In this document: piece by piece, positions 1 to 64,000 of the stretch
Layout: every line of letters begins with the position of its first letter
Numbering within the stretch: position 1 is the first letter of the stretch
Assembly: GCA_964532285.1 (NCBI GenBank)
Contig: CAZHHB010000003.1
Coordinates: 3,626-67,625 of the forward strand
Length of the DNA stretch: 64,000 nucleotides
Direction: 5' to 3'
Source: an uncultured Candidatus Saccharibacteria bacterium
GTDB taxonomy: Bacteria; Patescibacteriota; Minisyncoccia; Phycocordibacterales; PALSA-1337
Notes under the pieces: model-generated
What the model was told of the DNA's origin: nothing
Databases searched by the model: none
The model's input: only the letters and a program-made list of their open reading frames with translations
Translations under genes and position numbers: made by a program

Positions 1-237
1 ATTATATGCGGTGATTTTAATCTCTTGCCGGATACAAAATCCATTAAAATGCTTGATGATAAGTATGAAAATTTGATCAGGAAATACGAGATAAAAGATA
101 CGAGAGGTTCGTTGTATACCAAGGATCTTCGATATTCCGATTATGCTTTTACTGACACGAATATTATTGTACACAATTTTACTGTCCCAAATATGAGTGT
201 ATCCGATCATTTGCCATTAGTTATACATTTAAGTTAG
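1..237 (+). CDS. Endonuclease/exonuclease/phosphatase (EEP) family protein, C-terminal fragment (gene begins upstream of window)
   Basis: Reading frame is open from nt 1; translation IICGDFNLLPD...SDHLPLVIHL has the GDFN and SDHLP motifs typical of the EEP fold. Confidence 0.5.
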   Translation: MICGDFNLLPDTKSIKMLDDKYENLIRKYEIKDTRGSLYTKDLRYSDYAFTDTNIIVHNFTVPNMSVSDHLPLVIHLS

Positions 238-247
238 TATATTTTTT

Positions 248-799
248 ATGATCACAATAATTTTTGAAGCCCACGGTACCACTTTTGATAACGAGGCGCA
301 TCTGTCATCAGGACACAATGATGTCGCTCTTTCGCCATTAGGCATACAGCAGTCTAAGGAAATGGGTGAACGATATAAGGATGATCATTTTGATGCGATA
401 TTCTGTTCTGATCTTCAGCGTGCATATAAAAGTGCAGAAATTGGTTTTGGCAACAAATGGCCGATCATTAAAGATGTCAGACTTCGCGAGTGTAATTATG
501 GTGACTTAACCCAGGCTCCAAGTGAAAAAGTTGACGTTGAAAAACCGAAGAGAATCAATACACCATTTCCAAATGGAGAGAGCTATACACAGACAACTGC
601 GAGGGTGAAATCATTCTTGGAAGATTTGCTTAAGAATCATGACGGCCAAAAAGTTATGGTAATAGGACACCGTGCTACTCAATATGGTCTAGAAAATTTG
701 ATCAATGGAGTTTTGTTGGAAAAATTAACGACAACTCATTTCAAATGGCAACCGGGATGGAAATATGAGTTTAGTAAAATTGTATTGAGTAATAAATAA
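248..799 (+). CDS. Histidine phosphatase superfamily (phosphoglycerate mutase-like) protein
   Basis: N-terminal IIFEAHGTT (RHG-like catalytic His motif) and GHRATQ later; size ~180 aa typical of branch-1 histidine phosphatases. Confidence 0.55.
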   Translation: MITIIFEAHGTTFDNEAHLSSGHNDVALSPLGIQQSKEMGERYKDDHFDAIFCSDLQRAYKSAEIGFGNKWPIIKDVRLRECNYGDLTQAPSEKVDVEKPKRINTPFPNGESYTQTTARVKSFLEDLLKNHDGQKVMVIGHRATQYGLENLINGVLLEKLTTTHFKWQPGWKYEFSKIVLSNK

Positions 800-801
800 T
801 T

Positions 802-1443
802 ATGGCTATCATATACGCATTTGGAGACAGTATTACCTATGGTGCATGGGATATCAAGAAATCCGGATGGGCTACGCAGTTGAGGCAATTTCTCGATGAT
901 CTCCAAGAGAAAAATCCAGACTATTACTGTCTTTTTTATAATCTCGGTATTCCCGGAGAGACAACTGACGGTCTGGTAAAAAGATTTGAGAATGAACTAA
1001 CTGCTCGTGAAAGAGAGGGTGAGGAAGCTGTATTTATATTTGCCTTCGGCGCAAATGATGCAGCTTATCTTTCAAACGAGAAAAGCCTCCGAGTCTCAAA
1101 AGAAGATTTTAAAATTAATCTAGAAAAGGTAATCAAAAAAGCAACGGTCATTTCGAAAAAGATTTTGATTGTTAATATTTTGCCAGTTATAGAAAAAATG
1201 AATAGTACGCCTAGGAATGGGAAGATTAGGTTGAACAAATACATGGATGAATATAACTATGTGCTGCGAGAGATGGCAGATCAGTTCAAGGTACGGTTAA
1301 TTGACGTTAACTCTGTTTTTATGAAGGTAGGGCATGAGAACTTGTTTATTAAGGATGATGGTTTACATCCGAACGATGAAGGTCACAGGATTATGTTTGA
1401 GACAATTAAACCCATAGTTCAAGAATTGATTGGTTGGAACTAA
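802..1443 (+). CDS. SGNH/GDSL family hydrolase
   Basis: IYAFGDSITYG block I (GDS motif), GAND block, and C-terminal DGLHPNDEGH (block V DxxH). Confidence 0.65.
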   Translation: MAIIYAFGDSITYGAWDIKKSGWATQLRQFLDDLQEKNPDYYCLFYNLGIPGETTDGLVKRFENELTAREREGEEAVFIFAFGANDAAYLSNEKSLRVSKEDFKINLEKVIKKATVISKKILIVNILPVIEKMNSTPRNGKIRLNKYMDEYNYVLREMADQFKVRLIDVNSVFMKVGHENLFIKDDGLHPNDEGHRIMFETIKPIVQELIGWN

Positions 1444-2006
1444 TATACACAAATATGACTAAACAATTAGGCAAATTAAATATTATATCTATCACTGAAA
1501 ATCTCACATTGGTCGCTGAACCGACAGCTATCTTGTTGAAATCTTTGCAGAATGTTGATCAAGAAGTAGGTGTCACAGAAATCGATTCAAATTTTTCTGA
1601 TACTGCCGCTTTCTGTGAACATTATGAAATTAGTATCGCCCAAACGGTCAACTGTGTTGTTGTTAAGGCAACGCGAGGAGATAAATATTGGTATGCCGCT
1701 TGTATGATCTTCGGTAATACTCGAGCTGATGTGAATGGTTTAGTTCGTCGCCATTTAGGGGCTCGTAAGGCATCTTTTGCCCCCATGGAAGAAGCGGTAG
1801 CTTTAACCAAGATGGAATATGGAGGCATTACTCCGGTAGGGTTGCCGGCTGATTGGCCGATTTTGATTGATAAGGCAGTTGCCGACTCGCCTGAAGTCGT
1901 TATTGGAAGCGGAATCCGAAAGTCGAAACTCATTGCCTCTGGGAAATTTCTTGCAGGCTTGCCTAACGCAACTGTGTTAGAGGGTTTAGGAACAATAAAG
2001 TCATGA
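1434..2006 (+). CDS. YbaK/ProX-like aminoacyl-tRNA deacylase domain protein
   Basis: ARKASFAPMEEAVALTKMEYGGITPVGLP resembles the YbaK/ProX editing-domain core; 190 aa. Confidence 0.45.
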   Translation: MELIYTNMTKQLGKLNIISITENLTLVAEPTAILLKSLQNVDQEVGVTEIDSNFSDTAAFCEHYEISIAQTVNCVVVKATRGDKYWYAACMIFGNTRADVNGLVRRHLGARKASFAPMEEAVALTKMEYGGITPVGLPADWPILIDKAVADSPEVVIGSGIRKSKLIASGKFLAGLPNATVLEGLGTIKS

Positions 2007-2629
2007 AGAAACTCCTATTACTCTCTAGTAGCCGATTCCTAGTCGATAATACTCAAGTGTTTGAGAAGTCCTTTAGAGATCTCAGGATGGCATATGTGAC
2101 CACAGCCTCTAAAAGCGTCCCGAGTACTGCATATCTAGATCGGCATAGGCAATTTTTCAAGGAACAAAGATACAATGTCCAAGAATTGGATTTGGATGGC
2201 AAGAATGAAAATGAACTGAGAGATTTCCTGCAGGATTTTGACGCTGTTTTCGTGGAGGGTGGTAATAGCTTTTATCTCCTCAAATCCATTAGGGAAAGCG
2301 GTTTTGATAAAGTCATAAAGGAATTACTGCCCAAAGGATTGATCTACATCGGTGCAAGTGCGGGAAGCTATGTCACTTGTCCGACAATAGAAATGGCTCT
2401 TTGGAAACATCAGGATAAATACGATCATCATGGAGTAACTAATTTTACTGCTATGGGCTTAGTGCCATTCCTAATGACGGTTCATTACAAACCCGAAAAC
2501 AGGGATTTGCTGAAAGATAAAATATCAAAGACTAGTTATTCAACTAAGATTTTGGATGATGATCAGGCTCTCTTGATTGAAGATGATACAGTCAGACTTA
2601 TCGGAAAAGGAGAAGAAATAAAACTATGA
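2003..2629 (+). CDS. Peptidase S51 (dipeptidase E-like)
   Basis: VEGGNSFYLL ... YIGASAGS matches the S51 catalytic Ser region; start overlaps the upstream stop by 4 nt (operon). Confidence 0.55.
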   Translation: MKKLLLLSSSRFLVDNTQVFEKSFRDLRMAYVTTASKSVPSTAYLDRHRQFFKEQRYNVQELDLDGKNENELRDFLQDFDAVFVEGGNSFYLLKSIRESGFDKVIKELLPKGLIYIGASAGSYVTCPTIEMALWKHQDKYDHHGVTNFTAMGLVPFLMTVHYKPENRDLLKDKISKTSYSTKILDDDQALLIEDDTVRLIGKGEEIKL

Positions 2630-2916
2630 AACAAATCACTCTTATCAATCTGGAGAATGTTTCAACGCAAGAAGCTGAAAAATTTGCGGTTCGAACTGCT
2701 GCTCGGGCGATAGTTTTTGATGAAAATAATAATATTGCACTACTTCATGCCACTAAATATGACTATTTTAAGTTACCTGGTGGTGGAATAGAAAAAGGCG
2801 AAGATCCTGAATCAGCAATGAGACGTGAATGCTTGGAAGAGATCGGTTGTAACGTCGAAGTCACTGGAGAACTTGGAACCATTCTTGAATATCGCAAGAG
2901 ATTTAAGCATTTGTAG
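2626..2916 (+). CDS. Nudix hydrolase (short, 96 aa; possibly truncated)
   Basis: Nudix box LPGGGIEKGEDPESAMRRECLEEIGCNV (GX5EX7REUXEEXGU). Confidence 0.55.
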   Translation: MKQITLINLENVSTQEAEKFAVRTAARAIVFDENNNIALLHATKYDYFKLPGGGIEKGEDPESAMRRECLEEIGCNVEVTGELGTILEYRKRFKHL

Positions 2917-2921
2917 TTTTT

Positions 2922-3506
2922 ATGAAAATAATCCGACCAAAATCAAAACAACCAATTCCAGACAATGCCGAGCTGGTATTTAAAGGCGTACTTTTCGATG
3001 TGTATCAATGGGAACAGAAAATGTTTGATGGTACCACAGCTACCTTCGAAAAATTAAAGCGTCCCGATACCGTGGTAGTTTTTCCTGTATTGCCTGATGG
3101 CAAAATCATCCTGACTGAGCAAGAGCAGCCAGGAAAGGAGCCATTCATAGGAGCAACTGGTGGGAGGGTAGATAAAGATGAAGACATTTTGGATGCTGCT
3201 AGACGAGAACTCCTAGAGGAGAGTGGATACGAAGCAAAAGAATTTATCCTATGGGATGCACAACATCCCACGAGTAAGATTGATTGGGTGATATATACAT
3301 TTATTGCGAAAGGTTTGAAGAAAGTAGCAGATCTTGATTTGGATAGCGGTGAGAAGATAACGCTTAAGCCGGTGACATTCGATGAATTTATTGATCTTGG
3401 AACAGATGAAGAGTTTGCAGAAAAAGAGATTATTTTTAAGTTACTAGAAGCAAAGCTCTATCCTAAAAAGAAAGCTGAAATGCAAAAACTCTTTAATCCC
3501 ATTTAA
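2922..3506 (+). CDS. Nudix hydrolase
   Basis: GATGGRVDKDEDILDAARRELLEESGYEA Nudix box. Confidence 0.65.
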   Translation: MKIIRPKSKQPIPDNAELVFKGVLFDVYQWEQKMFDGTTATFEKLKRPDTVVVFPVLPDGKIILTEQEQPGKEPFIGATGGRVDKDEDILDAARRELLEESGYEAKEFILWDAQHPTSKIDWVIYTFIAKGLKKVADLDLDSGEKITLKPVTFDEFIDLGTDEEFAEKEIIFKLLEAKLYPKKKAEMQKLFNPI

Positions 3507-3610
3507 TCATATGAAAGCTGTCTATTTTGAGAAATCAGGAAACGTAGATGTCCTCAAATAACGGCTTAAATCCGTTCGGATAACATCCCAGACGGCCAGC
3601 AAATTAAATC

Positions 3611-4135
3611 ATGAATAACAAAATATTTAATGTTCGAAAATCCAGCATAGAAGGTCAGGGGATTTTTGCCCTATCACTCATATCTAAGGGTCAAAAGATT
3701 TGCTCATTCAAGGGCGCAAGGATGACTATCAAGGAGCTTAAGGACAAGTATAGTTCTGGTGAGGAAAGGATCGATGACCCATTTCAGATCGGTAACGATA
3801 CCTATATTGATCTAGAAGAACCATATGTCTTTTTCAATCATTCCTGCATTCCAAATGCTGGTGTAAGAGACACCGGTACTTTATTTGCTCTCAGGGATAT
3901 CAAATTGGGAGAAGAAATCACTTACGACTATTCTACTACTGAATGGACGGATGATAACGCTTGGGGAATTGACTGGACTGATCTGTGGAAAATTCCATGT
4001 AATTGCGGAACTCAAGCTTGTCGTGGAGAAATACGCGTTTTCTCTCTATTGTCTGATGAGTTGAAAGATAGTTATCGCAAGCAGGATGCTTTAATGGATT
4101 TCATTCTCGCTCGGCTTGACCAGTATGCTTCTTAA
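3611..4135 (+). CDS. SET-domain protein (lysine methyltransferase fold)
   Basis: NHSCIPNAG (SET NHSC motif), ITYDY, and post-SET Cys cluster CNCGTQACRG. Confidence 0.7.
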   Translation: MNNKIFNVRKSSIEGQGIFALSLISKGQKICSFKGARMTIKELKDKYSSGEERIDDPFQIGNDTYIDLEEPYVFFNHSCIPNAGVRDTGTLFALRDIKLGEEITYDYSTTEWTDDNAWGIDWTDLWKIPCNCGTQACRGEIRVFSLLSDELKDSYRKQDALMDFILARLDQYAS

Positions 4136-4216
4136 TAAAAGTTCCAATTTCGTCCCAGACAGTCAGCAAATAAAAACTGCCCCACATTTCTGTGTGCAGT
4201 TCGTGTTGCGAATATT

Positions 4217-4885
4217 TTACAGACTTTCAACTTGAGTAAGAATAGCTTTCAGCTCTCCTGCCTCAAGATAAGTCCGAACCTCGTCCAAAAACTCTTGTAG
4301 GTTTTTTCCATGTTGTAATGAATAGATCTTAGCTTGAAAAGCCATCTCAAGCTTATCCAGCTGTCTGACCAACTTTGCCTCTGGACTTGCACCCTCCTCG
4401 AATTCTTCCCATAACTGCAAGTAATCACCAGCGTTAGGTAAGTCCTTGAGTAAGGCAATTATGGCATCATGCTCTGCCAAGTATTTTTCTTTCTTGCCAG
4501 CGTCGTCTTGTGGTGAGCGAGGATCTCCATTGATAATCTCGCCTAATTCATGTGTAAGGCACATTTTGATAACTTTGAAGCAATCAAGTTTAGGAAAATA
4601 TAGCTCACAGATAAATAGGCCGAGCAGAGACATTCCAAAGACATGGTCAGCGACGCTTTCACAGAATTTTTCAGGGATATCGCGTCCTTCGCGTAACCAT
4701 CCTTGGCTATAGAGCTGTTTGAGGTGGTTTAGTTGGAAATACAACAGAACAATCGGTTCAACCCGTTTGCCTGTCAAGAATAGGGCGGCATTTGAGTTTT
4801 TTGTTTTCATCTGTATACCAATATACGTGATTCGCCAGAATTGTCTAGTTGTTGCATAATAGTTCCTATATTGACTTTGTATCAT
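4217..4885 (-). CDS. HD-domain phosphohydrolase (YfbR-like 5'-deoxynucleotidase family)
   Basis: ADHVFGMSLL ... THELGEIINGD (H...HD metal-binding motifs). Confidence 0.6.
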   Translation of the reverse strand: MIQSQYRNYYATTRQFWRITYIGIQMKTKNSNAALFLTGKRVEPIVLLYFQLNHLKQLYSQGWLREGRDIPEKFCESVADHVFGMSLLGLFICELYFPKLDCFKVIKMCLTHELGEIINGDPRSPQDDAGKKEKYLAEHDAIIALLKDLPNAGDYLQLWEEFEEGASPEAKLVRQLDKLEMAFQAKIYSLQHGKNLQEFLDEVRTYLEAGELKAILTQVESL

Positions 4886-4922
4886 ATATGACTATATTTA
4901 CGATAGAGATCTACGGTATAGA

Positions 4923-5240
4923 TTGATTTGCATGTCGTCATGCAAGACCGATTCTCTATTCCATACATTCACAATGCCTACCAATACATTGCCTCGAAGC
5001 AAAGAGGATCTTTCTCCCAAAGAACGATCATTCTTCGATTCTATGATTCAACAAATCCCTGAGGTTGAAGCGTTCTTCCGTCTCCACAATGTTACGTTTC
5101 GCTTCCGGGTTCCTGCTGATTTTACAAAAGAAGAATTTGATCGTGTCGGACACTGCCTCACCATTTTGAGCTGGGATTGGGAGGAACTTGGAATTCGCGG
5201 CGAACGCCGTTGGTCATACATCCTCGATCCGGGAGTATAA
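4923..5240 (+). CDS. Hypothetical protein
   Basis: ORF only; followed by an intrinsic terminator. Confidence 0.3.
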   Translation: MICMSSCKTDSLFHTFTMPTNTLPRSKEDLSPKERSFFDSMIQQIPEVEAFFRLHNVTFRFRVPADFTKEEFDRVGHCLTILSWDWEELGIRGERRWSYILDPGV

Positions 5241-5277
5241 CTTCTCATCGCCAGGTCTGTCAGATATTTTGTCACCA

Positions 5278-5305
5278 TCTCCGCCTCTGATTGGGCGGAG
5301 TTTTT
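5278..5305 (+). terminator. Rho-independent terminator
   Basis: ctccgcc-tctgattg-ggcggag followed by ttttt. Confidence 0.6.
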
Positions 5306-5385
5306 ATATAGTTATTTCAACCTCACTTCACACGGCCAGCAATACGATTGGTTAAAAGGTCTAAAAATGTTAAAATCGTTAAATC

Positions 5386-6000
5386 ATGGACTTAAAGGCA
5401 ACCTACAACAAAATAGCCGAAGATTGGTTTAAGGATCATCATGGCGATACTTGGTGGCAAGAAGGCACAGAGAAATTTCTTACCGAACTTCCAAAGAACG
5501 CATCTATTTTAGATGTTGGATGTGGCGCTGGAGTTAAATCTCGATATCTTACAAATAAAGGTTTTAAGGTTACCGGAATTGATTTCTCAGAAAAGATGAT
5601 TGAGATCGCCAAACGAGAATCCCCAGAGATTCCATTTGAAGTTGTTGATGTGTATGAAATAGATAAATACCCCAAAACATTCGACGGCGTCTTTGCTCAA
5701 GCCGTTCTACTCCATATTCCAAAAGAAAAGATTCGATCAGTTCTTGCAAAACTAAAAGGTAAGATAAAACCAAACGGCCTTCTCTACATTGCCGTTAAGG
5801 GAATGCGAGATGATGGTGTTGAGGAGGCGGTAAAGAAAGAAGACGATTATGGATATGAATATGAGAGATTTTTCAGCTTCTTCAATCTTTCCGAATTAGA
5901 GAGTTATCTAAAAGAACTTGGTATGGAGATAATCTGGAAAACCAGTACTACCTCTAGTCGAGCCGATTGGTTGCAGATTGTCGGGAGGAATTCAGGCTGA
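5386..6000 (+). CDS. Class I SAM-dependent methyltransferase
   Basis: ILDVGCGAGVKS motif I (GxGxG), acidic residue after beta-2 (GIDFSE). Confidence 0.7.
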   Translation: MDLKATYNKIAEDWFKDHHGDTWWQEGTEKFLTELPKNASILDVGCGAGVKSRYLTNKGFKVTGIDFSEKMIEIAKRESPEIPFEVVDVYEIDKYPKTFDGVFAQAVLLHIPKEKIRSVLAKLKGKIKPNGLLYIAVKGMRDDGVEEAVKKEDDYGYEYERFFSFFNLSELESYLKELGMEIIWKTSTTSSRADWLQIVGRNSG

Positions 6001-6066
6001 TTGCCCTAAGACAATATATAGTGAGAGGTCTTAATCGGTAGCAATAAGTTTGGTACAATTACAAAC

Positions 6067-6462
6067 ATGAAATGTGTAATCTCAGGAAGTTTCAGAAAAC
6101 ATTACGACGATATCTGTAGAACGATTTCTGATTTTGAAAGATTGGGCGTGGAAGTACTTTCTCCCAAGAAATCATCTGTAGTAGATTCGAACGAGGCTTT
6201 CGTTATCCTTGAGACCGATAAGTCGAGTGATCCAAAGAAATTAGAAGAGGACCACCTAAATGCAATACGGCAATGCGATTTCCTCTATGTATGCAATCCT
6301 GATGGATACATCGGTGCGAGTACGCTATTGGAAATAGGTTTTGCTATCGGAGTCGATAAAGAGATATACTGTATTAAGCAACCAAAAGAGCTCATCATCG
6401 ATGTCTTAATAGCAGGGGTTGCTTCTCCCAAGGAGATAATTCATATTTATGCTACAACTTAA
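6067..6462 (+). CDS. Nucleoside 2-deoxyribosyltransferase-like protein
   Basis: CNPDGYIGASTLLEIGFAIGVDKEIYCI resembles the NDT family Glu-containing catalytic region; ~130 aa Rossmann-like. Confidence 0.4.
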   Translation: MKCVISGSFRKHYDDICRTISDFERLGVEVLSPKKSSVVDSNEAFVILETDKSSDPKKLEEDHLNAIRQCDFLYVCNPDGYIGASTLLEIGFAIGVDKEIYCIKQPKELIIDVLIAGVASPKEIIHIYATT

Positions 6463-6769
6463 GAAAAACCCAACACTGAAAGATTATCAGACATATGTTG
6501 CTGATATGGTCAAAGAACGAGGGTTCGATAAGGAGTCCGTGCCGCAACTTTTCATGCTTCTCATGGAAGAGTGTGGTGAGTTTGCAAAAGCTGCTAGGAA
6601 ATCGCAAGGCATACATATTGACTCTGCGTCAGAGAAATACAATACCGGTCACGAAGCTGCCGATATTCTTATATACCTTTTGGATATTTGTAATCACTAT
6701 GGAATTGATTTGGAAGAAGCTTTTAGGAGTAAAGAAGATATCAATTCTAAACGGAATTGGACGAAATGA
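6449..6769 (+). CDS. MazG-like nucleotide pyrophosphohydrolase
   Basis: EECGEFAKAA ... EAADILIYLLDICNHYGIDLEEAF (EExxE...D MazG motifs). Confidence 0.7.
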   Translation: MLQLKKNPTLKDYQTYVADMVKERGFDKESVPQLFMLLMEECGEFAKAARKSQGIHIDSASEKYNTGHEAADILIYLLDICNHYGIDLEEAFRSKEDINSKRNWTK

Positions 6770-6820
6770 CGGTTCCAACTTTGTCCCACACGGCTAGCAA
6801 TAATCAAATCCGTACACCCT

Positions 6821-7465
6821 ATGAATATTATATTGAAAGTTCCATTTTACTCCAATACTCCTGACAATATACATTGTGTTCAGGCGTGCATGAAAATGGT
6901 GTTGGAATATTTTTCTCCGGATAAAAAGTTGTCGTTTGAAGAATGGGATAAGATTTCATGTCACAAAGAAGGCTTATGGACATGGTCCATGGCCAGTCTT
7001 ATCTGGTTTAAGAAAAATAATTTTGAGGTGATCAATATAGAGGCATTTGAATATGAACATTTTTCAAATGAAGGTGAAAAGTATATTATTGATTTCTTCG
7101 GCGAAGAAGTTGGACAGTCTCAGATTAGACATTCAGATATCCAACAGGAGATTATTATCTCAAGAGATTTCATCAAGGAAATTGAATCTGAGATTCGCGT
7201 GCCGAACATACAGGATATTAGATCACTTCTCAAGAATGGATTTGTCGTCGTGTGTTCTATTAACGCAAACGCGTTGGATGATCTTGAGGGTTATTCAGGT
7301 CATTCTATTGTCGTAAAAGGTTGTACTGATTCAGGTTTGATAATACAAGATCCAGGCTTGCCCCCAAGACAAGACTACGAAGTCTGTGACGCGCAATTCT
7401 ATAAGTCGTGGGCATATCCAGATGAGAAAGCTCCTAATCTGACGGCCTTTAAATTAAATATATAA
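6821..7465 (+). CDS. Putative papain-like cysteine peptidase (C39-like domain)
   Basis: N-terminal Cys in HCVQACMKMVLEYF, C-terminal GYSGHSIVVKG...QDPG: Cys/His/Asp order as in peptidase_C39-like proteins. Confidence 0.35.
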   Translation: MNIILKVPFYSNTPDNIHCVQACMKMVLEYFSPDKKLSFEEWDKISCHKEGLWTWSMASLIWFKKNNFEVINIEAFEYEHFSNEGEKYIIDFFGEEVGQSQIRHSDIQQEIIISRDFIKEIESEIRVPNIQDIRSLLKNGFVVVCSINANALDDLEGYSGHSIVVKGCTDSGLIIQDPGLPPRQDYEVCDAQFYKSWAYPDEKAPNLTAFKLNI

Positions 7466-7554
7466 AATAGTAAATTTTAAAGCCCATTGGGAATAATGGA
7501 AATCAAATCCACACTGACAAATAGTTTTTTTATCTCTGATATAATAGTAATGTC

Positions 7555-7995
7555 ATGAAAATATATGTTTTAGGAAGTAATCGCTTTTTGGCAGAGATGC
7601 TTGCTTGCAAGGATAAGCTATGCGAGATCGGAATGGATGGTTGGATCCACCCTGATTATGAGGCTTTTGGTAGAGGCGAGAAATTGGATATTTGGAAGAG
7701 GGCGCATAGTGGTGAACATGTGCAAGTTAAAAAGGAAAATAATTATGTTAAGGAACATTACAAAAATATCTGCGATAGCGATGCGATCTTGGTCGTCAAT
7801 TCCGAGAAAGATGGGATGAAAAACTATATCGGTCCAAATGTTTTGATCGAAATGGGACAAGCTTATGTAAATGACAAAAAGATATTTTTATTGAACGAGA
7901 TTCCTGTGGGAATGCCACATACTGACGAGGTTGAGACATTTGATCCTATCTGTCTGCATGGTGAACTAGAGAATATTACCAAATATCATAAATGA
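7555..7995 (+). CDS. Nucleoside 2-deoxyribosyltransferase-like protein (second copy)
   Basis: MKIYVLGS start and NVLIEMGQAYVNDKKIFLL pattern similar to the NDT-like core. Confidence 0.35.
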   Translation: MKIYVLGSNRFLAEMLACKDKLCEIGMDGWIHPDYEAFGRGEKLDIWKRAHSGEHVQVKKENNYVKEHYKNICDSDAILVVNSEKDGMKNYIGPNVLIEMGQAYVNDKKIFLLNEIPVGMPHTDEVETFDPICLHGELENITKYHK

Positions 7996-8564
7996 ACATG
8001 ACCAACAGGAAAGAAGAAATGCTTGAAGTTGTAGATGAAAATGATGTTGTCATTGACTTGAAATCAAGGAAAGAGATACATCAAAAGGGGTTGTTACATC
8101 GCGAAATTCATATTTGGTTTATAACTCCGACCAAAGAGATTATTTTTCAACATCGTGCGAAAGACAAAGATACATATCCAGACAAATTGGATGCAACAGT
8201 AGGCGGACATGTCGAGCCTGGTATGTCGTATGGTGATACGGCTGTGAAAGAGTGTGCTGAAGAAACCGGTATAAATATTGATCCTTCAAAGTTAAGAATG
8301 GTAGGAAAGATTTTTAAGAAAACTATTGATGAGGCGACAGGGCTCATAAACAACACAATCCGATCACAGTATGTATACCTGTTTGACGGTAAAATAAGCG
8401 ACCTACAAATAGAGCCCGGTAAGGCATTGGGTTTTGAGGCTTGGAGAATAGATTCTTTGCATGACCTTAAGCAAGAAGATAAAAATAGGTTTATTCCAGT
8501 CATACTTTCAAGCGAGATGCTGGAACTATTTGATGAAGGGCAGAAGTTATTGAATCTCAAGTAA
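7992..8564 (+). CDS. Nudix hydrolase
   Basis: GGHVEPGMSYGDTAVKECAEETGINI Nudix box. Confidence 0.65.
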   Translation: MNMTNRKEEMLEVVDENDVVIDLKSRKEIHQKGLLHREIHIWFITPTKEIIFQHRAKDKDTYPDKLDATVGGHVEPGMSYGDTAVKECAEETGINIDPSKLRMVGKIFKKTIDEATGLINNTIRSQYVYLFDGKISDLQIEPGKALGFEAWRIDSLHDLKQEDKNRFIPVILSSEMLELFDEGQKLLNLK

Positions 8565-8578
8565 ATAAATCAAAAACC

Positions 8579-9034
8579 ATGTCGCACATACACGAAAAAA
8601 TAGATTTTACTGTAGAAGTATTTGTCGTTTACAAAGATAAGGTTCTCCTTCGACTGCACGAAAAATATAAAATCTGGCTAAGTGTTGGTGGACATATTGA
8701 ATTGGATGAAGAGTCAAACCAGGCTGCATTACGGGAAGTAAAAGAAGAGGTGGGGTTAGATGTAAATCTTCTTGATGATTTGAGACCATTCGAAAGCGAG
8801 GACGGGGAGTACAAAGAACTAATCCCTCCAAAATTTTTAAATATGAACAGAATAAGTCCGACCCATCAGCATGTAACACTAACTTACTTTGCGAAGACAG
8901 ATAATGATAATATAAAGCCAGAAAGCCCAGAGGATAAATGGAAATGGGTGACTAGTGACGAGTTGGATAAGATGGACCTGAGGCCGAGCATAAAATATTA
9001 TGCTAAGAAAGCTCTTGAGGAATTGGGATCCTGA
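8579..9034 (+). CDS. Nudix hydrolase
   Basis: VGGHIELDEESNQAALREVKEEVGLDV Nudix box. Confidence 0.65.
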   Translation: MSHIHEKIDFTVEVFVVYKDKVLLRLHEKYKIWLSVGGHIELDEESNQAALREVKEEVGLDVNLLDDLRPFESEDGEYKELIPPKFLNMNRISPTHQHVTLTYFAKTDNDNIKPESPEDKWKWVTSDELDKMDLRPSIKYYAKKALEELGS

Positions 9035-9100
9035 TATCTTTCTTGAAATAGTTCCAACCTCGAACCATGCGGTTCACAAATACTTTTGATATAATCAAAA

Positions 9101-9331
9101 TTACCTAGTCGTACCAGTGGTATCCGTCGATGGAGCTGCCGGAAGGGTTACATTTACGGTCGTAACGCCGTTCGGTACCGCTTGTGTTTGCGGAGATGTT
9201 CGATTTCTCAAATAAGGTATACCGAAAATCACTAAAAGAACGACGATTAGTGCTCCAAAGATGATTCCGATAACCACTCCTGCCGATGAATCTTCGGTTG
9301 TGCTGGGTGGTGTATTGATGATTGTAGTCAT
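9101..9331 (-). CDS. Small single-pass membrane protein
   Basis: Hydrophobic stretch VVIGIIFGALIVVLLVIFGI. Confidence 0.3.
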   Translation of the reverse strand: MTTIINTPPSTTEDSSAGVVIGIIFGALIVVLLVIFGIPYLRNRTSPQTQAVPNGVTTVNVTLPAAPSTDTTGTTR

Positions 9332-9416
9332 ATGATTCTATAAATTATGATGATAAACTGTTCTATACTGCTCATAGGAATAGCCGTATAACCAGCGTGA
9401 CCATTACAACGACATC

Positions 9417-9878
9417 ATGAAATGGAAGAAACCACCAACCGCAAAAATATATGAAGCACTGGGAGCCGTTGCTGATGATCGTATTGATCTGATCGGTAAT
9501 ACAGCGAAAGTGTATTCTTCGAGTCGTAATAAATACTATGATGTCAGTTATGATTCGGAAAAGAAGGCAATCATGGCCAACGACAACGGTTCATATTGGA
9601 GGGGTTATCTCGGATACCCATCAATAGCTTTTCTAATGAAATCAGGACTCCTCTCCTATGACCAGGAAATAGCAGAATTACTTAAGGGGATATCCTGGAA
9701 AGATATCAATCAAAAGTTTAAGAATGATTTCGATAAAGCTCTGGAATATATACTTTCACCCAAGACGAATGAACAAGTACACATACTTAAGAATTTTGTA
9801 CAAAAAGTTGAAGATGAGATCGTCTCTCTAGATTTAAGTCTTTTAGGTAAGAAGACTATTCCACCAGACGGCTACTGA
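9417..9878 (+). CDS. Hypothetical protein
   Basis: ORF only. Confidence 0.3.
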   Translation: MKWKKPPTAKIYEALGAVADDRIDLIGNTAKVYSSSRNKYYDVSYDSEKKAIMANDNGSYWRGYLGYPSIAFLMKSGLLSYDQEIAELLKGISWKDINQKFKNDFDKALEYILSPKTNEQVHILKNFVQKVEDEIVSLDLSLLGKKTIPPDGY

Positions 9879-10206
9879 TTTGTATTTAAGCTCATGTACT
9901 CTGAGATCTGGAAGAATGTGAATGGTATATAAAAAGAGGCGAACCGAAGTCCGCCCCGTTGAGATGTTTTGTGTTTGTTGTCAGATTCGACTAAACCCGG
10001 TGTTGGCTGGTAATATCCATACCCAACCTTGACTAACCCTTAATAATAATGCAATCTGTCTGTAGATCTACCCTGTAGGTAGCTCTTTTACAGCTCAAAA
10101 CCAAGGCGCCTTGCCTTACAAGGCCCTGTAATGGGGAAGTGCACGCAGTGCGCGCGGTGAGACAAGGCAATGCTTTTCGGCATTTCGTCTCCCGTGGATT
10201 ATACAT

Positions 10207-12546
10207 ATGAAAAAACTGCCTATTAATGACAGTGAAGCAGAGATCGTCTCTGCGATTCAGGGGAACCAAGTGACGATAATACTTGGAGCAACGGGATCAG
10301 GAAAGACGACACAAATTCCAATAATGCTCTATAAAGCAGGGTTTGCTAAAGAAGGCATGATCGGAGTCGCTCAGCCTCGAAAAATAGCCACGACGGCAAT
10401 CGCCGAGTACGTCGCCGAACAGCTTGGAAGCGTGCTCGGGAAAGTCGTCGGCTACAAAGTCAGGTTTGATAATCTGACTGAAAGACAAACAGCAATTAAA
10501 TTTGTTACAAACGGAGTGTTGCTTCGGGAAATTCAGAATGATCCGCAGCTCACAAAATACTCCGTCATTATGATCGACGAAGCTCATGAACGCAGTCTTG
10601 AGATCGACCTTCTCCTAGGACTGATCAAAAATCTCCTCAAGAAAAGAAACGATCTCAAGCTCGTCATCACTTCTGCGACAATCAATGCAGAAAAGTTCAT
10701 GAATTACTTCAAGTCCGATTCTGATGTGCCCGTAGTACTGGTTGGTGGTCGCATGTATCCTGTCGAGGTGAAATATCTCGATTGGAATCCATACGGCCAT
10801 GAAATGGTATCTGCGGCAGTAGAAATGATTGCTTCAATTCACGCTTCAAACGAGCTAGGTGACGTATTGGTGTTTATGACAGGTAGGGATGATATCTCTG
10901 CCGTTGTAAAAAACCTCACTGTCCGCTTGGGTACGAATGCTGTCGTGATGCCTCTCCATGGAGGAATGGAAGCTACCGCCTATAAAGCCGTGTTCCAGCC
11001 CCATAAAGGAAAACGGAAAATCATCGTGGCAACGAATATCGCTGAGACTTCGCTTACGATCGACGGCATAAGGTTCGTCGTCGATAGCGGCCTCATCAAG
11101 CAACAGCACTTCGATTCCCAGACCGGAATGGTTAGCTTGGATATTGTCGAGCATTCTATGGCTGGATGCGAGCAAAGAAAGGGTCGGGCAGGCAGGACGC
11201 AGCCAGGCGTATGCTACCGTCTCTACTCTGAAAAGAGTCTCAAATCACGGCCGTTGTTCACACTGCCGGAAATCCAACGGATGAGCCTATCAAAAGCGGT
11301 GCTCATCATGGAAAGCATGGGCATTAGTGACGTCGAACATTTTGACCTCATTGATCCCCCTGGCTTTCAAGCATTCAGAGAAGCCTATCAGACTCTCATC
11401 ATCATCGGCGCGAACGATTTTCGCACTAAAAAGATAACTGAGCTTGGCAGAAAGATGGCAGAGTTACCGCTCGAACCATGCATCTCCCGAATGCTCATCG
11501 AAGCGGAAAAATACCGCTGTGTGAAAAGCATTGCCGCCTTCGCAGCATTCCAATCGGTACCGCACGTATTCATGCGTCCGCGAGGAAAGGAGGAATCTGC
11601 TGATCATGCGCACCAACAGCTCATGCACCCCAAGTCGGATGCACTTACGCTCATCACCGTTTGGAACAAGTATATTGCAAACGGCCGAAAACAGGACTGG
11701 TGCTACAAGCACTTTCTGAATTCGCACGCTCTTGAGGAGGTGGAACTCATCTACTCCCAGTTGCTTGATATTTTGGAGCAAAACAATGTTTCGCTTACGA
11801 GTACTATGAACGAGGATGTCATCATGAAGTGCGTCGTCTCTGGGCTCGTATTCAACCTCATTGAGCATGATTCGCGATGGGAATATCGTGGCATTTTCCA
11901 GGGGATGGATAAGATCGGCTTACACCCGTCTTCGTCGCTCTACCGCTTGATGCCAAGGTTTGCTGTCGCTACGAGTCTGGTCCGTACGACCAAGCTCTAC
12001 GCTCGGTGTTGTACAGCCGCACCGGTTGAATGGCTCGCGGAGTTCCTTCCGCAGCTCTTCACCTGTAATGAGCCTATCCTGTCCTCATACACCAAAGGAG
12101 AATCGTATGCAGTCGGAGAGCAATCCATCCTGTTCAAAGGGAGGGGAGTCATCCACCGTAGGGTCAAGATTTCCTTGGAATTGGCAAAGCGCCTCAACGA
12201 ATGGAGAGACACACAGATGAAAGCCAAGAGATTGGTACGCCTGGTGTTTCAAAAAAGCGGTGAGCGATACGTTGCCGATTGCAGTGGTGTGGAAGTTGAA
12301 GTGAGCAAGAGAGGAAAAATACTCTCTGTTCGCACAGATGTTCCATACTACTGCGAAGTGGTTCGTCTCGGGCCTGCAGTATTCGCTCATGTCCAAGAAG
12401 AAGCGATAGACCTTGGTGAAAAAGCCAATATTCTGATTCCGGTTCAAAAGGTTGAAAAGCCTGTTTCGACTGCCGACAATCACACTCAGTCACTCGCCCA
12501 GGAATTGGCGAAGGGTTGGGAATTGGTATTGGAAACGCTCAAATAA
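10207..12546 (+). CDS. ATP-dependent DEAH-box RNA helicase, HrpB/HrpA-like
   Basis: GATGSGKTTQIP (motif I), IDEAHERS (DEAH), TSATI (motif III), QRKGRAGR (motif VI); 779 aa. Confidence 0.8.
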   Translation: MKKLPINDSEAEIVSAIQGNQVTIILGATGSGKTTQIPIMLYKAGFAKEGMIGVAQPRKIATTAIAEYVAEQLGSVLGKVVGYKVRFDNLTERQTAIKFVTNGVLLREIQNDPQLTKYSVIMIDEAHERSLEIDLLLGLIKNLLKKRNDLKLVITSATINAEKFMNYFKSDSDVPVVLVGGRMYPVEVKYLDWNPYGHEMVSAAVEMIASIHASNELGDVLVFMTGRDDISAVVKNLTVRLGTNAVVMPLHGGMEATAYKAVFQPHKGKRKIIVATNIAETSLTIDGIRFVVDSGLIKQQHFDSQTGMVSLDIVEHSMAGCEQRKGRAGRTQPGVCYRLYSEKSLKSRPLFTLPEIQRMSLSKAVLIMESMGISDVEHFDLIDPPGFQAFREAYQTLIIIGANDFRTKKITELGRKMAELPLEPCISRMLIEAEKYRCVKSIAAFAAFQSVPHVFMRPRGKEESADHAHQQLMHPKSDALTLITVWNKYIANGRKQDWCYKHFLNSHALEEVELIYSQLLDILEQNNVSLTSTMNEDVIMKCVVSGLVFNLIEHDSRWEYRGIFQGMDKIGLHPSSSLYRLMPRFAVATSLVRTTKLYARCCTAAPVEWLAEFLPQLFTCNEPILSSYTKGESYAVGEQSILFKGRGVIHRRVKISLELAKRLNEWRDTQMKAKRLVRLVFQKSGERYVADCSGVEVEVSKRGKILSVRTDVPYYCEVVRLGPAVFAHVQEEAIDLGEKANILIPVQKVEKPVSTADNHTQSLAQELAKGWELVLETLK

Positions 12547-12594
12547 AAAAACAAACGCGGAAGGAATCAAATCCTTCCGCGTATTTTATTTTTA
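12547..12594. terminator. Bidirectional rho-independent terminator between convergent helicase and rnc
   Basis: A-run, cgcggaagga-atcaaatc-cttccgcg, T-run. Confidence 0.65.
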
Positions 12595-13269
12595 TATCAG
12601 AGTAAGAGCAACTTTTGCCGCCGCTTTCTCCGCCTTGGCCTTAGTCGACCCTTCACCTTGTGCAATAAATGATCCACCGAAGTAGACACCCATCACATAC
12701 TGCTTATCGTGGTCAGGGCCAGATTCCCGAATAACTTGATACGACGGCGTTATTCCAAGTTTGTCCTGAATCTGTTCCTGAAGCAATGATTTCGGATCGG
12801 TCATTTCTTCCCGAGAGTAATCGAGATTGCGCTTGGTAAGAAGTAGTCTACAGATGACTTCCCGAGCCATTTCCATTCCTTGATCAAGTCGGATCGCGCC
12901 GAGAACTGCCTCGAATGCATTTGCGAGAATCACTCTGCGGGATTTGATATCCTTCTGCTCCCCTCGTGAAAGAAACAGAAAGTCGTTGATGCCAAGGAAG
13001 TCACTGACTTCGCTTGCTCTCTCGGAGTTGACTATGTGTGACCGAATCGCTGTCAGTTCGCCTTCCGTTTTTGTAGGAAAGAGATTGAACAGATGCTCGG
13101 TGACGACGATTTGCAAAACAGCATCTCCCAGGAACTCTAGGCGTTCATTGTGGGGGACATCGTTTGCACGATTTTCATTGATATACGACCGATGGGTTAA
13201 GGCTTCCTTTAGAAGCCGTTTGTTTTTGAAGGTACAACCGATTTTCTGCTCAAGAGATGCGTAGTTCAT
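12592..13269 (-). CDS. rnc: Ribonuclease III
   Basis: RNase III signature ERLEFLGDAVL; C-terminal dsRBD-like region. Confidence 0.9.
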   Translation of the reverse strand: MNYASLEQKIGCTFKNKRLLKEALTHRSYINENRANDVPHNERLEFLGDAVLQIVVTEHLFNLFPTKTEGELTAIRSHIVNSERASEVSDFLGINDFLFLSRGEQKDIKSRRVILANAFEAVLGAIRLDQGMEMAREVICRLLLTKRNLDYSREEMTDPKSLLQEQIQDKLGITPSYQVIRESGPDHDKQYVMGVYFGGSFIAQGEGSTKAKAEKAAAKVALTLI

Positions 13270-13380
13270 CAGCTCTCCTTTCTGAGTGCAAATTACATCA
13301 TTAATAAGTTTTTGTCAAAGAAAAAAACCGTCCCTTTCTAGGTGCACGGTTTTTGATTTAAGGCGTACCGATGGAAGTTT

Positions 13381-14109
13381 TCAGGCCGGCGAACATGCTG
13401 CGCGTGCCGCCTTGAGCTTCTTCTTGAGTTCACCCCCGTCCTCTTTCAGACAGACCGAGATTCTTCCGATTGCTCGGTAGAGGCCGTCCTGATCGAGATG
13501 AAACGCACTCAATATTTCGGGCAAGGTGATTTTCGGAAAATCATCCCAGACCAGAAACACCACTGCGTCCTTGGCGAGCAGAACTTCGGCGGCTGGATCA
13601 CGGCTTTGCAAAAGATCCGCACCCAAGAAGAAACTGGTGACCGCTTTCTGAACCTTCCCGATGACCTGGGTTGTGTTCATGGTCGTAACGACCGAAGCCG
13701 TCTCGATCGGCTCAGGCGGGTTCGGCTTTCCACCTGCCGAAATGGTCTGTCGTAGGGGACTGCTAGGACTTGTGGTCGGCAAGCCCACCTGTCCTCCTCC
13801 TGGTATGGCCGACAACATGAGTACTTCTGTCTTGATCTCCTCGATCAATGTGGCCAGTGCCGTGTCGGTTTTCAGCAGTTCCTTAACTGTCTTTGAGGCA
13901 GTGTACACCGTCATGGATGTGGTACTCAAGGCCTCGCAGGTGCCTTTGAGCGAGCTGCCGAGGGCGTCTTTCAGGACATGCATGACCACTTGCCGGTGAA
14001 GGCGGTCACCTTCTTTGCCTTTGATTACTTCAGGCGTTGTTTTGTAGTGCACTGCAACCATCTCGATCACTTTTTGAGCGATACGAGGGTCTTGAGTCTT
14101 TCTTTTCAT
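13381..14109 (-). CDS. DnaA domain IV-like (Bac_DnaA_C-type HTH) protein
   Basis: N-terminal 90 aa (IAQKVIEMVAVHYKTTPEVIKGKEGDRLHRQVVMHVLKD...) aligns with the DnaA C-terminal DNA-binding domain pattern; rest low complexity. Confidence 0.45.
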   Translation of the reverse strand: MKRKTQDPRIAQKVIEMVAVHYKTTPEVIKGKEGDRLHRQVVMHVLKDALGSSLKGTCEALSTTSMTVYTASKTVKELLKTDTALATLIEEIKTEVLMLSAIPGGGQVGLPTTSPSSPLRQTISAGGKPNPPEPIETASVVTTMNTTQVIGKVQKAVTSFFLGADLLQSRDPAAEVLLAKDAVVFLVWDDFPKITLPEILSAFHLDQDGLYRAIGRISVCLKEDGGELKKKLKAARAACSPA

Positions 14110-14210
14110 ACGATTCTTCTACTTTCTTTTTGTTAAGGTTTCTGTGTGTTTATTGAAAACTTTCCGTCTCTGAACCCAATACTACATACTTTAAGGATTT
14201 TGTAAAGAGA

Positions 14211-14242
14211 TAATAAAAAAGCCATCCGATTTCGCGGATGGC
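14211..14242 (-). terminator. Rho-independent terminator after sigma gene
   Basis: Perfect 8-bp stem gccatccg/cggatggc followed (minus strand) by TTTTTT. Confidence 0.55.
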
Positions 14243-14263
14243 TGTGATTTCGACGCTTGTGCA

Positions 14264-17200
14264 TCAAAGGTTCTGTAATTCAACCAGAAAGCGGACTTTC
14301 TCGAACTCTTGAGTGTAATCCGTCATTAGTTGAATGTCTGATTGATCCAATGTTGGGGTTAGCCTCTCCATTGTGACCATTAGAATCTGACGAACTCTTT
14401 CCCGTGTAATGTCATAGGTTTGCCCTAGAGCTTCGTAAGTCAGAGTTTCCTTTGTGGGGTCTCCAGCATAGCGAAGCCTCAAGATTTCCTTGTGACGATC
14501 TGGTACATCGAGTGCGTCGAGCTTGGCATGGAGCTGTTGCACTTTTTGCTTGAATGGCTTGACTACCTTATCAACAATGCTTTTCAGCTCCTCAACCTGT
14601 TTAGGGAAGAGTCGCTTTTGACATTTTTTCAGCAGTTCAAGATCTGATCCATATGGCTCCAAGGTGTACTGCGATCGAATCAGTCCAATCTTCTCCTTGA
14701 GCGCAGGGTTTAACTCCGCCTGCTTCTCAATGTCTCCGCAAATGACGGATACGTTGCCTGGGTCGCTGAAACCGAACATCCTCGCCATTTCCTGACGCTG
14801 TAGCCCGATGTCGTTGTGTAGCAGGTGCATGGTCACATCCCGTGCAAACTTGCGATTTTTTTGTTCTGCATTAGGTCTTGTTACCGACTTTGCGAACAGA
14901 CTCGACTTCTCGATGTTGAATGCTTGGCTCGTGAGAGTAAGCACTTGATCGACAATCGGGGAGGCTGCCATGTTTACTGTCTCGACAGCCTCTGCTAGTT
15001 GCTCGGTCTCGACTGGCTTTTCTTGTCGCAGACCGCACAGGGCGATGATCTTTTCGATTTCGTCCCGAAGGGCGGGATTCTGATCTATCAACCTTTTGAT
15101 CGATCTATATCCATGCATGGCTACCGTGTGCTCTTTATACTGGAGTGCCTGAGCGATTCCAGGAAAGGAAGACTTTAGCTCTTCCCTCATTATGTAAGTG
15201 CAGACCCATCTCACCCACACGATATCGCGTGGCCTTGTTTCGCCGAGTACGGTCTCTGGAGTTTTGCCATAGACCTTACTTACTATACCGACGATATCGT
15301 CAGGTGTAATGATCACTTTTTCCACGCATGTTCCTTCGAGGTTGGCCACAGGCGTTTTGATTAGCTCAACCTCTCCAAGGTTTGCGGCTGGTCGCCCAGG
15401 TATAATCAGGACACCGGGGACCATCTCGCCTTCATCCGCTTGATCCTGGAACACAATAGATACTTCATCCAGAATTAATGCTTCAGTCGGAGTAGAAAGG
15501 TCAGCTTCACCACAAACAATGTTTTCAAGATCATGGACGCGTTTTAATGCAGCCACGAGCTTCTCATCGTTCATTGAGATACCGTATTCACCGAGTTTAT
15601 TCCAGATTTGACTATTCATCTGGCGAATCCGTTCCCGAGTGACTCCAAAACTTGAAGTCTCTGCGATGGATTCCAAGGTATAATCCTCGGCGTGTCCTTC
15701 GAGTCCGTAGTACATTTTGAAGGCAGTTTTTGCCTTTTCTGACACTGGCAATGCTTTGATTGCTGCCAACAATGTTCGGATGTTCCGAGATGCTATCTCC
15801 AAATCCTCCTTTGCTTCAAGAGCAGTGACGGCAGAAGGGAAACATTGATCCATGATTTTGTCGCCGAAGGTAGTGGTGTCTAAATATCTTGACGAGGAGC
15901 AATAGGCCAATTCCTCCAGAGACACGACGGGGACTTTGAGTTGGTGAAGAATCTTCTTCACCTTGTCAACGTCCTCTTCTGCCTTGGCCGCGACTTCTTC
16001 AAGCGTCGGTTCACGCTGCAATTGCATTCCCAATTCACACGTTATCTTGAGGATCTTATTCAGAGCCTCTTGAGCGTGGACTGGCATTCGAACAAGATCC
16101 CTGAAGTTCTGGATTGCTCGTTGCATGTGCTGTCGAACCCACCATGTTGCATATGTAGTGAAGTGAAATCCTTTTTCGGGATCAAACCTTTCCACTGCAA
16201 CCATGAGACCGATATTGCCCTCCTGGACAAGATCGTCGTAGTCCAAACCTCGGCCCATATAATGCGCGGCGATTTTCATCGACAAACGCAAGTTATGAAC
16301 CACGATGGTGTTGCGGGCTTCGTAGTCGCCGTGCATGTGCCACCGGCGTGACAATTCCAACAAGTGTTCGTGTTTTAAGAACTTGTGATTCTTGGCTACA
16401 CGATAGTACGGATTAGTGACACCGGATTCTCGATCGAAGATAAACTTCGGTATGAATTCTCCGTCGGGATCAGCATTCTCGCTTTCCTCACCATCGATTT
16501 CGACTTCTCCGCCTTGTTCCATTTCCAGCAGGGCTTCTTTTGAAGGCTCCTCAGAAACGGTTTCGCTAATGCCGGTTGAGTTGAACAATGCCGGTAGCTT
16601 GCCTTTGTTGATCGGAGCTTCATCGGAACGGCGAGAGTAGGAAGTCACTGGACTCCGTGACTCGGGTTTTTTGTAGTGAACTTCCCCGATCACGATTTTG
16701 ATGTCGATGCCACTCAGAAGTTGAGTGATCCATCGCATTGCTGGTCGGAGCTTCTCACTATCCTGCGAAATTTCCGCAGGGATGAGGGCGCCGATTTGTT
16801 GAGGCGAGATGCGACCTTCGTCTTTGGCTGCTAGAAGAATTCCAAGTGCTTCGGGTTTAAGCCCGTGCTCCTGTAGAATTTTGGCATTCAAGAAAGGCGA
16901 CTCATGACCTTCTCCTGCATATTGCGGTCCCTTAGCTACTGCTAAGAGAGGAACAGTCTGTTCCTCGACTTTCGGTTGCGGTTCCGGCTTTTGAGCCGGA
17001 GCTGCGGGCGCGACAGCAGGGGATTGGACAATATGTGTATGAGTGTGGACGATGTTGAATGTAACAATGATGTGGAGATTTTGCAGTATTTTTTTAATTT
17101 CCTGCAACACCTCCGCCATTTTCTGCCGGTCTTTGGCTAGGGCGCCAGAAACCATTTCACTGATTTCTTGAGGGGTGATTGCCCCTCTTTCCTTGGCTCG

Positions 17201-17293
17201 GGTGAGAGTTTCCTTGGCATGGGGCTTTAACCCCCATCGTTCAAGTACAGCCTCATCAAAACCAACGAGTGCGTGGTCGATTCGGTCTATCAT
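14264..17293 (-). CDS. rpoD: Sigma-70 family factor (RpoD-like, 1009 aa) with duplicated region 1.1, two region-4 HTH units and two DnaA-domain-IV-like modules
   Basis: Region 2: HLLELSRRWHMHGDYEARNTIVVHNLRLSMKIAAHY ... DLVQEGNIGLMVAVERFDPEKGFHFTTYATWWVRQ. Region 4.2: LESIAETSSFGVTRERIRQ and again LTYEALGQTYDITRERVRQI. Two ~60-aa N-terminal repeats resemble sigma70 region 1.1. Two internal segments align with DnaA domain IV (...KEHTVAMHGYRSIKRL). Confidence 0.75.
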   Translation of the reverse strand: MIDRIDHALVGFDEAVLERWGLKPHAKETLTRAKERGAITPQEISEMVSGALAKDRQKMAEVLQEIKKILQNLHIIVTFNIVHTHTHIVQSPAVAPAAPAQKPEPQPKVEEQTVPLLAVAKGPQYAGEGHESPFLNAKILQEHGLKPEALGILLAAKDEGRISPQQIGALIPAEISQDSEKLRPAMRWITQLLSGIDIKIVIGEVHYKKPESRSPVTSYSRRSDEAPINKGKLPALFNSTGISETVSEEPSKEALLEMEQGGEVEIDGEESENADPDGEFIPKFIFDRESGVTNPYYRVAKNHKFLKHEHLLELSRRWHMHGDYEARNTIVVHNLRLSMKIAAHYMGRGLDYDDLVQEGNIGLMVAVERFDPEKGFHFTTYATWWVRQHMQRAIQNFRDLVRMPVHAQEALNKILKITCELGMQLQREPTLEEVAAKAEEDVDKVKKILHQLKVPVVSLEELAYCSSSRYLDTTTFGDKIMDQCFPSAVTALEAKEDLEIASRNIRTLLAAIKALPVSEKAKTAFKMYYGLEGHAEDYTLESIAETSSFGVTRERIRQMNSQIWNKLGEYGISMNDEKLVAALKRVHDLENIVCGEADLSTPTEALILDEVSIVFQDQADEGEMVPGVLIIPGRPAANLGEVELIKTPVANLEGTCVEKVIITPDDIVGIVSKVYGKTPETVLGETRPRDIVWVRWVCTYIMREELKSSFPGIAQALQYKEHTVAMHGYRSIKRLIDQNPALRDEIEKIIALCGLRQEKPVETEQLAEAVETVNMAASPIVDQVLTLTSQAFNIEKSSLFAKSVTRPNAEQKNRKFARDVTMHLLHNDIGLQRQEMARMFGFSDPGNVSVICGDIEKQAELNPALKEKIGLIRSQYTLEPYGSDLELLKKCQKRLFPKQVEELKSIVDKVVKPFKQKVQQLHAKLDALDVPDRHKEILRLRYAGDPTKETLTYEALGQTYDITRERVRQILMVTMERLTPTLDQSDIQLMTDYTQEFEKVRFLVELQNL

Positions 17294-17461
17294 TTTGTGC
17301 TCCTGTGGTTAATTGTTAATGTGCGAAAACTAAAAACACATTACATTACATATATATACTTGTCCAGTCACGGGGGAGCTTTACAGATATCTATTTTAAT
17401 GATATGAAGATGGTTAGATACTTTCAGTTTTTTGTAAATAAACCCTCAACCAAAGGACGAT

Positions 17462-19471
17462 ATGTACACACCTTATGACTATCAAGAAGGGTGTCTTGTT
17501 GTCTTAAAGACAACTCGCATCCAAGGAAAAACCGTCGCACTCATCGTGATGGCGAGCGGTCTTGGAAAGACCGTGACCGTTGCCTTCGATGCTAAAGAGT
17601 GGCTCAAGGAAAACAAGGGCAGGGTTTTATATCTCTGTCATCAGAACGATATTCTCGGCCAAGCTCAGCAGACGTTCGAGTCAATCCTCGGTAGCGGTTA
17701 CACTTACGGATTCTATACGGGTAGGGAAAAAACAGCCCACGGGGCAGATTTTCTGTTCGCCTCCTTCCAGACCATGGCGAAGAATACTCAAAGGGTGTTT
17801 TCGTCAGACGAATTCGCATACATCATTGTTGACGAGAGTCACCATTCGCAGGCGCCGTCTTATCTGAAGATCGTGGAATACTTCAAGCCGAAATTTCTGC
17901 TTGGAGCGACTGCCACGCCAGATCGTGCCGATAGTCTCAATATCCGCTCGGTTTTCGGCGAGGAAGTTTACAATCTTCCTCTCGAGAAAGCTCTTGCACA
18001 GGGACTGCTCACTAGAGTGAACTATCGCCTCGTCACGGACGAAATATCTCTCGACGAGGTCAACAGGACTAACGTCGAAGATTGGTCTCTCGAGGATATC
18101 GACCACAATGTCTTCATTCCCAAACGGGACGAAGAAATTTCCGCCTCAATCGATCGGCATGCGGCTGAACTTGAAGATCAGAGGATCATTGTCTTTGCGA
18201 GCACTATAGCTCGGGCCGAGCAGTTGGCCCAGCGCATTTCGGGAAGTATAACCATTCACTCCGAAGTTCCAACCAAGGAGAGATTGGTCAGGCTCGAAAT
18301 GTTTCGCCAGGGAATGGTTCGTGCGGTGATCACTGTTGATTGCTTTAACGAAGGTATCGACATACCAGAGGCTAATGTAATTGTGTTTCTGCGTTCGACG
18401 ACCTCGATGAGGATATTTTATCAACAGCTTGGTCGGGGCCTACGCCTCTCTCCAGGGAAAGATAAAGTTATCGTCCTCGATTTCGTAGGAAATGCAGAGC
18501 GACTCGTCATGCTCAAGGAACTTGCTGATGCAATTGGTATTCACTATTCGGAGGAAATGGCTGCTCGTGTAAACAAGCGGCAGAATCCCTTCGATATCAA
18601 ATTCGATGAAAAGGCTCAGGGCGTTCTGGATCTCGTCAAACGCATTCGCGTGAAACGAGTCGCTGATGTGCCTGATCTGCTCTTAGAGTATTCACCCCGC
18701 AACCCATTGTCTGCATCGAGTATCTCAGCCAAAAGCTGGAAAGATGTCTGGTGGAAATGCGGAAGATGCGAACATGAATGGCAAGCCAGCCCTGCCGCTA
18801 AAGCATATGGGAGGCAGTGTCCCAAATGTGAAGGACAAGTAACTGCGGAAAATAATCTTGCAGTTCTCCGTCCAAACCTCGCTAGGCAATACACAAGCCG
18901 AAATCTTCTCCCTGCAGATCAAATAATAGGGAAGACGAAAGAGATAGCTTGGTGGAAATGCCCTAAGTGCTCCTATGAATATGGGGCCAGACCTTACAGC
19001 CGCATATACCGAAGCGATGGCTGTCCTGCATGTGCGGCAGAAATGCCTGCATATAAAGACAACTTGGCGTTTCATTCACCCAAACTAGCACTTGAATACT
19101 CTTATACCAACATGCTCTCACCGGAACATGTCGGCTTCAGAACTACATTCGGGCGTTGGTGGATTTGCTCGGACTGTGGCAACAGCTATCAAGCGAGCGC
19201 GCTAGCTAGGGATAATGGAAAAGGCTGTCCAAGATGCACCGCTAAGGTCCCCACGAAAGTGGTCAACCTTATAACGACCCACCCTTTCCTTGCGGAAGAA
19301 TATTCCTCCAGAAACAGGAAATCGGCAGACACGATTCTTGCTGATACCGACGAACAGTTGTGGTGGGTATGCTCTTCTTGCGGCCGTTATTGGCAAGCAA
19401 GTGGAAGGGAACGACTCAACGGAAAGATTTGTCCCCATTGCCCCAAGCTGATACCGGTTTCGGTTGAGTAA
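17462..19471 (+). CDS. SF2 helicase (XPB/ResIII-like) with four C-terminal CxxC-CxxC zinc-ribbon repeats
   Basis: MASGLGKTVT (motif I), VDESHH (II), GATATPDR (III), QQLGRGLR (VI); C-terminal repeats WWKCGRCEHEW...CPKC x4. Confidence 0.75.
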   Translation: MYTPYDYQEGCLVVLKTTRIQGKTVALIVMASGLGKTVTVAFDAKEWLKENKGRVLYLCHQNDILGQAQQTFESILGSGYTYGFYTGREKTAHGADFLFASFQTMAKNTQRVFSSDEFAYIIVDESHHSQAPSYLKIVEYFKPKFLLGATATPDRADSLNIRSVFGEEVYNLPLEKALAQGLLTRVNYRLVTDEISLDEVNRTNVEDWSLEDIDHNVFIPKRDEEISASIDRHAAELEDQRIIVFASTIARAEQLAQRISGSITIHSEVPTKERLVRLEMFRQGMVRAVITVDCFNEGIDIPEANVIVFLRSTTSMRIFYQQLGRGLRLSPGKDKVIVLDFVGNAERLVMLKELADAIGIHYSEEMAARVNKRQNPFDIKFDEKAQGVLDLVKRIRVKRVADVPDLLLEYSPRNPLSASSISAKSWKDVWWKCGRCEHEWQASPAAKAYGRQCPKCEGQVTAENNLAVLRPNLARQYTSRNLLPADQIIGKTKEIAWWKCPKCSYEYGARPYSRIYRSDGCPACAAEMPAYKDNLAFHSPKLALEYSYTNMLSPEHVGFRTTFGRWWICSDCGNSYQASALARDNGKGCPRCTAKVPTKVVNLITTHPFLAEEYSSRNRKSADTILADTDEQLWWVCSSCGRYWQASGRERLNGKICPHCPKLIPVSVE

Positions 19472-19479
19472 GTTGTTTA

Positions 19480-19525
19480 TTTGAATCACGGGCCCCGTTG
19501 CTTACGCGCGGGGTCTTTTTGTACA
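19480..19525 (+). terminator. Probable rho-independent terminator
   Basis: ccccg...cgggg stem followed by tctttttg. Confidence 0.4.
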
Positions 19526-19621
19526 TTTTTATTGACATACTAATGAAATTATGATATCCATTACCCTAGAAACTTTGAAAAATAGGAGCTTAAAAACCTC
19601 CGCAAATAGAAAGAAAAACCT

Positions 19622-21616
19622 ATGTTTGAATCCAGATTCTATCAAGACGATTGCCTACGGATCCTTCAAAAGGTTCGACAAAAAGGCATACTTCGGGCGC
19701 TCGCTATAATGGCAAGTGGTCTCGGAAAGACGGTTACGATGGCCTTTGATGCCCTTAGTTTTCGAAAGCAATTTCCGAAGGCTCGGGTGCTCTACATTTG
19801 TCATCAAAATCAAATATCCAATCAGGCTCGTGGCACCTTTGAAGCGATCAACGGCAACAGTTGTACATATGGTTATTACAACGGCATCGAGAAGATCGCA
19901 CACTCAGTAGATTTCCTGTTCGCTTCATTTCAGACAATGAGAACGCACATGAAAAACTTTCGTCCAGACGAGTTCGACTATGTGGTTGTTGATGAAAGTC
20001 ATCACACATACGGCGACACTTTTTTGGATGTAGTGACCTACTGGAAGCCCAAGTTCCTGTTAGGGATGACGGCGACACCTGACCGCACTGACTGTCAAGA
20101 TATACGCAAAGTTTTTGGTCAGGAGGTATTCTACCTTCCGCTCGAAGAAGCACTTGCTCAAAGCCTGCTCACCCCGGTCGATTATCGCTTGATGACGGAT
20201 GAAATTCGACTCAAGAAGACGATCGAGTCGGCTGAACGGCGCTTGAGTTTGAAGATGCTTAATCGCACGATTTTTGTCCCAAGAAGGGATGAAGAAATTG
20301 TACGAATTATCCATAAACACTCACAAGAACTTCAAGAACCGAAGATTATCATCTTCTGTCAGTCGATTCAGTACGCTGAAGAATTGGCAAAGATCATGAC
20401 TGGGTCAATGACGATTCATTCGCGCGTATCGCTCAAGGAGAGGATTGTTCGAACAGAATTGTTCCGCCAAGGGCTCATCACTACGTTACTGACTGTGGAT
20501 GTTTTTAACGAAGGTATCGACATACCGGAAGCGAATGTTATCGTGTTCCTTAGGACCACAACATCTCACGTAATATTTTTCCAGCAACTCGGGCGCGGTC
20601 TGCGTCTGAGTGCTGGAAAGGATCGTGTGGTTGTTCTCGACTTTGTGGGTAGTTGCGAGCGAGTCAAAACCATCTACACTCTGTGGGACAATGTGAAAGC
20701 TCGCAGACAAAAAGTCATCAGTGCCACACCTGCTGCGAACCGAAACATGGGGAATCATACTTCTCGGAATATTGATCCCTTTTACCTCAATATGGGCGTC
20801 GTTGACTTCGAGGAGAAAATCCTCAAGGTGGTCGATATCGTTCGCAGGATCAATGACGGGTTTACTCGGGAGGAATGCATCTTGATGCTTCAGGCTTTTG
20901 CCGCACGGCTAAAGAGATCGCCCACACAAAAAGAAACCCATAAAAACAGACAGATGCCGAGTCAGTCTCTATATTGTAGGTACTTTGGTAGCCACACTGA
21001 GGCATTGAAGGCAGCGGGGCTTGCAGTCAATCAGATTCGAGATGTAACCGATGAAGAACTTCTTGAACAACTCCGAGGTGTCCAACAGAGGCTCGGTCAC
21101 TCACCTTCTCAGGGAGAACTCGCACAGGCTTCGAAAGACGGCTTGTGTTCTTGTGAACCTATGTTCCGTGAGCGCTTTGGATCGTTAAACGAGGCGCTTA
21201 AGGAAATTGGCTCAACACCTGCTCGGCAAGTTGGTCTCACAAAGATGGAGCTTGTCGCTCAGCTTCAGAAGCTGAAGGAGAAGGTCAAACGAGTTCCAAC
21301 GGTTGAGGATCTGATTGAAGCGTCAGCACAAAAGAAGATGGCAAGTTATTCTGTTTTCCGTAAGCACTTCAAGACCTGGAACAATGCACTTAGAGAAGCA
21401 GGCCTTACCGATAAAAAGGTCGAGGTACCTCACTATACCGAGGCAGAGTTGGTGGCTGATTTGAAAAAAGCCAACAGTATTCTGGGGCATGCACCAACGA
21501 CTGGGGATATGAATCGTCTTCGTAAGCAAGGGAAATTGAAAGTGGGAAGTCTCGGGGCTTTCTACTGGCGATTCAAGACTTGGAATAATACCCTCAAAGT
21601 CGCCGGATTGAAATAA
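19622..21616 (+). CDS. SF2 helicase (XPB/ResIII-like), paralog of the upstream gene, with four C-terminal homing-endonuclease-associated-type helical repeats
   Basis: Same motif set (MASGLGKTVT, VDESHH, GMTATPDR, QQLGRGLR); C-terminal ~45-aa repeats ending ...FKTWNNALREAGL x4. Confidence 0.7.
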   Translation: MFESRFYQDDCLRILQKVRQKGILRALAIMASGLGKTVTMAFDALSFRKQFPKARVLYICHQNQISNQARGTFEAINGNSCTYGYYNGIEKIAHSVDFLFASFQTMRTHMKNFRPDEFDYVVVDESHHTYGDTFLDVVTYWKPKFLLGMTATPDRTDCQDIRKVFGQEVFYLPLEEALAQSLLTPVDYRLMTDEIRLKKTIESAERRLSLKMLNRTIFVPRRDEEIVRIIHKHSQELQEPKIIIFCQSIQYAEELAKIMTGSMTIHSRVSLKERIVRTELFRQGLITTLLTVDVFNEGIDIPEANVIVFLRTTTSHVIFFQQLGRGLRLSAGKDRVVVLDFVGSCERVKTIYTLWDNVKARRQKVISATPAANRNMGNHTSRNIDPFYLNMGVVDFEEKILKVVDIVRRINDGFTREECILMLQAFAARLKRSPTQKETHKNRQMPSQSLYCRYFGSHTEALKAAGLAVNQIRDVTDEELLEQLRGVQQRLGHSPSQGELAQASKDGLCSCEPMFRERFGSLNEALKEIGSTPARQVGLTKMELVAQLQKLKEKVKRVPTVEDLIEASAQKKMASYSVFRKHFKTWNNALREAGLTDKKVEVPHYTEAELVADLKKANSILGHAPTTGDMNRLRKQGKLKVGSLGAFYWRFKTWNNTLKVAGLK

Positions 21617-21637
21617 CGGTGTATTGCACATTCACAC

Positions 21638-21667
21638 GGGGCTGGAGTAACATCCGGCCCCTTTTTA
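21638..21667 (+). terminator. Rho-independent terminator
   Basis: ggggctgg-agtaacat-ccggcccc + ttttt. Confidence 0.6.
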
Positions 21668-21763
21668 TATTTAGGATTCACTGCCTTGTTATTCAAATTT
21701 ATCTTATTTTTCATTTAGTTCAGCTAATGCTAAAATGTAAAACATAGTGACTATTTCAAAACC

Positions 21764-22639
21764 ATGAAAACAACATTTCAACGCATAATAACAAAAGATA
21801 ATATAGAACTTGCCGGTCTTTTGTATGAACCAGATGAAGGATCAAATAAGGTACTTGTTCATGTGCACGGTATGGCAGGCAATTTTTATGAGAACAAGTT
21901 TTTAGATTTTCTAGCTCATACTTTAACTGCCAACGGTATTGCTTTTTTCGTTTTCAATAATCGTGGTTGTGAATACATAAAAGATATGTTTAGGGTTGTG
22001 GATGGTTGGAGAAAAGTTGTTCGTATTGGTGATACCTACGAAAAGTTTGAAGATTGTATATTGGACATTGAAACAGCGATTAATTTTGTGGAACAGAAAG
22101 GGTTTACCGAGATACATTTATCAGGTCACAGCCTCGGTGGTCCAAAGGTTGCATACTATGTGTCAACCACCAAAGATAGACGGTTAAAATCCGTGATCTT
22201 TTTGTCTCCAGCAGATATGGTCGGTTTGGCTAAGTTGGATAAAGATTATGCGGTGGACATAAAAATGGCTAAAGAAATGATAGCTCAAGGTAAAGGCAAG
22301 GAGATAATGCCAAAGATTATTTGGGGCGAAGGTCATTTGACTGCCGACACTTATATGGATTTATCAGATGACAAATCCAAAGTCGCAATATTCAATTTCT
22401 ATAATTCTAAGGATAAATTTTATGTCCTATCTACCATATCTATTCCCGCGATGACTATTATGGGCAGGAAAGATGGTGCTTTGAGTATTCCCATTGAACA
22501 GACAATGGAAATTATTAAAAAAGTGATGACTTCATCAAAGAGAGTTGAAACTATCATATTGGGTGATGCCAATCATCAATACGATGGTTATCAGCAAGAA
22601 TTGGCTGATACTGTTAAAACATGGATTCAAAAAATGTAA
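21764..22639 (+). CDS. Alpha/beta hydrolase
   Basis: GHSLGG nucleophile elbow. Confidence 0.6.
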   Translation: MKTTFQRIITKDNIELAGLLYEPDEGSNKVLVHVHGMAGNFYENKFLDFLAHTLTANGIAFFVFNNRGCEYIKDMFRVVDGWRKVVRIGDTYEKFEDCILDIETAINFVEQKGFTEIHLSGHSLGGPKVAYYVSTTKDRRLKSVIFLSPADMVGLAKLDKDYAVDIKMAKEMIAQGKGKEIMPKIIWGEGHLTADTYMDLSDDKSKVAIFNFYNSKDKFYVLSTISIPAMTIMGRKDGALSIPIEQTMEIIKKVMTSSKRVETIILGDANHQYDGYQQELADTVKTWIQKM

Positions 22640-22944
22640 AAATTGTAGTATTTGTACCAGAAACTCACACCGACATGGTCCGTGAAGCTATGGGCAAGGC
22701 TGGTGCTGGTAAAATTGGTAACTATAGTTCTTGCTCGTTTTCATCAAAAGGAGTCGGAAGATTCAGACCAGACCAAGGAGCTAATCCCTATATTGGAGAA
22801 GTCGGGAAGTTTGAGGAAGTTTTTGAAGAAAGAATTGAAGTGATTTGTCCAAGAGAGAAACTCCAAGATGTGATAAAAGCAATTAAGGAAGTTCATCCGT
22901 ATGAGGAGGTTGCCTTAGATGTCTATCCTCTGGAAAATATATGA
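22621..22944 (+). CDS. Small conserved protein resembling the PII/CutA-like insert domain of Nif3/YqfO proteins
   Basis: VFVPETHTDMVREAMGKAGAGKIGNYSSCSFSS...HPYEEVALDVYPL pattern; recalled similarity only. Confidence 0.35.
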   Translation: MDSKNVKIVVFVPETHTDMVREAMGKAGAGKIGNYSSCSFSSKGVGRFRPDQGANPYIGEVGKFEEVFEERIEVICPREKLQDVIKAIKEVHPYEEVALDVYPLENI

Positions 22945-23537
22945 TTGAAATTAAAGCATTATTTGGAATACTCTCGTCATTCTTTGTCCTTATTGGTGGA
23001 ATACCATATTTAAAAGATATTCACCAAGGCAAAGCGCACCCTCATGTACTGAGTTGGCTTGGTTGGGCTTTTATCACGGCCCTTGGGGCAAGTGCGATGC
23101 TTGCTGAAGGAAGTACGTGGGCAGTTGCAATATTATTTGCCAATACGTTGCTGTGTCTTTCGGTTGCAGGATATTCGATAGTGAGAAAGGTGGGGGTTTG
23201 GTCAACTGGTATGTACGACTATCTATTCTTTGGGTTAGGTATTCTGGGTTTAATCCTCTGGCAGGTTCTTGATGTACCAGTCATTGCTCTCGTGTGTGCA
23301 ATTCTGGCGGATCTCTCATTTGGATTGCCAACAATCATCAAGACCTATAAAGACCCGACAACTGAAACTCCTTTTGTTTGGGCTACAGCGACAATATCCG
23401 GCTTATTAAGTTTGTTCGCTGTTCAAGATTTTGCTTTCCATGAAATGGCATATCCTCTTTATCTTTTTATATACGACACAATTGTGCTCTTGCTCGTGGT
23501 AAGAATAATTTATCGTCCTAACAATAAAAATATATGA
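22941..23537 (+). CDS. Multi-pass membrane protein
   Basis: Several hydrophobic segments. Confidence 0.4.
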   Translation: MIEIKALFGILSSFFVLIGGIPYLKDIHQGKAHPHVLSWLGWAFITALGASAMLAEGSTWAVAILFANTLLCLSVAGYSIVRKVGVWSTGMYDYLFFGLGILGLILWQVLDVPVIALVCAILADLSFGLPTIIKTYKDPTTETPFVWATATISGLLSLFAVQDFAFHEMAYPLYLFIYDTIVLLLVVRIIYRPNNKNI

Positions 23538-23616
23538 ATATAAATCTTGGAAATCTTTTTATTTCTTTGCCGAATGTTCAGGTTTTGGAGGATTTAACTA
23601 AGGCCGTAAAAAATAT

Positions 23617-24495
23617 ATGAAAATTCCCAGAAAAAAACTCAAAAATGGTTTTGAAATGCCTGAATATGGATTGGGTACATGGCAGATGGGTGGTCGACAT
23701 GAAAGAGATCAGATGAATGACGATAGAGCGGATATTCTGGCAATACAAAATGCTATTGAGAAAGGTGTAACTCATATTGATACTGCCGAAATGTACGCGA
23801 ATGGACATTCTGAAGAACTGATTGCGACTGCTATCTTAGATAAAAATATAAACAGAGAAAATCTTTTCATCGTTTCTAAAGTACCCGGAGAGCATCAGGG
23901 GTATGAAGGAGTCATAAATGCCTGCAGGGGAAGTCTTAAAAGGTTGAATACTGACTACCTCGATCTTTATTTATTACATGATTATGATGTGGATGATTTT
24001 CCTTTAAGAGACACCATCAAGGCTCTCTGTGAACTGAAGGAGATGGGTTTGGTGAGGAATATTGGGGTATCAAACTTTGGCGTAGAGCATCTCAAGGAAG
24101 CCCAAACGTATAGTAGATATCCCATAGTGTGTAATCAAGTACACTACAATCTAAGGGTGAGGGAAGCTGAACATAGTGGATTGCTAAAATATTGCCAGGA
24201 AAATGATGTCATGGCCGTAGCCTATAGACCAATAGAGAAGGCGAATATCCTCGACAAAACTCCTGCTATAATAGAAGAAATATGCAAAAAATATAACAAG
24301 ACTTTTGCACAGGTTGCTATCAATTGGCTGATCTCTCAGTCAAATGTGGTGACTATATCAAAGACAAGGAGTCTGGAACATCTCAATGAAAACCTAGGGG
24401 CAATCGGATGGTATATGGAAAGAGAGGATATAGAGAGGTTGCGTAGAGAATTTCCAGATCAAAAAAATGTTTCCGATGTGATTGCACTTGGTTAA
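23617..24495 (+). CDS. Aldo/keto reductase
   Basis: GLGTWQMGG start, DTAEMYANG, LYLLHD, NIGVSNF motifs. Confidence 0.75.
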   Translation: MKIPRKKLKNGFEMPEYGLGTWQMGGRHERDQMNDDRADILAIQNAIEKGVTHIDTAEMYANGHSEELIATAILDKNINRENLFIVSKVPGEHQGYEGVINACRGSLKRLNTDYLDLYLLHDYDVDDFPLRDTIKALCELKEMGLVRNIGVSNFGVEHLKEAQTYSRYPIVCNQVHYNLRVREAEHSGLLKYCQENDVMAVAYRPIEKANILDKTPAIIEEICKKYNKTFAQVAINWLISQSNVVTISKTRSLEHLNENLGAIGWYMEREDIERLRREFPDQKNVSDVIALG

Positions 24496-24565
24496 GGCGT
24501 TGTCTGTGATGGATTATCAGATATTAATTTAGTATGATTGGGGATGTCTATCCTTTATAAAATAT

Positions 24566-25207
24566 ATGAAAATAAAAAAGATCGGGCATTGTTGCCTCCT
24601 CATAAAAACTAAAAACCTAACCATCCTTACTGACCCAGGCGCTTTTTCCGTCAACCAAAATTCGATCAAAGGGATTGATGTTATCTTGATAACCCATGAA
24701 CATGCTGACCATCTACATATTGGTTCACTGAAAGAGGTGGTCTCGAATAATCCAAAAGCTATAGTTCTGACAAATTCCGGAGTCGCGAAAATCTTAGATC
24801 AAGAAGGCATATCGTATGAGCTTTTGGAAGGGCGAGATTCCAAACAGATTAATGAAGTCTTACTTGAATCCTTTGACTCCAAACATGAAGAGATTTTTGA
24901 ACAGGTCGGACAAGTTCAAAATACCGGATATTTTATAGATAATAAGCTTTTCTACCCCGGTGATTCCTACGCCAATCCCGGGAAAGCGGTTGACATTCTG
25001 GCACTACCCGTTGCTGGTCCATGGTGTAAAATTCCCGATGCTATTCGGTACACGCTAACTATTAGGCCTAAAAAAGCTTTTCCTGTTCATGATGGAATGC
25101 TCCAAAGAGACCGTATAGGAGGTTCTCACAAAATACCGGAAAAGATTTTGACCGAAAATGGTATTGAATTCATCGTCATGAATGATGGGGATGAGAAAGA
25201 GTTTTAG
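24566..25207 (+). CDS. MBL-fold metallo-hydrolase
   Basis: ILITHEHADH (HxHxDH). Confidence 0.65.
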   Translation: MKIKKIGHCCLLIKTKNLTILTDPGAFSVNQNSIKGIDVILITHEHADHLHIGSLKEVVSNNPKAIVLTNSGVAKILDQEGISYELLEGRDSKQINEVLLESFDSKHEEIFEQVGQVQNTGYFIDNKLFYPGDSYANPGKAVDILALPVAGPWCKIPDAIRYTLTIRPKKAFPVHDGMLQRDRIGGSHKIPEKILTENGIEFIVMNDGDEKEF

Positions 25208-25219
25208 ATATAAGAAATT

Positions 25220-25636
25220 ATGATCAAAAAAATACTCATAATAGGAACTATTAGTATCTTAGGTTTTATAGCAATTTTTATCTTTATTATTTACTCTTTT
25301 ACAAATGGAATGTGCAAAGATGAAATAATTGGAAAATATATTTCACCTGACACAAAACATACAATTAATTACTTTGTAAGAGATTGCGGTGCAACTACGG
25401 GATTTGTAAATAATATTGAGCTTGATAGTAACTTAATTGTACGAGCAGAACCTAACGATGGTGGCTATGCTCCATTTCGTGTTAGATGGATAGACGATGA
25501 GCATATCTTAATCGAAGTTGTCGCGAGTACAACAAGTATGAGGATCTATAAACAACCACTAAGTAATTACAGAGGAATTGATATCTCATTAGATCCTAAA
25601 ATTATAAGTAGTTATAATGCATACCAAAGACGGTAG
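25220..25636 (+). CDS. Hypothetical membrane-anchored protein
   Basis: N-terminal TM segment ILIIGTISILGFIAIFIFII. Confidence 0.3.
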   Translation: MIKKILIIGTISILGFIAIFIFIIYSFTNGMCKDEIIGKYISPDTKHTINYFVRDCGATTGFVNNIELDSNLIVRAEPNDGGYAPFRVRWIDDEHILIEVVASTTSMRIYKQPLSNYRGIDISLDPKIISSYNAYQRR

Positions 25637-25997
25637 TGTTATGGAGTTTAAACCTTAATCAAAAAAGACCCTCCCGTGGGAGAGTCCTCGTAGCCGAAAT
25701 GTCGCCTGTTATTGATGACTGCGCATCATCATGGACATTTTGGTGTGGTGGCCGGGCTTCATTTTGCCAATACAGCACTTGAGGGCGGGAGGCCGAAACT
25801 TGGGGGTGATGATCGTCCGCTCTTTGGTGTCCTGTTCCTTGACCAATTTTTTTGCACTCATTTAGTTATTTGCTTTTTGTTGGTTTTGGTTTGTGCGATT
25901 TGTACGATTAGAACTGACCGTGTTAAATAGTAGCGTGTATATACGAGATGTGTCAATATGAGTGACCCTGAGGATAGATACCATAACCGCACAACCC

Positions 25998-26026
25998 TTG
26001 ACAGATATTCATCTACAATATAATAT
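25998..26026 (+). promoter_or_regulatory. Sigma-70-type promoter upstream of ORF 26094
   Basis: TTGACA - 17 nt - TAATAT. Confidence 0.45.
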
Positions 26027-26093
26027 ACGCAACTGGAAAGTGGTGATATAAACAGATAAAATACAGATTGACAACAACAAACGAAAGGGCCAT

Positions 26094-27059
26094 GTGAAAG
26101 CAAAAACTCTGGACATTAAAAAAATGGGCATCATACAGATGCTCCGTGCAATATTCAGTCTCCAAACTCCCGAAGGTTCGGGGTCAAAAGAAAAACAGAA
26201 GGACGGAGAAAGACAGTGCGGAGTCATCACTTGTGCTTTGTCACGCCGTCTCTATGCCGCCAACTCAATCATGGTTGATCATATTAATGGTCTCGCGAAA
26301 AAACACGCTCACTTGCACGATGATGGCAGGAAGCAGATACCTAAACACGACTGTGAAGCTTTCGCAAATCGGATAAAGCGACTTCATGCCCGTCAGAAGA
26401 TCCTCAGTGGCTTGCTGTGGCAATCTGTCGGGGAGAGTTTTCCGCAATCTGCCATCAACAGTGTGGGCATCCGAGATGGTTGGATGTTGGTTGATCGGGA
26501 AGGTAAATGGAATGATCACATCCCATTCATCAACAAACCGAACAGTATCGCGGACAACTATTTGAACCGCGTGATGAAAATCATCTGTGGCGACTCCGTT
26601 TCTTCCGCCAGGGTGATTGCGGGGGAAGGTTTCGGCCCTGTGACTGCCGGCGAGGAAGTCGTCGGCTGTCTCGATGACGAGAAGGTTCGGAGAATCTGGA
26701 TGATCCTTTCGGATATCAGAAGTGAAGTGACGAAAGAACTCCCGACCGGTCTTACGGATGATAACTTCAGGGAAGTCTTCGGAACCTTGACGATCAATGA
26801 GATAGATCGTCTGCGATTGCTGTTGGCACGCTGCGATAAGCTGGTTGAGATTACGACCGCCCTATTTTGGTGTGGTGTTCGGGATACTGTTCCCGCCGCG
26901 TCAGACATTCCGGATATTGGCATTCGCCAGGGGTGGAAGGTCGTCAAGTGTGTTCCCGAGGAGGATTACGGTGGCGTAAGGATGGTCATGACCCCCATGG
27001 GTCCTGCCATTTCAGTTCCCAGAACTCTGGTGGAATCACTCATGCGTCTGGGGCAGTAG
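26094..27059 (+). CDS. Hypothetical protein, GC-rich relative to neighbours, with internal repeat (GIRDGWMLV / GIRQGWKVV)
   Basis: ORF with consensus promoter; no recognisable family. Confidence 0.35.
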   Translation: MKAKTLDIKKMGIIQMLRAIFSLQTPEGSGSKEKQKDGERQCGVITCALSRRLYAANSIMVDHINGLAKKHAHLHDDGRKQIPKHDCEAFANRIKRLHARQKILSGLLWQSVGESFPQSAINSVGIRDGWMLVDREGKWNDHIPFINKPNSIADNYLNRVMKIICGDSVSSARVIAGEGFGPVTAGEEVVGCLDDEKVRRIWMILSDIRSEVTKELPTGLTDDNFREVFGTLTINEIDRLRLLLARCDKLVEITTALFWCGVRDTVPAASDIPDIGIRQGWKVVKCVPEEDYGGVRMVMTPMGPAISVPRTLVESLMRLGQ

Positions 27060-27148
27060 TTGCGTTCACGTCAAATTATCCAAGCGCTCGCCGTTAAGGT
27101 GGGCGCTTTTTTATTTATGCATATGTAGGCTTTTGATTGTAATACACC

Positions 27149-28075
27149 TTGACCACATACGGCATGTGGTATATTAGTATGAACATGAATCCATCAAAAA
27201 ATATAGCAATCATTACCGGAATTATCGTAATAGCTGCGATCTTAGTTTTTGTCATAAAGTATGCCAACTACTCACCAGAGGTTGTCGATACCGATCCCGT
27301 AGCCTGCACCATGGAAGCGAAGATGTGCCCAGACGGCAGTTATGTAGGTCGACAAGGACCTCGTTGTGAGTTTAAGGCGTGTCCAACGCCAACAACTACA
27401 TCTGTCACCGTACCCGTTGATGAGAATGTCACCCTAGCTGTTGGTGAAAAAAAGAAAATTGACGATCTCACCATTACCCTAAATTCTTTTGTACAAGACA
27501 GTCGTTGCCCGATAGATGTCGTCTGTATTCAAGCTGGGGCTGTCACTGTGAATGTAACACTAGCTGACTCTTCTCATTACATAACGAAAAATTTTCCATC
27601 AGATGAAATCCCGTATAGTTTTGGAAAGTACCGTATTTCAATTGTAGACATCGCTCCTCCTCGTCAAAATCAGAAAGAAATCTTGCCGAGTCAGTATCGC
27701 ATTACATTCCATGTAACTTCTGATACTGGCAACGAACTTGATAAAACAAACCTTATCCGTGTCGATTATCCCAAACCCGATCAGACCATAACCAGTCCGC
27801 TGATTATCAAAGGAACAGCGAGAGGGAATTGGTTTTTTGGGGCGAGTTTTCCTGTTGTCCTAACCGATTGGGATGGAAGGATCATTGCGGATGGAATTGC
27901 AACAGCGAAGAGTAACTGGATGACTGCTGACTTCGTTCCATTTGAAGCGACGCTTACTTTCTCCGTAGATAAAGATGTTTACAGCAGGAGGGGGTCTCTC
28001 ATCTTGAAGAAAGACAATCCATCTGGTTTACCAGAATATGATGATGCTCTAGAAATTCCTGTGGTATTCGAGTAG
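27149..28075 (+). CDS. Membrane-anchored protein with C-terminal Gmad2-type immunoglobulin-like domain
   Basis: N-terminal TM; C-terminal SPLIIKGTARGNWFFGASFPVVLTDWDGRIIADG...FEATL pattern. Confidence 0.45.
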   Translation: MTTYGMWYISMNMNPSKNIAIITGIIVIAAILVFVIKYANYSPEVVDTDPVACTMEAKMCPDGSYVGRQGPRCEFKACPTPTTTSVTVPVDENVTLAVGEKKKIDDLTITLNSFVQDSRCPIDVVCIQAGAVTVNVTLADSSHYITKNFPSDEIPYSFGKYRISIVDIAPPRQNQKEILPSQYRITFHVTSDTGNELDKTNLIRVDYPKPDQTITSPLIIKGTARGNWFFGASFPVVLTDWDGRIIADGIATAKSNWMTADFVPFEATLTFSVDKDVYSRRGSLILKKDNPSGLPEYDDALEIPVVFE

Positions 28076-28116
28076 CTAGGTCGGACCTCGCTAACCTCTA
28101 ATTTCTATGTTATAGT

Positions 28117-30162
28117 GTGCCTTCAGTGAAAAAAGACCAAAACAGGGATAAAAATCAAAAAGGAAAGACTCAGCATATACTAACTGGCATCGTCTCAACC
28201 ACAAGGAGAGGGGCTGGGTACATAGATGATGTTGATCCCAAGAAAGATTCTATCTATATAGAAGAGGGCAATCTAAATACCGCACTCAATGGCGATACGG
28301 TGGAATTTGTCGTGCGTGATGGCAATGTCCGCGGAGTCAAGACAAAGATTGGTAAAGTTACACGAGTCGTAACCAGAGCTAGAGAAAATTTTGTTGGTAT
28401 TGTAGATAGTATTCAGAATGATGGTTGTTTGATCATTCCAGATGACAAAAAGATGTATGTGAATATTTCTATACCAGCCGCCGAATCAAAGGATCTCAAG
28501 AAAGACGATAAAGTATATTTAAAACTTTTACCGTGGAATAATCCAAAAGATTTACCAGTTGGAAAAGTTTTGCGCGTCTTGGGTAAAAAAGGTGTGAATG
28601 ATGTTGAGATGGAATCTATCGTCCTTGAGCGCGGTTTCGAAGTAGGATTCCCACCAGCTGTCGAAAGGGAAGCGGAGCATATCGGTCAAAACGAAAAGAA
28701 AATCACACCCGAAGAGATTGCCAAACGTCTCGATATTCGAAATACACTAACATTCACCATTGACCCTTTTGATGCCAAAGATTTTGACGACGCCATTTCA
28801 TTCAAAAAGCTTCCAAATGATATATATGAGATAGGTGTACACATCGCCGATGTCTCTCACTATGTCCGTGAAGGTACTGCTCTAGACAAAGAGGCCGTCA
28901 AGCGCGGGTGCTCTATTTATTTAGTCGATCGCACCATACCCATGTTACCCGAGGTCTTATCAAATGATGTCTGCAGTCTAAATCCTCATGAAGACAAGTT
29001 GAGTTTCTCTGCCATTTTCACGATGGATGCAAAAGGGAAGATAGAATCACGTTGGTTCGGCAAGACGGTGATGAATTCTGACCATCGCTTCACATACGAG
29101 ACCGCTCAAGCTGTGATTGATGGTGATATTTTGAATACAGAAAAATATTCAAAAGGCATTCAGACCAAAGCTTCCGCTGAAGCTGGTATGAAATATCGTG
29201 AAGAACTTGTGACATTAAATAGTTTGGCGAAGATTCTCCAGAAAGAGAAATTCTTCAAAGGCGCTATAGAATTTGAACAAGAAGAGATCAAGTTCCGTCT
29301 GGATGAAAAAGGCAAACCTGTTGGCGTGTATTCATATGAGCGTCTGGATACTCACAAGTTAGTTGAGGAATTCATGCTGCTCGCCAACCGTGAAGTCGCG
29401 AAGTTCATCTTTGAATCAATAAAGAAAAAGGGACATCGCGATACTGGTGCTATATATCGTATTCACGAAGTGCCTGACAGAGACAAGATCAAGAGTCTGG
29501 CTTCATTCGTAAAGACTCTAGGCTACAATTTGAATATCCCGAAAAGCGGAGATGTCACTGCTCGCGATATCAATCACCTCTTGGATCAGATAGAAGATAC
29601 TCCGCACGAATCACTCATTCGCACAGCCGCTATTCGTTCTATGCAGAAAGCTATTTATTCAACCAAGAATATTGGGCATTTTGGTCTGGCTTTTGATTTC
29701 TATACGCATTTCACTTCACCTATCCGTCGCTATCCGGATCTGTTGGTTCATCGTATCCTTCACCAGCACCTCAATCACGAACCTTTCGGCGATCGTGATA
29801 TTGTGACTTTCCAAAATATCGCCCAGAGTTCTACTCGTCGCGAGATAGATGCTAGTCAGGCAGAGCGTGAGTCTAAGAAATTAAAACAAGTAGAGTATAT
29901 GAGTACTCGTGTCGGTCAGACTTTCCACGGGGTTATCTCCGGTGTGTCCAAGGGTGGAATATATGTAGAAGAAGTCGAGAGTAAATCTGAAGGCATGATC
30001 GGCATGCGCAACCTGGGTGAGGATTATTATATTTTTGATGAGAAGACTTATTCTGTTGTGGGTGAGAAATCCAAGAAGAGATATACTCTAGGAGATCCTA
30101 TTGAATTTAAGGTCTTGGCGGCGGATCTGGACAAGAAGATGTTGGATTATGGGGTGGTGTAG
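28117..30162 (+). CDS. rnr: Ribonuclease R (RNB family 3'-5' exoribonuclease)
   Basis: N-terminal cold-shock/OB region, RNB domain (FTIDPFDAKDFDDAIS), C-terminal S1 domain. Confidence 0.85.
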   Translation: MPSVKKDQNRDKNQKGKTQHILTGIVSTTRRGAGYIDDVDPKKDSIYIEEGNLNTALNGDTVEFVVRDGNVRGVKTKIGKVTRVVTRARENFVGIVDSIQNDGCLIIPDDKKMYVNISIPAAESKDLKKDDKVYLKLLPWNNPKDLPVGKVLRVLGKKGVNDVEMESIVLERGFEVGFPPAVEREAEHIGQNEKKITPEEIAKRLDIRNTLTFTIDPFDAKDFDDAISFKKLPNDIYEIGVHIADVSHYVREGTALDKEAVKRGCSIYLVDRTIPMLPEVLSNDVCSLNPHEDKLSFSAIFTMDAKGKIESRWFGKTVMNSDHRFTYETAQAVIDGDILNTEKYSKGIQTKASAEAGMKYREELVTLNSLAKILQKEKFFKGAIEFEQEEIKFRLDEKGKPVGVYSYERLDTHKLVEEFMLLANREVAKFIFESIKKKGHRDTGAIYRIHEVPDRDKIKSLASFVKTLGYNLNIPKSGDVTARDINHLLDQIEDTPHESLIRTAAIRSMQKAIYSTKNIGHFGLAFDFYTHFTSPIRRYPDLLVHRILHQHLNHEPFGDRDIVTFQNIAQSSTRREIDASQAERESKKLKQVEYMSTRVGQTFHGVISGVSKGGIYVEEVESKSEGMIGMRNLGEDYYIFDEKTYSVVGEKSKKRYTLGDPIEFKVLAADLDKKMLDYGVV

Positions 30163-30551
30163 GAATTGAACACAGAAAATATATTTTGCCTAGTTGTGTG
30201 ATTATTTCGGTTTGATAAAATAGGGCTACCAGATTGTAGGTTACCTCGGATTTCAAGACAATACATTTCAATATTAGCTTTTATTATTGGCCGAACCAAA
30301 ATAAAAGCTTGGATTCTAATAACGTTTATGGTGCTAGTTAATAGAATCGACTCCGGATAATACCGGATCCCATGCACCAAGCTTACCTATGAAGTTCGGA
30401 AGTAATAGGATAAGTGGGTTATTAACAGTTTCGCTCTCTTGACAGAGAGTTTGGAGGGTGTACTATATGGACATACCTTCTGTTGCTTCGGTGACAGAAC
30501 GCGAAACCGCAACACAGGGTTGCGGTTTCTGCACTAACTAAGTTATCTTAA

Positions 30552-31178
30552 GTGAAATTAAATATTTACATTGACGGATTCAATCTATACTATGGATGTC
30601 TCAAGAACACGCCATATCGTTGGCTTGATGTACACAAGATGTGTAAGTTTCTTTTCCCTAACGATGAAATTGTAAAGATAAAATATTTCACTGCACCGAT
30701 AAAGGTTCGCATGAATGATAATGATCCAGAAAAACCAAATCGTCAACAAATATATTTGCGTGCCTTAAGAACTATTCCTATTTTGGAAACTATAGAAGGT
30801 GTCTTTTTGAAACATAAAGTATCTATGAAATTGGCAAATAAAGACGGTTATGCCCTGGTCATCAAAAATGAGGAGAAGGGGACTGATGTAAATATTGCGA
30901 CACATCTGATTGACGATGCTCATAATAATACTTTTGAAAAAGCTGTGGTTATATCGAATGATTCTGATTTGGTAACACCCATTAAGATAATCACAGGGGT
31001 AATTAAACTACCAGTTACAGTAATTAGTCCTTTTCGTAAGAATAATATTCAACTCAAGACTGTAGCAACTGATATAAAACAAATAAGGAAAGGATTACTT
31101 AGGGTAAGTCAGTTTGAAGATAAATTAATTGATGGTGTCGGTGATTTTTCTGTCCCTGAAAAATGGAGACCGAAATAA
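30552..31178 (+). CDS. NYN-domain (LabA-like PIN-fold) protein; GTG start
   Basis: IYIDGFNLYYG ... KGTDVNIATHLIDDA ... VVISNDSDL. Confidence 0.65.
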   Translation: MKLNIYIDGFNLYYGCLKNTPYRWLDVHKMCKFLFPNDEIVKIKYFTAPIKVRMNDNDPEKPNRQQIYLRALRTIPILETIEGVFLKHKVSMKLANKDGYALVIKNEEKGTDVNIATHLIDDAHNNTFEKAVVISNDSDLVTPIKIITGVIKLPVTVISPFRKNNIQLKTVATDIKQIRKGLLRVSQFEDKLIDGVGDFSVPEKWRPK

Positions 31179-31206
31179 TGTTCTAATTATGATAAAATGA
31201 TCTAAT

Positions 31207-32178
31207 ATGAAAAAACCAGCATTAACAATATTTGGTTTGGGGAGAATGGGGGCGCAGATCGCAAGGAGACTACACAAGAAGGGTTTCAAAGTCGTGGCTT
31301 GGAATAGATCTCCAGAGCCAGTCAAAGCTATTAAAAAGAGCGGAATATTTGGTACGAGTAACATTGAAGAAGCCGTGAATGGTGCGATAATTGGCAAGGG
31401 AGCCTCGGGAAAATCAAAGACTTCTAAGCAAACTGTAGGCAAGTCACGAATCTTCTGGATCATGCTGCCTCACGCTATCGTAGATGATTTCCTTTTTGGC
31501 AATGATCACCTAGGTCCGCATCTCAAGAAAGGCGATATTGTCATAGATGGGGGCAATTCATTTTATAAAGATAGTCAAAAGAGAGCCGCGCGAATGGAAG
31601 AAAAAGGCGTTCATTATTTCGATTGCGGTACATCCGGCGGAGTCTGGGGCGAGAAGAACGGCTTTGCTTTGATGGTTGGTGGCCCGAAGAACAAATGGAA
31701 GCTCATAGAGCCTTTTATGAAAGCTCTCTCAGCTGGCGACAATTACGCTTATTGTGGCGACTCTGGTGCTGGTCATTTCGTCAAAATGGTTCACAATGGT
31801 ATAGAGTACGGCATGATGGAAGCTATCGGTGAAGGTTACGCTGTGTTGGAAGCTAGTTCATTCAAACTCAATCTGGCAGATGTTACGCGTGTATATCAGC
31901 AAGGTTCTGTTGTCAGAAGTTGGCTCATAGATCTCTGTCGCAACATTTTTGGAAATGAAGACATCGCATCTACTTCAGGTAAGATTGACGCTACCGGCGA
32001 AGGTGAATGGACGGTGAATACTGGCCATGAGCTCGGTGTGGATGTTCGGGTCATAGAAGATGCTTTGAAAGTTAGGAGAGAGTCGGCTGATCCAGAGAAT
32101 CAAAAGAAATATTCCAACAAGATTGTGGCACTTTTAAGGAAGCAGTTTGGGGGACATGCAACGCATAAGAAGTTATAA
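31207..32178 (+). CDS. gnd: 6-phosphogluconate dehydrogenase (decarboxylating), short YqeC/Gnd-like form
   Basis: N-terminal NAD-binding LTIFGLGRMGAQIARRL; GGNSFYKDS; CGTSGGVWG; contains an extra Lys/Ser-rich insertion. Confidence 0.65.
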   Translation: MKKPALTIFGLGRMGAQIARRLHKKGFKVVAWNRSPEPVKAIKKSGIFGTSNIEEAVNGAIIGKGASGKSKTSKQTVGKSRIFWIMLPHAIVDDFLFGNDHLGPHLKKGDIVIDGGNSFYKDSQKRAARMEEKGVHYFDCGTSGGVWGEKNGFALMVGGPKNKWKLIEPFMKALSAGDNYAYCGDSGAGHFVKMVHNGIEYGMMEAIGEGYAVLEASSFKLNLADVTRVYQQGSVVRSWLIDLCRNIFGNEDIASTSGKIDATGEGEWTVNTGHELGVDVRVIEDALKVRRESADPENQKKYSNKIVALLRKQFGGHATHKKL

Positions 32179-32251
32179 AGTTTTAAAGTTATAAGGTTAT
32201 CCTTCTTCGCATCTCCCTTCGGTCGAGCTACGAAGGACAAGTAAAGTAAAT

Positions 32252-32929
32252 ATGATTAAGTTTGTTGAAACAAAGACACCGGTTGATGGCATTGAAGCAT
32301 TAGCTGGTAATATTTCAAAGTTATTGAATGATGGCAAGAAAGTCTTGTGGTTAGTTTCGGGTGGGTCGAATGTTAAAGTGGCGGTTGAAGTGATGGAAAA
32401 GATCCGAGCTGGAACTAAAACAAACCTATTGGCGAATCTAACTATTTCGCAGACTGATGAACGGTATGGTCCAGTCGGACATAAAGATTCTAATTGGCAA
32501 CAACTGTTGAATGTTGGATTTAATCCAAGTGGTGTGAAAGTTCTGCCAGTGCTCGCTGATCTAACACTTGGAGAAACGACCAAATGTTGGTCACAATTAC
32601 TTGAGCGAGCTTTCAAGGATAACGATATATGTATAGGTCAATTTGGTATGGGTGCTGATGGGCATATTGCTGGTATCTTGAAGCATTCGCCAGCAACCAG
32701 GGGGAAAGAGTTCGTCTGTGCCTTCAAGACCTTGAATTTTACCAGGATAACTATGACTTTCGCCGCGCTCGAACACGTAACGATGTCATATGTATTCGTC
32801 TTCGGTCTTAACAAGAAAGAGGCCGTGCAAAATTTACGGAATAAAGATCTTTCTATTGAGGAACAGCCCGCGCAGATTTTGAAGACATTACCCGACGTCA
32901 CCTTTTTTACGGACTGTCTTGCTCAGTGA
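32252..32929 (+). CDS. pgl: 6-phosphogluconolactonase (Pgl/DevB family)
   Basis: LWLVSGGSNVKV and ISQTDERYGPVGHKDSN motifs of the glucosamine-6-P isomerase/6PGL fold. Confidence 0.6.
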   Translation: MIKFVETKTPVDGIEALAGNISKLLNDGKKVLWLVSGGSNVKVAVEVMEKIRAGTKTNLLANLTISQTDERYGPVGHKDSNWQQLLNVGFNPSGVKVLPVLADLTLGETTKCWSQLLERAFKDNDICIGQFGMGADGHIAGILKHSPATRGKEFVCAFKTLNFTRITMTFAALEHVTMSYVFVFGLNKKEAVQNLRNKDLSIEEQPAQILKTLPDVTFFTDCLAQ

Positions 32930-32968
32930 ATAAATCCGTGTTATACTGTTTAACTAAATAATCTTACA

Positions 32969-34468
32969 ATGTCCCGAGATGAAGTAGTCCTTAGATTTCA
33001 AAAGGCATCTTTTGAATATGGTCACAACAAACCGATTCTAGATGAAGTCGATTTTTCTGTGCGCAGAGGTTCCAAGATAACTATCATGGGTCAGAATGGT
33101 GCTGGCAAAAGTACTCTGTTTCAACTCATAACCGGAGGGTTTAAGTTGGAATCCGGAGACATCTTCGTAACCGACGGCATAACAATCGCCCTATCGCGAC
33201 AGGTCATCCCGCGCGATGAACTTGACCTATCCCTGCGAGATTTCTTCGCCAAAGCTTTTGAGGATTCAGCATCTTCTGGTTTACGAAAAGATGCTGGCAA
33301 GATATATGATCTTGATCCGAGAATAGATGAAGTCTTGGAAATCGTCAACCTCAGAGGTCACGACAAACTCCATGACAGATTGGTCAAAACTTTTTCTGGC
33401 GGACAACAGGCCCGTATTCTCCTAGCTTCAGCACTTATTCAAGACCCAGATCTATTACTTTTGGATGAACCGACGAACAATCTAGACAAAGCTGGTATAG
33501 AACACCTCACTCAGTTTTTGGTGAATTACAAGAAGACCGTGATCGTCATCTCTCACGATGCAGATTTCTTGAATAGATTTTCTGATGGCGTGCTCTATCT
33601 CGATGTATATACGAAAAAGATTGAACAATATGTCGGCAACTATTTCGACGTGAGAGACCAGATCTCCGCGCGTTTGGAAAAGGAAAATAGGAAGAATGCC
33701 CAGCTTGCAAAAGAAATCCAAGAAAATAAAGATAAAGCAAACTTCTTTGCCAATAAAGGTGGACAAATGCGTCTCGTGGCAAAGAGGATGCGCGAAAAAG
33801 CTGAAGAGTTAGAGGAAGAAAAAGTTGATGTCAGAAGGGAAGACAAAACTATTCGTAATTTCACCATTCCATCACAACCAGATATGATCGGTAATATCAT
33901 AACTATCTCCGAATTTGGGACGATGAATTCTAAGACGCATAAGCCTGTAAAAAAGAAAGTAGATATCAAGCTTAGGAAGAATCAACACCTATTATTGAAG
34001 GGACCAAATGGTATCGGTAAAACTACTTTGCTTGAGGCTATTGCCAAGGGAGATAACAAAGGCTCGGCTATAACGGATGGGATAAGAGTTGGTTATTATA
34101 GACAGGATTTTTCGACATTAAATTTTGAAGATACGGTCTACGATTCTTTGATGGCTGTCATGGAAAGAAAGATTGAGCAAGACATGCGTTCTGTTGCGGC
34201 TGGATTTCTAATTACAGGAGAAATGATATATACCAAGATCGGATCTTTATCAGAAGGACAAAAAGGTCTTGTAGCTTTCACGCGTTTAGTTTTACAGAAA
34301 CCCGGATTATTGATCTTGGATGAACCGACAAATCATATTAATTTTCGACACATTCCAATTATCGCTGAAGCTTTGAGCAAATATGAAGGTGCAATGATCA
34401 TTGTTTCGCACGTCCCTGATTTTGTAGAAAAAATTCGTATCGATGAAATTTTGGATTTAGAAAAGTAA
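32969..34468 (+). CDS. ABC-F family ATPase (tandem ABC domains)
   Basis: Two Walker A (GQNGAGKST, GPNGIGKTT), two signatures (LSGGQQARI, LSEGQKGLV), two Walker B (LLLDEPTN, LILDEPTN). Confidence 0.8.
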   Translation: MSRDEVVLRFQKASFEYGHNKPILDEVDFSVRRGSKITIMGQNGAGKSTLFQLITGGFKLESGDIFVTDGITIALSRQVIPRDELDLSLRDFFAKAFEDSASSGLRKDAGKIYDLDPRIDEVLEIVNLRGHDKLHDRLVKTFSGGQQARILLASALIQDPDLLLLDEPTNNLDKAGIEHLTQFLVNYKKTVIVISHDADFLNRFSDGVLYLDVYTKKIEQYVGNYFDVRDQISARLEKENRKNAQLAKEIQENKDKANFFANKGGQMRLVAKRMREKAEELEEEKVDVRREDKTIRNFTIPSQPDMIGNIITISEFGTMNSKTHKPVKKKVDIKLRKNQHLLLKGPNGIGKTTLLEAIAKGDNKGSAITDGIRVGYYRQDFSTLNFEDTVYDSLMAVMERKIEQDMRSVAAGFLITGEMIYTKIGSLSEGQKGLVAFTRLVLQKPGLLILDEPTNHINFRHIPIIAEALSKYEGAMIIVSHVPDFVEKIRIDEILDLEK

Positions 34469-34616
34469 AAAAGTTATACACAGTTTTTGTGTTTTGAGTA
34501 TTGTATGTTGATGATATAAGTCTCATAATGTATGTATTCAATATAATAATTTTTGTCGTAAGATTATTGTATTCTATTAGCACATCAAGTTAATATTTTT
34601 TCTAATTTAATTCAAT

Positions 34617-34703
34617 ATGAAAAAGAAAAAAGCTGTAAAGTCAAAGCGCAAGGCAACGAAGCGCAAGACTACAAAGCGAAAGGCTGCAAAGAGACGAAGA
34701 TAG
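34617..34703 (+). CDS. Possible 28-aa Lys/Arg-rich peptide
   Basis: MKKKKAVKSKRKATKRKTTKRKAAKRRR, immediately followed by an intrinsic terminator. Confidence 0.2.
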   Translation: MKKKKAVKSKRKATKRKTTKRKAAKRRR

Positions 34704-34716
34704 TCAGGTAAAGTAA

Positions 34717-34750
34717 ATAAAAACTCCCTCAAACGAGGGAGTTTTTATTT
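34717..34750. terminator. Bidirectional rho-independent terminator
   Basis: aaactccctc-aaac-gagggagttt + tttattt. Confidence 0.65.
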
Positions 34751-36113
34751 ACTTCGTGTTGTGAACTTCTTCAATTTCGCTTTTTTTATTGTTGATAACC
34801 AAATCCTCAATATGACTTACGGCTTTCTTGGGAGCATTTAGGAAGCCATTCATGGCTGCCGCTGCCAACCATCCAGAATTCAGCCAGTCAGTTAACCATT
34901 CATCTGTATATTCTGGTTCACCTTGTTCCAATCCAGCGCCGATCATGTGAAGCCAGTCATGGTTGTATTCTTCCTGGCGTCCCAGAGTAGGTGACATGAT
35001 GATTGGTATTCCTAGGGCTGCATAAAACGCCAATTCACTAGGTTTGGTCCATAAGATGTCTGTATCAATAAGAGCACGATTGAATTCATTGAAATACTCA
35101 TTCTTGGTTTCTTGATAAATTATCCTCAATGATTTGCCCATGAGATCCTTGAGTTCCAGGCTATTTATAGCTTCAATGAAAATGTCCCTAATGGTTTCTG
35201 AAGTGCCCGCGACCAAAGTCAGGCTTATTTTATTTTCTCTTATTTTCTTGCTCAGAGAATGTAATATGGTAATGGCAATACTTGATTGGGCACCAGCACC
35301 ACCAATAGCGAACATTATATTTAATGGTTTATCCATTTCGGCCTTGGTGTAATTCCATCCCAGATAGACCGGTAAAGTAGATTTGTATTTCTCATGGTAC
35401 AGACCCTTGGGATCTAATTTTGCCAGACGGCGCATGAGTGAAGAGATTAGGGTGTCCATAGTATTGCTGTCACCTATGGCTTCTTCGGGCAAAGGGAAAC
35501 CTGTGACGACGATATTTTCTGTTTTTACTCCGTACATGATCAGTCTTTCTTTGGCGCGAGGAGTTGGAGCCAAATAGATTATCCTACTTTGAGACGGATT
35601 CAATGGTACCCAAAGTCTCGAAATATCTGTGTCCGTGCATAGGCAAAATATTTTTCCTTTGTAACCATGTACCTCAGCCAATAGTGCTGGCATGGGGAAA
35701 GAGGTAATCATCGGCAATGGGGATTCATTCAAGGTCTTTATGAGATGTTTTCCGAAACCCATTTTGATGAGTAGATGAGTTGTTCTGACTTGAGTTGTTG
35801 GATGAGATAGATCACGACGCGGATAGAACTTTTCTATTCTCTCTATGTAGTTGATGAGATGGAATACTGTTCGCCCGAAGATTGGGAAGCCTCTGAATCT
35901 GGATAATAATTCATAAGATCTCCGTGTGACAGCCCAGACCCACTTGTCCTTGGTTGGTATTCCGGGGTAATTATTTGCGGAGATAATCTTTGCTCCACCC
36001 ACATTCCATTTCTGAGGAGTAGTTGAAAGTCTGAGTAATGGGTGCAGGGCCCTTTCGTGACCATAACCCATATCCACCGAGATTACGTAAGCTTTTCCAG
36101 ATTCTGTAGACAT
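34749..36113 (-). CDS. Putative GT-B glycosyltransferase (MGDG synthase/UgtP-like, GT28-like)
   Basis: N-terminal VISVDMGYGHERA (GxGH motif of GT28 N-domain), 454 aa. Confidence 0.4.
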   Translation of the reverse strand: MSTESGKAYVISVDMGYGHERALHPLLRLSTTPQKWNVGGAKIISANNYPGIPTKDKWVWAVTRRSYELLSRFRGFPIFGRTVFHLINYIERIEKFYPRRDLSHPTTQVRTTHLLIKMGFGKHLIKTLNESPLPMITSFPMPALLAEVHGYKGKIFCLCTDTDISRLWVPLNPSQSRIIYLAPTPRAKERLIMYGVKTENIVVTGFPLPEEAIGDSNTMDTLISSLMRRLAKLDPKGLYHEKYKSTLPVYLGWNYTKAEMDKPLNIMFAIGGAGAQSSIAITILHSLSKKIRENKISLTLVAGTSETIRDIFIEAINSLELKDLMGKSLRIIYQETKNEYFNEFNRALIDTDILWTKPSELAFYAALGIPIIMSPTLGRQEEYNHDWLHMIGAGLEQGEPEYTDEWLTDWLNSGWLAAAAMNGFLNAPKKAVSHIEDLVINNKKSEIEEVHNTK

Positions 36114-36116
36114 TTT

Positions 36117-36740
36117 TTATTTAATGAAATTCTCAATAGAGATATCAGGCACATTCGTATATCGCGGATTTTTCACCAAAGTCGGTTCGCCATCTTTTTC
36201 AATTACAAAATAAGCAAAACCACCCATCTTCTTCACGGGTTCATAGTCTGCATGCTTCGGGAATGCTGGATCGTCATTAATATTAACCGGACTATTATCT
36301 ATCGTAACAAGCCATGTCTTGCCGATATTGACGAGTAGATGACCAGCAAATGGAGGTATTGTGATAGAATCACCGGCTTTCAGTCTGATAGCTTGTGCTG
36401 ATACGATCCCATCATCAATAAATGTGCCGTCAGAAGATTTCTTCCTAGTTTGGAACAAGACGATGGCTTCACCTTCCAATACTTTGTAAACCTCCTCAAA
36501 ATCATCTATGTGATAGTGCCCGTAAGTCTTTATATACTCACCACCGACCGTTCCGCTTTCCATAACTGTGATATTTTGCATTTCTGCACCGCCGCGAATC
36601 ATATAATAGAGCGTTTCTGGGCCGGAAGCATTTGGTTGCATCGAGACTTCGCGCATATCTTCCAATGTACGCACAGCTAGACGTTTGTTCATTACATAAG
36701 TATACACCAAGATCCGATCTTGGTGTAATAAAAAACCCAC
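36117..36740 (-). CDS. Cupin-type glucose-6-phosphate isomerase-like protein
   Basis: TYGHYHIDDFEEVYKVLEGEAIVLFQ matches the cupin PGI metal-binding motif (GHxH...E.Y). Confidence 0.5.
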   Translation of the reverse strand: MGFLLHQDRILVYTYVMNKRLAVRTLEDMREVSMQPNASGPETLYYMIRGGAEMQNITVMESGTVGGEYIKTYGHYHIDDFEEVYKVLEGEAIVLFQTRKKSSDGTFIDDGIVSAQAIRLKAGDSITIPPFAGHLLVNIGKTWLVTIDNSPVNINDDPAFPKHADYEPVKKMGGFAYFVIEKDGEPTLVKNPRYTNVPDISIENFIK

Positions 36741-36775
36741 GAGTATTTCATCGTGGGTGTGAATACGAGAGATTG

Positions 36776-38380
36776 TTAGTCAACCGTACTCATGATCTCT
36801 TTGAGCTTCCTACAGCCCTCAGCGGGAAGGCTAAGATCGCGAGAGTCAAAGAAGTATAAACGCGTGACCTTCGGAAAGGTCATGATGCCCTCTATCTCTT
36901 CAGCATCATCCGGATATGCCTTCGCGAATACCACCGTCTCTCTTTTCTTGCGGACGAGGAACTTCTTGACTGCGCTATTCGTTGACGGCGTGAAGGTGTC
37001 CACGATTGTGATAACCGATTCATCACTTACGAATTCATGGGCTCTCTTCTTGGCCGATTCTACATCGCGATACTCTTCTATGCGCGCGTTCTCCAGATTG
37101 TGGAACCTACCGAGCATCATGTATGCCCCCAATAGTTCATCAATCTTCCTCTCGATCCACCAGTCTCCCTGTTCCAGCAATTCTTCGCGCGTAACCATTC
37201 CATTTTTGTACATGTATTTGACCAATCCTTTGCCGACCATATACTCGAAGAAACGGCTGTATGGGTTACAGTAGAGACCGCGGAACATCAGGGCCCGTAA
37301 TTTTAAGAAACGAGCCAGACGCTCCCCATCTCTGAATACGAGCGAACCGTTGTAACACCGCGCACTTTCCCAGACGGCGCAGATGTGAGGATCATTCATG
37401 ACGATATCCGCAACGGCGTAGAGGTTGGTGCTACGAGTATCCTTTTTGGTAGGCGTACCCGTTCCCAAGTATGCGACCACATCTCTAGCTGTGTAGGAAC
37501 TCTTGTCCGCTATGTCTAGGATCCGTCCGAGCAAACCTTCACCCAGTATGGTCCGCACCAAGAGATCACGGTCAATGCCGAAACGCTCTTTGTATTTTTC
37601 CCAGTCTTCACCAACTAGCAGTTCGGGATAATGGATATCTTCGTCGAAGGCTTCGGGATCTATAAGCTTCACCGAATCTCCACCTGCTGGTGTCAACGCA
37701 TCATGACTGATGGCTGCCGTGAGCAGGGTATTGGCTGTCTTGGTATCTAATCCGATATTGGCAGAGATTAGATTTGCTACGGTGAATGCGTCCAGTGAGT
37801 GGCAATAACGAGTGTGTCCAAACATCATCGCCACCGTTGAACGATCATTTTCTTTCAAGACCGGATCGTGCAAGAAGCTCAACTGTTTGACTTGGGACAA
37901 TCGGTGTAGATGGAAGACTACGCTCGCTTCACATGCCATACCAGCATCAGGGATGACATAGCCAAATCCCATGAAAGGGAACTTGGGAACGATTGCCAGA
38001 GGATCTATTCCATCTCCGATGGCATATTGGCAACGCAAATATCTGCGCACGAACGGCGGTAGATGGCCCATCCATTCAGGTTCAAGTTTGGTATCCATTG
38101 AACTGGATGGTCCATCATTGCTTACATAGCGACGATTCAAGTTAGTCCTCGCTATGTGTAGCATCTCCAAAGACATTATGCCCGCAATTCGCGAACCACT
38201 TAGCGGCACCATTCTAAGCTTCGCACAAATCTCTTTGAACCATTCTTGCTTTGGTAACCATTTAACCAATTTGCCCAAAGACTGAGGACTCACCGGTGTA
38301 TTGGGAAGATATGCCACATTGCCGACGATAGGTACGCCGGCAGAGGCATACATAGATCGTACGGAATGTTGTATTTTCAT
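36776..38380 (-). CDS. Large HD-domain phosphohydrolase (534 aa)
   Basis: RYCHSLD ... AAISHDALTPAGGD (H..H ... HD motifs). Confidence 0.5.
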   Translation of the reverse strand: MKIQHSVRSMYASAGVPIVGNVAYLPNTPVSPQSLGKLVKWLPKQEWFKEICAKLRMVPLSGSRIAGIMSLEMLHIARTNLNRRYVSNDGPSSSMDTKLEPEWMGHLPPFVRRYLRCQYAIGDGIDPLAIVPKFPFMGFGYVIPDAGMACEASVVFHLHRLSQVKQLSFLHDPVLKENDRSTVAMMFGHTRYCHSLDAFTVANLISANIGLDTKTANTLLTAAISHDALTPAGGDSVKLIDPEAFDEDIHYPELLVGEDWEKYKERFGIDRDLLVRTILGEGLLGRILDIADKSSYTARDVVAYLGTGTPTKKDTRSTNLYAVADIVMNDPHICAVWESARCYNGSLVFRDGERLARFLKLRALMFRGLYCNPYSRFFEYMVGKGLVKYMYKNGMVTREELLEQGDWWIERKIDELLGAYMMLGRFHNLENARIEEYRDVESAKKRAHEFVSDESVITIVDTFTPSTNSAVKKFLVRKKRETVVFAKAYPDDAEEIEGIMTFPKVTRLYFFDSRDLSLPAEGCRKLKEIMSTVD

Positions 38381-38439
38381 ATTGTTATTTCAAAGGGTTT
38401 TCTGTTTTGACATTACATATAATTATAAATGTTGTCAAC

Positions 38440-38456
38440 CCAAGATCCGATCTTGG
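38440..38456. promoter_or_regulatory. Perfect palindrome CCAAGATCcGATCTTGG in divergent promoter region (HD gene / SWIB gene)
   Basis: Same 17-mer also at 36707-36723; related CCAAGGTCCGACCTTGG at 43760-43776. Confidence 0.4.
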
Positions 38457-38533
38457 AATAGGGGATACCTCCTATTCCCACCATTCCCCATAGGTGGTAT
38501 AATCTCCTTGTTATTAAAAGATAATCAAAAAAT

Positions 38534-38788
38534 ATGGCAACAACCAATTCTGCGTTTATGAAACCTTTGAATGTTAGTCCTGAACTCGCCGTTGTAGTGG
38601 GTAATGGACCAATGCCTAGATCTGAAGTCGTCAAGAAACTCTGGGTTTATATAAAAGGTAAGAATCTACAGGATCCTAAGAATAAGCGTAATATCGTCGC
38701 TGATGAAGCTTTGAAGAAAGTATTCGGCGGTAAAGATGTCGTCAACATGTTCGAGATGACCAAACTTGTATCAAAGCACCTCTCCTAA
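38534..38788 (+). CDS. SWIB/MDM2-domain protein
   Basis: PELAVVVGNGPMPRSEVVKKLWVYIKGKNLQDPKNKRNIVADEALKKVFG matches the SWIB fold consensus. Confidence 0.7.
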   Translation: MATTNSAFMKPLNVSPELAVVVGNGPMPRSEVVKKLWVYIKGKNLQDPKNKRNIVADEALKKVFGGKDVVNMFEMTKLVSKHLS

Positions 38789-38817
38789 TAACTCCAGAGA
38801 TTATCTCATCTACAACA

Positions 38818-38850
38818 TAAATCCCCAGAACACCCTGGGGATTTATGTTT
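38818..38850 (+). terminator. Rho-independent terminator
   Basis: aaatccccag-aacac-cctggggattt + atgtttt. Confidence 0.6.
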
Positions 38851-38885
38851 TGAGGGGAAACACCTGAAGTTATCCACAGTTTTTA

Positions 38886-38915
38886 TTGACTGGTGAACGG
38901 TAGTTCACCTATAAT
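38886..38915 (+). promoter_or_regulatory. SOS promoter: TTGACT - 18 nt spacer containing LexA (Cheo-type) box GAACggtaGTTC - TATAAT
   Basis: TTGACT 38886-38891; GAAC-N4-GTTC 38895-38906; TATAAT 38910-38915. Confidence 0.6.
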
Positions 38916-38942
38916 TGTAATGTACTAGAAAACATTACGAAC

Positions 38943-39146
38943 ATGAGCAAACATCAAACAATAAAAGCTATACGCACCGAGATCGACAGGCTCAACCAAG
39001 AGATTGATCTCAGAATCATTCGTGGTATGTCATATAGGCATCAGTCTCTGCGACACAAGTTCCTGATGCGTCAGCTCGACAGACTCATGCCGAGGAAGTC
39101 TTGGTTTGCCAGACTGCCGAGCCTTGCGTCCGCTTTTATGTTCTAG
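38943..39146 (+). CDS. Small (67 aa) protein co-transcribed with lexA from the SOS promoter
   Basis: ORF begins 28 nt after -10 and ends 3 nt before lexA start. Confidence 0.4.
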   Translation: MSKHQTIKAIRTEIDRLNQEIDLRIIRGMSYRHQSLRHKFLMRQLDRLMPRKSWFARLPSLASAFMF

Positions 39147-39149
39147 GCT

Positions 39150-39716
39150 ATGACTGATAACTACAAAAACAAAATAATCTCTTTTTATAAAAGAACCAAA
39201 CGCATGCCAAGCTATACCGAGATTATGACCATGCTCGGTTTCAAATCCAAGAACGCTGTTTACAAACTGGTCAACAAACTGATCGGTGAGGGTGTCTTAG
39301 ATAAAGATTCTACGGGTAGGCTCATACCGAACAAACTAATTGGCGAAGTACCTCTATTGGGTCTAGTTGAAGCAGGTTTCCCGACACTTGCCGAAGAAGA
39401 CACTACCAATACTCTCAATCTTGATGATTATCTCATTGAGCACAAAGATTCCACATACTTATTACAGGTCAAGGGTGACTCTATGATAGATGCCGGTATA
39501 CAGGAGGGTGATCTTGTTATTGCCGAACGCAAGAACGAGCCCAAAGATGGAGATATTGTGATCGCAGAAGTAGATGGTGGTTGGACCATGAAATATTTCC
39601 GCAAAAAGGGAAGTACAGTGTATTTAGAACCAGCCAATCGTGCTTATAGCCCCATCTATCCTGAGCATGACCTCAAGGTTGCCGCTATCGTCAAAGGGGT
39701 TGTCAGGAAGTATTAA
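39150..39716 (+). CDS. lexA: LexA repressor (S24 peptidase)
   Basis: N-terminal winged HTH; catalytic GDSMIDAGI (Ser) and KYF..KG (Lys) of the S24 autopeptidase. Confidence 0.85.
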   Translation: MTDNYKNKIISFYKRTKRMPSYTEIMTMLGFKSKNAVYKLVNKLIGEGVLDKDSTGRLIPNKLIGEVPLLGLVEAGFPTLAEEDTTNTLNLDDYLIEHKDSTYLLQVKGDSMIDAGIQEGDLVIAERKNEPKDGDIVIAEVDGGWTMKYFRKKGSTVYLEPANRAYSPIYPEHDLKVAAIVKGVVRKY

Positions 39717-39822
39717 TCCTTCGCTCGCTAATCGCGAGCTCAGGATCAAAGCCGAATGGTCCCGAGACTTTATCCCGAATTTATCTCTTTTTTATCAGGA
39801 ATTTATCTTTGTTTGATAGGCT

Positions 39823-40113
39823 GTGATTATTATTAAATTAATAATCACAAATATGTCATTGGAACAAAAAGACCTTGAGATTATAGAGCACTTGATATAC
39901 AAAAACGCCGACGATATTGCCATCTCCATAGCTAGGAGTTTTGAGAGATTGGAAGAGCGTGTAGATTCTATGGAATCACGGCTGTACTCCAGATTATCTG
40001 AACTAGAGGATAGGATAGAAGCTGGTCGCCAGGACACTGCTGATACTTTCGGCGAAATTAGAGATGAGATGCGGGAGATATTCCGTCGGAGAGAGGCGTT
40101 GGAACTTGATTAA
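39823..40113 (+). CDS. Hypothetical coiled-coil protein
   Basis: ORF only. Confidence 0.3.
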   Translation: MIIIKLIITNMSLEQKDLEIIEHLIYKNADDIAISIARSFERLEERVDSMESRLYSRLSELEDRIEAGRQDTADTFGEIRDEMREIFRRREALELD

Positions 40114-41462
40114 ATTCTTTTTATGACGATTCCTTCCGGTGTATCCTTGAGTGTGTATCCACGAGATTCTATCTCAAGACGCAAGGCATCTGCTTTTTCC
40201 CAATCCTTCTCTCTTCGAGCTTCTTCGCGCGCGTCTGCCAGGGCAGTTATTTCTTCAGGAATTGGCTCATTGGTGGCACGAGGTATTGCATCCAATCTCA
40301 AACCGAAAACTCGGTCAAAATCCAATAAAGTTGCCCTTTTGTCAGCCTCCTTTTGGGCAGTATCTTTTATCAATTCCCAGACCAAAGCAATAGCTTTTGG
40401 CATGTCCAAGTCATCATTGATGAAAGCTCTGAAGCGTTCTGTGTAGCTCTCTATAATATGACCGCCCTCTGAATACTCAGATATAGTTGCCATGAGCCTT
40501 ATGAGGGCATTTTGAGCCCCTTTGACCGCTTCTAGGGTGAAGTTCAGGGGTGTGCGATAGTGTGCCGTTAAGAGCCAATAACGATAGGCGAGAGGGGATA
40601 CGAACTCCTGTTCCAGATCTGACATCTTAACAAAATTATTCTTTGACTTTGCCATCTTCTCATCGTTGGCAGTCATGAACCCTCCATGCATCCAATAATG
40701 AACAAATGGTTTGCCTGTGGCCGATTCTGATTGGGCGATTTCATTTGTATGATGTGGAAAGATGAGATCAGATGCACCTGTGTGTATGTCTATTGTAGAT
40801 CCAAGAGCTTTCATTGACATTGCCGAGCACTCTATGTGCCATCCTGGACGACCAGAACCAAATGAAGCATCCCAACTGACATCTTTATCTCCTGGTGTAG
40901 AGAATTTCCACAGAGCGAAGTCGCTAGGATTTTCTTTGTCGTATTCATCATTAGTGATTCGTTCTCGATGAGTGTCGGAAGGTTTGAGATGGGCTAGTTC
41001 TCCATAATTCTTCACTTTAGAAATACTCAAGTACACACCATCTTCCGCTTTGTAAGCGATTCCTTTTTCTAAGAGAGTATCTATGAGCCTTATCATCTCG
41101 TCTATATTTTCTGTGGCGCGCATTACATTATGTGGTCGCAGGATATTCAGAGAAATAGACTCACTCATAAAAAGTTCCTCGTATTTCTTGGTCAATTCTC
41201 CTAGTGGTATTTTTTCCCGATGACTTCTATTGATCGTCTTGTCGTCAACATCAGTGATATTCATGACTTGTTTAACCTTGAGATCATTGTATTCCAGGAC
41301 ACGACGGACGATGTCTGCCATGATAAGGGTACGATAATTGCCAATATGCGGGGTGTCGTAGACAGTGGGTCCGCAGTTATACATAGAGACCTCACCTTCT
41401 TTGATAGGTTTGAAGTCTTCTATCTTGCGTGTCAGAGTATTGTATATTTTTATCGATCCCAT
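40110..41462 (-). CDS. cysS: Cysteinyl-tRNA synthetase
   Basis: CGPTVYDTPHIGNYRT (HIGH) and KMAKSKNN (KMSKS). Confidence 0.9.
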   Translation of the reverse strand: MGSIKIYNTLTRKIEDFKPIKEGEVSMYNCGPTVYDTPHIGNYRTLIMADIVRRVLEYNDLKVKQVMNITDVDDKTINRSHREKIPLGELTKKYEELFMSESISLNILRPHNVMRATENIDEMIRLIDTLLEKGIAYKAEDGVYLSISKVKNYGELAHLKPSDTHRERITNDEYDKENPSDFALWKFSTPGDKDVSWDASFGSGRPGWHIECSAMSMKALGSTIDIHTGASDLIFPHHTNEIAQSESATGKPFVHYWMHGGFMTANDEKMAKSKNNFVKMSDLEQEFVSPLAYRYWLLTAHYRTPLNFTLEAVKGAQNALIRLMATISEYSEGGHIIESYTERFRAFINDDLDMPKAIALVWELIKDTAQKEADKRATLLDFDRVFGLRLDAIPRATNEPIPEEITALADAREEARREKDWEKADALRLEIESRGYTLKDTPEGIVIKRI

Positions 41463-41475
41463 GATAATGTTCTGA

Positions 41476-42399
41476 TTACAGCCATTTCCTCTTTTTGAAA
41501 TAGAACCAAATACCTATTGTCAGGATTGCCATGAACCCGATTATTATCCACCAACCGGATGATCCTTTTATGAGTGGTACTGATATGGCTGGTATGGTGA
41601 ATATTGCAGCAATGAAAGTGATAGGATAGAAGACGAATGAGACCAAGGTCAAGACTTTTATGATTTCATTCTGTTTGGCATTCAATAGAGAATCATTGGT
41701 CCTGCGTAAATCAGCCAAGAGTTCTCTGGCGTTTTTTATCAATTCGTGAATTATATTGAATTCACCACGGATACTCCAGACATATGAATTAAAATCGGCG
41801 CCAAAAAGTTCTTTGGCATCAATCTTGATCATCTTGTCCCAAATATCGCGATGTATACTAGCTGTTTGTTCAATATCTATCAGTTCTCGACTGAGATTGG
41901 ACAAAACTTCTACCATCTTGCGTTCATCACCACTGAAAGTTCTGGTCTCTGCCTCTAATAGAGCGTCTTTGATATTTTCTAGATCGTCTATCATGCCAGA
42001 ATATATCCTCCTCACCATGTAATAGAAAAGCATGCCGGCATGTTCTATCTTCTCATCTTTGTTGAGAATTGAATTGGCGTCAAAGATCTTACCGAAATAT
42101 TCTAGCTGTTCTATGGTATCGGTGCGGGATGTTATGAGGAAATTCTTACCGATCACGAAATCTATCTCTCTATCAGCGATCTCGTAACTGACTCCATTTT
42201 TCACTCGTGTTGGTAATGTCAAAACTACCAATAAATAGTCTTTGTAGAATTCAACTTTGGCTAAAGAAGAAGATCTCTTGAGTTCCTCTCCGACTAGTGG
42301 GTGTAGTCCGTATCTTCTGACCAACCCAGATGCTTCTTCGTCTGTCGGGGATTCTGTATCCAACCAGACTATTCCACTGTATGTGTGTGTTGTAATCAT
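41476..42399 (-). CDS. CorA-like divalent cation transporter (GMN motif not conserved)
   Basis: Cytoplasmic domain plus two C-terminal TM helices; LTLVSFVFYPITFIAAIF region aligns with the CorA TM1 but lacks GMN. Confidence 0.5.
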   Translation of the reverse strand: MITTHTYSGIVWLDTESPTDEEASGLVRRYGLHPLVGEELKRSSSLAKVEFYKDYLLVVLTLPTRVKNGVSYEIADREIDFVIGKNFLITSRTDTIEQLEYFGKIFDANSILNKDEKIEHAGMLFYYMVRRIYSGMIDDLENIKDALLEAETRTFSGDERKMVEVLSNLSRELIDIEQTASIHRDIWDKMIKIDAKELFGADFNSYVWSIRGEFNIIHELIKNARELLADLRRTNDSLLNAKQNEIIKVLTLVSFVFYPITFIAAIFTIPAISVPLIKGSSGWWIIIGFMAILTIGIWFYFKKRKWL

Positions 42400-42496
42400 G
42401 AGGATATTATAGCGCCAAGCGAGGATTCGTGGAAGCTCGCTTACACAGAATCCGAGCGCAGGCGATATATGAGCGAAGCGAATATAGCGTCTTTAT

Positions 42497-43750
42497 TTGC
42501 TCAACACTACTCGTTTATGCAATAATACCTTCACTATGAATTTTCAGAACAAGAAATTGGCGTACCTATTATTCGGTTTGCCTATAGGCATTTTTCTTTT
42601 GCTGATAGGTGTATACATCGGTAGGCACGAAAAGCCCACTGCTGATTTTTCATCTTTGAATAACACCGAGGTTGTTAGCAAGGAACAGTTCTCGGCCTTT
42701 TGGAAGGCCTGGCAAATTCTCGATGAGAAATTTGTCACTGCTACCAGTACTAGTCCACAGAGTAGGGTATATGGTGCCATTCAGGGACTAGCCGCATCAT
42801 ACGGAGATCCTTATACCGTATTCTTTCCACCAGTAGAATCCAAGATTTTCCAAGATGACATTTCTGGCGCGGGTTTCGAGGGTGTCGGTATGGAGATTGG
42901 TATAAAGAACAAGCAACTCCAAGTAGTATCTCCTCTCAAAGATAGTCCGGCTTTCAAGGCGGGAGTCAAGGCTGGTGATTACATTCTATCTATAAACGGG
43001 ACTTCAACTTCAGGGATGAGTACTGATGCCGCTGTGAAGTTGATCCGTGGCCCAAAGGGGACAAAGGTCATTATCAATTTTTTGACGCCAGGAGCTACGA
43101 AACCCATCGACAAGACCATAGTTCGTGATCTTATAAACATACCAGTTCTGGATAGTTCAGAAAGACCGGGAGGCATCTTTGTTATCAGACTTTACAGCTT
43201 CACTTCCAAATCAGCGGATCTGTTCCGTAATGCATTGCGTCAGTTTGTCTCTTCGGGAGATCACAAACTGATCTTGGATCTACGTGGCAATCCAGGTGGG
43301 TATTTGGATGCTGCTTGGGATATGGCTTCATGGTTCCTGCCAGCAGGGAAGGTTGTCGTCACAGAGGATTTCGGCAACAATCGTGAGCCTATTATATACA
43401 GGAGTAAGGGCTACAATATATTTAATGACAACCTGCAGATGCTCATCCTGGTAGACAATGGTTCAGCTTCAGCTTCGGAAATATTGGCAGGGGCTTTGGC
43501 AGAACAGGGGATAGCGAAACTGGTAGGCATGAAGACTTTTGGCAAGGGTTCAGTTCAAGAATTAGTCTCAGTGACTCCCGATACATCACTCAAGGTCACT
43601 GTAGCTAGATGGCTTACTCCGAAGGGGCACAATTTGTCACACGACGGTCTGGAACCAGATTATCCGGTAACGATTACAGACAAGGACATTACCGCTGGTA
43701 AAGATGTTATCATGGAGAAGGCAGTTGAGCTTATGAATTCACGACCGTAG
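42497..43750 (+). CDS. Carboxyl-terminal processing protease (S41, CtpA-like)
   Basis: N-terminal TM, PDZ domain, LDLRGNPGGYLD and catalytic Ser/Lys region. Confidence 0.8.
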   Translation: MLNTTRLCNNTFTMNFQNKKLAYLLFGLPIGIFLLLIGVYIGRHEKPTADFSSLNNTEVVSKEQFSAFWKAWQILDEKFVTATSTSPQSRVYGAIQGLAASYGDPYTVFFPPVESKIFQDDISGAGFEGVGMEIGIKNKQLQVVSPLKDSPAFKAGVKAGDYILSINGTSTSGMSTDAAVKLIRGPKGTKVIINFLTPGATKPIDKTIVRDLINIPVLDSSERPGGIFVIRLYSFTSKSADLFRNALRQFVSSGDHKLILDLRGNPGGYLDAAWDMASWFLPAGKVVVTEDFGNNREPIIYRSKGYNIFNDNLQMLILVDNGSASASEILAGALAEQGIAKLVGMKTFGKGSVQELVSVTPDTSLKVTVARWLTPKGHNLSHDGLEPDYPVTITDKDITAGKDVIMEKAVELMNSRP

Positions 43751-43755
43751 ATAGT

Positions 43756-43780
43756 TTGTCCAAGGTCCGACCTTGGACAA
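43756..43780. repeat. Perfect 12-bp-arm palindrome ttgtccaaggtc-c-gaccttggacaa, variant of the CCAAGATCCGATCTTGG family
   Basis: Lies between ctpA stop and rplI start. Confidence 0.5.
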
Positions 43781-43809
43781 AATATTCATTTATTAAATAA
43801 AAAATACAA

Positions 43810-44253
43810 ATGAAAGTCATTCTACTCAAAGATGTCGCCAAGTTAGGTAGGAAGTATGATGTGAAGGAAGTGTCTAGTGGTCATGCTATAAATCTACTCA
43901 TTCCACAGGGATTGGTTGTTTCAGCTACACCTGAAGCTTTGAAGCGTTTTGAACTAGAAAAAGCCAAGATGGTAGGTGAAAAGAAAGTACATGAGGATCT
44001 ATTAGCCAAGAATATAAAAGATCTGGAAGATGTCACCTTGAAGATTTCCGGTAAAGCCAATGAAAAGGGACACCTCTTTGCAGGTATTCATAAAGAAGAG
44101 ATTGTCGCAGAATTATTGAAACAGACACAGTTACGAGTTGACCCGACATTTATTGTCATGGAACATCCATTAAAGGAAGTGGGGGAGTTTGTTATTGAAG
44201 TGAAGGGGGGTGGGAAGACAGCAAAACTGAAGGTGGTAGTCAGTAAGCAGTAG
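43810..44253 (+). CDS. rplI: 50S ribosomal protein L9
   Basis: MKVILLKDVAKLGRKYDVKEVSSGHAINLLIPQGLVV. Confidence 0.85.
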   Translation: MKVILLKDVAKLGRKYDVKEVSSGHAINLLIPQGLVVSATPEALKRFELEKAKMVGEKKVHEDLLAKNIKDLEDVTLKISGKANEKGHLFAGIHKEEIVAELLKQTQLRVDPTFIVMEHPLKEVGEFVIEVKGGGKTAKLKVVVSKQ

Positions 44254-44261
44254 TTTGTAAA

Positions 44262-44296
44262 CAAAAATTGCCCCGAGCTTATCGGGGCAATTTTCT
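44262..44296. terminator. Bidirectional rho-independent terminator between rplI and rpmA
   Basis: ttgccccga-gctt-atcggggcaa + tttt. Confidence 0.6.
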
Positions 44297-44300
44297 ATAC

Positions 44301-44573
44301 TTATATCACATGCACGATCTTCCTTCGAATGATGTCGTTATTGAAACCGAGTTTTCTCTTTGAACTAAATGAAACCTTGCCTTCTTTGAGAGCCAAGAGG
44401 GTATAATCTTTGCCTACTGAGACATTCCTGCCAGGAAGGACGGTTGTACCACGTTGGCGGACGATGATCTGACCAGGCATGATGTGCTGACCATGGTTAA
44501 CCTTAACCCCCAGATATTTTGGGTTTGAGTCTCTTCCGTTTTTGGTTGTACCTGCCGCTTTTTTATGAGCCAT
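44301..44573 (-). CDS. rpmA: 50S ribosomal protein L27
   Basis: [24 protein letters not shown]... canonical L27 N-terminus. Confidence 0.9.
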
Positions 44574-44825
44574 GGTGGTTGATTAATGAAGTTATTGAAT
44601 TAGATGAATAGTCTAGCATAAGGCTCAAAAAAGCTCAAGATTAGAGGGCTCCCGCATAGTCATTCCTATAGAACGGCTCTGATTAGCCCTATTTTAGGTG
44701 TAAAATACGGCTCTGTTGAGCCGTATTATAGCATTAAAGGGCTTGACTTTATAGACCAGAGGTGCTAGACTATATGTACAAGTGAGTTATAAGGACACCA
44801 TGTCTAAGTAACTCGCTTTTTAATT

Positions 44826-45293
44826 ATGATTGAACTTACAACTGGCGTGGTCTTCCTTATGTCATCCATGTATGGATCGGCCCAGGGAGCAAACCACAGC
44901 AAAGCGATTGCAAATCATGTATTCTCAGAGGATCAGGTAGCAGCAGTAGTTGAAAGCTCATTTATAGAAACAAATACTCCAGAGGCTATGGAAGCATATC
45001 TCCGCAAGGAATTTGCTGACAGGCCTATATTGGTAGAGATTGCCCGTTGCGAATCAAATTTCAAACAGTTTGACGAAAACGGCCTCGTCGTCCATGGACG
45101 CGTTGACTCCAGAGACATCGGTCTCATGCAGATCAACGAACACTATCAGGGTGATACTGCCAAGAAGCTTGGTCTTGATCTATACACATTAGAAGGTAAC
45201 ATGGAGTATGCTGAGCATCTATATGATGAACAGGGTACAAAACCATGGAATGCTTCATCTAAGTGTTGGAATAAGGATCTTGCTAGGAAGTAA
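44826..45293 (+). CDS. Putative secreted lysozyme/transglycosylase-like domain protein
   Basis: IARCESNFKQFDENG...GLMQINEHY resembles transglycosylase-like motifs; followed by terminator ~45350-45385. Confidence 0.3.
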   Translation: MIELTTGVVFLMSSMYGSAQGANHSKAIANHVFSEDQVAAVVESSFIETNTPEAMEAYLRKEFADRPILVEIARCESNFKQFDENGLVVHGRVDSRDIGLMQINEHYQGDTAKKLGLDLYTLEGNMEYAEHLYDEQGTKPWNASSKCWNKDLARK

Positions 45294-45539
45294 TTGAGCT
45301 CAAACTCAACTACGCATTAACTATTATTAGGTATCAGAAAAGTTATAGAAACAAAAGCCCCAAGCCTAAAAGTGAGGGGCTTTTGTGTTGGGAGGGTATT
45401 CGAAAATAGGTCTCTAAATTCAATGGTGTAAGTCCTAATGTCGTACAACTAAGGATGACTTCCTAGTAGATTTCAATGATGAATTGATGAAGATTATTGA
45501 CAAAGTTCAGGATTGATAATAGTATACAATTGAACAAAA

Positions 45540-45863
45540 TTGATCTATATGAAAATACTAAAAAAGGTTGCATTGGCTGATCCCATAAGGATAGCTGGGA
45601 AGCGTCTTGTGTGTTCAGCTTGTAAAGCAGAATTTGAGCTGGAAGTAAGCGATGGGTCGTCAATCAGGGAAGCTGTTCTTCTTGAAACAAAGGCCACACC
45701 GCAAAATCGAGGTCTTCACATGATGAGACAATTGGTGATAACTTGTCCGAATTGTTATCACGATGTTCCTCTGGATGACCGGCTTCGACAATTCGAGTCT
45801 CAGTGGAAATGCATTTCGAGCTCGACAGGCGGTTATTCACAAATGGGGGGATTGCTTGGATAG
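45540..45863 (+). CDS. Hypothetical protein with CxxC...CxxC zinc-ribbon
   Basis: CSACK ... CPNCYH. Confidence 0.3.
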   Translation: MIYMKILKKVALADPIRIAGKRLVCSACKAEFELEVSDGSSIREAVLLETKATPQNRGLHMMRQLVITCPNCYHDVPLDDRLRQFESQWKCISSSTGGYSQMGGLLG

Positions 45864-46435
45864 AGGCTTTTGGAATCAGAGAGCTGGCGTACAAATGATA
45901 ATGTCGTCGGCTTTTTTTTACCAAAAAATCATATCGCAGTAAACAAACTGTGTAAGATATACAGCACCACAAACAATCTAGGAAGTCCAAAAAAACTTGC
46001 AGGACTGATATTTTGAGTTATATAATCACGGCAGGTCTTTAAAATACTGGCGGGAACGAGTGGGGGACCTGTTTTGGTTTAGGAGTTAATCTTCTTCAGC
46101 TTCCCCTTCAGGGTTTTTATGAATCTTGGAGGGGAAGTCTGTAAGAGTCGAACTTCCTAATTATAAGCCAAACAGAAAAATCCATATATGGGCAAAAAAC
46201 AGGCGGCGAACCGCAAAGTTACTGTTCACTGGATTGCTCTCTCAAACCTTAAAAATCTTAAGGTGAAGCGTCACGGATACATCGCTGGATGTCTATACAT
46301 CCCCTATGTCATCACGGACGATGGTCAGATGTACTTCGTAAAGAGGAATGTCTAACCTTCGCAGAACAATCTATATTCTCGTCAGTATTTTGAAGATCTA
46401 TTACTTTTCATAATCCTATCCTCTATACTTTTAAT

Positions 46436-46473
46436 GTCATTAGAAAACGCCAACCTGTGTGGCGTTTTCCTTT
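46436..46473. repeat. 38-bp perfect direct repeat (copy 1) containing a 9-bp-stem hairpin
   Basis: gtcattagaaaacgccaacctgtgtggcgttttccttt; identical copy at 51776-51813. Confidence 0.9.
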
Positions 46474-46475
46474 TG

Positions 46476-46499
46476 TTGACTTCTAAAATATGATATAAT
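46476..46499 (+). promoter_or_regulatory. Promoter-like element: TTGACT and extended -10 TGaTATAAT, with a 12-nt spacer (short of the canonical ~17 nt)
   Basis: Immediately downstream of hairpin repeat copy 1; ~600 nt upstream of the Dcm gene. Confidence 0.4.
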
Positions 46500-47092
46500 A
46501 TTGGTAGTGCTCTTATCTCTTCGGAGTACGATAGTGGAAAGAAGGGGGTCAGCATTCGAACAAAATGCTTTTGAAATATTTAGTGGTAAGCATTTTGGGG
46601 AAGGAAACTTCTCCAAGGTCAAACTTGAGGGTTAACTCCCAGAGTGCTGACCACTGAATAATTCTGAAGCACAAGTCCGAGGTGGTTTATAAGATTAATT
46701 TTGGGTGGGAAATATAGTCTGAACTTCGACCAGCGGAATCATCAGCCGTGACGACCTACACCTCAGTAGGTAAAGGCATTATACAGATGGTTAATTCAAC
46801 GAGCCATGTCAGAAAGACAATCCAGGCTCGCCGGACGTAATAAACTTGGCCAATTCGAGGAACTCGAAAAGGCAAAGGAGAAGAAGAGCTCGACAGTCGA
46901 GCATCTCGCTCTATCAGGTTACGGCGACGCCAAGAAGGACAAATAGCATTTGTCGCAGGGAAATTGAAAACCGCCCCTGCAAAGCAAGAACGGTTTTCGA
47001 TCAAATGTAAGTATTCTTACAAGCAAGACATCCTGAAGGGGTGTTTTGCTTTTTAATTATACCTTACAGAATTTGTACCTTATCAGACGTCT

Positions 47093-48352
47093 GTGGATAA
47101 TGCCACTTTTTGTATCCCTTGTATCCCAATGAAGATATCCACAGGGGTTTACTGGGTAAACATGATATCATGTTTACACAGTGCTTTTCTAATTGAAAAT
47201 ATCATGATGAATAAACAAATATTAATAAGAAATATTTCTCCTGAAATAAGCGAATGGATAGAAAGTGGACGCTTACAGAGTAACATGACTCAGCAGGAAT
47301 TTGTTCTGTCGATGCTGAAGAATGTTAGTACGAATCACTTAGATAATTCGCAGAGAATATTTCCACGACCGAACGTACCAACAACATTTAGTTTCATTGA
47401 TCTGTTTGCGGGGATAGGAGGTTTTAGGATTGCTCTTGAAAATCTTGGTGGTCGTTGCGTATTTACGTCTGAGTGGGACAAGTACGCTCAAAAAACCTAC
47501 AAGGCGTGGTTTGGAGATTTGCCTCATGGTGATATAAGACAGATAAATCCATCTGAGATTCCGGATCACGATATCTTGGCCGCAGGTTTTCCTTGCCAAC
47601 CATTTTCTATTGCCGGCGTGTCAAAAAAAATAAGTCTTGGAAAGGAGCATGGGTTCAATGATCAAAAGCAAGGAAATCTATTCTTTTATCTGGCTGATGT
47701 TATTGAGGCAAAAAGGCCCCCAGTAATTTTCCTTGAAAACGTCAAAAATCTGCAGTCACACGATCAAGGCAGAACATGGCAAGTTATAGAAAATAGATTA
47801 AAAGAGCTTGGCTATGCAATATTTCATAAAGTTCATAATGCGGCTAATTGGGTCCCACAACACAGGGAAAGAGTATTTATTTTAGGATTTGATAAGAGAG
47901 TATTTGGGGACAATGTAAAGTTTGAATTTCCAGAAACTCCTAATAGCAAACCTAAATTGAAGGACATCTTGGAAAAGAAGCCGGATTCCAAGTACACACT
48001 TACGCCACATCTATGGGAATATCTCCAAAATTACGCTAAACGTCATCGCGAGAAGGGTAACGGGTTCGGATTTGGCATTGCTGACCCAAACGGTATAACA
48101 CGCACTCTCAGCGCAAGATATTACAAGGATGGATCTGAAATCCTTATAAAGCAGAACGGAGGAAAGCCACCAAGACGATTATCACCACAGGAATGTGCAA
48201 AACTTATGGGGTTTCCAAAAGAGTGCAAGATTGTAGTTTCAGACACTCAAGCCTATAGACAATTTGGTAACGCTGTTGTGGTTCCGGTCATTCAAAGTGT
48301 GGCAAAAAATGCTATAGAGACTTTTTTAAAGCACAAGAAAATGAAGCGGTAA
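47093..48352 (+). CDS. DNA (cytosine-5)-methyltransferase (Dcm family); true start probably internal (~47206)
   Basis: FIDLFAGIGGF (motif I), GFPCQPFSIAG (motif IV), ENV (VI), RQFGNAVVVPV (X). Confidence 0.85.
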   Translation: MDNATFCIPCIPMKISTGVYWVNMISCLHSAFLIENIMMNKQILIRNISPEISEWIESGRLQSNMTQQEFVLSMLKNVSTNHLDNSQRIFPRPNVPTTFSFIDLFAGIGGFRIALENLGGRCVFTSEWDKYAQKTYKAWFGDLPHGDIRQINPSEIPDHDILAAGFPCQPFSIAGVSKKISLGKEHGFNDQKQGNLFFYLADVIEAKRPPVIFLENVKNLQSHDQGRTWQVIENRLKELGYAIFHKVHNAANWVPQHRERVFILGFDKRVFGDNVKFEFPETPNSKPKLKDILEKKPDSKYTLTPHLWEYLQNYAKRHREKGNGFGFGIADPNGITRTLSARYYKDGSEILIKQNGGKPPRRLSPQECAKLMGFPKECKIVVSDTQAYRQFGNAVVVPVIQSVAKNAIETFLKHKKMKR

Positions 48353-48415
48353 AGCAACCGGTGGGGACAATATGCGCACTGTCGCAAAAGCCTCAAAAGC
48401 GCTATTATTAAAGCC

Positions 48416-49603
48416 ATGAAACTTTCGGAATATTTTGCGTTTATATCATACAAGAGACTAAGTGCAGTTGAAACAGATACAGAGATTTCGCATCAGCATG
48501 AATTCAATGGCATAGGATCGTTAAAGGAAATGTTTGGCACCAGTAAGAAAGAATTCACAGCCAAGTTGGCCTACTTGGGCGAAGATCTTGATGAACCGCT
48601 TGTAGCCGATGTCGAAATGACTTGGTATGACGCGAGAGAGAAACATCTCACAAGAACCGAGTACAGGTTGTACTACAAACAGAGCGAAGTTAATAAGTAC
48701 ATGCAGGAAGGTGATTTGATGGTAGTCGGGTTGCGACCAGATGGAAAGATATATTTTTTTATTGCGCAGAAAGACTCGACGTATGCCAATCAGCTTGTGT
48801 TGCTTTTTGATTTGGAATCAGATATAGGAACTACTGCTAAGTCGAAAATGATTGCAGGAACGAAAAATGACGTGGAAAACGTGGATTTTGTACGCTCGTT
48901 TATTCTTGAAGAGCTTGGAATTGAAGTTAAAGGTACTGATGAAAATTATCTCGAGGCTCTATTGCAGAAGTTTCCTTCAGGGTTTCCGAATACCAATGAA
49001 TTCTCAGAATTTGCCCGTAGCACGATTCCGGGAATTGATTCTAAAATAGACCCGGATGGGGCCCTCATGAAATGGATGGAGCGGGAGGAACTTCTCTTTA
49101 GGACGTTGGAAAAACATCTTGTGTCTGAAAAAATCAAAAATATCGGCACAGATGTAGATCTGTTTATGAAACTATCTCTTTCGATACAGAACAGGAGAAA
49201 AGCTCGTGTTGGCTTTGCACTTGAAAATCATCTTGAGCGAATCTTTCTAGATTGCGAGGTTCAATATTCTCGTGGAAAAGAAACAGAGAATAACTCCAAA
49301 CCTGATTTTGTATTTCCAAGTATTGAAAATTACCGTGATGCAAAGTTTCCAGATGAAAAATTATTTATGCTCGGATCAAAATCGACTTGTAAAGATAGGT
49401 GGAGACAAGTTTTGGCTGAAGCGGCTAGAATTAAGAACAAGCATTTACTTACTCTGGAACCAGGTATCAGTGTTAACCAAACATCAGAGATGATGGCCAA
49501 CAATCTCAATCTCGTAATTCCTCGAGAACTTTTTGGAACCTATACTAACGACCAGCAAAAATGGCTCCTGAGCCTGAAAGACTTTATTGCTCTTTTGGAT
49601 TAA
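48416..49603 (+). CDS. Putative Type II restriction endonuclease partner of the m5C MTase
   Basis: Immediately downstream in same orientation; possible PD-(D/E)xK-like segment KPDFVFPS...ENYRDAK; no family recognised. Confidence 0.35.
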   Translation: MKLSEYFAFISYKRLSAVETDTEISHQHEFNGIGSLKEMFGTSKKEFTAKLAYLGEDLDEPLVADVEMTWYDAREKHLTRTEYRLYYKQSEVNKYMQEGDLMVVGLRPDGKIYFFIAQKDSTYANQLVLLFDLESDIGTTAKSKMIAGTKNDVENVDFVRSFILEELGIEVKGTDENYLEALLQKFPSGFPNTNEFSEFARSTIPGIDSKIDPDGALMKWMEREELLFRTLEKHLVSEKIKNIGTDVDLFMKLSLSIQNRRKARVGFALENHLERIFLDCEVQYSRGKETENNSKPDFVFPSIENYRDAKFPDEKLFMLGSKSTCKDRWRQVLAEAARIKNKHLLTLEPGISVNQTSEMMANNLNLVIPRELFGTYTNDQQKWLLSLKDFIALLD

Positions 49604-49626
49604 AGTCGCAGCTTATAGATCAATAT

Positions 49627-49827
49627 TCATTAGACGCTCTAAGCAGGAGGCGAGGATTTGACGATGGTCTGGGGTCGGATAGCCCAGTATTCGCGGTACC
49701 GAAATGTCCATTTTTTGATTACTCGTATAGTCACCTTGCAAGATCGTCCCGTGGGCAAACACACCACTCGCCCCGACCCAACTTTAAGTGTGATAAGCGG
49801 TTACTATTTCGCCACTCCTGCACGGAG
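49627..49827. repeat. ~200-bp repeat, copy 1 (~90% identical to 55012-55213)
   Basis: Begins TCATTAGAcgctct..., ends ...ccactcctgcacggag; shares the TCATTAGA start with the 38-bp repeat. Confidence 0.85.
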
Positions 49828-50103
49828 TAGGGAACACATTTATGAATAACCATGCACCATAGGCGTGCAAGTCAATTATCTATAATCTGTAATCAGTAAG
49901 TTATTATTCGAAAGCGGGCAAAAAGATTTGTTATTGGCGGGAATTACTCATGGAAATGACTTGCTACGAGCAAGCCAAACTTTTGCAACATCGGACGATC
50001 TATATCAATAGGGAATGGCTTTAAGAAGAATTGGGCTAGAAACAGACCATGTCGCACAATAGAAACTTGCAAGTCACATTGTCGCACAACTGTGGATAAC
50101 TTT

Positions 50104-50811
50104 TCACTGGTTCTGCCAGACCTCTACAAATGTACCAACATCATTATTATCGAAATGACTATCAAGAGGCCATATTTTCTTGAATTCAATTAGCTTAAAG
50201 CCTGCTGAAATAAATTGATCATGCGCAAATTTTCTTGAAACCTTGTACTCAAAATTATCGCTAGTAGCAGTCTGATTCAGAAACTTTTCCAGTTCAGGAG
50301 ATTTGTTAGGTATCTGATCGTACAAATATTTGTAATAATCAATGGTTATTTTTGGATTCGGACTATAAATCTCACCTAAGAATACTAAACCTTTTGACCG
50401 CAATGCTTTTTTGATCTGGGAGATGTATAGATCTTTTTTGTCATCAGGTACATGGTGGTATGCAAACATCGATATGACAATGTCGGATTTACTTGGAAAA
50501 TCAACATTCAATATATCATTAGAAATAATTTCAACCCGAGCGTGAATGTCTGATTTTTGCGCAATATCTAAAAATTCCTTATTGATATCGATTAGCAGTG
50601 CTCTCTTAATCGAAAATTTTTTGGAAAGAAGATTGGTATTGACTCCGGTACCACAGCAAAAGTCAGCGACAGTAATATCTGTGAGGTCTTGGAGATATTT
50701 ATTACATAAATCGAGGAATGCGGATTCGGCACCCGTATAGTCTGGCCTTAAATGTTGAAGCAAGTTGTAATCACCAGTTGATTTTTTGTATAACTCTATA
50801 TCAGCATCCAT
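50104..50811 (-). CDS. Class I SAM-dependent methyltransferase
   Basis: VADFCCGTGVNT motif I. Confidence 0.55.
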   Translation of the reverse strand: MDADIELYKKSTGDYNLLQHLRPDYTGAESAFLDLCNKYLQDLTDITVADFCCGTGVNTNLLSKKFSIKRALLIDINKEFLDIAQKSDIHARVEIISNDILNVDFPSKSDIVISMFAYHHVPDDKKDLYISQIKKALRSKGLVFLGEIYSPNPKITIDYYKYLYDQIPNKSPELEKFLNQTATSDNFEYKVSRKFAHDQFISAGFKLIEFKKIWPLDSHFDNNDVGTFVEVWQNQ

Positions 50812-50927
50812 GCTGCAATTTTACCACAAATTTTTATCTTTATTCATACCTACAGGCATATTACCAGAACCCACTCTGGACAGATGTTGACTTTCGTATT
50901 GTAATGTGGTAACCTCTTAGAAGTTCC

Positions 50928-51716
50928 TTGTTAAACAACCAACGTAGTATACTTAACCTCATGAACACAACTACTTCAGTTTCGGCAGAAGGGTTCGCCC
51001 TTCAACTCTCTCGGAGAGTCCTCGAACCTGAAGAAGTAATTTCAGGGGAAGAGGCAAAAGCATACGCCAATCGGCGTGACAACAGAACGCTGAGCTCAAA
51101 ACTCATCGCTACTGACATTGTGGAGAAGCTCTTGCTCACTCCTGCGTCAAACGTCTTGGAAGTCGCTTGTGGTCCCGGCCAGCTTGCTTATGAGCTTTGG
51201 AAAGTCGTAGGTTGCTCGATAACAGCAACCGACGGCAGTCCCGAACTTATCGAGGCAGCTACCGATCGCTACAAACAAACTTCGATACGCTTTGCTACGG
51301 AAAATCTGCATAGCCATAACGGGAAAGGGGAATACGATGCTGTGATCTGCAAAGATTCATTTCATCACTTCTTTGATTCCGAGAAGGCTGTCGCAGAGAT
51401 GCTCTCACTCTTGAAGCCCAGCGGTAAAATCTACATCTTTGATTTGTGCAGGAATGTGCGAATCGAAGAAGTGGAATATCGTTTGTCTTCGATACAGGCA
51501 TCACATGAACAGATGCGCTTTCTTAGGTCCTTGAACGCCTCGCTTACGGTTCAGGAATTTAAGGAAGCTTGCGGCACATCTAAGGTTTCTGTTTTCTACC
51601 CTCTCGGTTTCTCGCAAGAGAATCTGAATGCGCACGAAACAGAGATTGAGGCTGATGTTGTGAAGGAGTTCAAGCTCTCCTCGCTGTTCTCGGTATACAT
51701 TGTAGAAAAAATTTAA
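50928..51716 (+). CDS. Class I SAM-dependent methyltransferase
   Basis: VLEVACGPGQLA motif I; LKPSGKIYIFDL. Confidence 0.6.
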   Translation: MLNNQRSILNLMNTTTSVSAEGFALQLSRRVLEPEEVISGEEAKAYANRRDNRTLSSKLIATDIVEKLLLTPASNVLEVACGPGQLAYELWKVVGCSITATDGSPELIEAATDRYKQTSIRFATENLHSHNGKGEYDAVICKDSFHHFFDSEKAVAEMLSLLKPSGKIYIFDLCRNVRIEEVEYRLSSIQASHEQMRFLRSLNASLTVQEFKEACGTSKVSVFYPLGFSQENLNAHETEIEADVVKEFKLSSLFSVYIVEKI

Positions 51717-51775
51717 CCCCCGCGATCTGAAATATGGTCGCGGATTTCTGTTATTGTGATATACTAATGATGTTC

Positions 51776-51813
51776 GTCATTAGAAAACGCCAACCTGTGT
51801 GGCGTTTTCCTTT
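51776..51813. repeat. 38-bp perfect direct repeat (copy 2)
   Basis: Identical to 46436-46473. Confidence 0.9.
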
Positions 51814-51834
51814 ACTATATAGGCTGATTAATCT

Positions 51835-52257
51835 TTAGTCGGATTGAAGATTTTCTTGCAATTGAATAACATAGACCTTTCCAACATTCGGCATCTCAAT
51901 TTCCTCCGGGGTATAGCGTCCTTTATATTTTTTAGCATCAAGATCAAATTTAATAAGAAATGAATTTGCACTAATATGACCTCCTCCTTGTTTCGGAGCC
52001 ATCTTGATCTTCAACATACCTTCCTCAATTTTGTTAGAAAATTTGAAAGCTACAGCCTTTTTTTCCTTATCATAAAATAGCTTAACAGCTGAGGTGCTAG
52101 AATCGATGTCATATTTCTTTATAAATCCAGCACTTACACCAAATCCTCCACTTTCACCGAGGCTAATACTGGGTATAATCCGTCCACCTATTGCATTGTA
52201 TTCCTGAAAATTGTATTTATCCATACGCTGGTATACTAGCAAAATTCCATTAACCAT
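51835..52257 (-). CDS. Hypothetical protein
   Basis: ORF only. Confidence 0.3.
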   Translation of the reverse strand: MVNGILLVYQRMDKYNFQEYNAIGGRIIPSISLGESGGFGVSAGFIKKYDIDSSTSAVKLFYDKEKKAVAFKFSNKIEEGMLKIKMAPKQGGGHISANSFLIKFDLDAKKYKGRYTPEEIEMPNVGKVYVIQLQENLQSD

Positions 52258-52760
52258 GCAAGTTGCTCCAAACTTTACACTAATACATATTTATTATCTA
52301 ATCTATTATCCAGACATTTTTCTATTTACATTTCCGGTAGATATGCGGTACAATTGTGGTAATTGAAAAGGCCAGAACAGAGTTCTGACCGTATCAAGAT
52401 TACCAGCCGCCAAAATACTTATATACATAAAATGCTCTGACAGCGTTTGTGGGTCAACAGTATTTTGGCGAAATTAATCATTTTCTATAATACAGGAAAT
52501 GTTTAATGTCCGCAATCTAAGATATCAACACGTATGTACCGAACTCGCTTCGATATATACCAGGATATCGCTGGAGGTTTTAGGTGGAGATTGATCGCTG
52601 CAAACAACGAAATCGTTGCAATCAGTGAGTCATACACTTCTCGTCATGGCGCTCTTGCGTCAGCAAGGAAGGTCGCCGCTTGGGCCTCATCGGCAACGAT
52701 ACCTTCGGTATAAACCTCTCATGGTTTTTGAACACAGACTCATCATCGGGTCTGTGTTTT

Positions 52761-53924
52761 TTATACGAGCTCAATCAACTTTTTCAAAAACAATTTGCTA
52801 GCTTCAGTATCAATTTGATTATTCGAATTCAAAATAAGCTTATGAATGACGTCACCTTCAAATTGAGCAACTCCTCTAGAATTTCTACCAGCCCAGTGCT
52901 TTAGAAGAATCGTTGATTTGAGTAGATCCTTTTGGAACATTGAGATTAAAGTCTGCGCGACGATCTTGTTTGGTTCGAGCCCAATAAAATAGAACATGAA
53001 CACACTTTTTTCAGTAGAAAGGAAATCTAGAATTTTATCGAGGTTGTATGCCTTCGGATTTGATTTCAAGATCATAATCTTTGTCTTGACATCTGTTGCG
53101 GTCAAATATTTATCAAAAACTTTCGTATAGTCACCTAGATCATTTTTTGTGCCGTAAGGCGATATTTTCTTATTGGCATTGTGTAGTTCTTTCACAAGAT
53201 TTGCCCTAAGCGCTTCATCTTCACCAGCGATCAAGTATTCGATAATTCTGCCGCGGATATTAACATTTTCGATGAAGCCGGCGATTAGAATTTCAGTTTT
53301 GTATTTTTCTACTTTTGCATCGAGATCAGATTTCAAATCCTTGTACTCTTCTGATGTCACGAACTGCTTTGCTCTTTCTGGGGCTGATAATATTATGGCT
53401 TGGGCAGATGTTGATACTTCGAACTTCTTACCAGACGGAGTAATTCCAGTGGTAGCTTCGACAAGACGTGCTAAATTTCCGTTGAACCCGAGTTCCGCAT
53501 GTATGGAAAATAGTTGCTGAAAATTCTTGGGAGAATTAGTCAATCCATCAAAGATCTTAGTGATATCTGATCCATTAAAACTACCCCTGATATTATCCAC
53601 CCTAAATTCTTGTGAACTGTGGCTGATCTTCTTCAGAAATGTTGAATTGGCAAGATAAATGACGTTTTCCTTCGGCGTTACTAAACAAACTAAGAAAGGA
53701 ATTCCGTCATATTTTTGTAGGTTTGATAGTGAAAGGACCGTGTTAGAAAAGCTAAGAGAACCTGAAGAGCTGAATCGAATAGCACAATGCTCTGAATAAT
53801 ACACGCTTCGATCCTTGGTTAGACTAAATTTTTGTTGAACTTCATTTATTAGGACAGATTTATTACCAATACCATTCTTTAATAATATAAAGTCGATAAG
53901 TGCAAAGACTTTTTCGTTAATCAT
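52761..53924 (-). CDS. Putative restriction endonuclease partner of the N4/N6 MTase
   Basis: Start of MTase... stop overlap: this ORF begins 4 nt inside the upstream MTase gene (translationally coupled); no family recognised. Confidence 0.3.
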   Translation of the reverse strand: MINEKVFALIDFILLKNGIGNKSVLINEVQQKFSLTKDRSVYYSEHCAIRFSSSGSLSFSNTVLSLSNLQKYDGIPFLVCLVTPKENVIYLANSTFLKKISHSSQEFRVDNIRGSFNGSDITKIFDGLTNSPKNFQQLFSIHAELGFNGNLARLVEATTGITPSGKKFEVSTSAQAIILSAPERAKQFVTSEEYKDLKSDLDAKVEKYKTEILIAGFIENVNIRGRIIEYLIAGEDEALRANLVKELHNANKKISPYGTKNDLGDYTKVFDKYLTATDVKTKIMILKSNPKAYNLDKILDFLSTEKSVFMFYFIGLEPNKIVAQTLISMFQKDLLKSTILLKHWAGRNSRGVAQFEGDVIHKLILNSNNQIDTEASKLFLKKLIELV

Positions 53925-54943
53925 ATAAGTTGTGCCTGTAGATCAAATGCCATTTTCTTCTTTTCAGTCGTTTGATCAGTTAGCGAATTACGTTCCCAGA
54001 ATACACCATCAGCGTATCCTTGAATAGTTGGGCTATTTTCGACAAATCCGATACGCTTTTCTGCTAAGCAGCAATAGTCCTCATTCATCTCAACACCGAC
54101 ATAATTTCTGTTAAGCTTTTTGGCGACTACTGCGGTTGTGCCTGAGCCCAAAAATGGATCTAGTATTACATCACCCTCATTCGTTGAGGCTAGAATAATT
54201 TTAGCTACTAGCTTTTCAGGTTTTTGAGTCGGGTGATCAGTATTTTCTGGCATTGACCAGAAGGGAATAGTTATATCAGTCCAAAAATTTGATGGGTGTG
54301 TGAGTCTGAACTTTCCATCATCATCTTCTGTCCAATCCTTAGCAACCCCATTTTCTCTATAGGGAGCAATGACTTTTTTCTTCAATTTAACAGCATCAAC
54401 GTTAAACTTGTAGTCGTCAGATAGGGTGGCAAACCAAATATCCTCAGAGCAATTTTTCCAGTTACTCAAAGCACCTCGGCCTTTTTCTCTTTCCCATGTG
54501 ATACGGTTTCTGACTTTTAGATATTTATCTAATACATTAAAGATCATGGGGGAACTCTTCCAGTCACAACATACATAGACAGATGCATTCTCTTTGAGAG
54601 TGTGCATTATCGAAAGCAACCACTTTTCAAAAATTGCTTCATAATCATCCTTGTTTTTTTCACGGAATTTATTATTACCAAAATCCTTATTTAAATTATA
54701 GGGAGGATCAATAAATAGAAGGTCGACAAATCCTTTTGGTAATTTTCCTGACACATCTTCTAGCTGCCCATGTATGGTTTTATTAAGAAAATTGTTATCA
54801 ACATCCTGGCCTAGCAGTAATCTTTTACGCAGATATTCAACCTCGTCTGCTCGGACAAATGTGGTTCTATTATTTTTTGCTCTAATTTTTTCAATCATAT
54901 ATTTGTAGTTGTTAGTATTATACCAAATTTCGTGCAAAAACAA
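53921..54943 (-). CDS. DNA methyltransferase, beta-class N4-cytosine/N6-adenine (DNA methylase N-4/N-6 domain)
   Basis: FIDPPYN (motif IV, DPPY) preceding VILDPFLGSGTT (motif I). Confidence 0.8.
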   Translation of the reverse strand: MFLHEIWYNTNNYKYMIEKIRAKNNRTTFVRADEVEYLRKRLLLGQDVDNNFLNKTIHGQLEDVSGKLPKGFVDLLFIDPPYNLNKDFGNNKFREKNKDDYEAIFEKWLLSIMHTLKENASVYVCCDWKSSPMIFNVLDKYLKVRNRITWEREKGRGALSNWKNCSEDIWFATLSDDYKFNVDAVKLKKKVIAPYRENGVAKDWTEDDDGKFRLTHPSNFWTDITIPFWSMPENTDHPTQKPEKLVAKIILASTNEGDVILDPFLGSGTTAVVAKKLNRNYVGVEMNEDYCCLAEKRIGFVENSPTIQGYADGVFWERNSLTDQTTEKKKMAFDLQAQLI

Positions 54944-55011
54944 ACGATTTTCGATATAATGACAGCATTAACCCCACTGCCACTGCTTGACGAAGCAAGG
55001 GCAGTTTTTGT

Positions 55012-55213
55012 TCATTAGATGCTCTGTGCAAGAGGCGAGGATTTGACGAGAGTCTGGGGTCGGACTAGCCCAGTATTATCTTTACCGAAAAGTCCATTTT
55101 TTGATTACTCGTATAGTCACCTCGCAAGATCGTCCCGTGGACAAGCACACCACTCGTCCCGGCCCAACTTTAAGTGTGATAAGCGTTTACTATTCCGCCA
55201 CTCCTGCACGGAG
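55012..55213. repeat. ~200-bp repeat, copy 2, abutting the integrase gene
   Basis: Aligns with 49627-49827 with ~20 substitutions and a 1-nt indel. Confidence 0.85.
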
Positions 55214-55233
55214 CATCTTATGAAAGAACAAAG

Positions 55234-56094
55234 TCAGATATACTTCTGCGCGTTAGCCAGCATCTCGTTTTGATCGTAATTGAGATATATCAGGGCAGAG
55301 TAGGGGCTAACGTGACCGAGCATCATCTGAATATCTTTGAGATCCGCACCCCGAGCTTTCATACGGTGAGCTTTTGCATGTCTAAACATGTGCGGGGTGA
55401 TCTTTTTTGTGATGCCGGCCGATGCTGTAATCTCTCTGATCCATCGTTCGATGGTTCGAGGTGTTAAGCGTTCCCGTCCTGGCTTATCGAGAGACAAGAA
55501 CAAGCTTGGCTTTTGGTTGATGCAGATGCGACTACCGAGCCAACGGAGCAGGGTATTCTGGTGAAAATCCGGAGCCCAGGCGATAACACGGATACGCTTA
55601 TTTTTCTTTGTTTCGATGCAAGTATGATTTTCAGTTGATGACATCTGATTCACATTTAGCTCACATAATTCGCTTACACGAACGCCTGTGTTGTAGAGCA
55701 TATGGAGAATGGTCAGCTTTTGTAGATCGTGAAGCTCATATGGATTCAATGTTTTACACATTGCGTTGAATTCATCATCAGTGACACCCACACGGGGCTT
55801 TTGAGAATATTTTGGGCCCTCGATCAGGAATGGATTCACAGAGGATTCTTGGATCGAATTCAGGTAACGAAAGAAATTTTTGAGAATGCGACAGGAATAG
55901 GCCACTGTCGGAGGATTGTTTTTAGTAGAGAGAAATTTATGAAATTCCACGATATCCGTATTCTTCATATTTTTCGTATCCACATTGCGAAAATTCATCA
56001 GCCGGTGAAGATAGCTTTTGTATATGTCCGCTGCTCGCGGGCTTCTGATGACTTTCCAATCTAGATAATCTTTTATTGCTTGCTCTATAACCAT
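55234..56094 (-). CDS. Tyrosine recombinase / phage-type integrase
   Basis: C-terminal HMFRHAKAHRMKARGADLKDIQMMLGHVSPYSALIY (H-x-x-R ... H ... catalytic Y). Confidence 0.8.
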   Translation of the reverse strand: MVIEQAIKDYLDWKVIRSPRAADIYKSYLHRLMNFRNVDTKNMKNTDIVEFHKFLSTKNNPPTVAYSCRILKNFFRYLNSIQESSVNPFLIEGPKYSQKPRVGVTDDEFNAMCKTLNPYELHDLQKLTILHMLYNTGVRVSELCELNVNQMSSTENHTCIETKKNKRIRVIAWAPDFHQNTLLRWLGSRICINQKPSLFLSLDKPGRERLTPRTIERWIREITASAGITKKITPHMFRHAKAHRMKARGADLKDIQMMLGHVSPYSALIYLNYDQNEMLANAQKYI

Positions 56095-56111
56095 TGTATT
56101 TTTTGATTAAG

Positions 56112-56912
56112 TTAATAATTTATGACCCTGTATCTTTTGTAAGTGGTATGACCTGTCCATGTGTTGTAGGGAAGATCCCTGGATTCTTCAAGCTTGTACT
56201 CGATTGGTTTCTCATTTATGTATTCGATATCGAGTGGTGGATTGCGGATAACTATTGGCTTGATCAGTCCTCGGGAAGTGAAATAGCATTTTTCGTTGAA
56301 TAGTCTGGCGTCGACGACGCCTTTTTGCAGATACTTGGAAACGTATGCACCGATAGATTGAATGTGCTCGATTCTGTTGATTTTGATGAACCCATGAGAC
56401 CAGATTTTTGCCAGATCATCGTTGACTATGTAGGGAAGATTGAAGAAGACAGTGTGATAATGAACAGCTCCGCGTTTCTGAAATTCAACTACTGAAACAT
56501 ATTTGAGAGCGTGCCCGATTTGATAGTTCAGTCGCATCATGAATTTCCTCCACATCTCATTTGCCTCCTTGAGGATGGTAATATTTTCGGCGAAAGTGAA
56601 TGTTACGAACTTGTCTGAGTGTTCAGGATACTGACCGGAATTACATGCAATCAGGCGTCGTATATGCAGTCTGGCGCGTGATATTGAGAATGGTCGGCGT
56701 ATTCCTAGATTTCTATGTCCTGTGCGTTTCCTGCGGCGATTTCGAGACTTCAATTGACCACCGAAATGTATGTCTTTCTCAAATTCGTAGACTTCTTTAA
56801 CTGGACCAGAGATAACAGCTTTGTACTTTGAGAAATCTACTCCCCATTTAATTTTGTGTAATTCGTCGAAAGCCCTGCCAAGCTGATCGACAGAATATAT
56901 CTGATTGTCCAT
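56112..56912 (-). CDS. Rolling-circle replication initiator (HUH endonuclease superfamily Rep)
   Basis: Motif 1 FVTFTF, motif 2 VHYHTVFF (HUH), motif 3 YVSKYLQK (catalytic Tyr). Confidence 0.75.
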   Translation of the reverse strand: MDNQIYSVDQLGRAFDELHKIKWGVDFSKYKAVISGPVKEVYEFEKDIHFGGQLKSRNRRRKRTGHRNLGIRRPFSISRARLHIRRLIACNSGQYPEHSDKFVTFTFAENITILKEANEMWRKFMMRLNYQIGHALKYVSVVEFQKRGAVHYHTVFFNLPYIVNDDLAKIWSHGFIKINRIEHIQSIGAYVSKYLQKGVVDARLFNEKCYFTSRGLIKPIVIRNPPLDIEYINEKPIEYKLEESRDLPYNTWTGHTTYKRYRVINY

Positions 56913-56976
56913 GACTATTTAGTTTTTAATGATTCTGATTATGTGTGAGAGAGGTCGAGTCTAGAAAGAGTCTCAT

Positions 56977-57678
56977 TCATATATGATAAACCTTTTCAAA
57001 ACCACAGTTCGGATAATCACAGTGACGCTCCTCGTGTCTCAAGGCAGGGTAGGAGCCACGAACAATCTTTTGAGTAGTGTCGAAGATCTCACAGTAGCGA
57101 CGTTGAATAAGGAACATTGAGGGAACAGAGATCGAACTGGCAAACTTTTTCTTATCCTCATTGTAGGAACGAGGATCTAACTCACGAGAGAGACATACGC
57201 CCCATATACGCTCTACAGGAGGCCTTGTGGCACTTGGCCGGGGAGAACCAACAATCTTTCGAATCTCATAGAGGAAATTCGTCAGTCGACGGAATGATTT
57301 ATCAACTTGAGCAAAGTCCTGAGCAGATCCGTATACTTCTATTCCACACTTAGCACCTTGCGTAAGCCACTTACGGACATCGAGAGATAAATCTTGCCAC
57401 TGATGACTATCAAAGTAATTTCCGACTTCATCGATAATGACATCGCATTGTTCATACTTCACCAGATCATCCAGATTTTCCCAGTACATGATCGGGACTT
57501 TCATTTCTTCTACCGCCCATTTATAGAACTCTTCTGAAAAACGTAGATTCGAAACTATTGGCCGAACGACACCGCTTGTCTGTAACCACTTGGAGTTTCG
57601 ATATACAAGCTTCACACACATCATGGCGAGCCTTAAAGACTTACCGGATGATTCAAGACCTGAGTAGATTATTTTCAT
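56977..57678 (-). CDS. Zot-like P-loop NTPase (inovirus pI-type assembly ATPase)
   Basis: Walker A GLESSGKS near N-terminus, Walker B VIIDE; position next to pVI-like gene. Confidence 0.5.
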   Translation of the reverse strand: MKIIYSGLESSGKSLRLAMMCVKLVYRNSKWLQTSGVVRPIVSNLRFSEEFYKWAVEEMKVPIMYWENLDDLVKYEQCDVIIDEVGNYFDSHQWQDLSLDVRKWLTQGAKCGIEVYGSAQDFAQVDKSFRRLTNFLYEIRKIVGSPRPSATRPPVERIWGVCLSRELDPRSYNEDKKKFASSISVPSMFLIQRRYCEIFDTTQKIVRGSYPALRHEERHCDYPNCGFEKVYHI

Positions 57679-57704
57679 TTTATATTTATGTTATTTGTTA
57701 ATAA

Positions 57705-57971
57705 TTAACTGCCTGACTGATTACCGCGTAGGACAGAGACGACCCACTTCAACGCTTGCCATCCCCATATCGCAATATGGAACGTTAAGACAGTGCCCAC
57801 GCAGATAAACAATGTGTCGATCGGAAGAAGAAAATTCCATGCCTTCATATAACCGATGATCAGAGAAATCGACGATGCGATAACAGGGGAGAGTGCACCG
57901 GCCACAGGTAAAATATTCAGGACGACAATGAACAGACCGAGGAATAGAATGAAGAAGATTGCAAATGTCAT
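57705..57971 (-). CDS. Small multi-TM membrane protein (pVI-like position)
   Basis: Three hydrophobic helices; overlaps upstream gene by 4 nt. Confidence 0.35.
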   Translation of the reverse strand: MTFAIFFILFLGLFIVVLNILPVAGALSPVIASSISLIIGYMKAWNFLLPIDTLFICVGTVLTFHIAIWGWQALKWVVSVLRGNQSGS

Positions 57972-59377
57972 AGAAGTTTTCGATTCCTTGCCTCATGGAA
58001 CAGATACCATGCAGTCAAGAAATAAGTTACTGCGACCATTAATCCTCGTAAGAGACCAACATACGAGGGTGTTAAAAAATATCCGATCGTAGACGTGGAA
58101 AACATGTCTATCTTGATTGTCGTTGTAGCGGTAGCTACACCGGATATTCCGAACTTCACCGGAAACTTAACCGAGAAGGATCCGGAGGGAATGGCTGAGG
58201 CGGAGGTGGAACCATTAACAGCATTATAAATTACCGATGAAATTTGGAATACATAAGCGAAAGGAACTTTTGTAGCGAGAAGATTAGGAACATTAACAAA
58301 CGAGAGCATATCTGTAGAAGTCGGAAGAGAATTATTCCCAAAATTCGCACCAGTAAAAGGATTATTGTTGATACCCCCTGCGACAATTGTCGAAGAAGTA
58401 GCCACAGTAGTGGTAGTAGTAGAAGTAAGCAGAGCAGGAGCCACCCCGGAACCGGTAAATGGATCATACCCGCAAGTGGATTGATAGAGTTGAGCATTGA
58501 ACTGTTGATTTGGAGTTAACGAGTAAGTTGTTGAGGTCGCACCAACGGAAACGCTAGAGTCTATAATATCGAATGTGAAATTGAAGGCGCCGGAAGTAGT
58601 GGCATAGATAGGAGCGGTCGTGATAGGGAAGACACCATGCAGAGAAAGTTGTCGATGAGATTCAAGGCCAGTGTTCTGCCAGACATCAAGATACTGAGAA
58701 GCACACGCCGTTGTTGAAGCTGTCCATGTACCGCTGACATTGAATGTACCGGCAGCAGGATTGAGAGTGGTAGAGGTAACGGCGGGAGTATAAGTCTGAC
58801 CGTATTGATCAGTAACTATAAAATACGCGTCATTTATTGTAGAACAAGTACCCGTAGAGCCATTCATAGTGCCTGTACCAGTAAGACACTGACCATTCGC
58901 ATACGTATTAGCTACTGAACCATAAAGCTTAACTGTTATGAATTGCCCCCAAGATCCAATACCTACATAGAGATACTTACCAGCAGTAATTACAGTGGTT
59001 GTGGAATATGTAAGATACTGAAGATAGTCATTGCTACCTAAACTGTCTTGACCACCGCCTAAATTTCCGGCGGTCGACAAAAGGGTATAGTTAATACACT
59101 GCGACATATCCGTAACCAAGTTGTCACAAGTAATCGCGCGGATGCCGCCACCACCAGAATATGTAGAATTGTAACGAATCGAAACCCTACCCAAAGTAAA
59201 TGTTGAAGAAACCTGACCCAGAGACTGCAAGAAGAAACGTGATTGACCAGAACCAATACCATAAGTAGCGCCAGAGCTATAATCAGTTTGCTGATACAGA
59301 GTGGCCGCATTAGCTGACCTTGATCCCAAAAAGACCAAAGAGAGCAGAAAGAGGGAAGTGTAGATTATTTTCTTCAT
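57968..59377 (-). CDS. Secreted Ser/Thr/Gly-rich protein (pIII-like adsorption protein position)
   Basis: Signal peptide MKKIIYTSLFLLSLVFLGSRSANA; low-complexity T/S/G-rich body; C-terminal hydrophobic anchor. Confidence 0.45.
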   Translation of the reverse strand: MKKIIYTSLFLLSLVFLGSRSANAATLYQQTDYSSGATYGIGSGQSRFFLQSLGQVSSTFTLGRVSIRYNSTYSGGGGIRAITCDNLVTDMSQCINYTLLSTAGNLGGGQDSLGSNDYLQYLTYSTTTVITAGKYLYVGIGSWGQFITVKLYGSVANTYANGQCLTGTGTMNGSTGTCSTINDAYFIVTDQYGQTYTPAVTSTTLNPAAGTFNVSGTWTASTTACASQYLDVWQNTGLESHRQLSLHGVFPITTAPIYATTSGAFNFTFDIIDSSVSVGATSTTYSLTPNQQFNAQLYQSTCGYDPFTGSGVAPALLTSTTTTTVATSSTIVAGGINNNPFTGANFGNNSLPTSTDMLSFVNVPNLLATKVPFAYVFQISSVIYNAVNGSTSASAIPSGSFSVKFPVKFGISGVATATTTIKIDMFSTSTIGYFLTPSYVGLLRGLMVAVTYFLTAWYLFHEARNRKLL

Positions 59378-59644
59378 GAGATAAGGTTAAAACTAATAAT
59401 TCTGATTGTTCCTCGCATGCCACATAGGAATGATGTGATTTTTGAAATTTATTCTGTAAAGGGGATTCGCCTGTTGTTTATCGCAAGAAAAATTTAACGC
59501 AAATTTTTCTTGCTCGGGGAACTCACCCCTTGACAGAACAAATTCTCAAAAATACTGATCCTCATATGGCATGCGAGGGACGCCCGCATACCAGGTGTAG
59601 TCGGCGGCTCGGAGCTTCGCAATTCCGAGTCCGCCGACCTACAT

Positions 59645-59953
59645 CTAGAACTTCCTGCCAGTGATGTAGTGCTTGAACTTCCTGATACCCCAGCCGAGAC
59701 CCAATAGGGCAGCCAAGAGACCAAGAATCGCGCCAACTACAGCTCCAATGATCACAGCGACGTCACCGACGAGGCTATTGACCAAGGTAGGCGCTGTCGT
59801 AGTTCCAAAGGTATCCGCAAACGCATACGAACAGGTTGCGATTACTCCGGTAACAACTCCAACGACACCAGCAAGCTTGTACTTCAATTTTGAAATCATA
59901 TTTGCTTGAATTAATTTTAATAATGCTGATCTGGTGCCGGTGCCGAAACACAC
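59645..59953 (-). CDS. Major coat protein-like (pVIII-like)
   Basis: Signal peptide ending AFA, acidic N-terminus (DTFGTT), hydrophobic core, basic C-terminus RKFKHYITGRKF; start probably internal (MISKLKYK). Confidence 0.5.
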   Translation of the reverse strand: MCFGTGTRSALLKLIQANMISKLKYKLAGVVGVVTGVIATCSYAFADTFGTTTAPTLVNSLVGDVAVIIGAVVGAILGLLAALLGLGWGIRKFKHYITGRKF

Positions 59954-60267
59954 GACCCATTAATGTATCGACCTGGAGTGCGAACTCCGAACGCTCCCTC
60001 AAACGAATCTACTAAAATTTGAGAGAGCTCTCGGAACTAACAACTATGATCTCCACCAAAAGAGTAATAATGACCAAACTAGCCCCACAGCTATGCCATA
60101 GCCACTGCAATATCCGAAAAATAGAACTACATCGAGGTTAGACATATCGGTTAATGGTCTCGCATAATGAACCACTTAAATATCGTCAAGGGCACCATGA
60201 AATAGAGTGGTATGAACCAGATCTGCATGAACTCTTGAGGTATTGCGAGATAATCCATGGATTAGAT

Positions 60268-60480
60268 TTAAGATTTTCTAAACAGCCAAATGATAAAGAT
60301 CATGGAGGCCATAGCTACCCCAAAACCGTATGCGAACAGAAGGGGAGTGAGATCGACACTGACAGTGCTCGTACCGACCGATGAGCAAGAAGATTCTGAA
60401 AACTGGAAGAACTCTCCGGATACCGGGGCAGTGTCTTGACCGTTTAATGGAACCGAATATGTGCAGTTTTCAGTTATCAT
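60268..60480 (-). CDS. Small coat-like membrane protein
   Basis: C-terminal TM + basic tail (MASMIFIIWLFRKS). Confidence 0.3.
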   Translation of the reverse strand: MITENCTYSVPLNGQDTAPVSGEFFQFSESSCSSVGTSTVSVDLTPLLFAYGFGVAMASMIFIIWLFRKS

Positions 60481-60484
60481 AGAT

Positions 60485-60667
60485 TTACTTTATGGTCGGC
60501 AACTTGTCCTCGGGATTTAGTGCTTCTTCGAAGATGTGTTTCCAGAAATAGAAAACGGTAGGATCGTTAGCGAAGTAAGCACAGAGCATAAATATCAAGG
60601 AATCGGGCACGACGTTCTTATTGATTGCAAGTGATTTGTTGTTCACTTTGATGTGTATGTTTTTCAC
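60485..60667 (-). CDS. Small hypothetical phage protein
   Basis: ORF in module. Confidence 0.2.
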   Translation of the reverse strand: MKNIHIKVNNKSLAINKNVVPDSLIFMLCAYFANDPTVFYFWKHIFEEALNPEDKLPTIK

Positions 60668-60763
60668 GTTATTATTTTATTTTTTTGTTACGATGTTGCG
60701 ATGTATACATGAGCCGCCAAGGAAGTAAGCTTGGAAACTCATGATGAAAGGGAATAGGTGCGA

Positions 60764-60997
60764 CTAGAGAGGTCTGACGGCGACGATCTTGAGCGAAGCC
60801 AGGCGGTTGCTGCCGGAGACGATGTCTATGTCGGCTTCAACGTCTTGATCGAGCAGGTTTGCAATATTGCCAACCTTGTTGCGATCGAGCTTGAACTTCA
60901 AAATCTTGCCGTTATAACGAGCTTGGATATTGGAGTACTTGACCCCTTGATATTCACCCTCGTTAAATTCGAACAAAGCCAATTTGATTGTTTGCAT
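60764..60997 (-). CDS. Small protein at head of phage module (possible ssDNA-binding gV analogue)
   Basis: 77 aa, position and size only. Confidence 0.2.
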   Translation of the reverse strand: MQTIKLALFEFNEGEYQGVKYSNIQARYNGKILKFKLDRNKVGNIANLLDQDVEADIDIVSGSNRLASLKIVAVRPL

Positions 60998-61226
60998 GTA
61001 GCGTTTGGATTAGAAAATCGCCCGTGATCTCCCGTGCAGGGAAATATCACAGACGATTCTGTTTTGTTTATAAACGACCTTTAATGTTGGTAGGGAGGCC
61101 CTTACTAGCCGGGCTTTGCTCTCAACACTCTGGGTCTATTGTATGTCGCACAATATATCTTTTTGCATTATGTATACCTGATAAAGGAGCCCTTATATTG
61201 ATATAGGCGTTGACCTAGGTGGATAC

Positions 61227-61532
61227 TTACTCAAAGATGCTACCGGAGTCTGTCGTACTGGATGTTTTATCCTTCAGTAGAGTGTTTATGGCGGGTTTCC
61301 ATATGAGTGGTACGAATACATCACTCCAAATGTAATTTACGGGCTTCTTGAGATAAGAATTCCATACAGTGATCGCATTGCCACTAACAAATGACCAATT
61401 GTCCTGAAATGTCGGTGAAGCTACGATGCCACGAATGTTCAGACCTAGGTAGGAGATGATCAAAAGAACAACGATGAAGATCATGATTGACTTCACCAGT
61501 CCCCTGTTTGTGTTTGTATAGGGAAGTCCCAT
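61227..61532 (-). CDS. Small membrane protein
   Basis: N-terminal TM MIFIVVLLIISYLGL. Confidence 0.3.
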   Translation of the reverse strand: MGLPYTNTNRGLVKSIMIFIVVLLIISYLGLNIRGIVASPTFQDNWSFVSGNAITVWNSYLKKPVNYIWSDVFVPLIWKPAINTLLKDKTSSTTDSGSIFE

Positions 61533-61568
61533 ATATTTAATAACATTATTTTAACATAAATAAGTATT

Positions 61569-62825
61569 TTACAAATACGATAATGGATTCAAATAGGCAT
61601 TGAGTGCGGCATATGGAATGGTTATTCCAGAACAAGAGACGCTGTTCGTCGTTCGGAAACCCTTCGTCACATACAGACCGAGATGCAAGTGCGGACCAGT
61701 AGTAAAACCACTATTACCACTATATCCGATTGTCTGACCAGTGGATACTTTGTCGCCGATATTCATTGAATTGAGTGATAGGTGCGCGTAAAGTGTGGTC
61801 AGACCATTCGGATGACTTATAGAAACCCAATTACCGTACCCACACTTGATTGTCGAATTTGTATTGATAACATTTGTTATAACTCCGGATGCCATAGCCT
61901 TAACTGGTGTTCCTCTTGACGCTGCGAAATCAACTCCATTATGTTCACCGCTTGAGCCCTTGTAGACTTGTGGATTTTTTGCGGCGAAAGAAGTGTTGCC
62001 GAAATATTGTGTGATACGAATTGCGTCGAGCGGATAACTGAAAATGCGCGTTCCTGGTTTTGGAATACTATTGGGATCGATGGCGATCTTTAGGGCGGAT
62101 TCGAGAGCATCCACTTCCCTCTCGAAAGCTTCTTTTTGTTGTTGGCGAGTTTTTAATAATTGGTTGTAGTTCGCTTGATTATTCTTCGTTTCTTTCAGAA
62201 GATCATTATTTTCTTTTGTGGTCTCTGTTATGACTTTCTTCTGATCAGATAACTGTTTCTTGAGTGTCATCAGCTCAGCCTGGGCTTTTTCGGTCTTGCC
62301 CTTATTTGTTTCCAGACTGGTCTTCACGGCATTCAGAGAATTTATGCGATCATACAAGCCATTTTGTAGAATAGCTATACTGTTCAACGCATCCCATGTT
62401 TCGGCGATGGACTTATTACCCAGGACAATGCCAGGTAATGATTTCTGGTCTTCAACATACATAGTGTTGAAAGTTCTTGCGATGATACGTTTGTTGTCTT
62501 CAATGTTCCCTTCTTTGGCGGTGATTTGTTTGCCCAACTGTTGGACTTCTAGATTCTTCGCGGATATTTTGTCTTCTGTCAATGAAATATTTGCTTCAAG
62601 TTTCTTACGTGTCAGATCTAAGGACTTGATGGTTGCGGAAAGAGATACCGCCTGTGATCCTAGGGCATCTATCTGAGCTTGGTAATTCTTTATCTCTTTC
62701 TCAAGATTTTCTATAGTTTGATTCCTGGCATTTATCTTGGCTTGGATTTCATCGGCTGTTTGAGCATTTGTAAGTATTGGAAGAATGAGAAATATTATCA
62801 AGATTATTTTTATAGGATTTTTCAT
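61569..62825 (-). CDS. M23 family metallopeptidase with N-terminal coiled coil (EnvC-like)
   Basis: Signal peptide, long coiled-coil, then M23 motifs HNGVDFAA ... HLHLG. Confidence 0.75.
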   Translation of the reverse strand: MKNPIKIILIIFLILPILTNAQTADEIQAKINARNQTIENLEKEIKNYQAQIDALGSQAVSLSATIKSLDLTRKKLEANISLTEDKISAKNLEVQQLGKQITAKEGNIEDNKRIIARTFNTMYVEDQKSLPGIVLGNKSIAETWDALNSIAILQNGLYDRINSLNAVKTSLETNKGKTEKAQAELMTLKKQLSDQKKVITETTKENNDLLKETKNNQANYNQLLKTRQQQKEAFEREVDALESALKIAIDPNSIPKPGTRIFSYPLDAIRITQYFGNTSFAAKNPQVYKGSSGEHNGVDFAASRGTPVKAMASGVITNVINTNSTIKCGYGNWVSISHPNGLTTLYAHLSLNSMNIGDKVSTGQTIGYSGNSGFTTGPHLHLGLYVTKGFRTTNSVSCSGITIPYAALNAYLNPLSYL

Positions 62826-62839
62826 TCATTTTTTGTAGT

Positions 62840-64000
62840 TTACGCTAATTTTTGCAGAGCATTATCTATACGCTTCAACGACTCTTCTTTACCAAGTATA
62901 AACGCACAAGTGAATGGATCAGGAGACCTATCTTGTCCAGTTAGAGCCATACGCAATGGCCAGAGGACATCGCCCTTACCATTTGCTTCAACATAATCCC
63001 AGATGGCTCCTTTTATAAAATCAGTCAGGAAAGAGTCTTCGGACAGGGCTTCTAATAATTGGCGAACTTGGGTGAGGTGAGAATGTGCTGTCTCTGCAAC
63101 GGGATTTTTCTTCCAAAGGAGATGGTCCGATCTGTAATCATGTGTTTTGTGAACAAAACCCAATTCTCCGTCGGCCGTCAAAAGAGTCGAGATATCTTTT
63201 AGGGTTATTATTTTCTCTCGCAGGGTAGGTAGTAAGCGTTTGAAAATATCTGATGATGTGATCATCCATTCAGGTACAAATATGGAAGCATGAGCCGTTA
63301 GGTCTTCATCTGATGATTTAGAAATATATTGGTGGTTATACCAATTTAATTTCTCTATGCTGAATATGGCTCCAGCCTTCTGGACTTTTTCCAGATCAAA
63401 TATTTTGACGAGTTCAGACAAAGAGAAGATCTCTTGTTCTCCGCCAGGATTCCATCCTAGGAAAGCTAGGTAGTTCAGTATGGCTTCTGGTAAATAGCCG
63501 TTTTCTATATAGTCGGTCAAAGCCGTGGCACCCTGGCGTTTGGAGAGCTTGGATCTGTCTGGGGCCAATATCATGGGTATATGCCCATATATAGGCCTAG
63601 GAGCGCCGATGGCTTCTTGGATGAGGATTTGTCTGGGAGTATTGGATAAGTGTTCCTCGGCACGGATAACATGCGTGATCATCATCTCAAAATCATCTAC
63701 TACATTTGCAAAATGATAGATTGGTTCTTCTAGAGATTTTGCAATTACAAAATCTCCCAATTCGGTAGTATTGAACTTTACTTCTCCACGAATGAGGTCA
63801 GAGAAGATAACTTCTTTGTTTGGATTTCTGAGGCGTATAACTTCAGCCCTCTCCCCTTCTGCGACATCTTTTTCTTTGGAGATAAAAGCCCTGTCTTCAG
63901 CTAGGAGTTTTTCAATATATTTTTTATAAATAGCAGTCCTCTCGGATTGGCGTATCAAGCGCTCATTATCCCAAAGTAATCCAACCTTTTTGAAGCCTTC
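62840..64000 (-). CDS. gltX: Glutamyl-tRNA synthetase, C-terminal ~385 aa (N-terminus with HIGH motif lies beyond window end)
   Basis: KLSKRQGA (KMSKS-type), class I catalytic core and anticodon-binding region; frame stays open to nt 64000. Confidence 0.85.
   Translation of the reverse strand, partial: EGFKKVGLLWDNERLIRQSERTAIYKKYIEKLLAEDRAFISKEKDVAEGERAEVIRLRNPNKEVIFSDLIRGEVKFNTTELGDFVIAKSLEEPIYHFANVVDDFEMMITHVIRAEEHLSNTPRQILIQEAIGAPRPIYGHIPMILAPDRSKLSKRQGATALTDYIENGYLPEAILNYLAFLGWNPGGEQEIFSLSELVKIFDLEKVQKAGAIFSIEKLNWYNHQYISKSSDEDLTAHASIFVPEWMITSSDIFKRLLPTLREKIITLKDISTLLTADGELGFVHKTHDYRSDHLLWKKNPVAETAHSHLTQVRQLLEALSEDSFLTDFIKGAIWDYVEANGKGDVLWPLRMALTGQDRSPDPFTCAFILGKEESLKRIDNALQKLA

Follow-up and report, generated by a model that had tools for sequence, protein, structure and literature searches.

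Tandem helicases of a Saccharibacteria bacterium with SauUSI-like motors, no nuclease domain and unrelated C-terminal repeat arrays

Two adjacent genes in the 64,000-nucleotide stretch of DNA analysed here (the window) encode paralogous SF2 helicases that carry unrelated repeat arrays at their C-termini. The first, H1 (17462..19471, + strand), encodes a 669-residue helicase that ends in four DUF4379 zinc modules (Pfam ResIII, E = 2.2e-33; Helicase_C, 5.3e-15; DUF4379, 2.6e-45). The second, H2 (19622..21616, + strand), encodes 664 residues and ends in four HNH_repeat modules (ResIII, 2.7e-29; Helicase_C, 1.1e-14; HNH_repeat, 3.6e-49). It is proposed, with roughly even confidence and from sequence comparison, that both are predicted nuclease-free DNA translocases anchored by their arrays, and that they would serve a housekeeping, possibly transcription-linked process.

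The original prediction described two neighbouring genes of about 665 codons with a common N-terminal core, and both points hold: BLASTP aligns H1 and H2 over 411 residues with 52% identity and 70% similarity (E = 1e-141). An in-frame stop codon lies upstream of each gene and the start used is the first start codon after it; an N-terminal extension of either protein is therefore impossible. The predicted duplication with module exchange was likewise recovered, as the genes are tandem duplicates of one SF2 core with unrelated arrays. H1 and H2 are ancient duplicates and chromosomal in a member of the Saccharibacteria (Patescibacteria, candidate phyla radiation).

The motor core of H1 spans residues 1–350 (17462..18511, + strand), and its motif residues are invariant in a 23-sequence alignment. 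On the + strand, it contains Walker A ASGLGKT (17552-17572), DESHH (17831-17845), TATP (17909-17920) and QQLGRGLR (18422-18445). The near-identical motifs that had been anticipated, MASGLGKTVT (residues 30-39), VDESHH (123-128), TATPDR (150-155) and QQLGRGLR (321-328), are present in both H1 and H2. Both proteins thus retain intact Walker A, DExH, motif III (TAT) and motif VI sequences, as expected of SF2 enzymes, and 23 relatives show no variation in them; ResIII and Helicase_C exceed their Pfam cutoffs in H1 and in H2. Pfam SWI2_SNF2 (PF18766), the ATPase type of the RNA-polymerase-associated RapA, also passes its cutoff of 26.7 bits, with 39.7 and 41.9 bits, and is outscored by ResIII over the same region. 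DEAD-box matches are one order weaker than those of the ResIII group.

By sequence, the motor is closest to SauUSI, then to RadD, HsdR and XPB. The best match of known structure is SauUSI (7CLG), whose residues 226–563 align to the core with 190 bits for H1 and 176 bits for H2. The genes had been labelled XPB/ResIII-like; the ResIII superfamily assignment stands, and XPB is the weakest of the core similarities. Scores against the specific families are low throughout. The XPB model of NCBIfam gives 52 and 41 bits against a cutoff of 610, and rad25 gives 36 and 34 against 328.7; Pfam ERCC3_RAD25_C gives 31.5 (H1) and 26.4 (H2) against a cutoff of 27. A type I restriction R subunit (HsdR/EcoAI) was rejected, with EcoAI-R at 109 and 106 bits against 550 and the nuclease domain absent. 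RadD (YejH) identity was rejected as well, NCBIfam NF053632 scoring 120 (H1) and 91.5 bits (H2) against an equivalog cutoff of 720. XPB/Rad25 (ERCC3) and HsdR nevertheless share the ResIII and Helicase_C superfamily architecture with H1 and H2, as reflected in the weak ERCC3_RAD25_C and EcoAI-R matches. XPB itself is a DNA translocase that lacks a nuclease and is linked to the initiation of transcription.

The ATPase of SauUSI is switched on by recognition of the target and powers directional movement along DNA, and the enzyme's N-terminal PLD nuclease also forms the dimer interface (PMC7913695). As in SauUSI, the nucleic-acid-recognition region of H1 and H2 lies C-terminal to the motor. Unlike SauUSI, they lack the PLD nuclease, bear repeat arrays in place of DUF3427 and occur in a housekeeping genomic context. 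Pfam searches found neither a nuclease domain nor DUF3427 in either protein: both begin 0–3 residues before the motor and end in DUF4379 x4 or HNH_repeat x4. A SauUSI-type type IV restriction enzyme was accordingly rejected, since the motor matches but the N-terminal PLD (HKD) nuclease and DUF3427 are missing. Relatives in Firmicutes and Bacteroidetes, at 35–38% identity, are ~1050 residues long and combine a PLD nuclease, the motor and a C-terminal domain, a SauUSI-type architecture (HKD motif, DUF3427-like C-terminus) that was read off the sequences alone. The HKD motif of these sister proteins sits within 307–358 additional N-terminal residues, whereas H1 and H2 begin with the motor. RadD resembles H1 and H2 in being a nuclease-free SF2 motor and ranks second among the relatives of solved structure (6JDE, 97 bits with H1); its C-terminal domain is absent from both proteins, which have the arrays instead. 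Restriction enzymes are the closest characterised relatives of the motor, which counts against the proposed housekeeping role.

The zinc array of H1 (18662..19468, + strand) comprises four treble-clef modules at residues 401–467, 468–536, 537–604 and 605–669. Each repeat of ~67–69 residues follows the pattern 'WW.C..C ... GCP.C' and has two CxxC motifs, eight in all; the four zinc-ribbon repeats foreseen for the first gene were found by profile search as four stretches of DUF4379 (152.9 bits; gathering score 24.5). The array carries a net charge of +9 and is modelled by AlphaFold with a pLDDT of 93.4. Its Foldseek matches are confined to DUF4379 proteins of kinetoplastid mitoribosomes, and the phage families phrog_681 and phrog_559, which contain phage HNH and other endonucleases, match it by sequence. 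Related CapR/DUF4379-like modules have been described as likely to bind DNA in homing endonucleases (PMC12350094).

The array of H2 (20852..21613, + strand) consists of four units at residues 411–470, 471–534, 535–598 and 599–664, with a net charge of +14. It matches Pfam HNH_repeat (PF18780) in four stretches (165.4 bits; gathering score 26), and in the AlphaFold model each unit forms four helices; single units superpose on TetR-type HTH domains. The count of four and the HNH_repeat type agree with what had been predicted; the length does not, the units being ~60–66 rather than ~45 residues. A common repeat ending had also been described, and FKTWNN.L..AGL does close repeats 3 and 4, while the ending is FGSHTEALKAAGL in repeat 1 and FGSLNEALKEIGS in repeat 2. 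The suggested association with homing endonucleases extends to both genes, as each array belongs to a repeat family linked to homing endonucleases or mobile elements. Arrays of this kind (NUMOD-like; CapR/DUF4379/DUF723-type; HNH_repeat; INT_rpt) are, like those of H1 and H2, modular and variable in copy number. Those of H1 and H2 differ in being fused to an ATPase motor, not to a nuclease or integrase, and in being positionally conserved within their clade.

Helicases of this family, ~650–850 residues long, are common across Patescibacteria, and their tails are of three interchangeable types: DUF4379, HNH_repeat and INT_rpt. The array types are interleaved on a tree of the core. Close relatives have INT_rpt at the same locus where H2 has HNH_repeat, and identity between them is ~75% up to residue ~350 and ~25% beyond it. 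Tails have been replaced within the family, and one protein (P0088) is a single hybrid with zinc and INT arrays together. Array copy number ranges from 2 to 9, with a mode of 4. Within the clade, each repeat retains its positional ortholog down to ~46–50% identity, and this repeat-by-repeat conservation indicates purifying rather than diversifying selection. Among relatives, H1 is 80–85% identical, compared with 52–68% for the neighbouring sigma and p242 genes.

Upstream of H1, a 168-bp region (17294-17461), of the length originally noted, separates it from a divergent gene on the − strand (14264..17293). That gene encodes a 1009-residue sigma-70-family protein with a Bac_DnaA_C domain (Pfam Sigma70_r2, r3, r4 and Bac_DnaA_C). 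As read from the sequence, the region contains a promoter-like element for H1 formed by TTTACA (17380-17385), 17 nt and TGA-TATGAA. The H1 leader includes TTTTTGTAAAT (17429-17439) and CTCAACCAAAGGA (17445-17457), which are conserved in loci L002, L005 and L088; a search of the window did not find this motif to be general there. H1 is followed by a putative intrinsic terminator (19490..19521, + strand), with the stem GGGCCCCG..CGCGGGGUC, a U-run and an MFE of -18.1 kcal/mol. L002, L085, L086 and L088 have a hairpin and U-run at the equivalent position, with stems that differ in sequence. Between this terminator and H2 lies a promoter-like element (19532..19560, + strand) identified by consensus match only, TTGACA, 14 nt and TGATATCCA as extended -10, and in each of the five loci compared the terminator is followed by a TTGACA/TTGAC element. 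From the conservation of both elements in five loci, H1 and H2 are predicted to be separate transcription units. A strong intrinsic terminator (21638..21661, + strand; a 9-bp stem with 7 GC pairs, then TTTTT) follows H2.

Of 34 independent loci with an array-bearing helicase, 13 have a sigma-70-family gene next to it, as does the window; among the nuclease-bearing relatives, 1 of 136 loci does. The sigma gene is either divergent from the helicase or co-directional with it, irrespective of array type. The two genes adjoin in L002, L005, L085–L088, L090–L095 and L104; in L093, the order is dnaG, rpoD (405 aa, regions 1.1 to 4), a 115-aa ORF and the helicase. No sigma gene was found near the helicase in 12 well-flanked Patescibacteria loci, where the neighbours are mixed. 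Other genes found beside family helicases encode PriA, DnaE, RNase HII, UvrB, RNase III and HrpA. In closer relatives, the block includes p242 (13381..14109, − strand), a 242-residue protein with a weak DnaA_C-like HTH (Bac_DnaA_C 5.9e-4, below cutoff) that weakly matches sigma residues 667–747 and has orthologs in L002, L005, L085 and L086. The recurrence of sigma-70/rpoD and information-processing neighbours makes a housekeeping, transcription-linked process the most likely one, and immunity an unlikely one. Adjacency to the sigma gene is the sole tie of H1 and H2 to transcription, and the rpoD adjacency could be inherited synteny without functional coupling.

In the proposed mechanism, a basic four-module array takes the C-terminal slot of SauUSI's target-recognition domain, and would recognise a conserved target on a nucleic acid, in all likelihood DNA. 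By analogy with SauUSI, target binding would then allow the motor to move along duplex DNA at the expense of ATP. As H1 and H2 lack a nuclease, the output would be mechanical, for instance displacement or remodelling of DNA-bound proteins, and the targets of H1 and H2 would differ. Candidate roles are displacement or recycling of RNA polymerase and remodelling of promoter or template DNA. A broader proposal, a long shot, is that the proteins represent a Patescibacteria-wide class of rpoD-linked, nuclease-free SauUSI-type translocases. Interchangeable homing-endonuclease-type arrays would direct these to defined DNA sites, where they would act with sigma or RNA polymerase as a bacterial functional analogue of XPB/TFIIH-type promoter translocation or, in the manner of RapA, as a recycling factor, with H1 and H2 as two specialised versions.

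Some of the same observations bear on other processes. H1 and H2 might instead be RadD-, XPB- or PriA-like motors of DNA repair or replication restart whose arrays read damaged or branched DNA. The second place of RadD among both solved and NCBIfam relatives and the XPB/Rad25 matches are consistent with this, as are uvrB immediately downstream of H2 in L005, UvrC near 2 of 12 distant loci, priA adjoining in L092, and dnaE and rnhB in L088. All of the family scores are far under their cutoffs, however, such repair genes are sporadic compared with sigma, and the arrays trace back to endonuclease modules that read sequence and not to any known sensor of damage; a repair role is considered doubtful. 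Remodelling of RNA or RNPs, in which the arrays would bind structured RNA (precursors of rRNA, for instance) and the motors would work with RNase III and an HrpA-like RNA helicase, appears improbable. The only solved DUF4379 domains come from proteins of kinetoplastid mitoribosomes and from assembly factors (6yxx_E2, E = 4.9e-14; mS66), and mitoribosomes being RNA–protein particles, the arrays may bind RNA. In addition, rnc and an HrpA-like gene lie within the conserved block of the window, L005 and L085–L087, and one relative (P0071) shows a faint match to a RIG-I C-terminal domain. Against this, the motor falls in the ResIII/SauUSI/HsdR/RadD/XPB group of DNA translocases, the clusters of L002, L088 and L090–L095 retain sigma without rnc or hrpA, and the nearest phage relatives of the array occur in DNA endonucleases.

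The original prediction likened the pair to diversifying defence or repair sensors, and its defence part is not upheld. The corresponding model, in which SauUSI-type motors without a nuclease detect foreign DNA by means of exchangeable, diversifying arrays and recruit an effector encoded elsewhere, is very unlikely. It draws on SauUSI being the nearest protein of solved structure, on the exchange of arrays between lineages and the hybrid P0088, on DNA methylase genes adjoining 2 of 12 distant loci, and on a helicase block that is compositionally (GC) distinct from its flanks; array swapping and this GC difference are also compatible with a mobile element or one involved in genetic conflict. 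The top-scoring PADLOC model is mREase_IV (type IV restriction; PDLC03658), at 190 and 178 bits, but it covers the motor only (profile positions 226–562 of 953), a caution for defence-gene prediction from strong matches of this kind. Across ~30 loci the helicases lie among housekeeping genes, and neither a defence island nor a conserved partner gene for a nuclease or effector was found there; the purifying selection on every repeat position, the conservation of H1 above that of sigma and the conserved rpoD linkage also argue against defence. Homologs occurring singly in conserved housekeeping contexts, together with repeats matching no nucleic-acid-binding family, had been named as evidence against the prediction. 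In the loci surveyed, the contexts are indeed of this kind and paired helicases are confined to one clade, homologs elsewhere being single; the repeats do match nucleic-acid-binding families.

The function of these helicases is probably important, because the very small genomes of many Patescibacteria keep one or two of them. No description of the family was found in the searchable literature, and in databases its members carry no more specific label than 'zinc-ribbon domain-containing protein' or 'DEAD/DEAH box helicase family protein'. It illustrates the way in which a motor of restriction type, having lost its nuclease, can acquire the modular DNA-binding arrays typical of homing endonucleases and integrases. 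Some Saccharibacteria are now genetically tractable, and the recurrent sigma-70/rpoD adjacency offers a lead, open to testing in them, to a factor for transcription or genome maintenance that is peculiar to this large uncultivated radiation.

Both ORFs lie where the original prediction placed them: H1 at 17462–19471 (+; 669 aa) and H2 at 19622–21616 (+; 664 aa). A common helicase core was also predicted, and the ~400 N-terminal residues of the two paralogues are 52% identical (BLASTP E = 1e-141). The SF2 motifs ASGLGKT, DESHH, TATP and QQLGRGLR are intact in H1 and H2, and invariant in 23 family members. Pfam assigns ResIII and Helicase_C domains to both proteins, followed in H1 by the expected four zinc repeats, identified as DUF4379 treble-clef modules (E = 2.6e-45). 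Each module is 65–69 aa long and contains two CxxC motifs, giving eight in total. The tail of H2 consists of four HNH_repeat units (E = 3.6e-49, Pfam), as anticipated, but these span ~60–66 aa rather than ~45 aa, and the proposed repeat ending FKTWNN.L..AGL is present in the last two repeats and not in the first two. The gap between H1 and the divergent sigma-70-family gene (sigma, 1009 aa) is 168 bp, in agreement with the prediction.

Of the solved structures, that of SauUSI, a type IV restriction enzyme, is closest to the H1 and H2 motors (7CLG, residues 226–563; 190 bits for H1 and 176 bits for H2), followed by RadD, a type I R subunit and archaeal XPB. Scores against the NCBIfam models for RadD, EcoAI-R and XPB fall far under their cutoffs, and the best PADLOC model, mREase_IV, covers the motor alone. 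Relatives from Firmicutes and Bacteroidetes are ~1050 aa long, with motors 35–38% identical to those of the pair. By eye, their sequences show an HKD/PLD nuclease at the N-terminus and a long domain at the C-terminus, which we read as the SauUSI architecture. Unlike these nuclease-bearing relatives, H1 and H2 have the motor at their very start, preceded by an in-frame stop, and Pfam detects no nuclease domain in either. H1 and H2 are two intact, nuclease-free SF2 motors of the SauUSI clade. In SauUSI, the ATPase becomes active when the C-terminal domain recognises its target, and then drives translocation along DNA (PMC7913695). Basic four-module arrays, the C-terminal repeat tails, occupy this target-recognition position in H1 and H2.

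AlphaFold models of the arrays, built from alignments of 46–50 sequences, have pLDDT values of 93.4 (zinc) and 92.4 (helical), and both arrays are basic, with net charges of +9 and +14, respectively. Among solved structures, the zinc array matches only DUF4379 proteins of kinetoplastid mitoribosomes (6yxx_E2, E = 4.9e-14; mS66). It also matches the phage endonuclease families phrog_681 and phrog_559 (HNH) over 170–240 residues. CapR/DUF4379/DUF723-like modules, to which the zinc array is related, have been described as parts of homing endonucleases that probably bind DNA (PMC12350094). We infer that the arrays bind nucleic acid, most probably DNA and possibly RNA. A homolog search with the zinc array alone, limited by its word index, returned seven matches, one of them fused to MUG113/T5orf172. 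At L088, one of the comparison loci with helicase relatives, the DNA polymerase III alpha gene adjoining the helicase pair (12314–16852, −) carries an intein bearing a LAGLIDADG homing endonuclease, so the genomes that encode the helicases also have homing-endonuclease modules.

The window belongs to the 68-kb ENA metagenome contig ERZ27247837 k141_2239250. Homologs of H1 and H2 with a named source are from Patescibacteria, and the nearest genome match to H1 comes from an uncultured Candidatus Saccharibacteria MAG (83% identity). The 253 motor sequences collected include 101 with DUF4379-only arrays, 115 with HNH_repeat arrays, 28 with INT_rpt arrays (PF14882) and two with zinc and INT_rpt hybrids. 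Copy number across these motors ranges from one to nine, with fewer than two rare and a mode of four for all three array types. The three types interleave on a simple neighbour-joining tree of the motors, which points to repeated array exchange. Homolog P0088 (740 aa, from a Logan contig) has one motor followed by two DUF4379 modules and then three INT_rpt units, and looks like an intermediate in such an exchange.

H1 in loci L002 and L005 is 83–85% identical to H1 of the window over the motor and 80–83% over its full length, and the H2 position of these loci holds an INT_rpt array where the window has HNH_repeat. Their H2 proteins match that of the window at ~54–84% to residue ~350 and at ~14–30% beyond it. 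The H2 tree conflicts with the H1 tree, as the H2 motor of the window is nearest to those of L085 and L086, whose H1 proteins are more distant; this disagreement makes it likely that part or all of H2 was replaced by recombination. A tail-only swap was rejected in part, because the INT-type H2 cores have also diverged (~75% identity) and the trees disagree, and replacement of a larger segment or the whole gene appears equally possible. A family-wide tandem arrangement was rejected: the pair is found in one clade only (the window, L002, L005 and L085–L088), and distant members are single. L005, the genome of the closest species, has a 312-aa ORF separating sigma from H1 (8668–9606) and four low-GC genes, one of them aspartokinase-like, inserted between H1 and H2 (11870–15506); uvrB directly follows H2 (17643–19682).

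In this clade, every one of the four repeats resembles its positional counterpart in orthologs more than any other repeat, even where array identity is as low as ~46–50%. Repeat identity is 46–88% at the same position across orthologs and 27–37% between positions. H1 is conserved at 80–85%, compared with 59–68% for sigma and 52–68% for p242, a 242-aa protein encoded beside sigma. From these comparisons, positional orthology of the repeats and the higher conservation of H1 indicate that purifying selection acts on four separate modules, rather than diversification or concerted evolution. Divergence is too great for dN/dS, with synonymous sites probably saturated.

The genes preceding the pair encode an HrpA-like helicase (10207–12546, +), RNase III (12592–13269, −), p242 with a weak DnaA_C-like HTH (13381–14109, −) and sigma with a Bac_DnaA_C domain (14264–17293, −). 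Sigma and the divergent H1–H2 cluster are kept together in L002, L005, L085, L086, L087 and L088, with H1 identity down to 50% and differing outer flanks. Among distant helicases, an adjoining sigma-70-family gene is divergent in L090, L091, L094 and L095 and co-directional in L092 and L104, and L093 has the order dnaG, rpoD (405 aa, regions 1.1 to 4), a 115-aa ORF and the helicase. A sigma gene lies beside an array-bearing helicase at 13 of 34 independent loci plus the window, and beside nuclease-bearing relatives at 1 of 136 loci (1.67 Mb), both counts ignoring phylogenetic relatedness. No sigma gene is near the helicase at twelve well-flanked Patescibacteria loci, whose neighbours are mixed housekeeping genes: Peptidase_M1 (three), UvrC, T2SSE and N6_N4 methylase (two each), and single cases of RpoC, AlaRS, CTP synthase, ThyA and DHFR. 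In L089, a complete 1.29-Mb Moraniibacteriota genome, a single DUF4379-type helicase (14849–16849) is without a sigma neighbour; beyond a MerR/copper-ATPase cluster, 4.6 kb downstream, the genome has another, distant ResIII helicase (666 aa).

The genomic context is a housekeeping one with a recurrent sigma/rpoD neighbour. By analogy with SauUSI, binding of the arrays to specific DNA targets would license translocation powered by ATP; with no nuclease present, the output would be mechanical and would serve a housekeeping process. A process linked to transcription is the most likely reading, held with modest confidence. Alternatively, H1 and H2 may serve DNA repair or replication restart. Other information-processing neighbours include uvrB (L005), priA (L092), and dnaE and rnhB (L088), and the neighbour that recurs is sigma. 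Remodelling of RNA or RNPs is a further alternative, to which the mitoribosomal DUF4379 match is relevant, set beside the more probable binding of DNA. The least supported explanation is the diversifying defence sensor of the original prediction. The SauUSI-like motor recalls a restriction enzyme, but no defence island was seen at any locus surveyed, the neighbours are housekeeping genes and the repeats are positionally conserved, a purifying pattern.

Searchable literature yielded no description of the helicase–array architecture or the sigma linkage, and source annotations of family members are generic. The family combines an SF2 helicase with a domain architecture that is new and widespread, and its conserved neighbourhood is unexpected. 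Its interest is moderate, and would be high if a link to RNA polymerase were confirmed.

A hairpin and U-run, read from the sequence, follow H1 (19490–19521), and a TTGACA element and an extended −10-like TGATAT lie between this hairpin and H2. L002, L085, L086 and L088 have a hairpin of differing sequence followed by TTGAC(A) at the same place. An H1–H2 operon was rejected given this conserved terminator and promoter, so that H1 and H2 would be transcribed separately. A strong terminator follows H2 (21638–21661). Upstream of H1 (17380–17461), a promoter-like element, TTTACA / TGATATGAA, precedes a leader, TTTTTGTAAAT ... CTCAACCAAAGGA, located just before the start codon. This leader is common to L002, L005 and L088, shared in part with L085 and L090, and may act in regulation or translation. 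It does not represent a motif used throughout the window, where TTTTTGTAAAT shows no enrichment and the sole exact copy of CTCAACCAAAGGA is upstream of H1. A scan across the window gave no tRNA genes or Rfam matches.

Besides regions 2, 3 and 4, the sigma protein has a Bac_DnaA_C HTH insertion (residues 664–732) and, towards the C-terminus, another region-4-like segment (residues 931–978); by eye, two of its N-terminal segments look similar to region 1.1. Its identification as MzaA of the Mza defence system was rejected, as its 224 bits fall short of the cutoff of 800 and sigma regions 2–4 alone are matched. Orthologous neighbours range from 405 to 1057 aa, and the gene is split into two ORFs in L087. 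The weak HTH of p242 is N-terminal, and p242 resembles sigma residues 667–747 (E = 0.001); it is kept beside sigma in L002, L005, L085 and L086.

The six genes from the HrpA-like helicase to H2 (10207–21616) have GC 0.47–0.54 and GC3 0.49–0.61, against 0.36–0.41 and 0.29–0.38 in flanking genes. This contrast recurs in L086 and L005 and is absent in relatives with higher overall GC, and the outer flanks of the block are non-syntenic between loci. Movement of the block among Saccharibacteria by transfer or recombination could explain this composition, as could a constraint on local composition. A 321-aa ORF without a Pfam match (26094–27059, +) has GC 0.51 and GC3 0.56 within a low-GC stretch.

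Follow-up and report, generated by a model that had tools for sequence, protein, structure and literature searches.

As judged from its sequence, the locus described here belongs to a bacterium of the Paceibacteria (Patescibacteria/CPR) and constitutes its SOS master operon, in which a single promoter, with a LexA operator in its spacer and a DnaA-type box upstream of its -35 hexamer, precedes a small gene (referred to as x) and lexA (Table 1). Both the anatomy of the operon and its conservation over a comparison set of around 80 related loci/genomes were observed directly. We put the probability that operon, operator and box have been read correctly as a whole at roughly 60%; the autoregulation of the x-lexA operon by LexA, taken by itself, is very probable. 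The Patescibacteria comprise a large share of bacterial diversity, have tiny genomes with very few regulators, and almost none of them have been cultured. For this phylum, the strictly conserved promoter (DnaA-type box, -35, LexA operator, -10) represents a concrete regulatory circuit. The DNA that was analyzed, a stretch of 64 kb that will be called the window, stems from a tiny uncultured groundwater bacterium of the Patescibacteria/Paceibacteria (CPR).

Table 1. Features of the x-lexA operon and one further gene, with their positions in the 64-kb window
Feature	Position	Strand	Remarks
Upstream box AGTTATCCACAG	38868..38879	+	perfect 9-mer DnaA box at its core, TTATCCACA (38870-38878)
-35 hexamer TTGACT	38886..38891	+	sigma-70 consensus match
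LexA operator GGTGAAC-ggta-GTTCACC	38892..38909	+	perfect inverted repeat spanning the entire 18-nt -35/-10 spacer
Operator core GAACggtaGTTC	38895-38906	+	within the longer inverted repeat GGTGAAC-N4-GTTCACC
-10 hexamer TATAAT	38910..38915	+	sigma-70 consensus match
x (67 aa)	38943..39146	+	basic protein (pI 11.7), first gene of the operon
lexA (188 aa)	39150..39716	+	putative N-terminal winged helix-turn-helix, S24 autopeptidase domain; 3 nt past the x stop, same frame
sigma-70/DnaA_C fusion	14264-17293		encoded in the window

The sequence-only reading of this stretch had proposed a promoter composed of TTGACT, an 18-nt spacer and TATAAT, with a GAAC-N4-GTTC operator inside the spacer, that would drive a small ORF and lexA. 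All of these elements were recovered at the proposed positions, and the x-lexA arrangement with its operator was found to be conserved in around 80 related genomes. The promoter agrees with the sigma-70 consensus in 11 of 12 positions at a spacing of 18 nt, which made it the top score in a 2-kb scan. The x-lexA promoters that were compared share a common layout, consisting of aGTTATCC(A/C)CAg, a gap, the -35 hexamer, GGTGAAC-N4-GTTCAC(C/T) and the -10 hexamer, with TTGAC(A/G) or (C)TTGCA at the equivalent -35 position of the relatives and TATA(A/C)T at their -10. The ATG of x lies only 6-7 nt past the -10 hexamer in 12 of the 72 relatives, which implies a leaderless mRNA there and supports the presence of a real promoter as well as a real start codon for x. 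An inverted repeat in the 5'-UTR of the window locus (38917-23 / 38932-38) probably spans the transcription start. The Rfam search of the window gave no match to RNA families.

The operator was found at 78 related x-lexA promoters, with differing flanking sequences and neighbouring genes, and in the promoters compared it was always positioned between -35 and -10. In the 72 unique promoters of the relatives, the arms do not vary (71-72 of the 72 agree at each position), whereas the central N4 does, with GATC preferred. The core palindrome GAAC-N4-GTTC of a Cheo-box is present, and a palindrome of this kind likewise overlaps the lexA (dinR) promoter of B. subtilis and of other Firmicutes and Actinobacteria. 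The earlier designation 'Gram-positive-type LexA box' nevertheless applies to the core and not to the arms. The Cheo consensus of Bacillus and Mycobacterium is CGAAC...GTTCG, whereas the core is flanked here invariantly by T/A, with GG before and CC after it in 72 of 72 promoters, and Cheo-type C/G flanks are absent. Thus, as compared to a B. subtilis-type dinR promoter, the arms read GGTGAAC/GTTCACC instead of CGAAC/GTTCG and one operator is located exactly in the spacer. The operator type has probably been published for the phylum already: a comparative-genomics study of LexA in this phylum (Sanchez-Osuna, Barbe and Erill 2017, Environ Microbiol 19:3465), to which PMC8565304 and PMC7739468 refer, is reported to have derived SOS regulons and the motifs bound by LexA for the Patescibacteria.

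The extended sequence GTGAAC-N4-GTTCAC has a single exact copy in the 64-kb window, namely that of the x-lexA promoter. The bare core GAAC-N4-GTTC was found five times in the window, versus 0.94 copies expected; the other four cores were rejected as operators, given that they are intragenic and lack the extended arms. To look for a second operator, GTGAAC-N4-GTTCAC was scanned with at most 2 mismatches over the window and 82 related loci (554 kb). The matches corresponded to x-lexA promoters and a few intragenic chance occurrences, so that no second LexA operator was found in the 554 kb scanned. At 9938 a weak match precedes the gene of a DEAH helicase; it was rejected on the basis of its 3 mismatches and the lack of a promoter context. 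On viral contigs, three exact matches to the operator plus TATA were found; a viral-contig operator match upstream of an MgsA_C-domain gene was set aside, considering that the contig seems to be unrelated (many overlapping ORFs on both strands). The operator consensus GGTGAACGATCGTTCACC is directly usable for mapping SOS regulons in complete Paceibacteria genomes.

The gene downstream of x had been taken for lexA and is a genuine one. Its product scores 128.6 bits against TIGR00498 (cut-off 110.95) and matches Peptidase_S24 with E=7e-28. The sequences VEAGFP, GDSM and WTMKYF align with A84-G85, S119 and K156 of E. coli LexA, respectively, yielding an Ala-Gly cleavage site and the dyad Ser111/Lys148. 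The protein is in this respect like the LexA proteins of B. subtilis and other Firmicutes and Actinobacteria, which also represent S24 autopeptidases with an Ala-Gly site and a Ser/Lys dyad. The DNA-binding domain in Pfam (LexA_DNA_bind, PF01726) was matched with 17.5 bits, below its cut-off of 23.7, and residues 14-54 align with the DNA-binding domain of E. coli LexA (E ~0.3). The recognition helix FKSKNAVYKLV aligns best, though weakly, with FRSPNAAEEHL of E. coli LexA and is presumably unlike the helix of B. subtilis LexA.

In all 77 loci that could be checked (35/35 and 39/39 that retained enough downstream sequence plus three distant members of the x family), lexA was located downstream of x on the same strand, and the lexA homologues in this position are 47-85% identical. 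The distance between the genes is mostly within around 30 nt, with a larger gap or inserted genes in a few loci, and in eleven loci the genes overlap by 1 to 17 nt (by 4 nt in five of these); for the window, the earlier observation that the 67-aa ORF ends 3 nt before lexA was correct. The genes upstream of the promoter are not conserved among the relatives, from which it follows that x, lexA and their promoter travel together. In distant relatives, a single operator heads the clusters x-lexA-umuD-like-umuC-like and x-...-lexA-cho-like-umuD-like. The organization differs from the B. subtilis-type dinR locus in that lexA takes the second place in the operon.

Binding of LexA, its cleavage and the induction of the operon would be expected by analogy with the LexA family. 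A LexA dimer on GGTGAAC-N4-GTTCACC would occlude the near-consensus sigma-70 promoter, and upon DNA damage the RecA-stimulated self-cleavage of LexA (at the Ala-Gly site and with the Ser/Lys dyad) would free it. A single mRNA, leaderless in some relatives, would then encode x ahead of LexA, and newly made LexA would close the promoter again. Considering the overlap between x and lexA in some relatives, their translation is probably coupled.

As for x itself, 47 close homologues were found, and the family as a whole amounts to 314 clusters at 50% identity. Its conservation is evident in the amino-acid sequence (42-75% identity), with seven invariant residues (M1, N18, I21, D22, G28, Y31 and H38); all members that bear a name belong to the Patescibacteria, and there were no relatives of x on viral contigs. 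Residues 3-27 and 32-48 are predicted to form the two helices of a hairpin; the core has a net charge of around +6 and is followed by a hydrophobic C-terminal tail (WFARLPSLASAFMF). The AlphaFold2 model has a mean pLDDT of 83.9, with low confidence for the tail. In the family, the uncharged C-terminal run has a median length of 9 residues; with regard to the tail as a possible membrane anchor, its helical hydrophobic moment (0.31) is only weakly above that of shuffled controls (0.25). We regard x as a real protein, cytoplasmic and very basic, that is predicted to fold into a helical hairpin and of which the hydrophobic tail is conserved. Homology searches and structure prediction had been proposed for the 67-aa ORF, which was said to have no recognisable family. 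They provided the predicted hairpin and a blank in curated families and the PDB: the searches of Pfam, NCBIfam, PHROGs and a PDB sequence profile remained empty, and from the PDB Foldseek returned only generic helical hairpins, none of them significant. The absence of a curated family thus stands, but the 314 clusters imply that x is not an orphan. The family appears to be undescribed.

The sequence-only reading connected x to the SOS inhibitors of cell division, like SulA and YneA. The inhibitors of the Gram-positives (YneA, SosA, ChiZ and DivS) are small, poorly conserved, LexA-controlled proteins of which the genes adjoin lexA; these genes are divergent from lexA, and the proteins have one transmembrane segment and in some cases a LysM domain (PMC6851548). 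x is similar to these in being a small LexA-controlled gene next to lexA, but it is positioned co-directionally upstream of lexA and specifies a basic cytoplasmic hairpin that lacks both the transmembrane segment and LysM. More explicitly, no transmembrane segment was predicted (the maximum Kyte-Doolittle hydropathy over 19 residues is 0.36; the median within the family is 0.39, and 1 of 196 members reaches 1.6), LysM was absent in a Pfam search, and Pfam and NCBIfam gave no match to a SulA domain at E<=0.1. The idea of a division inhibitor of this type derives entirely from the adjacency to lexA and the control by LexA, and it is not supported.

A broader role as SOS checkpoint effector, in the sense of a protein-binding inhibitor of division or replication with a tail that anchors it to a membrane or partner or acts as a degron, is our best guess, which we put forward tentatively. 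A parallel is found in Sda of B. subtilis, which is likewise a small helical hairpin and of which the turnover is controlled by a short tail at the C-terminus. The targets of Sda are sporulation kinases, and these are not expected in the lineage of the window. x resembles Sda in architecture and regulatory logic only, as there was no similarity by sequence (Pfam) and Sda was absent from the Foldseek matches in the PDB. The sda gene is regulated by direct binding of DnaA at its promoter (PMC8203912).

Alternatively, x may have no effector role in the damage response and be an accessory of the LexA/RecA switch instead. It could act as a co-repressor that stabilises LexA on the DNA or modulates its cleavage, in a way comparable to gp7 of GIL01 and DdrR, or as a modulator of the RecA filament, comparable to DinI and RecX. 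We consider such a role somewhat unlikely when taken by itself, but the gene arrangement agrees with it in several ways. x and lexA form one operon in every locus that could be checked, often with overlapping stop and start codons, which implies that they are co-produced at comparable levels, and x remains the first gene even where other genes have come in between. Since x shares the promoter of lexA there should be a basal level of x whenever LexA is made, and hence also in undamaged cells, and this fits an accessory at least as well. Moreover, the strong basicity of the core would suit DNA or an acidic protein surface. Against this, effectors may share an operon with lexA too, as exemplified by lexA-dinF of E. 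coli and lexA-sulA of Pseudomonas, and neither Pfam, NCBIfam and PHROGs nor the PDB fold search revealed an accessory factor of this kind that x resembles in sequence or structure. The gp7 protein of phage GIL01 is a small LexA-binding co-repressor, and DdrR of Acinetobacter, which works with a LexA-type repressor, is very small as well. x differs from both in that there is no detectable homology, and in that these proteins belong to phage and Acinetobacter systems and are not specified by the first gene of a chromosomal operon. Given that x is linked to lexA in all loci examined, is widespread and is missing from the curated libraries searched, it is a good candidate for a missing SOS component, either as checkpoint effector or as LexA/RecA cofactor. 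If x were merely an accessory of unclear weight, the locus would represent a tidy but ordinary autoregulated lexA operon.

The DnaA-type 9-mer, which had been mentioned only in passing before, turned out to be conserved to the same extent as the operator. It is indeed a perfect DnaA box, though its distance to the -35 hexamer is 7 nt and not 8. A recognisable box was present upstream of 76 of the 78 x-lexA operators, and the other two carry one-mismatch variants. In 74 unique promoters of the relatives there is next to no variation in T-T-A-T-C-C-(A 63/C 11)-C-A, and the flanks are mostly A (59), G (51) and G (57). TTATCCACA matches the DnaA consensus TTATNCACA in 9 of 9 positions in the window, and 55 of the 72 unique promoters of the relatives carry it in exactly this form; the remainder have TTATCCCCA (11), ATATCCACA (2), CTATCCACA (2), TTATCCACT (1) and TTGTCCACA (1). 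One further relative carries CTATTCACA, in which the deviating letter is precisely the one that the classical consensus TTATNCACA leaves as N. The gap between box and operator is 13-16 nt in 69 promoters and 25-28 nt in 4; the latter is around one helical turn more, which suggests that the box has to face the same side of the helix. In two near-identical loci the box lies 8 nt nearer to the operator. There are three copies of the exact TTATCCACA in the window. Outside the x-lexA promoters, 9 boxes were found in 410 kb, versus around 8 expected (estimated chance rate), and considering this lack of enrichment the box is specific to the x-lexA promoter. There is a single box per promoter, unlike in oriC, and the related loci retrieved contained no oriC-like clusters of boxes, and neither a dnaA gene nor an oriC region. 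In one locus (L010), four loose boxes precede the lexA promoter.

By its sequence and its position, centred near -48, the box is a second regulatory site that is independent of the LexA operator. DnaA is its most likely reader, and probably the actual one, in view of the 9/9 match to the consensus (candidate site TTATCCACAG); a DnaA homologue (P0053) was recovered in which the RDHTT signature of domain IV is kept. DnaA at the box would enable the operon to integrate the status of replication initiation with DNA damage, which suggests that the replication initiator may also help to regulate the damage response, and this at the lexA promoter, where the response has its top. The promoters of uvrB, recN and dinJ in E. 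coli are under dual control of DnaA and LexA (Wurihan et al. 2018, PMC6015884) and similarly combine a DnaA box and a LexA box in one SOS promoter. However, the boxes overlap there, and DnaA competes with LexA or represses, whereas the box described here is separate, lies upstream of the -35 with a spacing that is consistent with a fixed helix face, and is found at the lexA promoter itself, nearly invariant across a bacterial class. DnaA boxes that adjoin a promoter are also known to activate or repress nrdAB (PMC8203912). An invariant DnaA-type box at a lexA promoter appears not to have been described. The most far-reaching claim is that the Paceibacteria SOS master operon is jointly under LexA and DnaA and that x founds a phylum-specific checkpoint or SOS-switch family inseparable from lexA. 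This is rather doubtful as a combination, but, if true, these bacteria with their very small genomes would possess a minimal checkpoint module for damage plus replication.

The reading of the TTATCC(A/C)CAg box by a factor other than DnaA is unlikely. Such a factor might be an unknown lineage-specific regulator, x itself, or a protein that bears a DnaA domain IV, e.g. the fusion of sigma-70 and DnaA_C encoded in the window (Table 1). The TTATCCCCA variant departs from the relaxed DnaA consensus of E. coli at position 7, and this tolerance of C for A in 11 of 72 promoters, together with the presence of only one box per promoter, would agree with another reader. In addition, the window encodes a sigma factor with two DnaA C-terminal domains, of which the first keeps the E/D-H-T...H signature, and a 242-aa protein with a weak match to DnaA_C. 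In the fusion, a full r2-r3-r4 is followed by the two DnaA_C domains and an extra r4, and on account of this domain order an intein was rejected. Nevertheless, the exact universal DnaA box occurs in 55 of the 72 unique promoters, which favours DnaA. The fusion, furthermore, seems to be rare (at least 5 relatives among the best 8000 word-sharing candidates scored), whereas the box was found in around 80 diverse genomes, and a general promoter element borne by the sigma factor is at odds with the lack of enrichment of the box at other promoters. For these reasons, TTATCCACA as a general promoter element of the sigma/DnaA_C fusion was rejected as the main explanation.

That the motifs arose by chance, with the 67-aa ORF as a non-coding leader or spurious ORF in front of an ordinary lexA, could be argued from the public gene call on the source contig, which omits x, and from the four further bare cores inside genes of the window, but this is refuted by the comparative data, considering the protein conservation in hundreds of clusters, the retention of promoter, operator and box in around 78 loci with divergent flanks, and the start codon fixed by the leaderless geometry in 12 loci. 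The public gene call of lexA comprises 170 aa, versus 188 aa here, and would thus delete helix 1.

The sequence-only reading had placed an SOS promoter with a GAAC-N4-GTTC core and an upstream DnaA box ahead of a 67-aa ORF (here called x) and lexA, and all of these elements were recovered in place in the window. We found that the spacer of this promoter (score 11/12) is filled exactly by a perfect inverted repeat, GGTGAAC-N4-GTTCACC, with the core at its centre. The operator thus touches both hexamers, which implies repression via blockage of RNA polymerase. GTGAAC-N4-GTTCAC occurs a single time in the 64-kb window. The bare GAAC-N4-GTTC motif occurs 5 times, against 0.94 expected (a five-fold excess; 0 of 100 shuffles reached 5), and the other four copies (6515, 21155, 40602 and 53484) lie within genes, and none has the longer arms of the operator. 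Just 5' of the promoter lies a gene for a stand-alone SWIB/MDM2-domain protein (84 aa, E=1e-31; 38534-38788, +), with a terminator-like hairpin in between (~38821-38846).

Elements of the x-lexA promoter and operon in the window
Feature	Position	Strand	Basis or remark
DnaA-type box TTATCCACA	38870-38878	+	sequence
-35 hexamer TTGACT	38886-38891	+	sequence
18-nt spacer	38892-38909	+	sequence
GAAC-N4-GTTC core GAACggtaGTTC	38895-38906	+	sequence
-10 hexamer TATAAT	38910-38915	+	sequence
x, 67-aa ORF	38943-39146	+	sequence
lexA	39150-39716	+	start 3 nt past x stop codon

The cis-elements were compared over 78 x-lexA promoters (72-74 unique sequences), which share a constant layout: aGTTATCC(A/C)CAg, a gap, TTGAC(A/G) or TTGCA, GGTGAAC-N4-GTTCAC(C/T) and TATA(A/C)T. 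Within the unique promoters the operator arms do not vary (71-72 of 72 at every position), whereas the four bases between them do, with GATC favoured, so that the ideal site is the 18-bp palindrome GGTGAACGATCGTTCACC. Read from this alignment, the fixed arms and variable centre mark a dimer-binding site rather than inherited sequence identity. A LexA-autoregulated promoter with an operator of this type is ordinary; in Patescibacteria it was probably already described by Sanchez-Osuna et al. in 2017.

The box is conserved as strongly as the operator. Its sequence is TTATCCACA in 55 of the unique promoters; 11 have TTATCCCCA, and ATATCCACA and CTATCCACA (2 each) and TTATCCACT and TTGTCCACA (1 each) are rarer variants. 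Two promoters without a recognised box carry one-mismatch variants instead. In 69 promoters 13-16 nt separate it from the operator, and in 4 the separation is 25-28 nt (around one extra helical turn), as would fit a box kept to one face of the helix; two near-identical loci have 6 nt. Away from lexA promoters the box was found 9 times in 410 kb, where base composition predicts ~8 by chance; it is therefore specific to the x-lexA promoter and no general promoter feature. Considering that the sequence matches the universal DnaA box TTATNCACA exactly, and that one relative departs precisely at the N position of the consensus (CTATTCACA), the box is most likely read by DnaA, to which we assign a probability of around 0.6. 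Neither a dnaA gene nor an oriC region turned up in the loci retrieved. Precedents favour the same reading: DnaA is a known transcription factor that activates or represses from promoter-adjacent boxes, as in nrdAB and sda (PMC8203912), and the E. coli SOS genes uvrB, recN and dinJ are under the joint control of DnaA and LexA (PMC6015884). A literature search found no work joining "DnaA box" with "lexA promoter", and the invariant box at this promoter appears to be undescribed. A sigma-70 factor with two DnaA C-terminal domains that is encoded in the window is an unlikely reader, since only five relatives of this fusion were recovered among the 8000 best word-sharing candidates, against the ~80 genomes that carry the box.

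This sigma-70 (1009 aa; 14264-17293, -) comprises r2, r3 and r4, then both DnaA C-terminal domains (the part that binds DnaA boxes) and finally another region 4, and lies within an island of higher GC content (0.48 versus ~0.40). The genes around it (13381-14109, -; 10207-12546, 17462-19471 and 19622-21616, all +) include two ResIII/Helicase_C helicases bearing zinc-finger or HNH repeats, a DEAH/OB_NTP_bind helicase and a 242-aa protein that matches DnaA_C weakly, and the neighbourhood is kept in other groundwater contigs. A sigma factor with DnaA-box readers is unusual and may merit separate study.

The comparison also covered the genes 3' of the promoter. Scanning a single genome from each species yielded 38 loci encoding a relative of x; in the 35 whose sequence does not break off at a contig end, lexA always lies 3' of x on the same strand. 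With more distant relatives of x as seeds, a scan of metagenomes added 44 loci; lexA is downstream in 39, and in the remaining 5 the sequence stops at, or within ~220 nt of, the x stop codon. Three yet more distant members (86-90 aa) are likewise located 5' of lexA. The two genes are less than 30 nt apart in most loci and overlap by 1 to 17 nt in eleven (4 nt in five of these); in a few loci they are separated by 100-530 nt or by inserted genes. The ATG of x lies 6-7 nt past the -10 hexamer in 12 of 72 loci; this implies a leaderless mRNA and supports both promoter and start codon. The SWIB and HD-domain neighbours in the window were not found beside lexA in the related loci, and cysS follows in 7 of these. 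Given this lack of conservation in the flanks, promoter, x and lexA act as one unit.

In distant relatives, the sole operator 5' of x heads same-strand clusters that run into repair genes. In locus L093 (3001-6129), umuD-like and IMS/umuC-like polymerase genes continue the unit on its strand. In L094 (4001-8059), a Bro-N gene plus a 100-aa ORF separate x from lexA, and lexA is followed on the same strand by a gene for a Cho/RNase_T fusion nuclease and by a umuD-like gene. A third locus, L095, has a uracil-DNA glycosylase gene some genes downstream. Box, -35, operator and -10 are arrayed as in the window in all three; L093 and L094 each contain a single LexA operator, 5' of x, and no second operator was found in the 554 kb scanned (window and related loci).

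The lexA product scores 128.6 bits against the LexA repressor family TIGR00498 (cutoff 110.95), contains a Peptidase_S24 domain (E=7e-28) and, aligned to E. coli LexA, retains Ala-Gly at the cleavage site (in VEAGFP) and the catalytic pair Ser (GDSM) and Lys (WTMKYF). Judged by these signatures, it is a genuine LexA. Its DNA-binding domain is divergent: it scores 17.5 bits against PF01726 (LexA_DNA_bind; cutoff 23.7), and its best PDB match, the E. coli LexA DNA-binding domain, is weak (E ~0.3). The third helix, FKSKNAVYKLV, is presumably nearer to its E. coli counterpart FRSPNAAEEHL than to B. subtilis LexA. The public gene call on the groundwater metagenome contig from which the window derives (ena:ERZ27247837:k141_2239250, 68,241 bp; locus L083, 9585-10513) omits the x ORF and begins LexA at Met19 (170 aa); the full 188 aa are conserved in relatives, and a start at Met19 would remove helix 1 of the DNA-binding domain. 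Beyond lexA, a perfect AT-rich palindrome (GTGATTATTA-N6-TAATAATCAC, 39823-39848), which may be an operator for a different regulator, directly precedes an 86-aa coiled-coil ORF (39853-40113).

The earlier statement that x has no recognisable family holds for curated collections, as we found no match in Pfam, NCBIfam, PHROGs or the PDB and no informative fold neighbour (Foldseek against the PDB), but not beyond these: besides 47 close homologues, a profile search recovered 314 clusters at 50% identity, every member small and stand-alone. The homologues come from Candidatus Taylorbacteria, Paceibacterota, Parcubacteria and "Patescibacteria group" assemblies, and all named members belong to Patescibacteria or Parcubacteria. 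Evidently, x is a real and widespread protein, and the family, always lexA-linked and always first in the operon, appears to be undescribed. AlphaFold2 predicts a helical hairpin (helices 3-27 and 32-48, mean pLDDT 83.9) with low confidence for the last 19 residues. The invariant residues are M1, N18, I21, D22, G28, Y31 and H38, and the protein is very basic (pI 11.7; median core net charge +6). The conserved C-terminal tail, W-F-x-R/K-x4-hydrophobic-S-x-F-hydrophobic-F/L, is only weakly amphipathic, and too short and too polar for a transmembrane helix.

Pseudomonas transcribes sulA and lexA together, which speaks for a division inhibitor in this position. A putative role of x as an SOS checkpoint effector is a tentative possibility. 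In Gram-positives, the SOS division inhibitor is likewise encoded by an unconserved small gene adjoining lexA (PMC6851548), but x differs from these inhibitors in having neither a transmembrane segment nor a LysM domain; as a SulA domain is absent too, the proposed membership of a SulA/YneA-type group is not sustained. About equally tentative is a putative accessory of the LexA/RecA switch, for which gp7 and DdrR would be the functional comparators; the tight coupling to lexA, with codons often overlapping, and the basal expression of x that must accompany that of lexA would fit such a role.

The sole other exact copies of the 10-mer TTATCCACAG in the window (47091-47100 and 50090-50099, both -) form a direct repeat on either side of a restriction-modification cassette that has DNA_methylase and EcoRII-C genes (47093-49603). 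In the stretches bordering the cassette (45300-47090, 1.8 kb; 49604-50103, 0.5 kb) neither ORFs >110 aa nor Rfam or tRNA matches were found. The repeats could represent a target-site duplication, or DnaA boxes at the borders of a mobile island.

Follow-up and report, generated by a model that had tools for sequence, protein, structure and literature searches.

How did two restriction–modification (R-M) systems come to lie beside a tyrosine recombinase gene, each framed by the same two repeats? The question arises from a 64,000-nucleotide stretch of Patescibacteria DNA (the window), and its answer depends on which sequences at this locus are recombined and which are carried along.

Repeat pairs and the systems between them

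Both repeat pairs described in an earlier note on this DNA are real. The hairpin copies are identical at 38/38 positions (self-blastn and repeat search, whole window), and the long repeat (LONG; copies LONG_A and LONG_B) was recovered by self-blastn of the window at 49626-49827 and 55011-55213, with 90.6% identity and one 1-nt indel; a profile search widened the limits of this ~205-bp repeat to those tabulated. Each type occurs exactly twice in the window, both by repeat search and by blastn of the window against itself, and homology ends abruptly on both flanks of both repeats. The sole further self-BLAST repeat in the window is 56 bp long (18332/20492). Each pair frames a genuine type II R-M system, as proposed: an EcoRII-like one on the plus strand and, on the minus strand, a beta-class N4/N6 methyltransferase (MTase) with a restriction endonuclease (REase). 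The integrase gene does adjoin the distal long repeat, its end lying 13 nt away. From hairpin to long repeat, start to start, we measured 3190 and 3235 bp; the near-equality reported earlier stands, but the exact values (3188 and 3242 bp) do not. Similarly, the claim that both repeats begin with TCATTAGA holds in the window, where this sequence has 7 sites against about 4 expected, but at the long-repeat edge of relatives the sequence is kept just loosely (TCATACGA, TTATAAGA, CTATAAGA and AAATAAGA). The hairpin with its TCATTA flank is kept in the related loci L007, L008, L010, L013, L015 and L022, and its top stem pair shows a compensatory change among these copies.

The m5C MTase likely starts at 47204, as in a 382-aa gene call from another assembly, and the EcoRII-family REase matches PDB entry 1na6 at E=4e-38 (1na6/3hqg at about 1e-38). 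The leader of this cassette gave only sub-threshold Rfam matches and has no homology in relatives. In cassette 2, the gene call for the beta-class MTase starts at 54898 and the gene overlaps the REase start by 4 nt; Pfam, NCBIfam and PDB searches revealed no relative of that REase. The 140-aa ORF matched nothing in Pfam, PADLOC or NCBIfam and only weakly phrog_18159, a PHROG without a function. Both R-M systems presumably protect the host as well as the element from other phages, and make the element more stable.

Table 1. Coordinates of the features at the locus, in window positions.
Feature	Position	Strand	Remarks
Left att core	45438..45449	+	ATGTCGTACAAC, 2 mismatches; island left end; 145 nt past host SLT-like gene 44826-45293 and terminator
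Element A	45450..50048		4.6 kb; cores at 45438 and 50049
104-aa ORF	45549..45863	+	Second-slot cargo of A; gene call in L001/L030
55-aa ORF	46188..46355	+	Gene call in L001/L030; stops 80 nt before hairpin A
Hairpin repeat A	46436..46473		GTCATTA, 10-bp stem GAAAACGCCA/TGGCGTTTTC, CTTT; intrinsic-terminator-like
Non-coding leader of EcoRII-like cassette	46474..47203	+	Terminator-like hairpins 47021-47051 (+), 46888-46902 (-)
Dcm/M.EcoRII-type m5C DNA MTase	47093..48352	+	PF00145 E=8e-89; TIGR00675; PADLOC MTase_II
EcoRII-family REase	48416..49603	+	PF09019 EcoRII-C E=2e-66; PADLOC REase_II
Long repeat A (LONG_A)	49624..49832	-	Non-coding, conserved; integrase-proximal inverted-repeat end short by about 9 nt
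Middle att core	50049..50060	+	Exact ATGTCGCACAAT; A/B element junction
Element B	50061..61142	-	11.1 kb; candidate inovirus-like integrative prophage, two cargo slots; exact cores at both ends
Class I SAM-dependent MTase	50104..50811	-	Second-slot cargo of B; PF13649/PF08241
Class I SAM-dependent MTase	50928..51716	+	Second-slot cargo of B; PF13649/PF08241
Hairpin repeat B	51776..51813		Identical to A; divides second-slot from first-slot cargo; 21 nt past 140-aa ORF stop
140-aa ORF	51835..52257	-	Last gene, first-slot cargo of B
Type II REase, cassette 2	52761..53924	-	PADLOC PDLC03461 REase_II, E=3e-149, 495 bits, full length
Beta-class N4/N6 DNA MTase, cassette 2	53921..54943	-	PF01555 E=3e-44; PADLOC MTase_II
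Long repeat B (LONG_B)	55010..55221	-	Complete; about 21-nt inverted-repeat ends; between integrase stop and cargo
Xer-like tyrosine integrase	55234..56094	-	PF00589; phrog_1
Rolling-circle replication initiator (Rep), G2P/ORF2 type	56112..56912	-	PF23343 (REP_ORF2-G2P) E=7e-22; phrog_3419
pI/Zot-like morphogenesis ATPase candidate	56977..57678	-	phrog_20922, phrog_1675 (protein I of M13), weak
88-aa ORF and 469-aa secreted protein, C-terminal anchor	57705..59377	-	pVI/pIII-like by position and features
84-aa major-coat-like protein	59645..59899	-	Signal peptide, acidic N-terminus, hydrophobic core, basic C-terminus
Conserved right end of B	60746..61142	-	77-aa ORF 60764-60997 and arm beside core
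Right att core	61143..61154	+	Exact ATGTCGCACAAT; adjoins host gene 61227-61532

Attachment cores and two probable neighbouring elements

Positions 45438-61154 are a 15.7-kb insertion between two host genes of a Patescibacteria chromosome. The site is empty in L019 and L021, where the ~250-bp gap separating the o155-like and o101-like genes holds a single core, ATGTCGCACAAT, and the synteny is as in the window (gltX-M23-o101-like / o155-like-L27-L9-S41-CorA-CysRS). The window itself has three such 12-bp cores in direct orientation, at 45438 (2 mismatches), 50049 and 61143 (both exact); by chance, about 0.008 exact 12-mers would be expected. We take ATGTCGCACAAT to be the att core because it is single-copy in the empty sites of related genomes and duplicated at element ends. 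An o101-side junction with this core is also present in L007, L014, L016, L017, L022-24 and L027, the last being a single element with a core on each side. The locus is a tyrosine-recombinase integration site, as the earlier note had it, but the ATGTCGCACAAT cores behave as att sites, rather than the hairpin and long repeat that it had read as recombination boundaries.

Very probably, two related integrative filamentous-phage-like elements occupy one attachment site here as neighbours, and the repeats would be present twice because these elements integrated in tandem. The Xer-like integrase would recombine the ATGTCGCACAAT core of an element with the same core in the host intergenic region, between the SLT-like gene and the small gene at 61227-61532. 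Two successive integrations, in an inferred order, would yield the three direct cores and leave elements A and B head-to-tail. The exact A and B array was found only in assemblies of one population, with no sign of a circular or excised form. The left core carries two mismatches, which counts against tandem integration. L008 has GTGTCGCACAAT at the position of this core, beside its homologue of o155, and a further core-like site, TTGTCGCACAAC, lies at 50079-50090 near the middle core.

Weak pI matches and sequence features suggest that element B is an inovirus-like prophage. Its gene order is common to L009, L014-L017 and L022-L028, its right end retains 79-93% nucleotide identity in L007, L014, L016 and L017, and IMG/VR holds three relatives. 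Rep contains HUH-like HYH and YVSKY motifs, and homologues of the ATPase candidate in L017 and L027 match PF05707 (Zot) weakly. The two genes at 57705..59377 are conserved in L009. Family searches gave no significant match for the coat-like and adsorption-like virion proteins of B, neither for these two genes nor for the 84-aa protein, the feature pattern of which we take to be that of inovirus pVIII. The integrase scores below the XerA/XerD-like cutoffs and is 96.5% identical to the L007 protein, whereas gltX and M23 of L007 are only 56% and 48% identical; such a near-identical integrase among divergent host genes suggests horizontal spread of the element family. The SAM MTases, placed between the cassettes in the earlier note, are both second-slot cargo of this right-hand element; they matched generic families (Methyltransf_25/11) and no DNA-MTase family, with NCBIfam matches of the one at 50104-50811 all sub-threshold.

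Element A comprises small ORFs, hairpin A, the EcoRII-like R-M system, LONG_A and 220 bp of unique sequence, and between 45438 and 50049 it has no integrase, Rep or structural genes. Family searches gave a sub-threshold DUF7560 match for the 104-aa ORF and no match for the 55-aa ORF. Because the core-adjacent arms of A lack conservation, independent integration by A is only putative. The integrase-to-coat module was either lost by A or never present. A is a prophage in decay or else a satellite-like mini element that relies on B, and it may be left over from an older array.

Backbone landmarks and variable cargo in relatives

Hairpin and long repeat occur across about 20 Patescibacteria loci, at constant positions relative to the integrase in >15 loci, and are backbone landmarks of the element family. 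The family order is core, slot 2, hairpin terminator, slot 1, LONG (205-nt), integrase, Rep, structural genes, core. As the earlier note anticipated for a variable slot with conserved flanks, relatives carry other cargo or none between hairpin and long repeat. The content of slot 1 is hypervariable: nothing (L007, about 3 bp only), NYN (L008, L013, L022-26), three small ORFs (L010, L015), DUF3800 (L016, L027), MTase-like genes (L009), helicase and ParB-like genes (L012) or R-M. Among relatives in which the hairpin was found, a set that leaves out several cargo-bearing relatives with no hairpin on the DNA searched, the gap spans roughly 3 bp to 1.2 kb. The near-equal cassette sizes seem to be coincidental, each R-M system having two genes. 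Target duplications flank none of the cargo, and attC-like sites on the individual cassettes are likewise absent. The most likely route of cargo exchange, inferred only from mosaicism, is homologous recombination between co-resident or co-infecting relatives through the conserved flanks.

LONG_A is 97% identical to the copies of L013/L005, the closest to it, and 95% to that of L009; the flank of hairpin A is likewise closest to L013/L005 (85%). LONG_B is 93% identical to the copies of L007 and L008. Since LONG_A is nearer to the copy of another genome than to LONG_B (90.6%), it did not arise by duplication in situ, and as judged by identity these comparisons show separate ancestry of the two copies. 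LONG is non-coding, with frame-breaking indels. Its ends are inverted repeats, compensatory changes affect 8 pairs (93.9% of cells paired), and its covariation score was reached by 0/500 shuffles; one well-supported hairpin requires G.U pairs on the minus strand. Folding stability was not above that of shuffled sequence (z = -0.28 and +0.98), and Rfam gave no match. Covariation among related sequences can occur without structure, and dimer-bound inverted repeats would co-vary too. Our best guess is that LONG serves as a cis-acting single-strand element of the viral/coding strand, for example a complementary-strand origin or packaging site; alternatively, it may be a structured RNA between integrase and cargo.

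Competing histories and known systems

The earlier note likened the locus to integron cassette exchange, in which the integrase would recombine TCATTAGA-starting sites in the hairpin and long repeat and slot in circular R-M cassettes. TCATTAGA indeed opens both window repeats and LONG of L013 and L022, an inverted TCATAAGA stands at the opposite LONG end, the hairpin always has its TCATTA flank, cargo is limited by the exact outer edges of hairpin and LONG, and hairpin and LONG adjoin in L007, where the hairpin is flanked by CCATTAGA and TCATACGA. However, the LONG-edge octamer differs in most relatives, the integrase falls far below the integron-integrase cutoff (64.7 against 265 bits), and it is the ATGTCGCACAAT cores that double at element ends and are single in empty sites. 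There is one hairpin per element, not per gene cassette, and because L007 has it with a 3-nt spacer and zero cargo, it is not a cassette-borne attC. An attI-type insertion would not yield two LONG copies, whereas tandem integration accounts for the doubling; we regard cassette slotting as highly improbable. Equally spaced repeat pairs (5340 and 5385 bp, start to start) and 100% identical hairpins could instead point to a ~5.35-kb unit (hairpin, cargo, LONG, spacer) that was duplicated in tandem in situ, with the cargo of one copy then replaced. This is extremely improbable given the LONG_A identities, a hairpin A flank that matches L013 and not hairpin B, the lack of homology between the units beyond the two repeats, the exact att core between them and the same LONG-core-hairpin-cargo-LONG layout in an unrelated bin, L010.

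It is also quite unlikely that a single composite element integrated once, with core 50049 leftover or regulatory and A the distal cargo arm of B. The missing integrase and Rep of A, its unconserved core-adjacent arms and the joint presence of A and B in all assemblies of this population would fit, but the rare exact 12-mer sits where the backbone order LONG-then-core predicts, and the entire non-phage backbone (hairpin, slot, LONG) recurs in A. A core immediately beyond slot 2 terminates single elements such as L027, and further degenerate arrays exist in L011/L006, L029 and L010. Finally, LONG could be the Rep origin: rolling-circle replication from LONG_B to LONG_A would free a 5.4-kb single-stranded circle with cassette 2, hairpin, SAM MTases and core, so that arrays would generate and reshuffle mini elements, much like the CTX/RS1 arrays of CTX phage. 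In favour, both LONG copies point the same way, LONG is retained in each deletion derivative (L006/L011, L012, L007, L010, L003, element A), and both L010 and L003 have a mini layout in which a core closely follows LONG. A 30-nt stretch that does not vary among 11 aligned copies, and that the predicted fold leaves mostly unpaired, contains TTGATTA, which we take to resemble the CTTGATA sequence nicked by phiX174/pC194-type Reps, and Rep carries a YxxKY motif. Against this, the nick site is putative, TTGATTA and the genes are on opposite strands, and full prophages L017 and L022 have altered LONG variants. Mini-element LONG diverges from full copies at about position 160 (L010, L003) or at the very end (A), not as a fixed nick or termination site would give. 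This Rep-origin route is unlikely.

Two related elements in tandem, the reading we favour, is an arrangement of a known kind in an unusual host. Hypervariable defence regions that include R-M, and tandem prophage arrays, have been described for Vibrio inoviruses (PMC12715192), and inoviruses have been predicted in CPR (PMC6813254). As in Vibrio, R-M lies here in a hypervariable region and the elements form a tandem array; the difference is the Patescibacteria host.

Tandem integrative elements at an intergenic core

In this Patescibacteria genome, two related integrative elements of inovirus-like type sit in tandem, and each carries restriction–modification (R-M) cargo of its own. Three direct copies of a 12-bp core (ATGTCGCACAAT), exact in the middle and at the right end and with two mismatches at the left end, are present in the window and mark out two tandem elements, A and B. 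The left copy lies 145 nt past an SLT-like gene, beyond the terminator of that gene. The island is flanked by ordinary Patescibacteria housekeeping genes: CysRS, CorA, an S41 peptidase, L9, L27 and the SLT-like gene on the left, and a small gene, an M23 peptidase and GluRS on the right. The same core is found at the matching element–host junctions of related loci (L007, L008, L014, L016, L017, L022-24 and L027), of which L027 is a single element between two cores. In two empty-site genomes, L019 and L021, the synteny is the same but the insertion is absent; the host genes there lie about 250 bp apart, and the gap contains one core. A single core in empty sites and a core at the element ends is the classical signature of site-specific integration. 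An element with its own tyrosine recombinase and with direct core repeats at its ends is a site-specific integrative element, and both features are observed here. Several relatives share the chromosomal context of the window though their host proteins are only about 50% identical, while identity reaches 96.5% for the integrase (L007) and 90-97% for the long repeat (LONG). The family therefore moves between divergent hosts and aims at one site.

Features of the window, in order of position where one is given
Feature	Position	Strand	Match or remark
Sigma-70 family protein, 1009 aa	14264-17293	-	regions 2, 3 and 4
ResIII/SNF2-type helicase	17462-19471	+	paralogue of the next
ResIII/SNF2-type helicase	19622-21616	+
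56-bp repeat	18332/20492		inside the helicase pair
Element A	45438-50049
Core, left	45438		2 mismatches
Hairpin repeat, A	46436-46473		38 bp
Octamer TCATTAGA	46437, 49627, 51777, 55012		left of each hairpin; cargo-side LONG edge
Leader, ~700 nt	46474-47203		non-coding
Dcm-type m5C MTase, cassette 1	47093/47204-48352	+	PF00145
EcoRII-family REase, cassette 1	48416-49603	+	PF09019; PDB 1na6 E=4e-38
LONG_A	49626-49827		49624-49830 by profile search
Core, middle	50049		exact
Element B	50049-61143
Class I SAM methyltransferases (two genes)			slot 2 of element B; generic class I
Hairpin repeat, B	51776-51813		38 bp
140-aa ORF		-	after the cassette-2 REase
Type II REase, cassette 2	52761-53924	-	PADLOC REase_II PDLC03461, 495 bits, full length
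Beta-class N4/N6 MTase, cassette 2	53921-54943	-	PF01555, 152 bits; 4-nt overlap with the REase gene
LONG_B	55011-55213		55010-55221 by profile search
Inverted octamer TCATAAGA	55214-55221		LONG integrase-side edge
Tyrosine recombinase	55234-56094	-	PF00589 E=1e-28; phrog_1
RCR Rep, G2P/ORF2 type	56112-56912	-	PF23343, 78 bits vs cutoff 27.8; phrog_3419
84-aa ORF	59645-59899		coat-like
Core, right	61143		exact

On its predicted gene content, element B is an inovirus-like prophage. All of its phage genes lie on the minus strand, and at 11.1 kb it falls within the 5-15 kb inovirus range. Besides the recombinase and the Rep, it encodes a 233-aa candidate for a pI/Zot-type morphogenesis ATPase, which weakly matches phrog_20922 (E=3.5e-8) and phrog_1675 (M13 protein I; E=7.5e-5). 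The window protein itself has no Pfam match, and its homologues in the related loci L017 and L027 match PF05707 (Zot) weakly. An 88-aa ORF and a 469-aa secreted protein with a C-terminal anchor follow on the same strand downstream of the integrase. By inspection of its sequence, the 84-aa ORF has a signal peptide, a hydrophobic core and a basic C-terminus, the typical make-up of an inovirus major coat protein; it matched no family. IMG/VR contains three relatives. Inoviruses have been predicted in CPR hosts by Roux et al. (PMC6813254).

Element A contains no integrase, Rep or structural genes: LONG_A is followed by 220 bp of unique sequence and then by the middle core. Similar reduced layouts occur among the relatives, with LONG followed by a core in L010 and L003, and integrase stumps in L006/L011 and L012; L029 has one full and one truncated integrase. 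Element A may be a prophage in decay or a mini element of satellite type. The small contig L010 (CAINCE010000014.1, 2458 bp) reads LONG, core, 117-aa ORF, hairpin, three-ORF cargo, LONG; its cargo is the same as that of the full phage L015, and a 105-bp terminal direct repeat lies inside LONG. The contig could represent a 2353-bp circle or, alternatively, a further tandem array at which the assembly broke; because the terminal repeat is wholly within LONG, a break between two LONG copies of an array is at least as likely as the circle. The more distant relative L029 (ERZ19028406 scaffold_1103, 453-7521; integrase 66% identical) has its att core 14 nt past the integrase stop, no LONG, and its truncated second integrase 2 kb downstream. 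With the core of L029 right after the integrase, the attP position is evidently not uniform across the family.

Elsewhere in the window, the large sigma-70 family protein carries a DnaA C-terminal HTH domain between regions 3 and 4, and an adjoining 242-aa ORF has a weak DnaA_C match. The two adjacent helicases have unlike C-terminal repeat tails (four DUF4379 zinc fingers versus four HNH_repeat units). G+C content is 0.45-0.51 between 10000 and 21000, compared with about 0.37-0.43 in the rest of the window, which suggests a compositionally distinct block comprising a DEAH helicase, RNase III, the large sigma factor and the helicase pair.

Cargo slots and their restriction–modification systems

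The earlier note had described two R-M cassettes framed by the same pair of repeats next to a tyrosine recombinase, and its account of the gene content holds, with family labels now sharper. A gap of 13 nt separates the end of the recombinase gene from the second long repeat. Cassette 1 is predicted to be a type II R-M system of the EcoRII family: its Dcm-type m5C MTase adjoins an REase with the EcoRII-C catalytic domain, the combination that likens it to the EcoRII system, whose specificity is CCWGG. The PDB match of this REase spans residues 176-394; the N-terminal 175 residues are unmatched, and so no counterpart of the N-terminal effector domain of EcoRII was recovered. Cassette 2 is likewise a predicted type II system, in which a PF01555 MTase adjoins an REase of a recognised family; the overlap of the MTase with a PDLC03461-family REase resembles beta-class N4/N6 type II systems. 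Searches of PDB and NCBIfam returned no relatives of the cassette-2 REase. Both cassettes occupy slot 1, between hairpin and LONG. Slot 2, between core and hairpin, is variable too and contains two small ORFs in element A and the two SAM methyltransferases in element B, neither of which matched a DNA-MTase family. Two terminator-like hairpins lie in the leader 5' of the EcoRII-like MTase, along with a possible ORF of 46 aa. Rfam matches to the leader (rli61, E=0.15), including its 620-nt portion 46474-47092, were all sub-threshold.

A 24-nt stretch of LONG matches exactly in four metagenome contigs and seven genome contigs (Patescibacteria MAGs), and further loci were added through protein-based searches. 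Exact-match scans of IMG/VR with the hairpin and the long repeat gave no matches, nor did BLAST of the long repeat against INPHARED phages; relatives came instead from the metagenome and genome contigs and the protein searches. In nearly all of these loci LONG directly follows an integrase homologue, and the hairpin lies farther on at the same relative position. The sequence next to LONG differs: 3 bp and no cargo in L007, an NYN-domain gene in L008, L013 and L022-26, a longer NYN-like gene in L011, three small ORFs in L010 and L015, DUF3800 in L016 and L027, MTase-like genes in L009, helicase and ParB-like genes in L012, and the EcoRII-like and beta-MTase/REase systems in elements A and B of the window. 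In L009, L011, L012, L016 and L027 the hairpin was not found in the examined DNA, and the LONG-side boundary alone is defined there. The idea of a variable slot that carries R-M genes between conserved flanks, at the target of a recombinase, is borne out, relatives holding other cargo or none. The hairpin–LONG stretch is a phage hypervariable or defence hotspot, with conserved flanks, a fixed backbone position and unrelated cargo among close relatives. No target duplication flanks the cargo. Since close backbones carry unrelated cargo, replacement probably proceeds by homologous recombination in the conserved flanks. The hairpin-to-LONG gap ranges from 3 bp to 3.2 kb in loci with both landmarks; that the two R-M cassettes are nearly equal in length therefore looks coincidental, each being a two-gene system.

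Independent assemblies (L002, L031 and L034, from Logan ERR3094292) break exactly at the hairpin and at LONG, and many contigs of the NYN-carrying relative (L022-L026) end just beyond the hairpin. Such breaks fit sequences that are repeated, or that flank a heterogeneous slot, in natural populations.

Both repeat pairs are as originally described: each has exactly two copies in the 64-kb window, the hairpin copies being identical and the LONG copies differing by one 1-nt indel besides substitutions, and homology stops sharply at either edge of each. The pairs are confirmed to be far above chance expectation. Local duplication was considered as their source and rejected: LONG_A is 97% identical to L013/L005 and 95% to L009, yet 90.6% to LONG_B; LONG_B is nearest to L007 and L008 (93%); and the flank of hairpin A resembles L013 rather than hairpin B. 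The family backbone runs core, slot 2, hairpin, slot 1, LONG, integrase, Rep, structural genes, core, and the two repeat pairs are the hairpin and LONG of element A and those of element B. The integron-like mechanism put forward earlier, with the repeats as recombination boundaries, does have a basis in layout: next to a tyrosine recombinase gene there is a conserved non-coding site, and the promoter-distal cargo beyond it terminates in a hairpin. It did not survive. The core sites, kilobases from LONG, are what behave as recombination sites; the recombinase is Xer-like and not IntI (TIGR02249, 64.7 bits vs cutoff 265; NF011946, 35.6 vs 435), and there are no attC-like R/L boxes. Hairpins number one per element, not one per cassette, the L007 hairpin is accompanied by 3 nt and no cargo, and multi-gene cargo lacks internal hairpins. 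The octamer TCATTAGA at the LONG edge varies among relatives. There it loosely reads TYATWMGA and recurs in three places: to the left of each hairpin, on the outer edge of LONG and, in inverted orientation, at the opposite LONG end. It could be a protein-binding half-site.

The conserved long repeat

LONG is kept in every deletion derivative of the family and exists in three structural variants (among L003-L017, L022-L028 and the window). In some relatives its conservation exceeds that of the adjacent integrase gene: in L009, LONG is 95% identical and the integrase DNA 74%. A 30-nt stretch is identical in the 11 copies first aligned and has one or two changes in L015, L016 and L022. The ends of LONG form imperfect inverted repeats of about 21 nt. 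The consensus fold, derived from an alignment of 13 sequences, comprises 52 pairs. Of their cells 93.9% are paired, and compensatory changes are seen at 8 pairs; the covariation score was not reached in any of 500 column shuffles, and slid controls fell to about 40% pairing. In the best-supported hairpin GGGC/GCCC is replaced by GGAC/GTCC, GATGAG/CTCATC, ACTAG/CTAGT or TTCAG/CTGAA, and its common variant requires G.U pairs on the minus strand of the window (the coding, presumed viral strand). Overall G.U counts are not decisive for the strand, as the predicted fold of each strand has G.U pairs of its own; the one covarying hairpin alone favours the minus strand. In the L022 and L017 variants the outer stems are kept and the inner hairpins replaced. 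Folding energies of LONG are no better than those of shuffled sequence, and the covariation is partly expected from kinship among the sequences; protein-bound inverted repeats would co-vary too.

Several roles for LONG can be weighed against these data. A protein-coding role was rejected: copies differ by frame-breaking indels of 1-2 nt, and no ORF over LONG is conserved. Nor can LONG be an arm of the integrase attP, because the core is 5-6 kb off on either side in element B. No tRNA or tmRNA gene, whether as RNA gene or as tRNA-type att site, was found in the window, and no sigma-70 promoter within the long repeat. Rfam gave no match at the gathering threshold in the window; within 45200-56200, one match overlaps LONG (E=3.5). 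The Ff intergenic region and the sso elements of rolling-circle plasmids also adjoin a terminator hairpin, and LONG is like them in being about 200 nt, non-coding, strand-dependent, more conserved than its neighbours and placed beside a terminator hairpin and a replication module. Our best guess by this analogy is that LONG may be a cis-acting element of single-stranded viral DNA, for example a complementary-strand origin or a packaging signal. Alternatively, it may be a structured RNA between integrase and cargo. A more far-reaching scenario, which we regard as unlikely, combines three parts: LONG would be an undescribed cis-acting single-strand element (complementary-strand origin or packaging site) or structured RNA specific to the family; integrase-less minis such as element A and L010, reduced to LONG, hairpin and att core, would be satellites travelling with the full phage and spreading defence cargo; and arrays could make such minis by LONG-to-LONG rolling-circle replication. 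We favour the cis-acting element of viral DNA.

Significance and relation to known systems

Little is known of mobile elements and defence traffic in CPR bacteria. The window offers a cleanly bounded case from Patescibacteria: a family of integrative, filamentous-phage-like elements for which the empty site, the att core and a map of the backbone are all available. Its members cross hosts whose housekeeping proteins are about 50% identical and carry interchangeable defence cargo; the present array has two R-M systems, both complete. With the attB core and the LONG and hairpin landmarks, such elements are easy to find and delimit in metagenomes, and the conserved 205-nt LONG is a definite candidate for a new element that acts in cis in replication or as RNA. 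The array does not represent a new principle, since hypervariable defence slots and tandem prophage arrays have already been described in other inoviruses.

The closest parallel is provided by Vibrio inovirus prophages, whose hypervariable regions (pHVRs) carry defence systems including R-M and which often form tandem arrays (PMC12715192); defence hotspots in P2/P4-like phages and satellites are also cited there (Rousset et al. 2022, as cited in PMC12715192). Shared with the Vibrio pHVRs are a small filamentous-phage-type prophage, a variable region with defence systems at a fixed position and several elements stacked at one site. In contrast, the host here belongs to a Patescibacteria (CPR) lineage, the variable region is flanked specifically by a 38-bp hairpin and a conserved, non-coding element of 205 nt, and integration would rely on an Xer-like integrase that the element itself encodes, acting at a 12-bp core between genes, rather than on host XerCD at dif. 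With its own integrase and an att core in a specific intergenic region conserved by synteny, the element is predicted not to be an IMEX, that is, a CTX-phage-like XerCD/dif element. In the CTX phage, RS1 and TLC arrays of Vibrio cholerae, a filamentous prophage stands beside a shorter related element without morphogenesis genes; neighbours share directly repeated non-coding regions, RS1 keeps rstA, and integration is by host XerCD at dif. As the CTX literature describes these arrays, the present one differs in that element A has no Rep, whereas RS1 keeps rstA, and in that integration would not be at dif by host XerCD. It resembles them in the placing of an element without morphogenesis genes, A, beside a phage, B, with directly repeated non-coding regions shared between the two.
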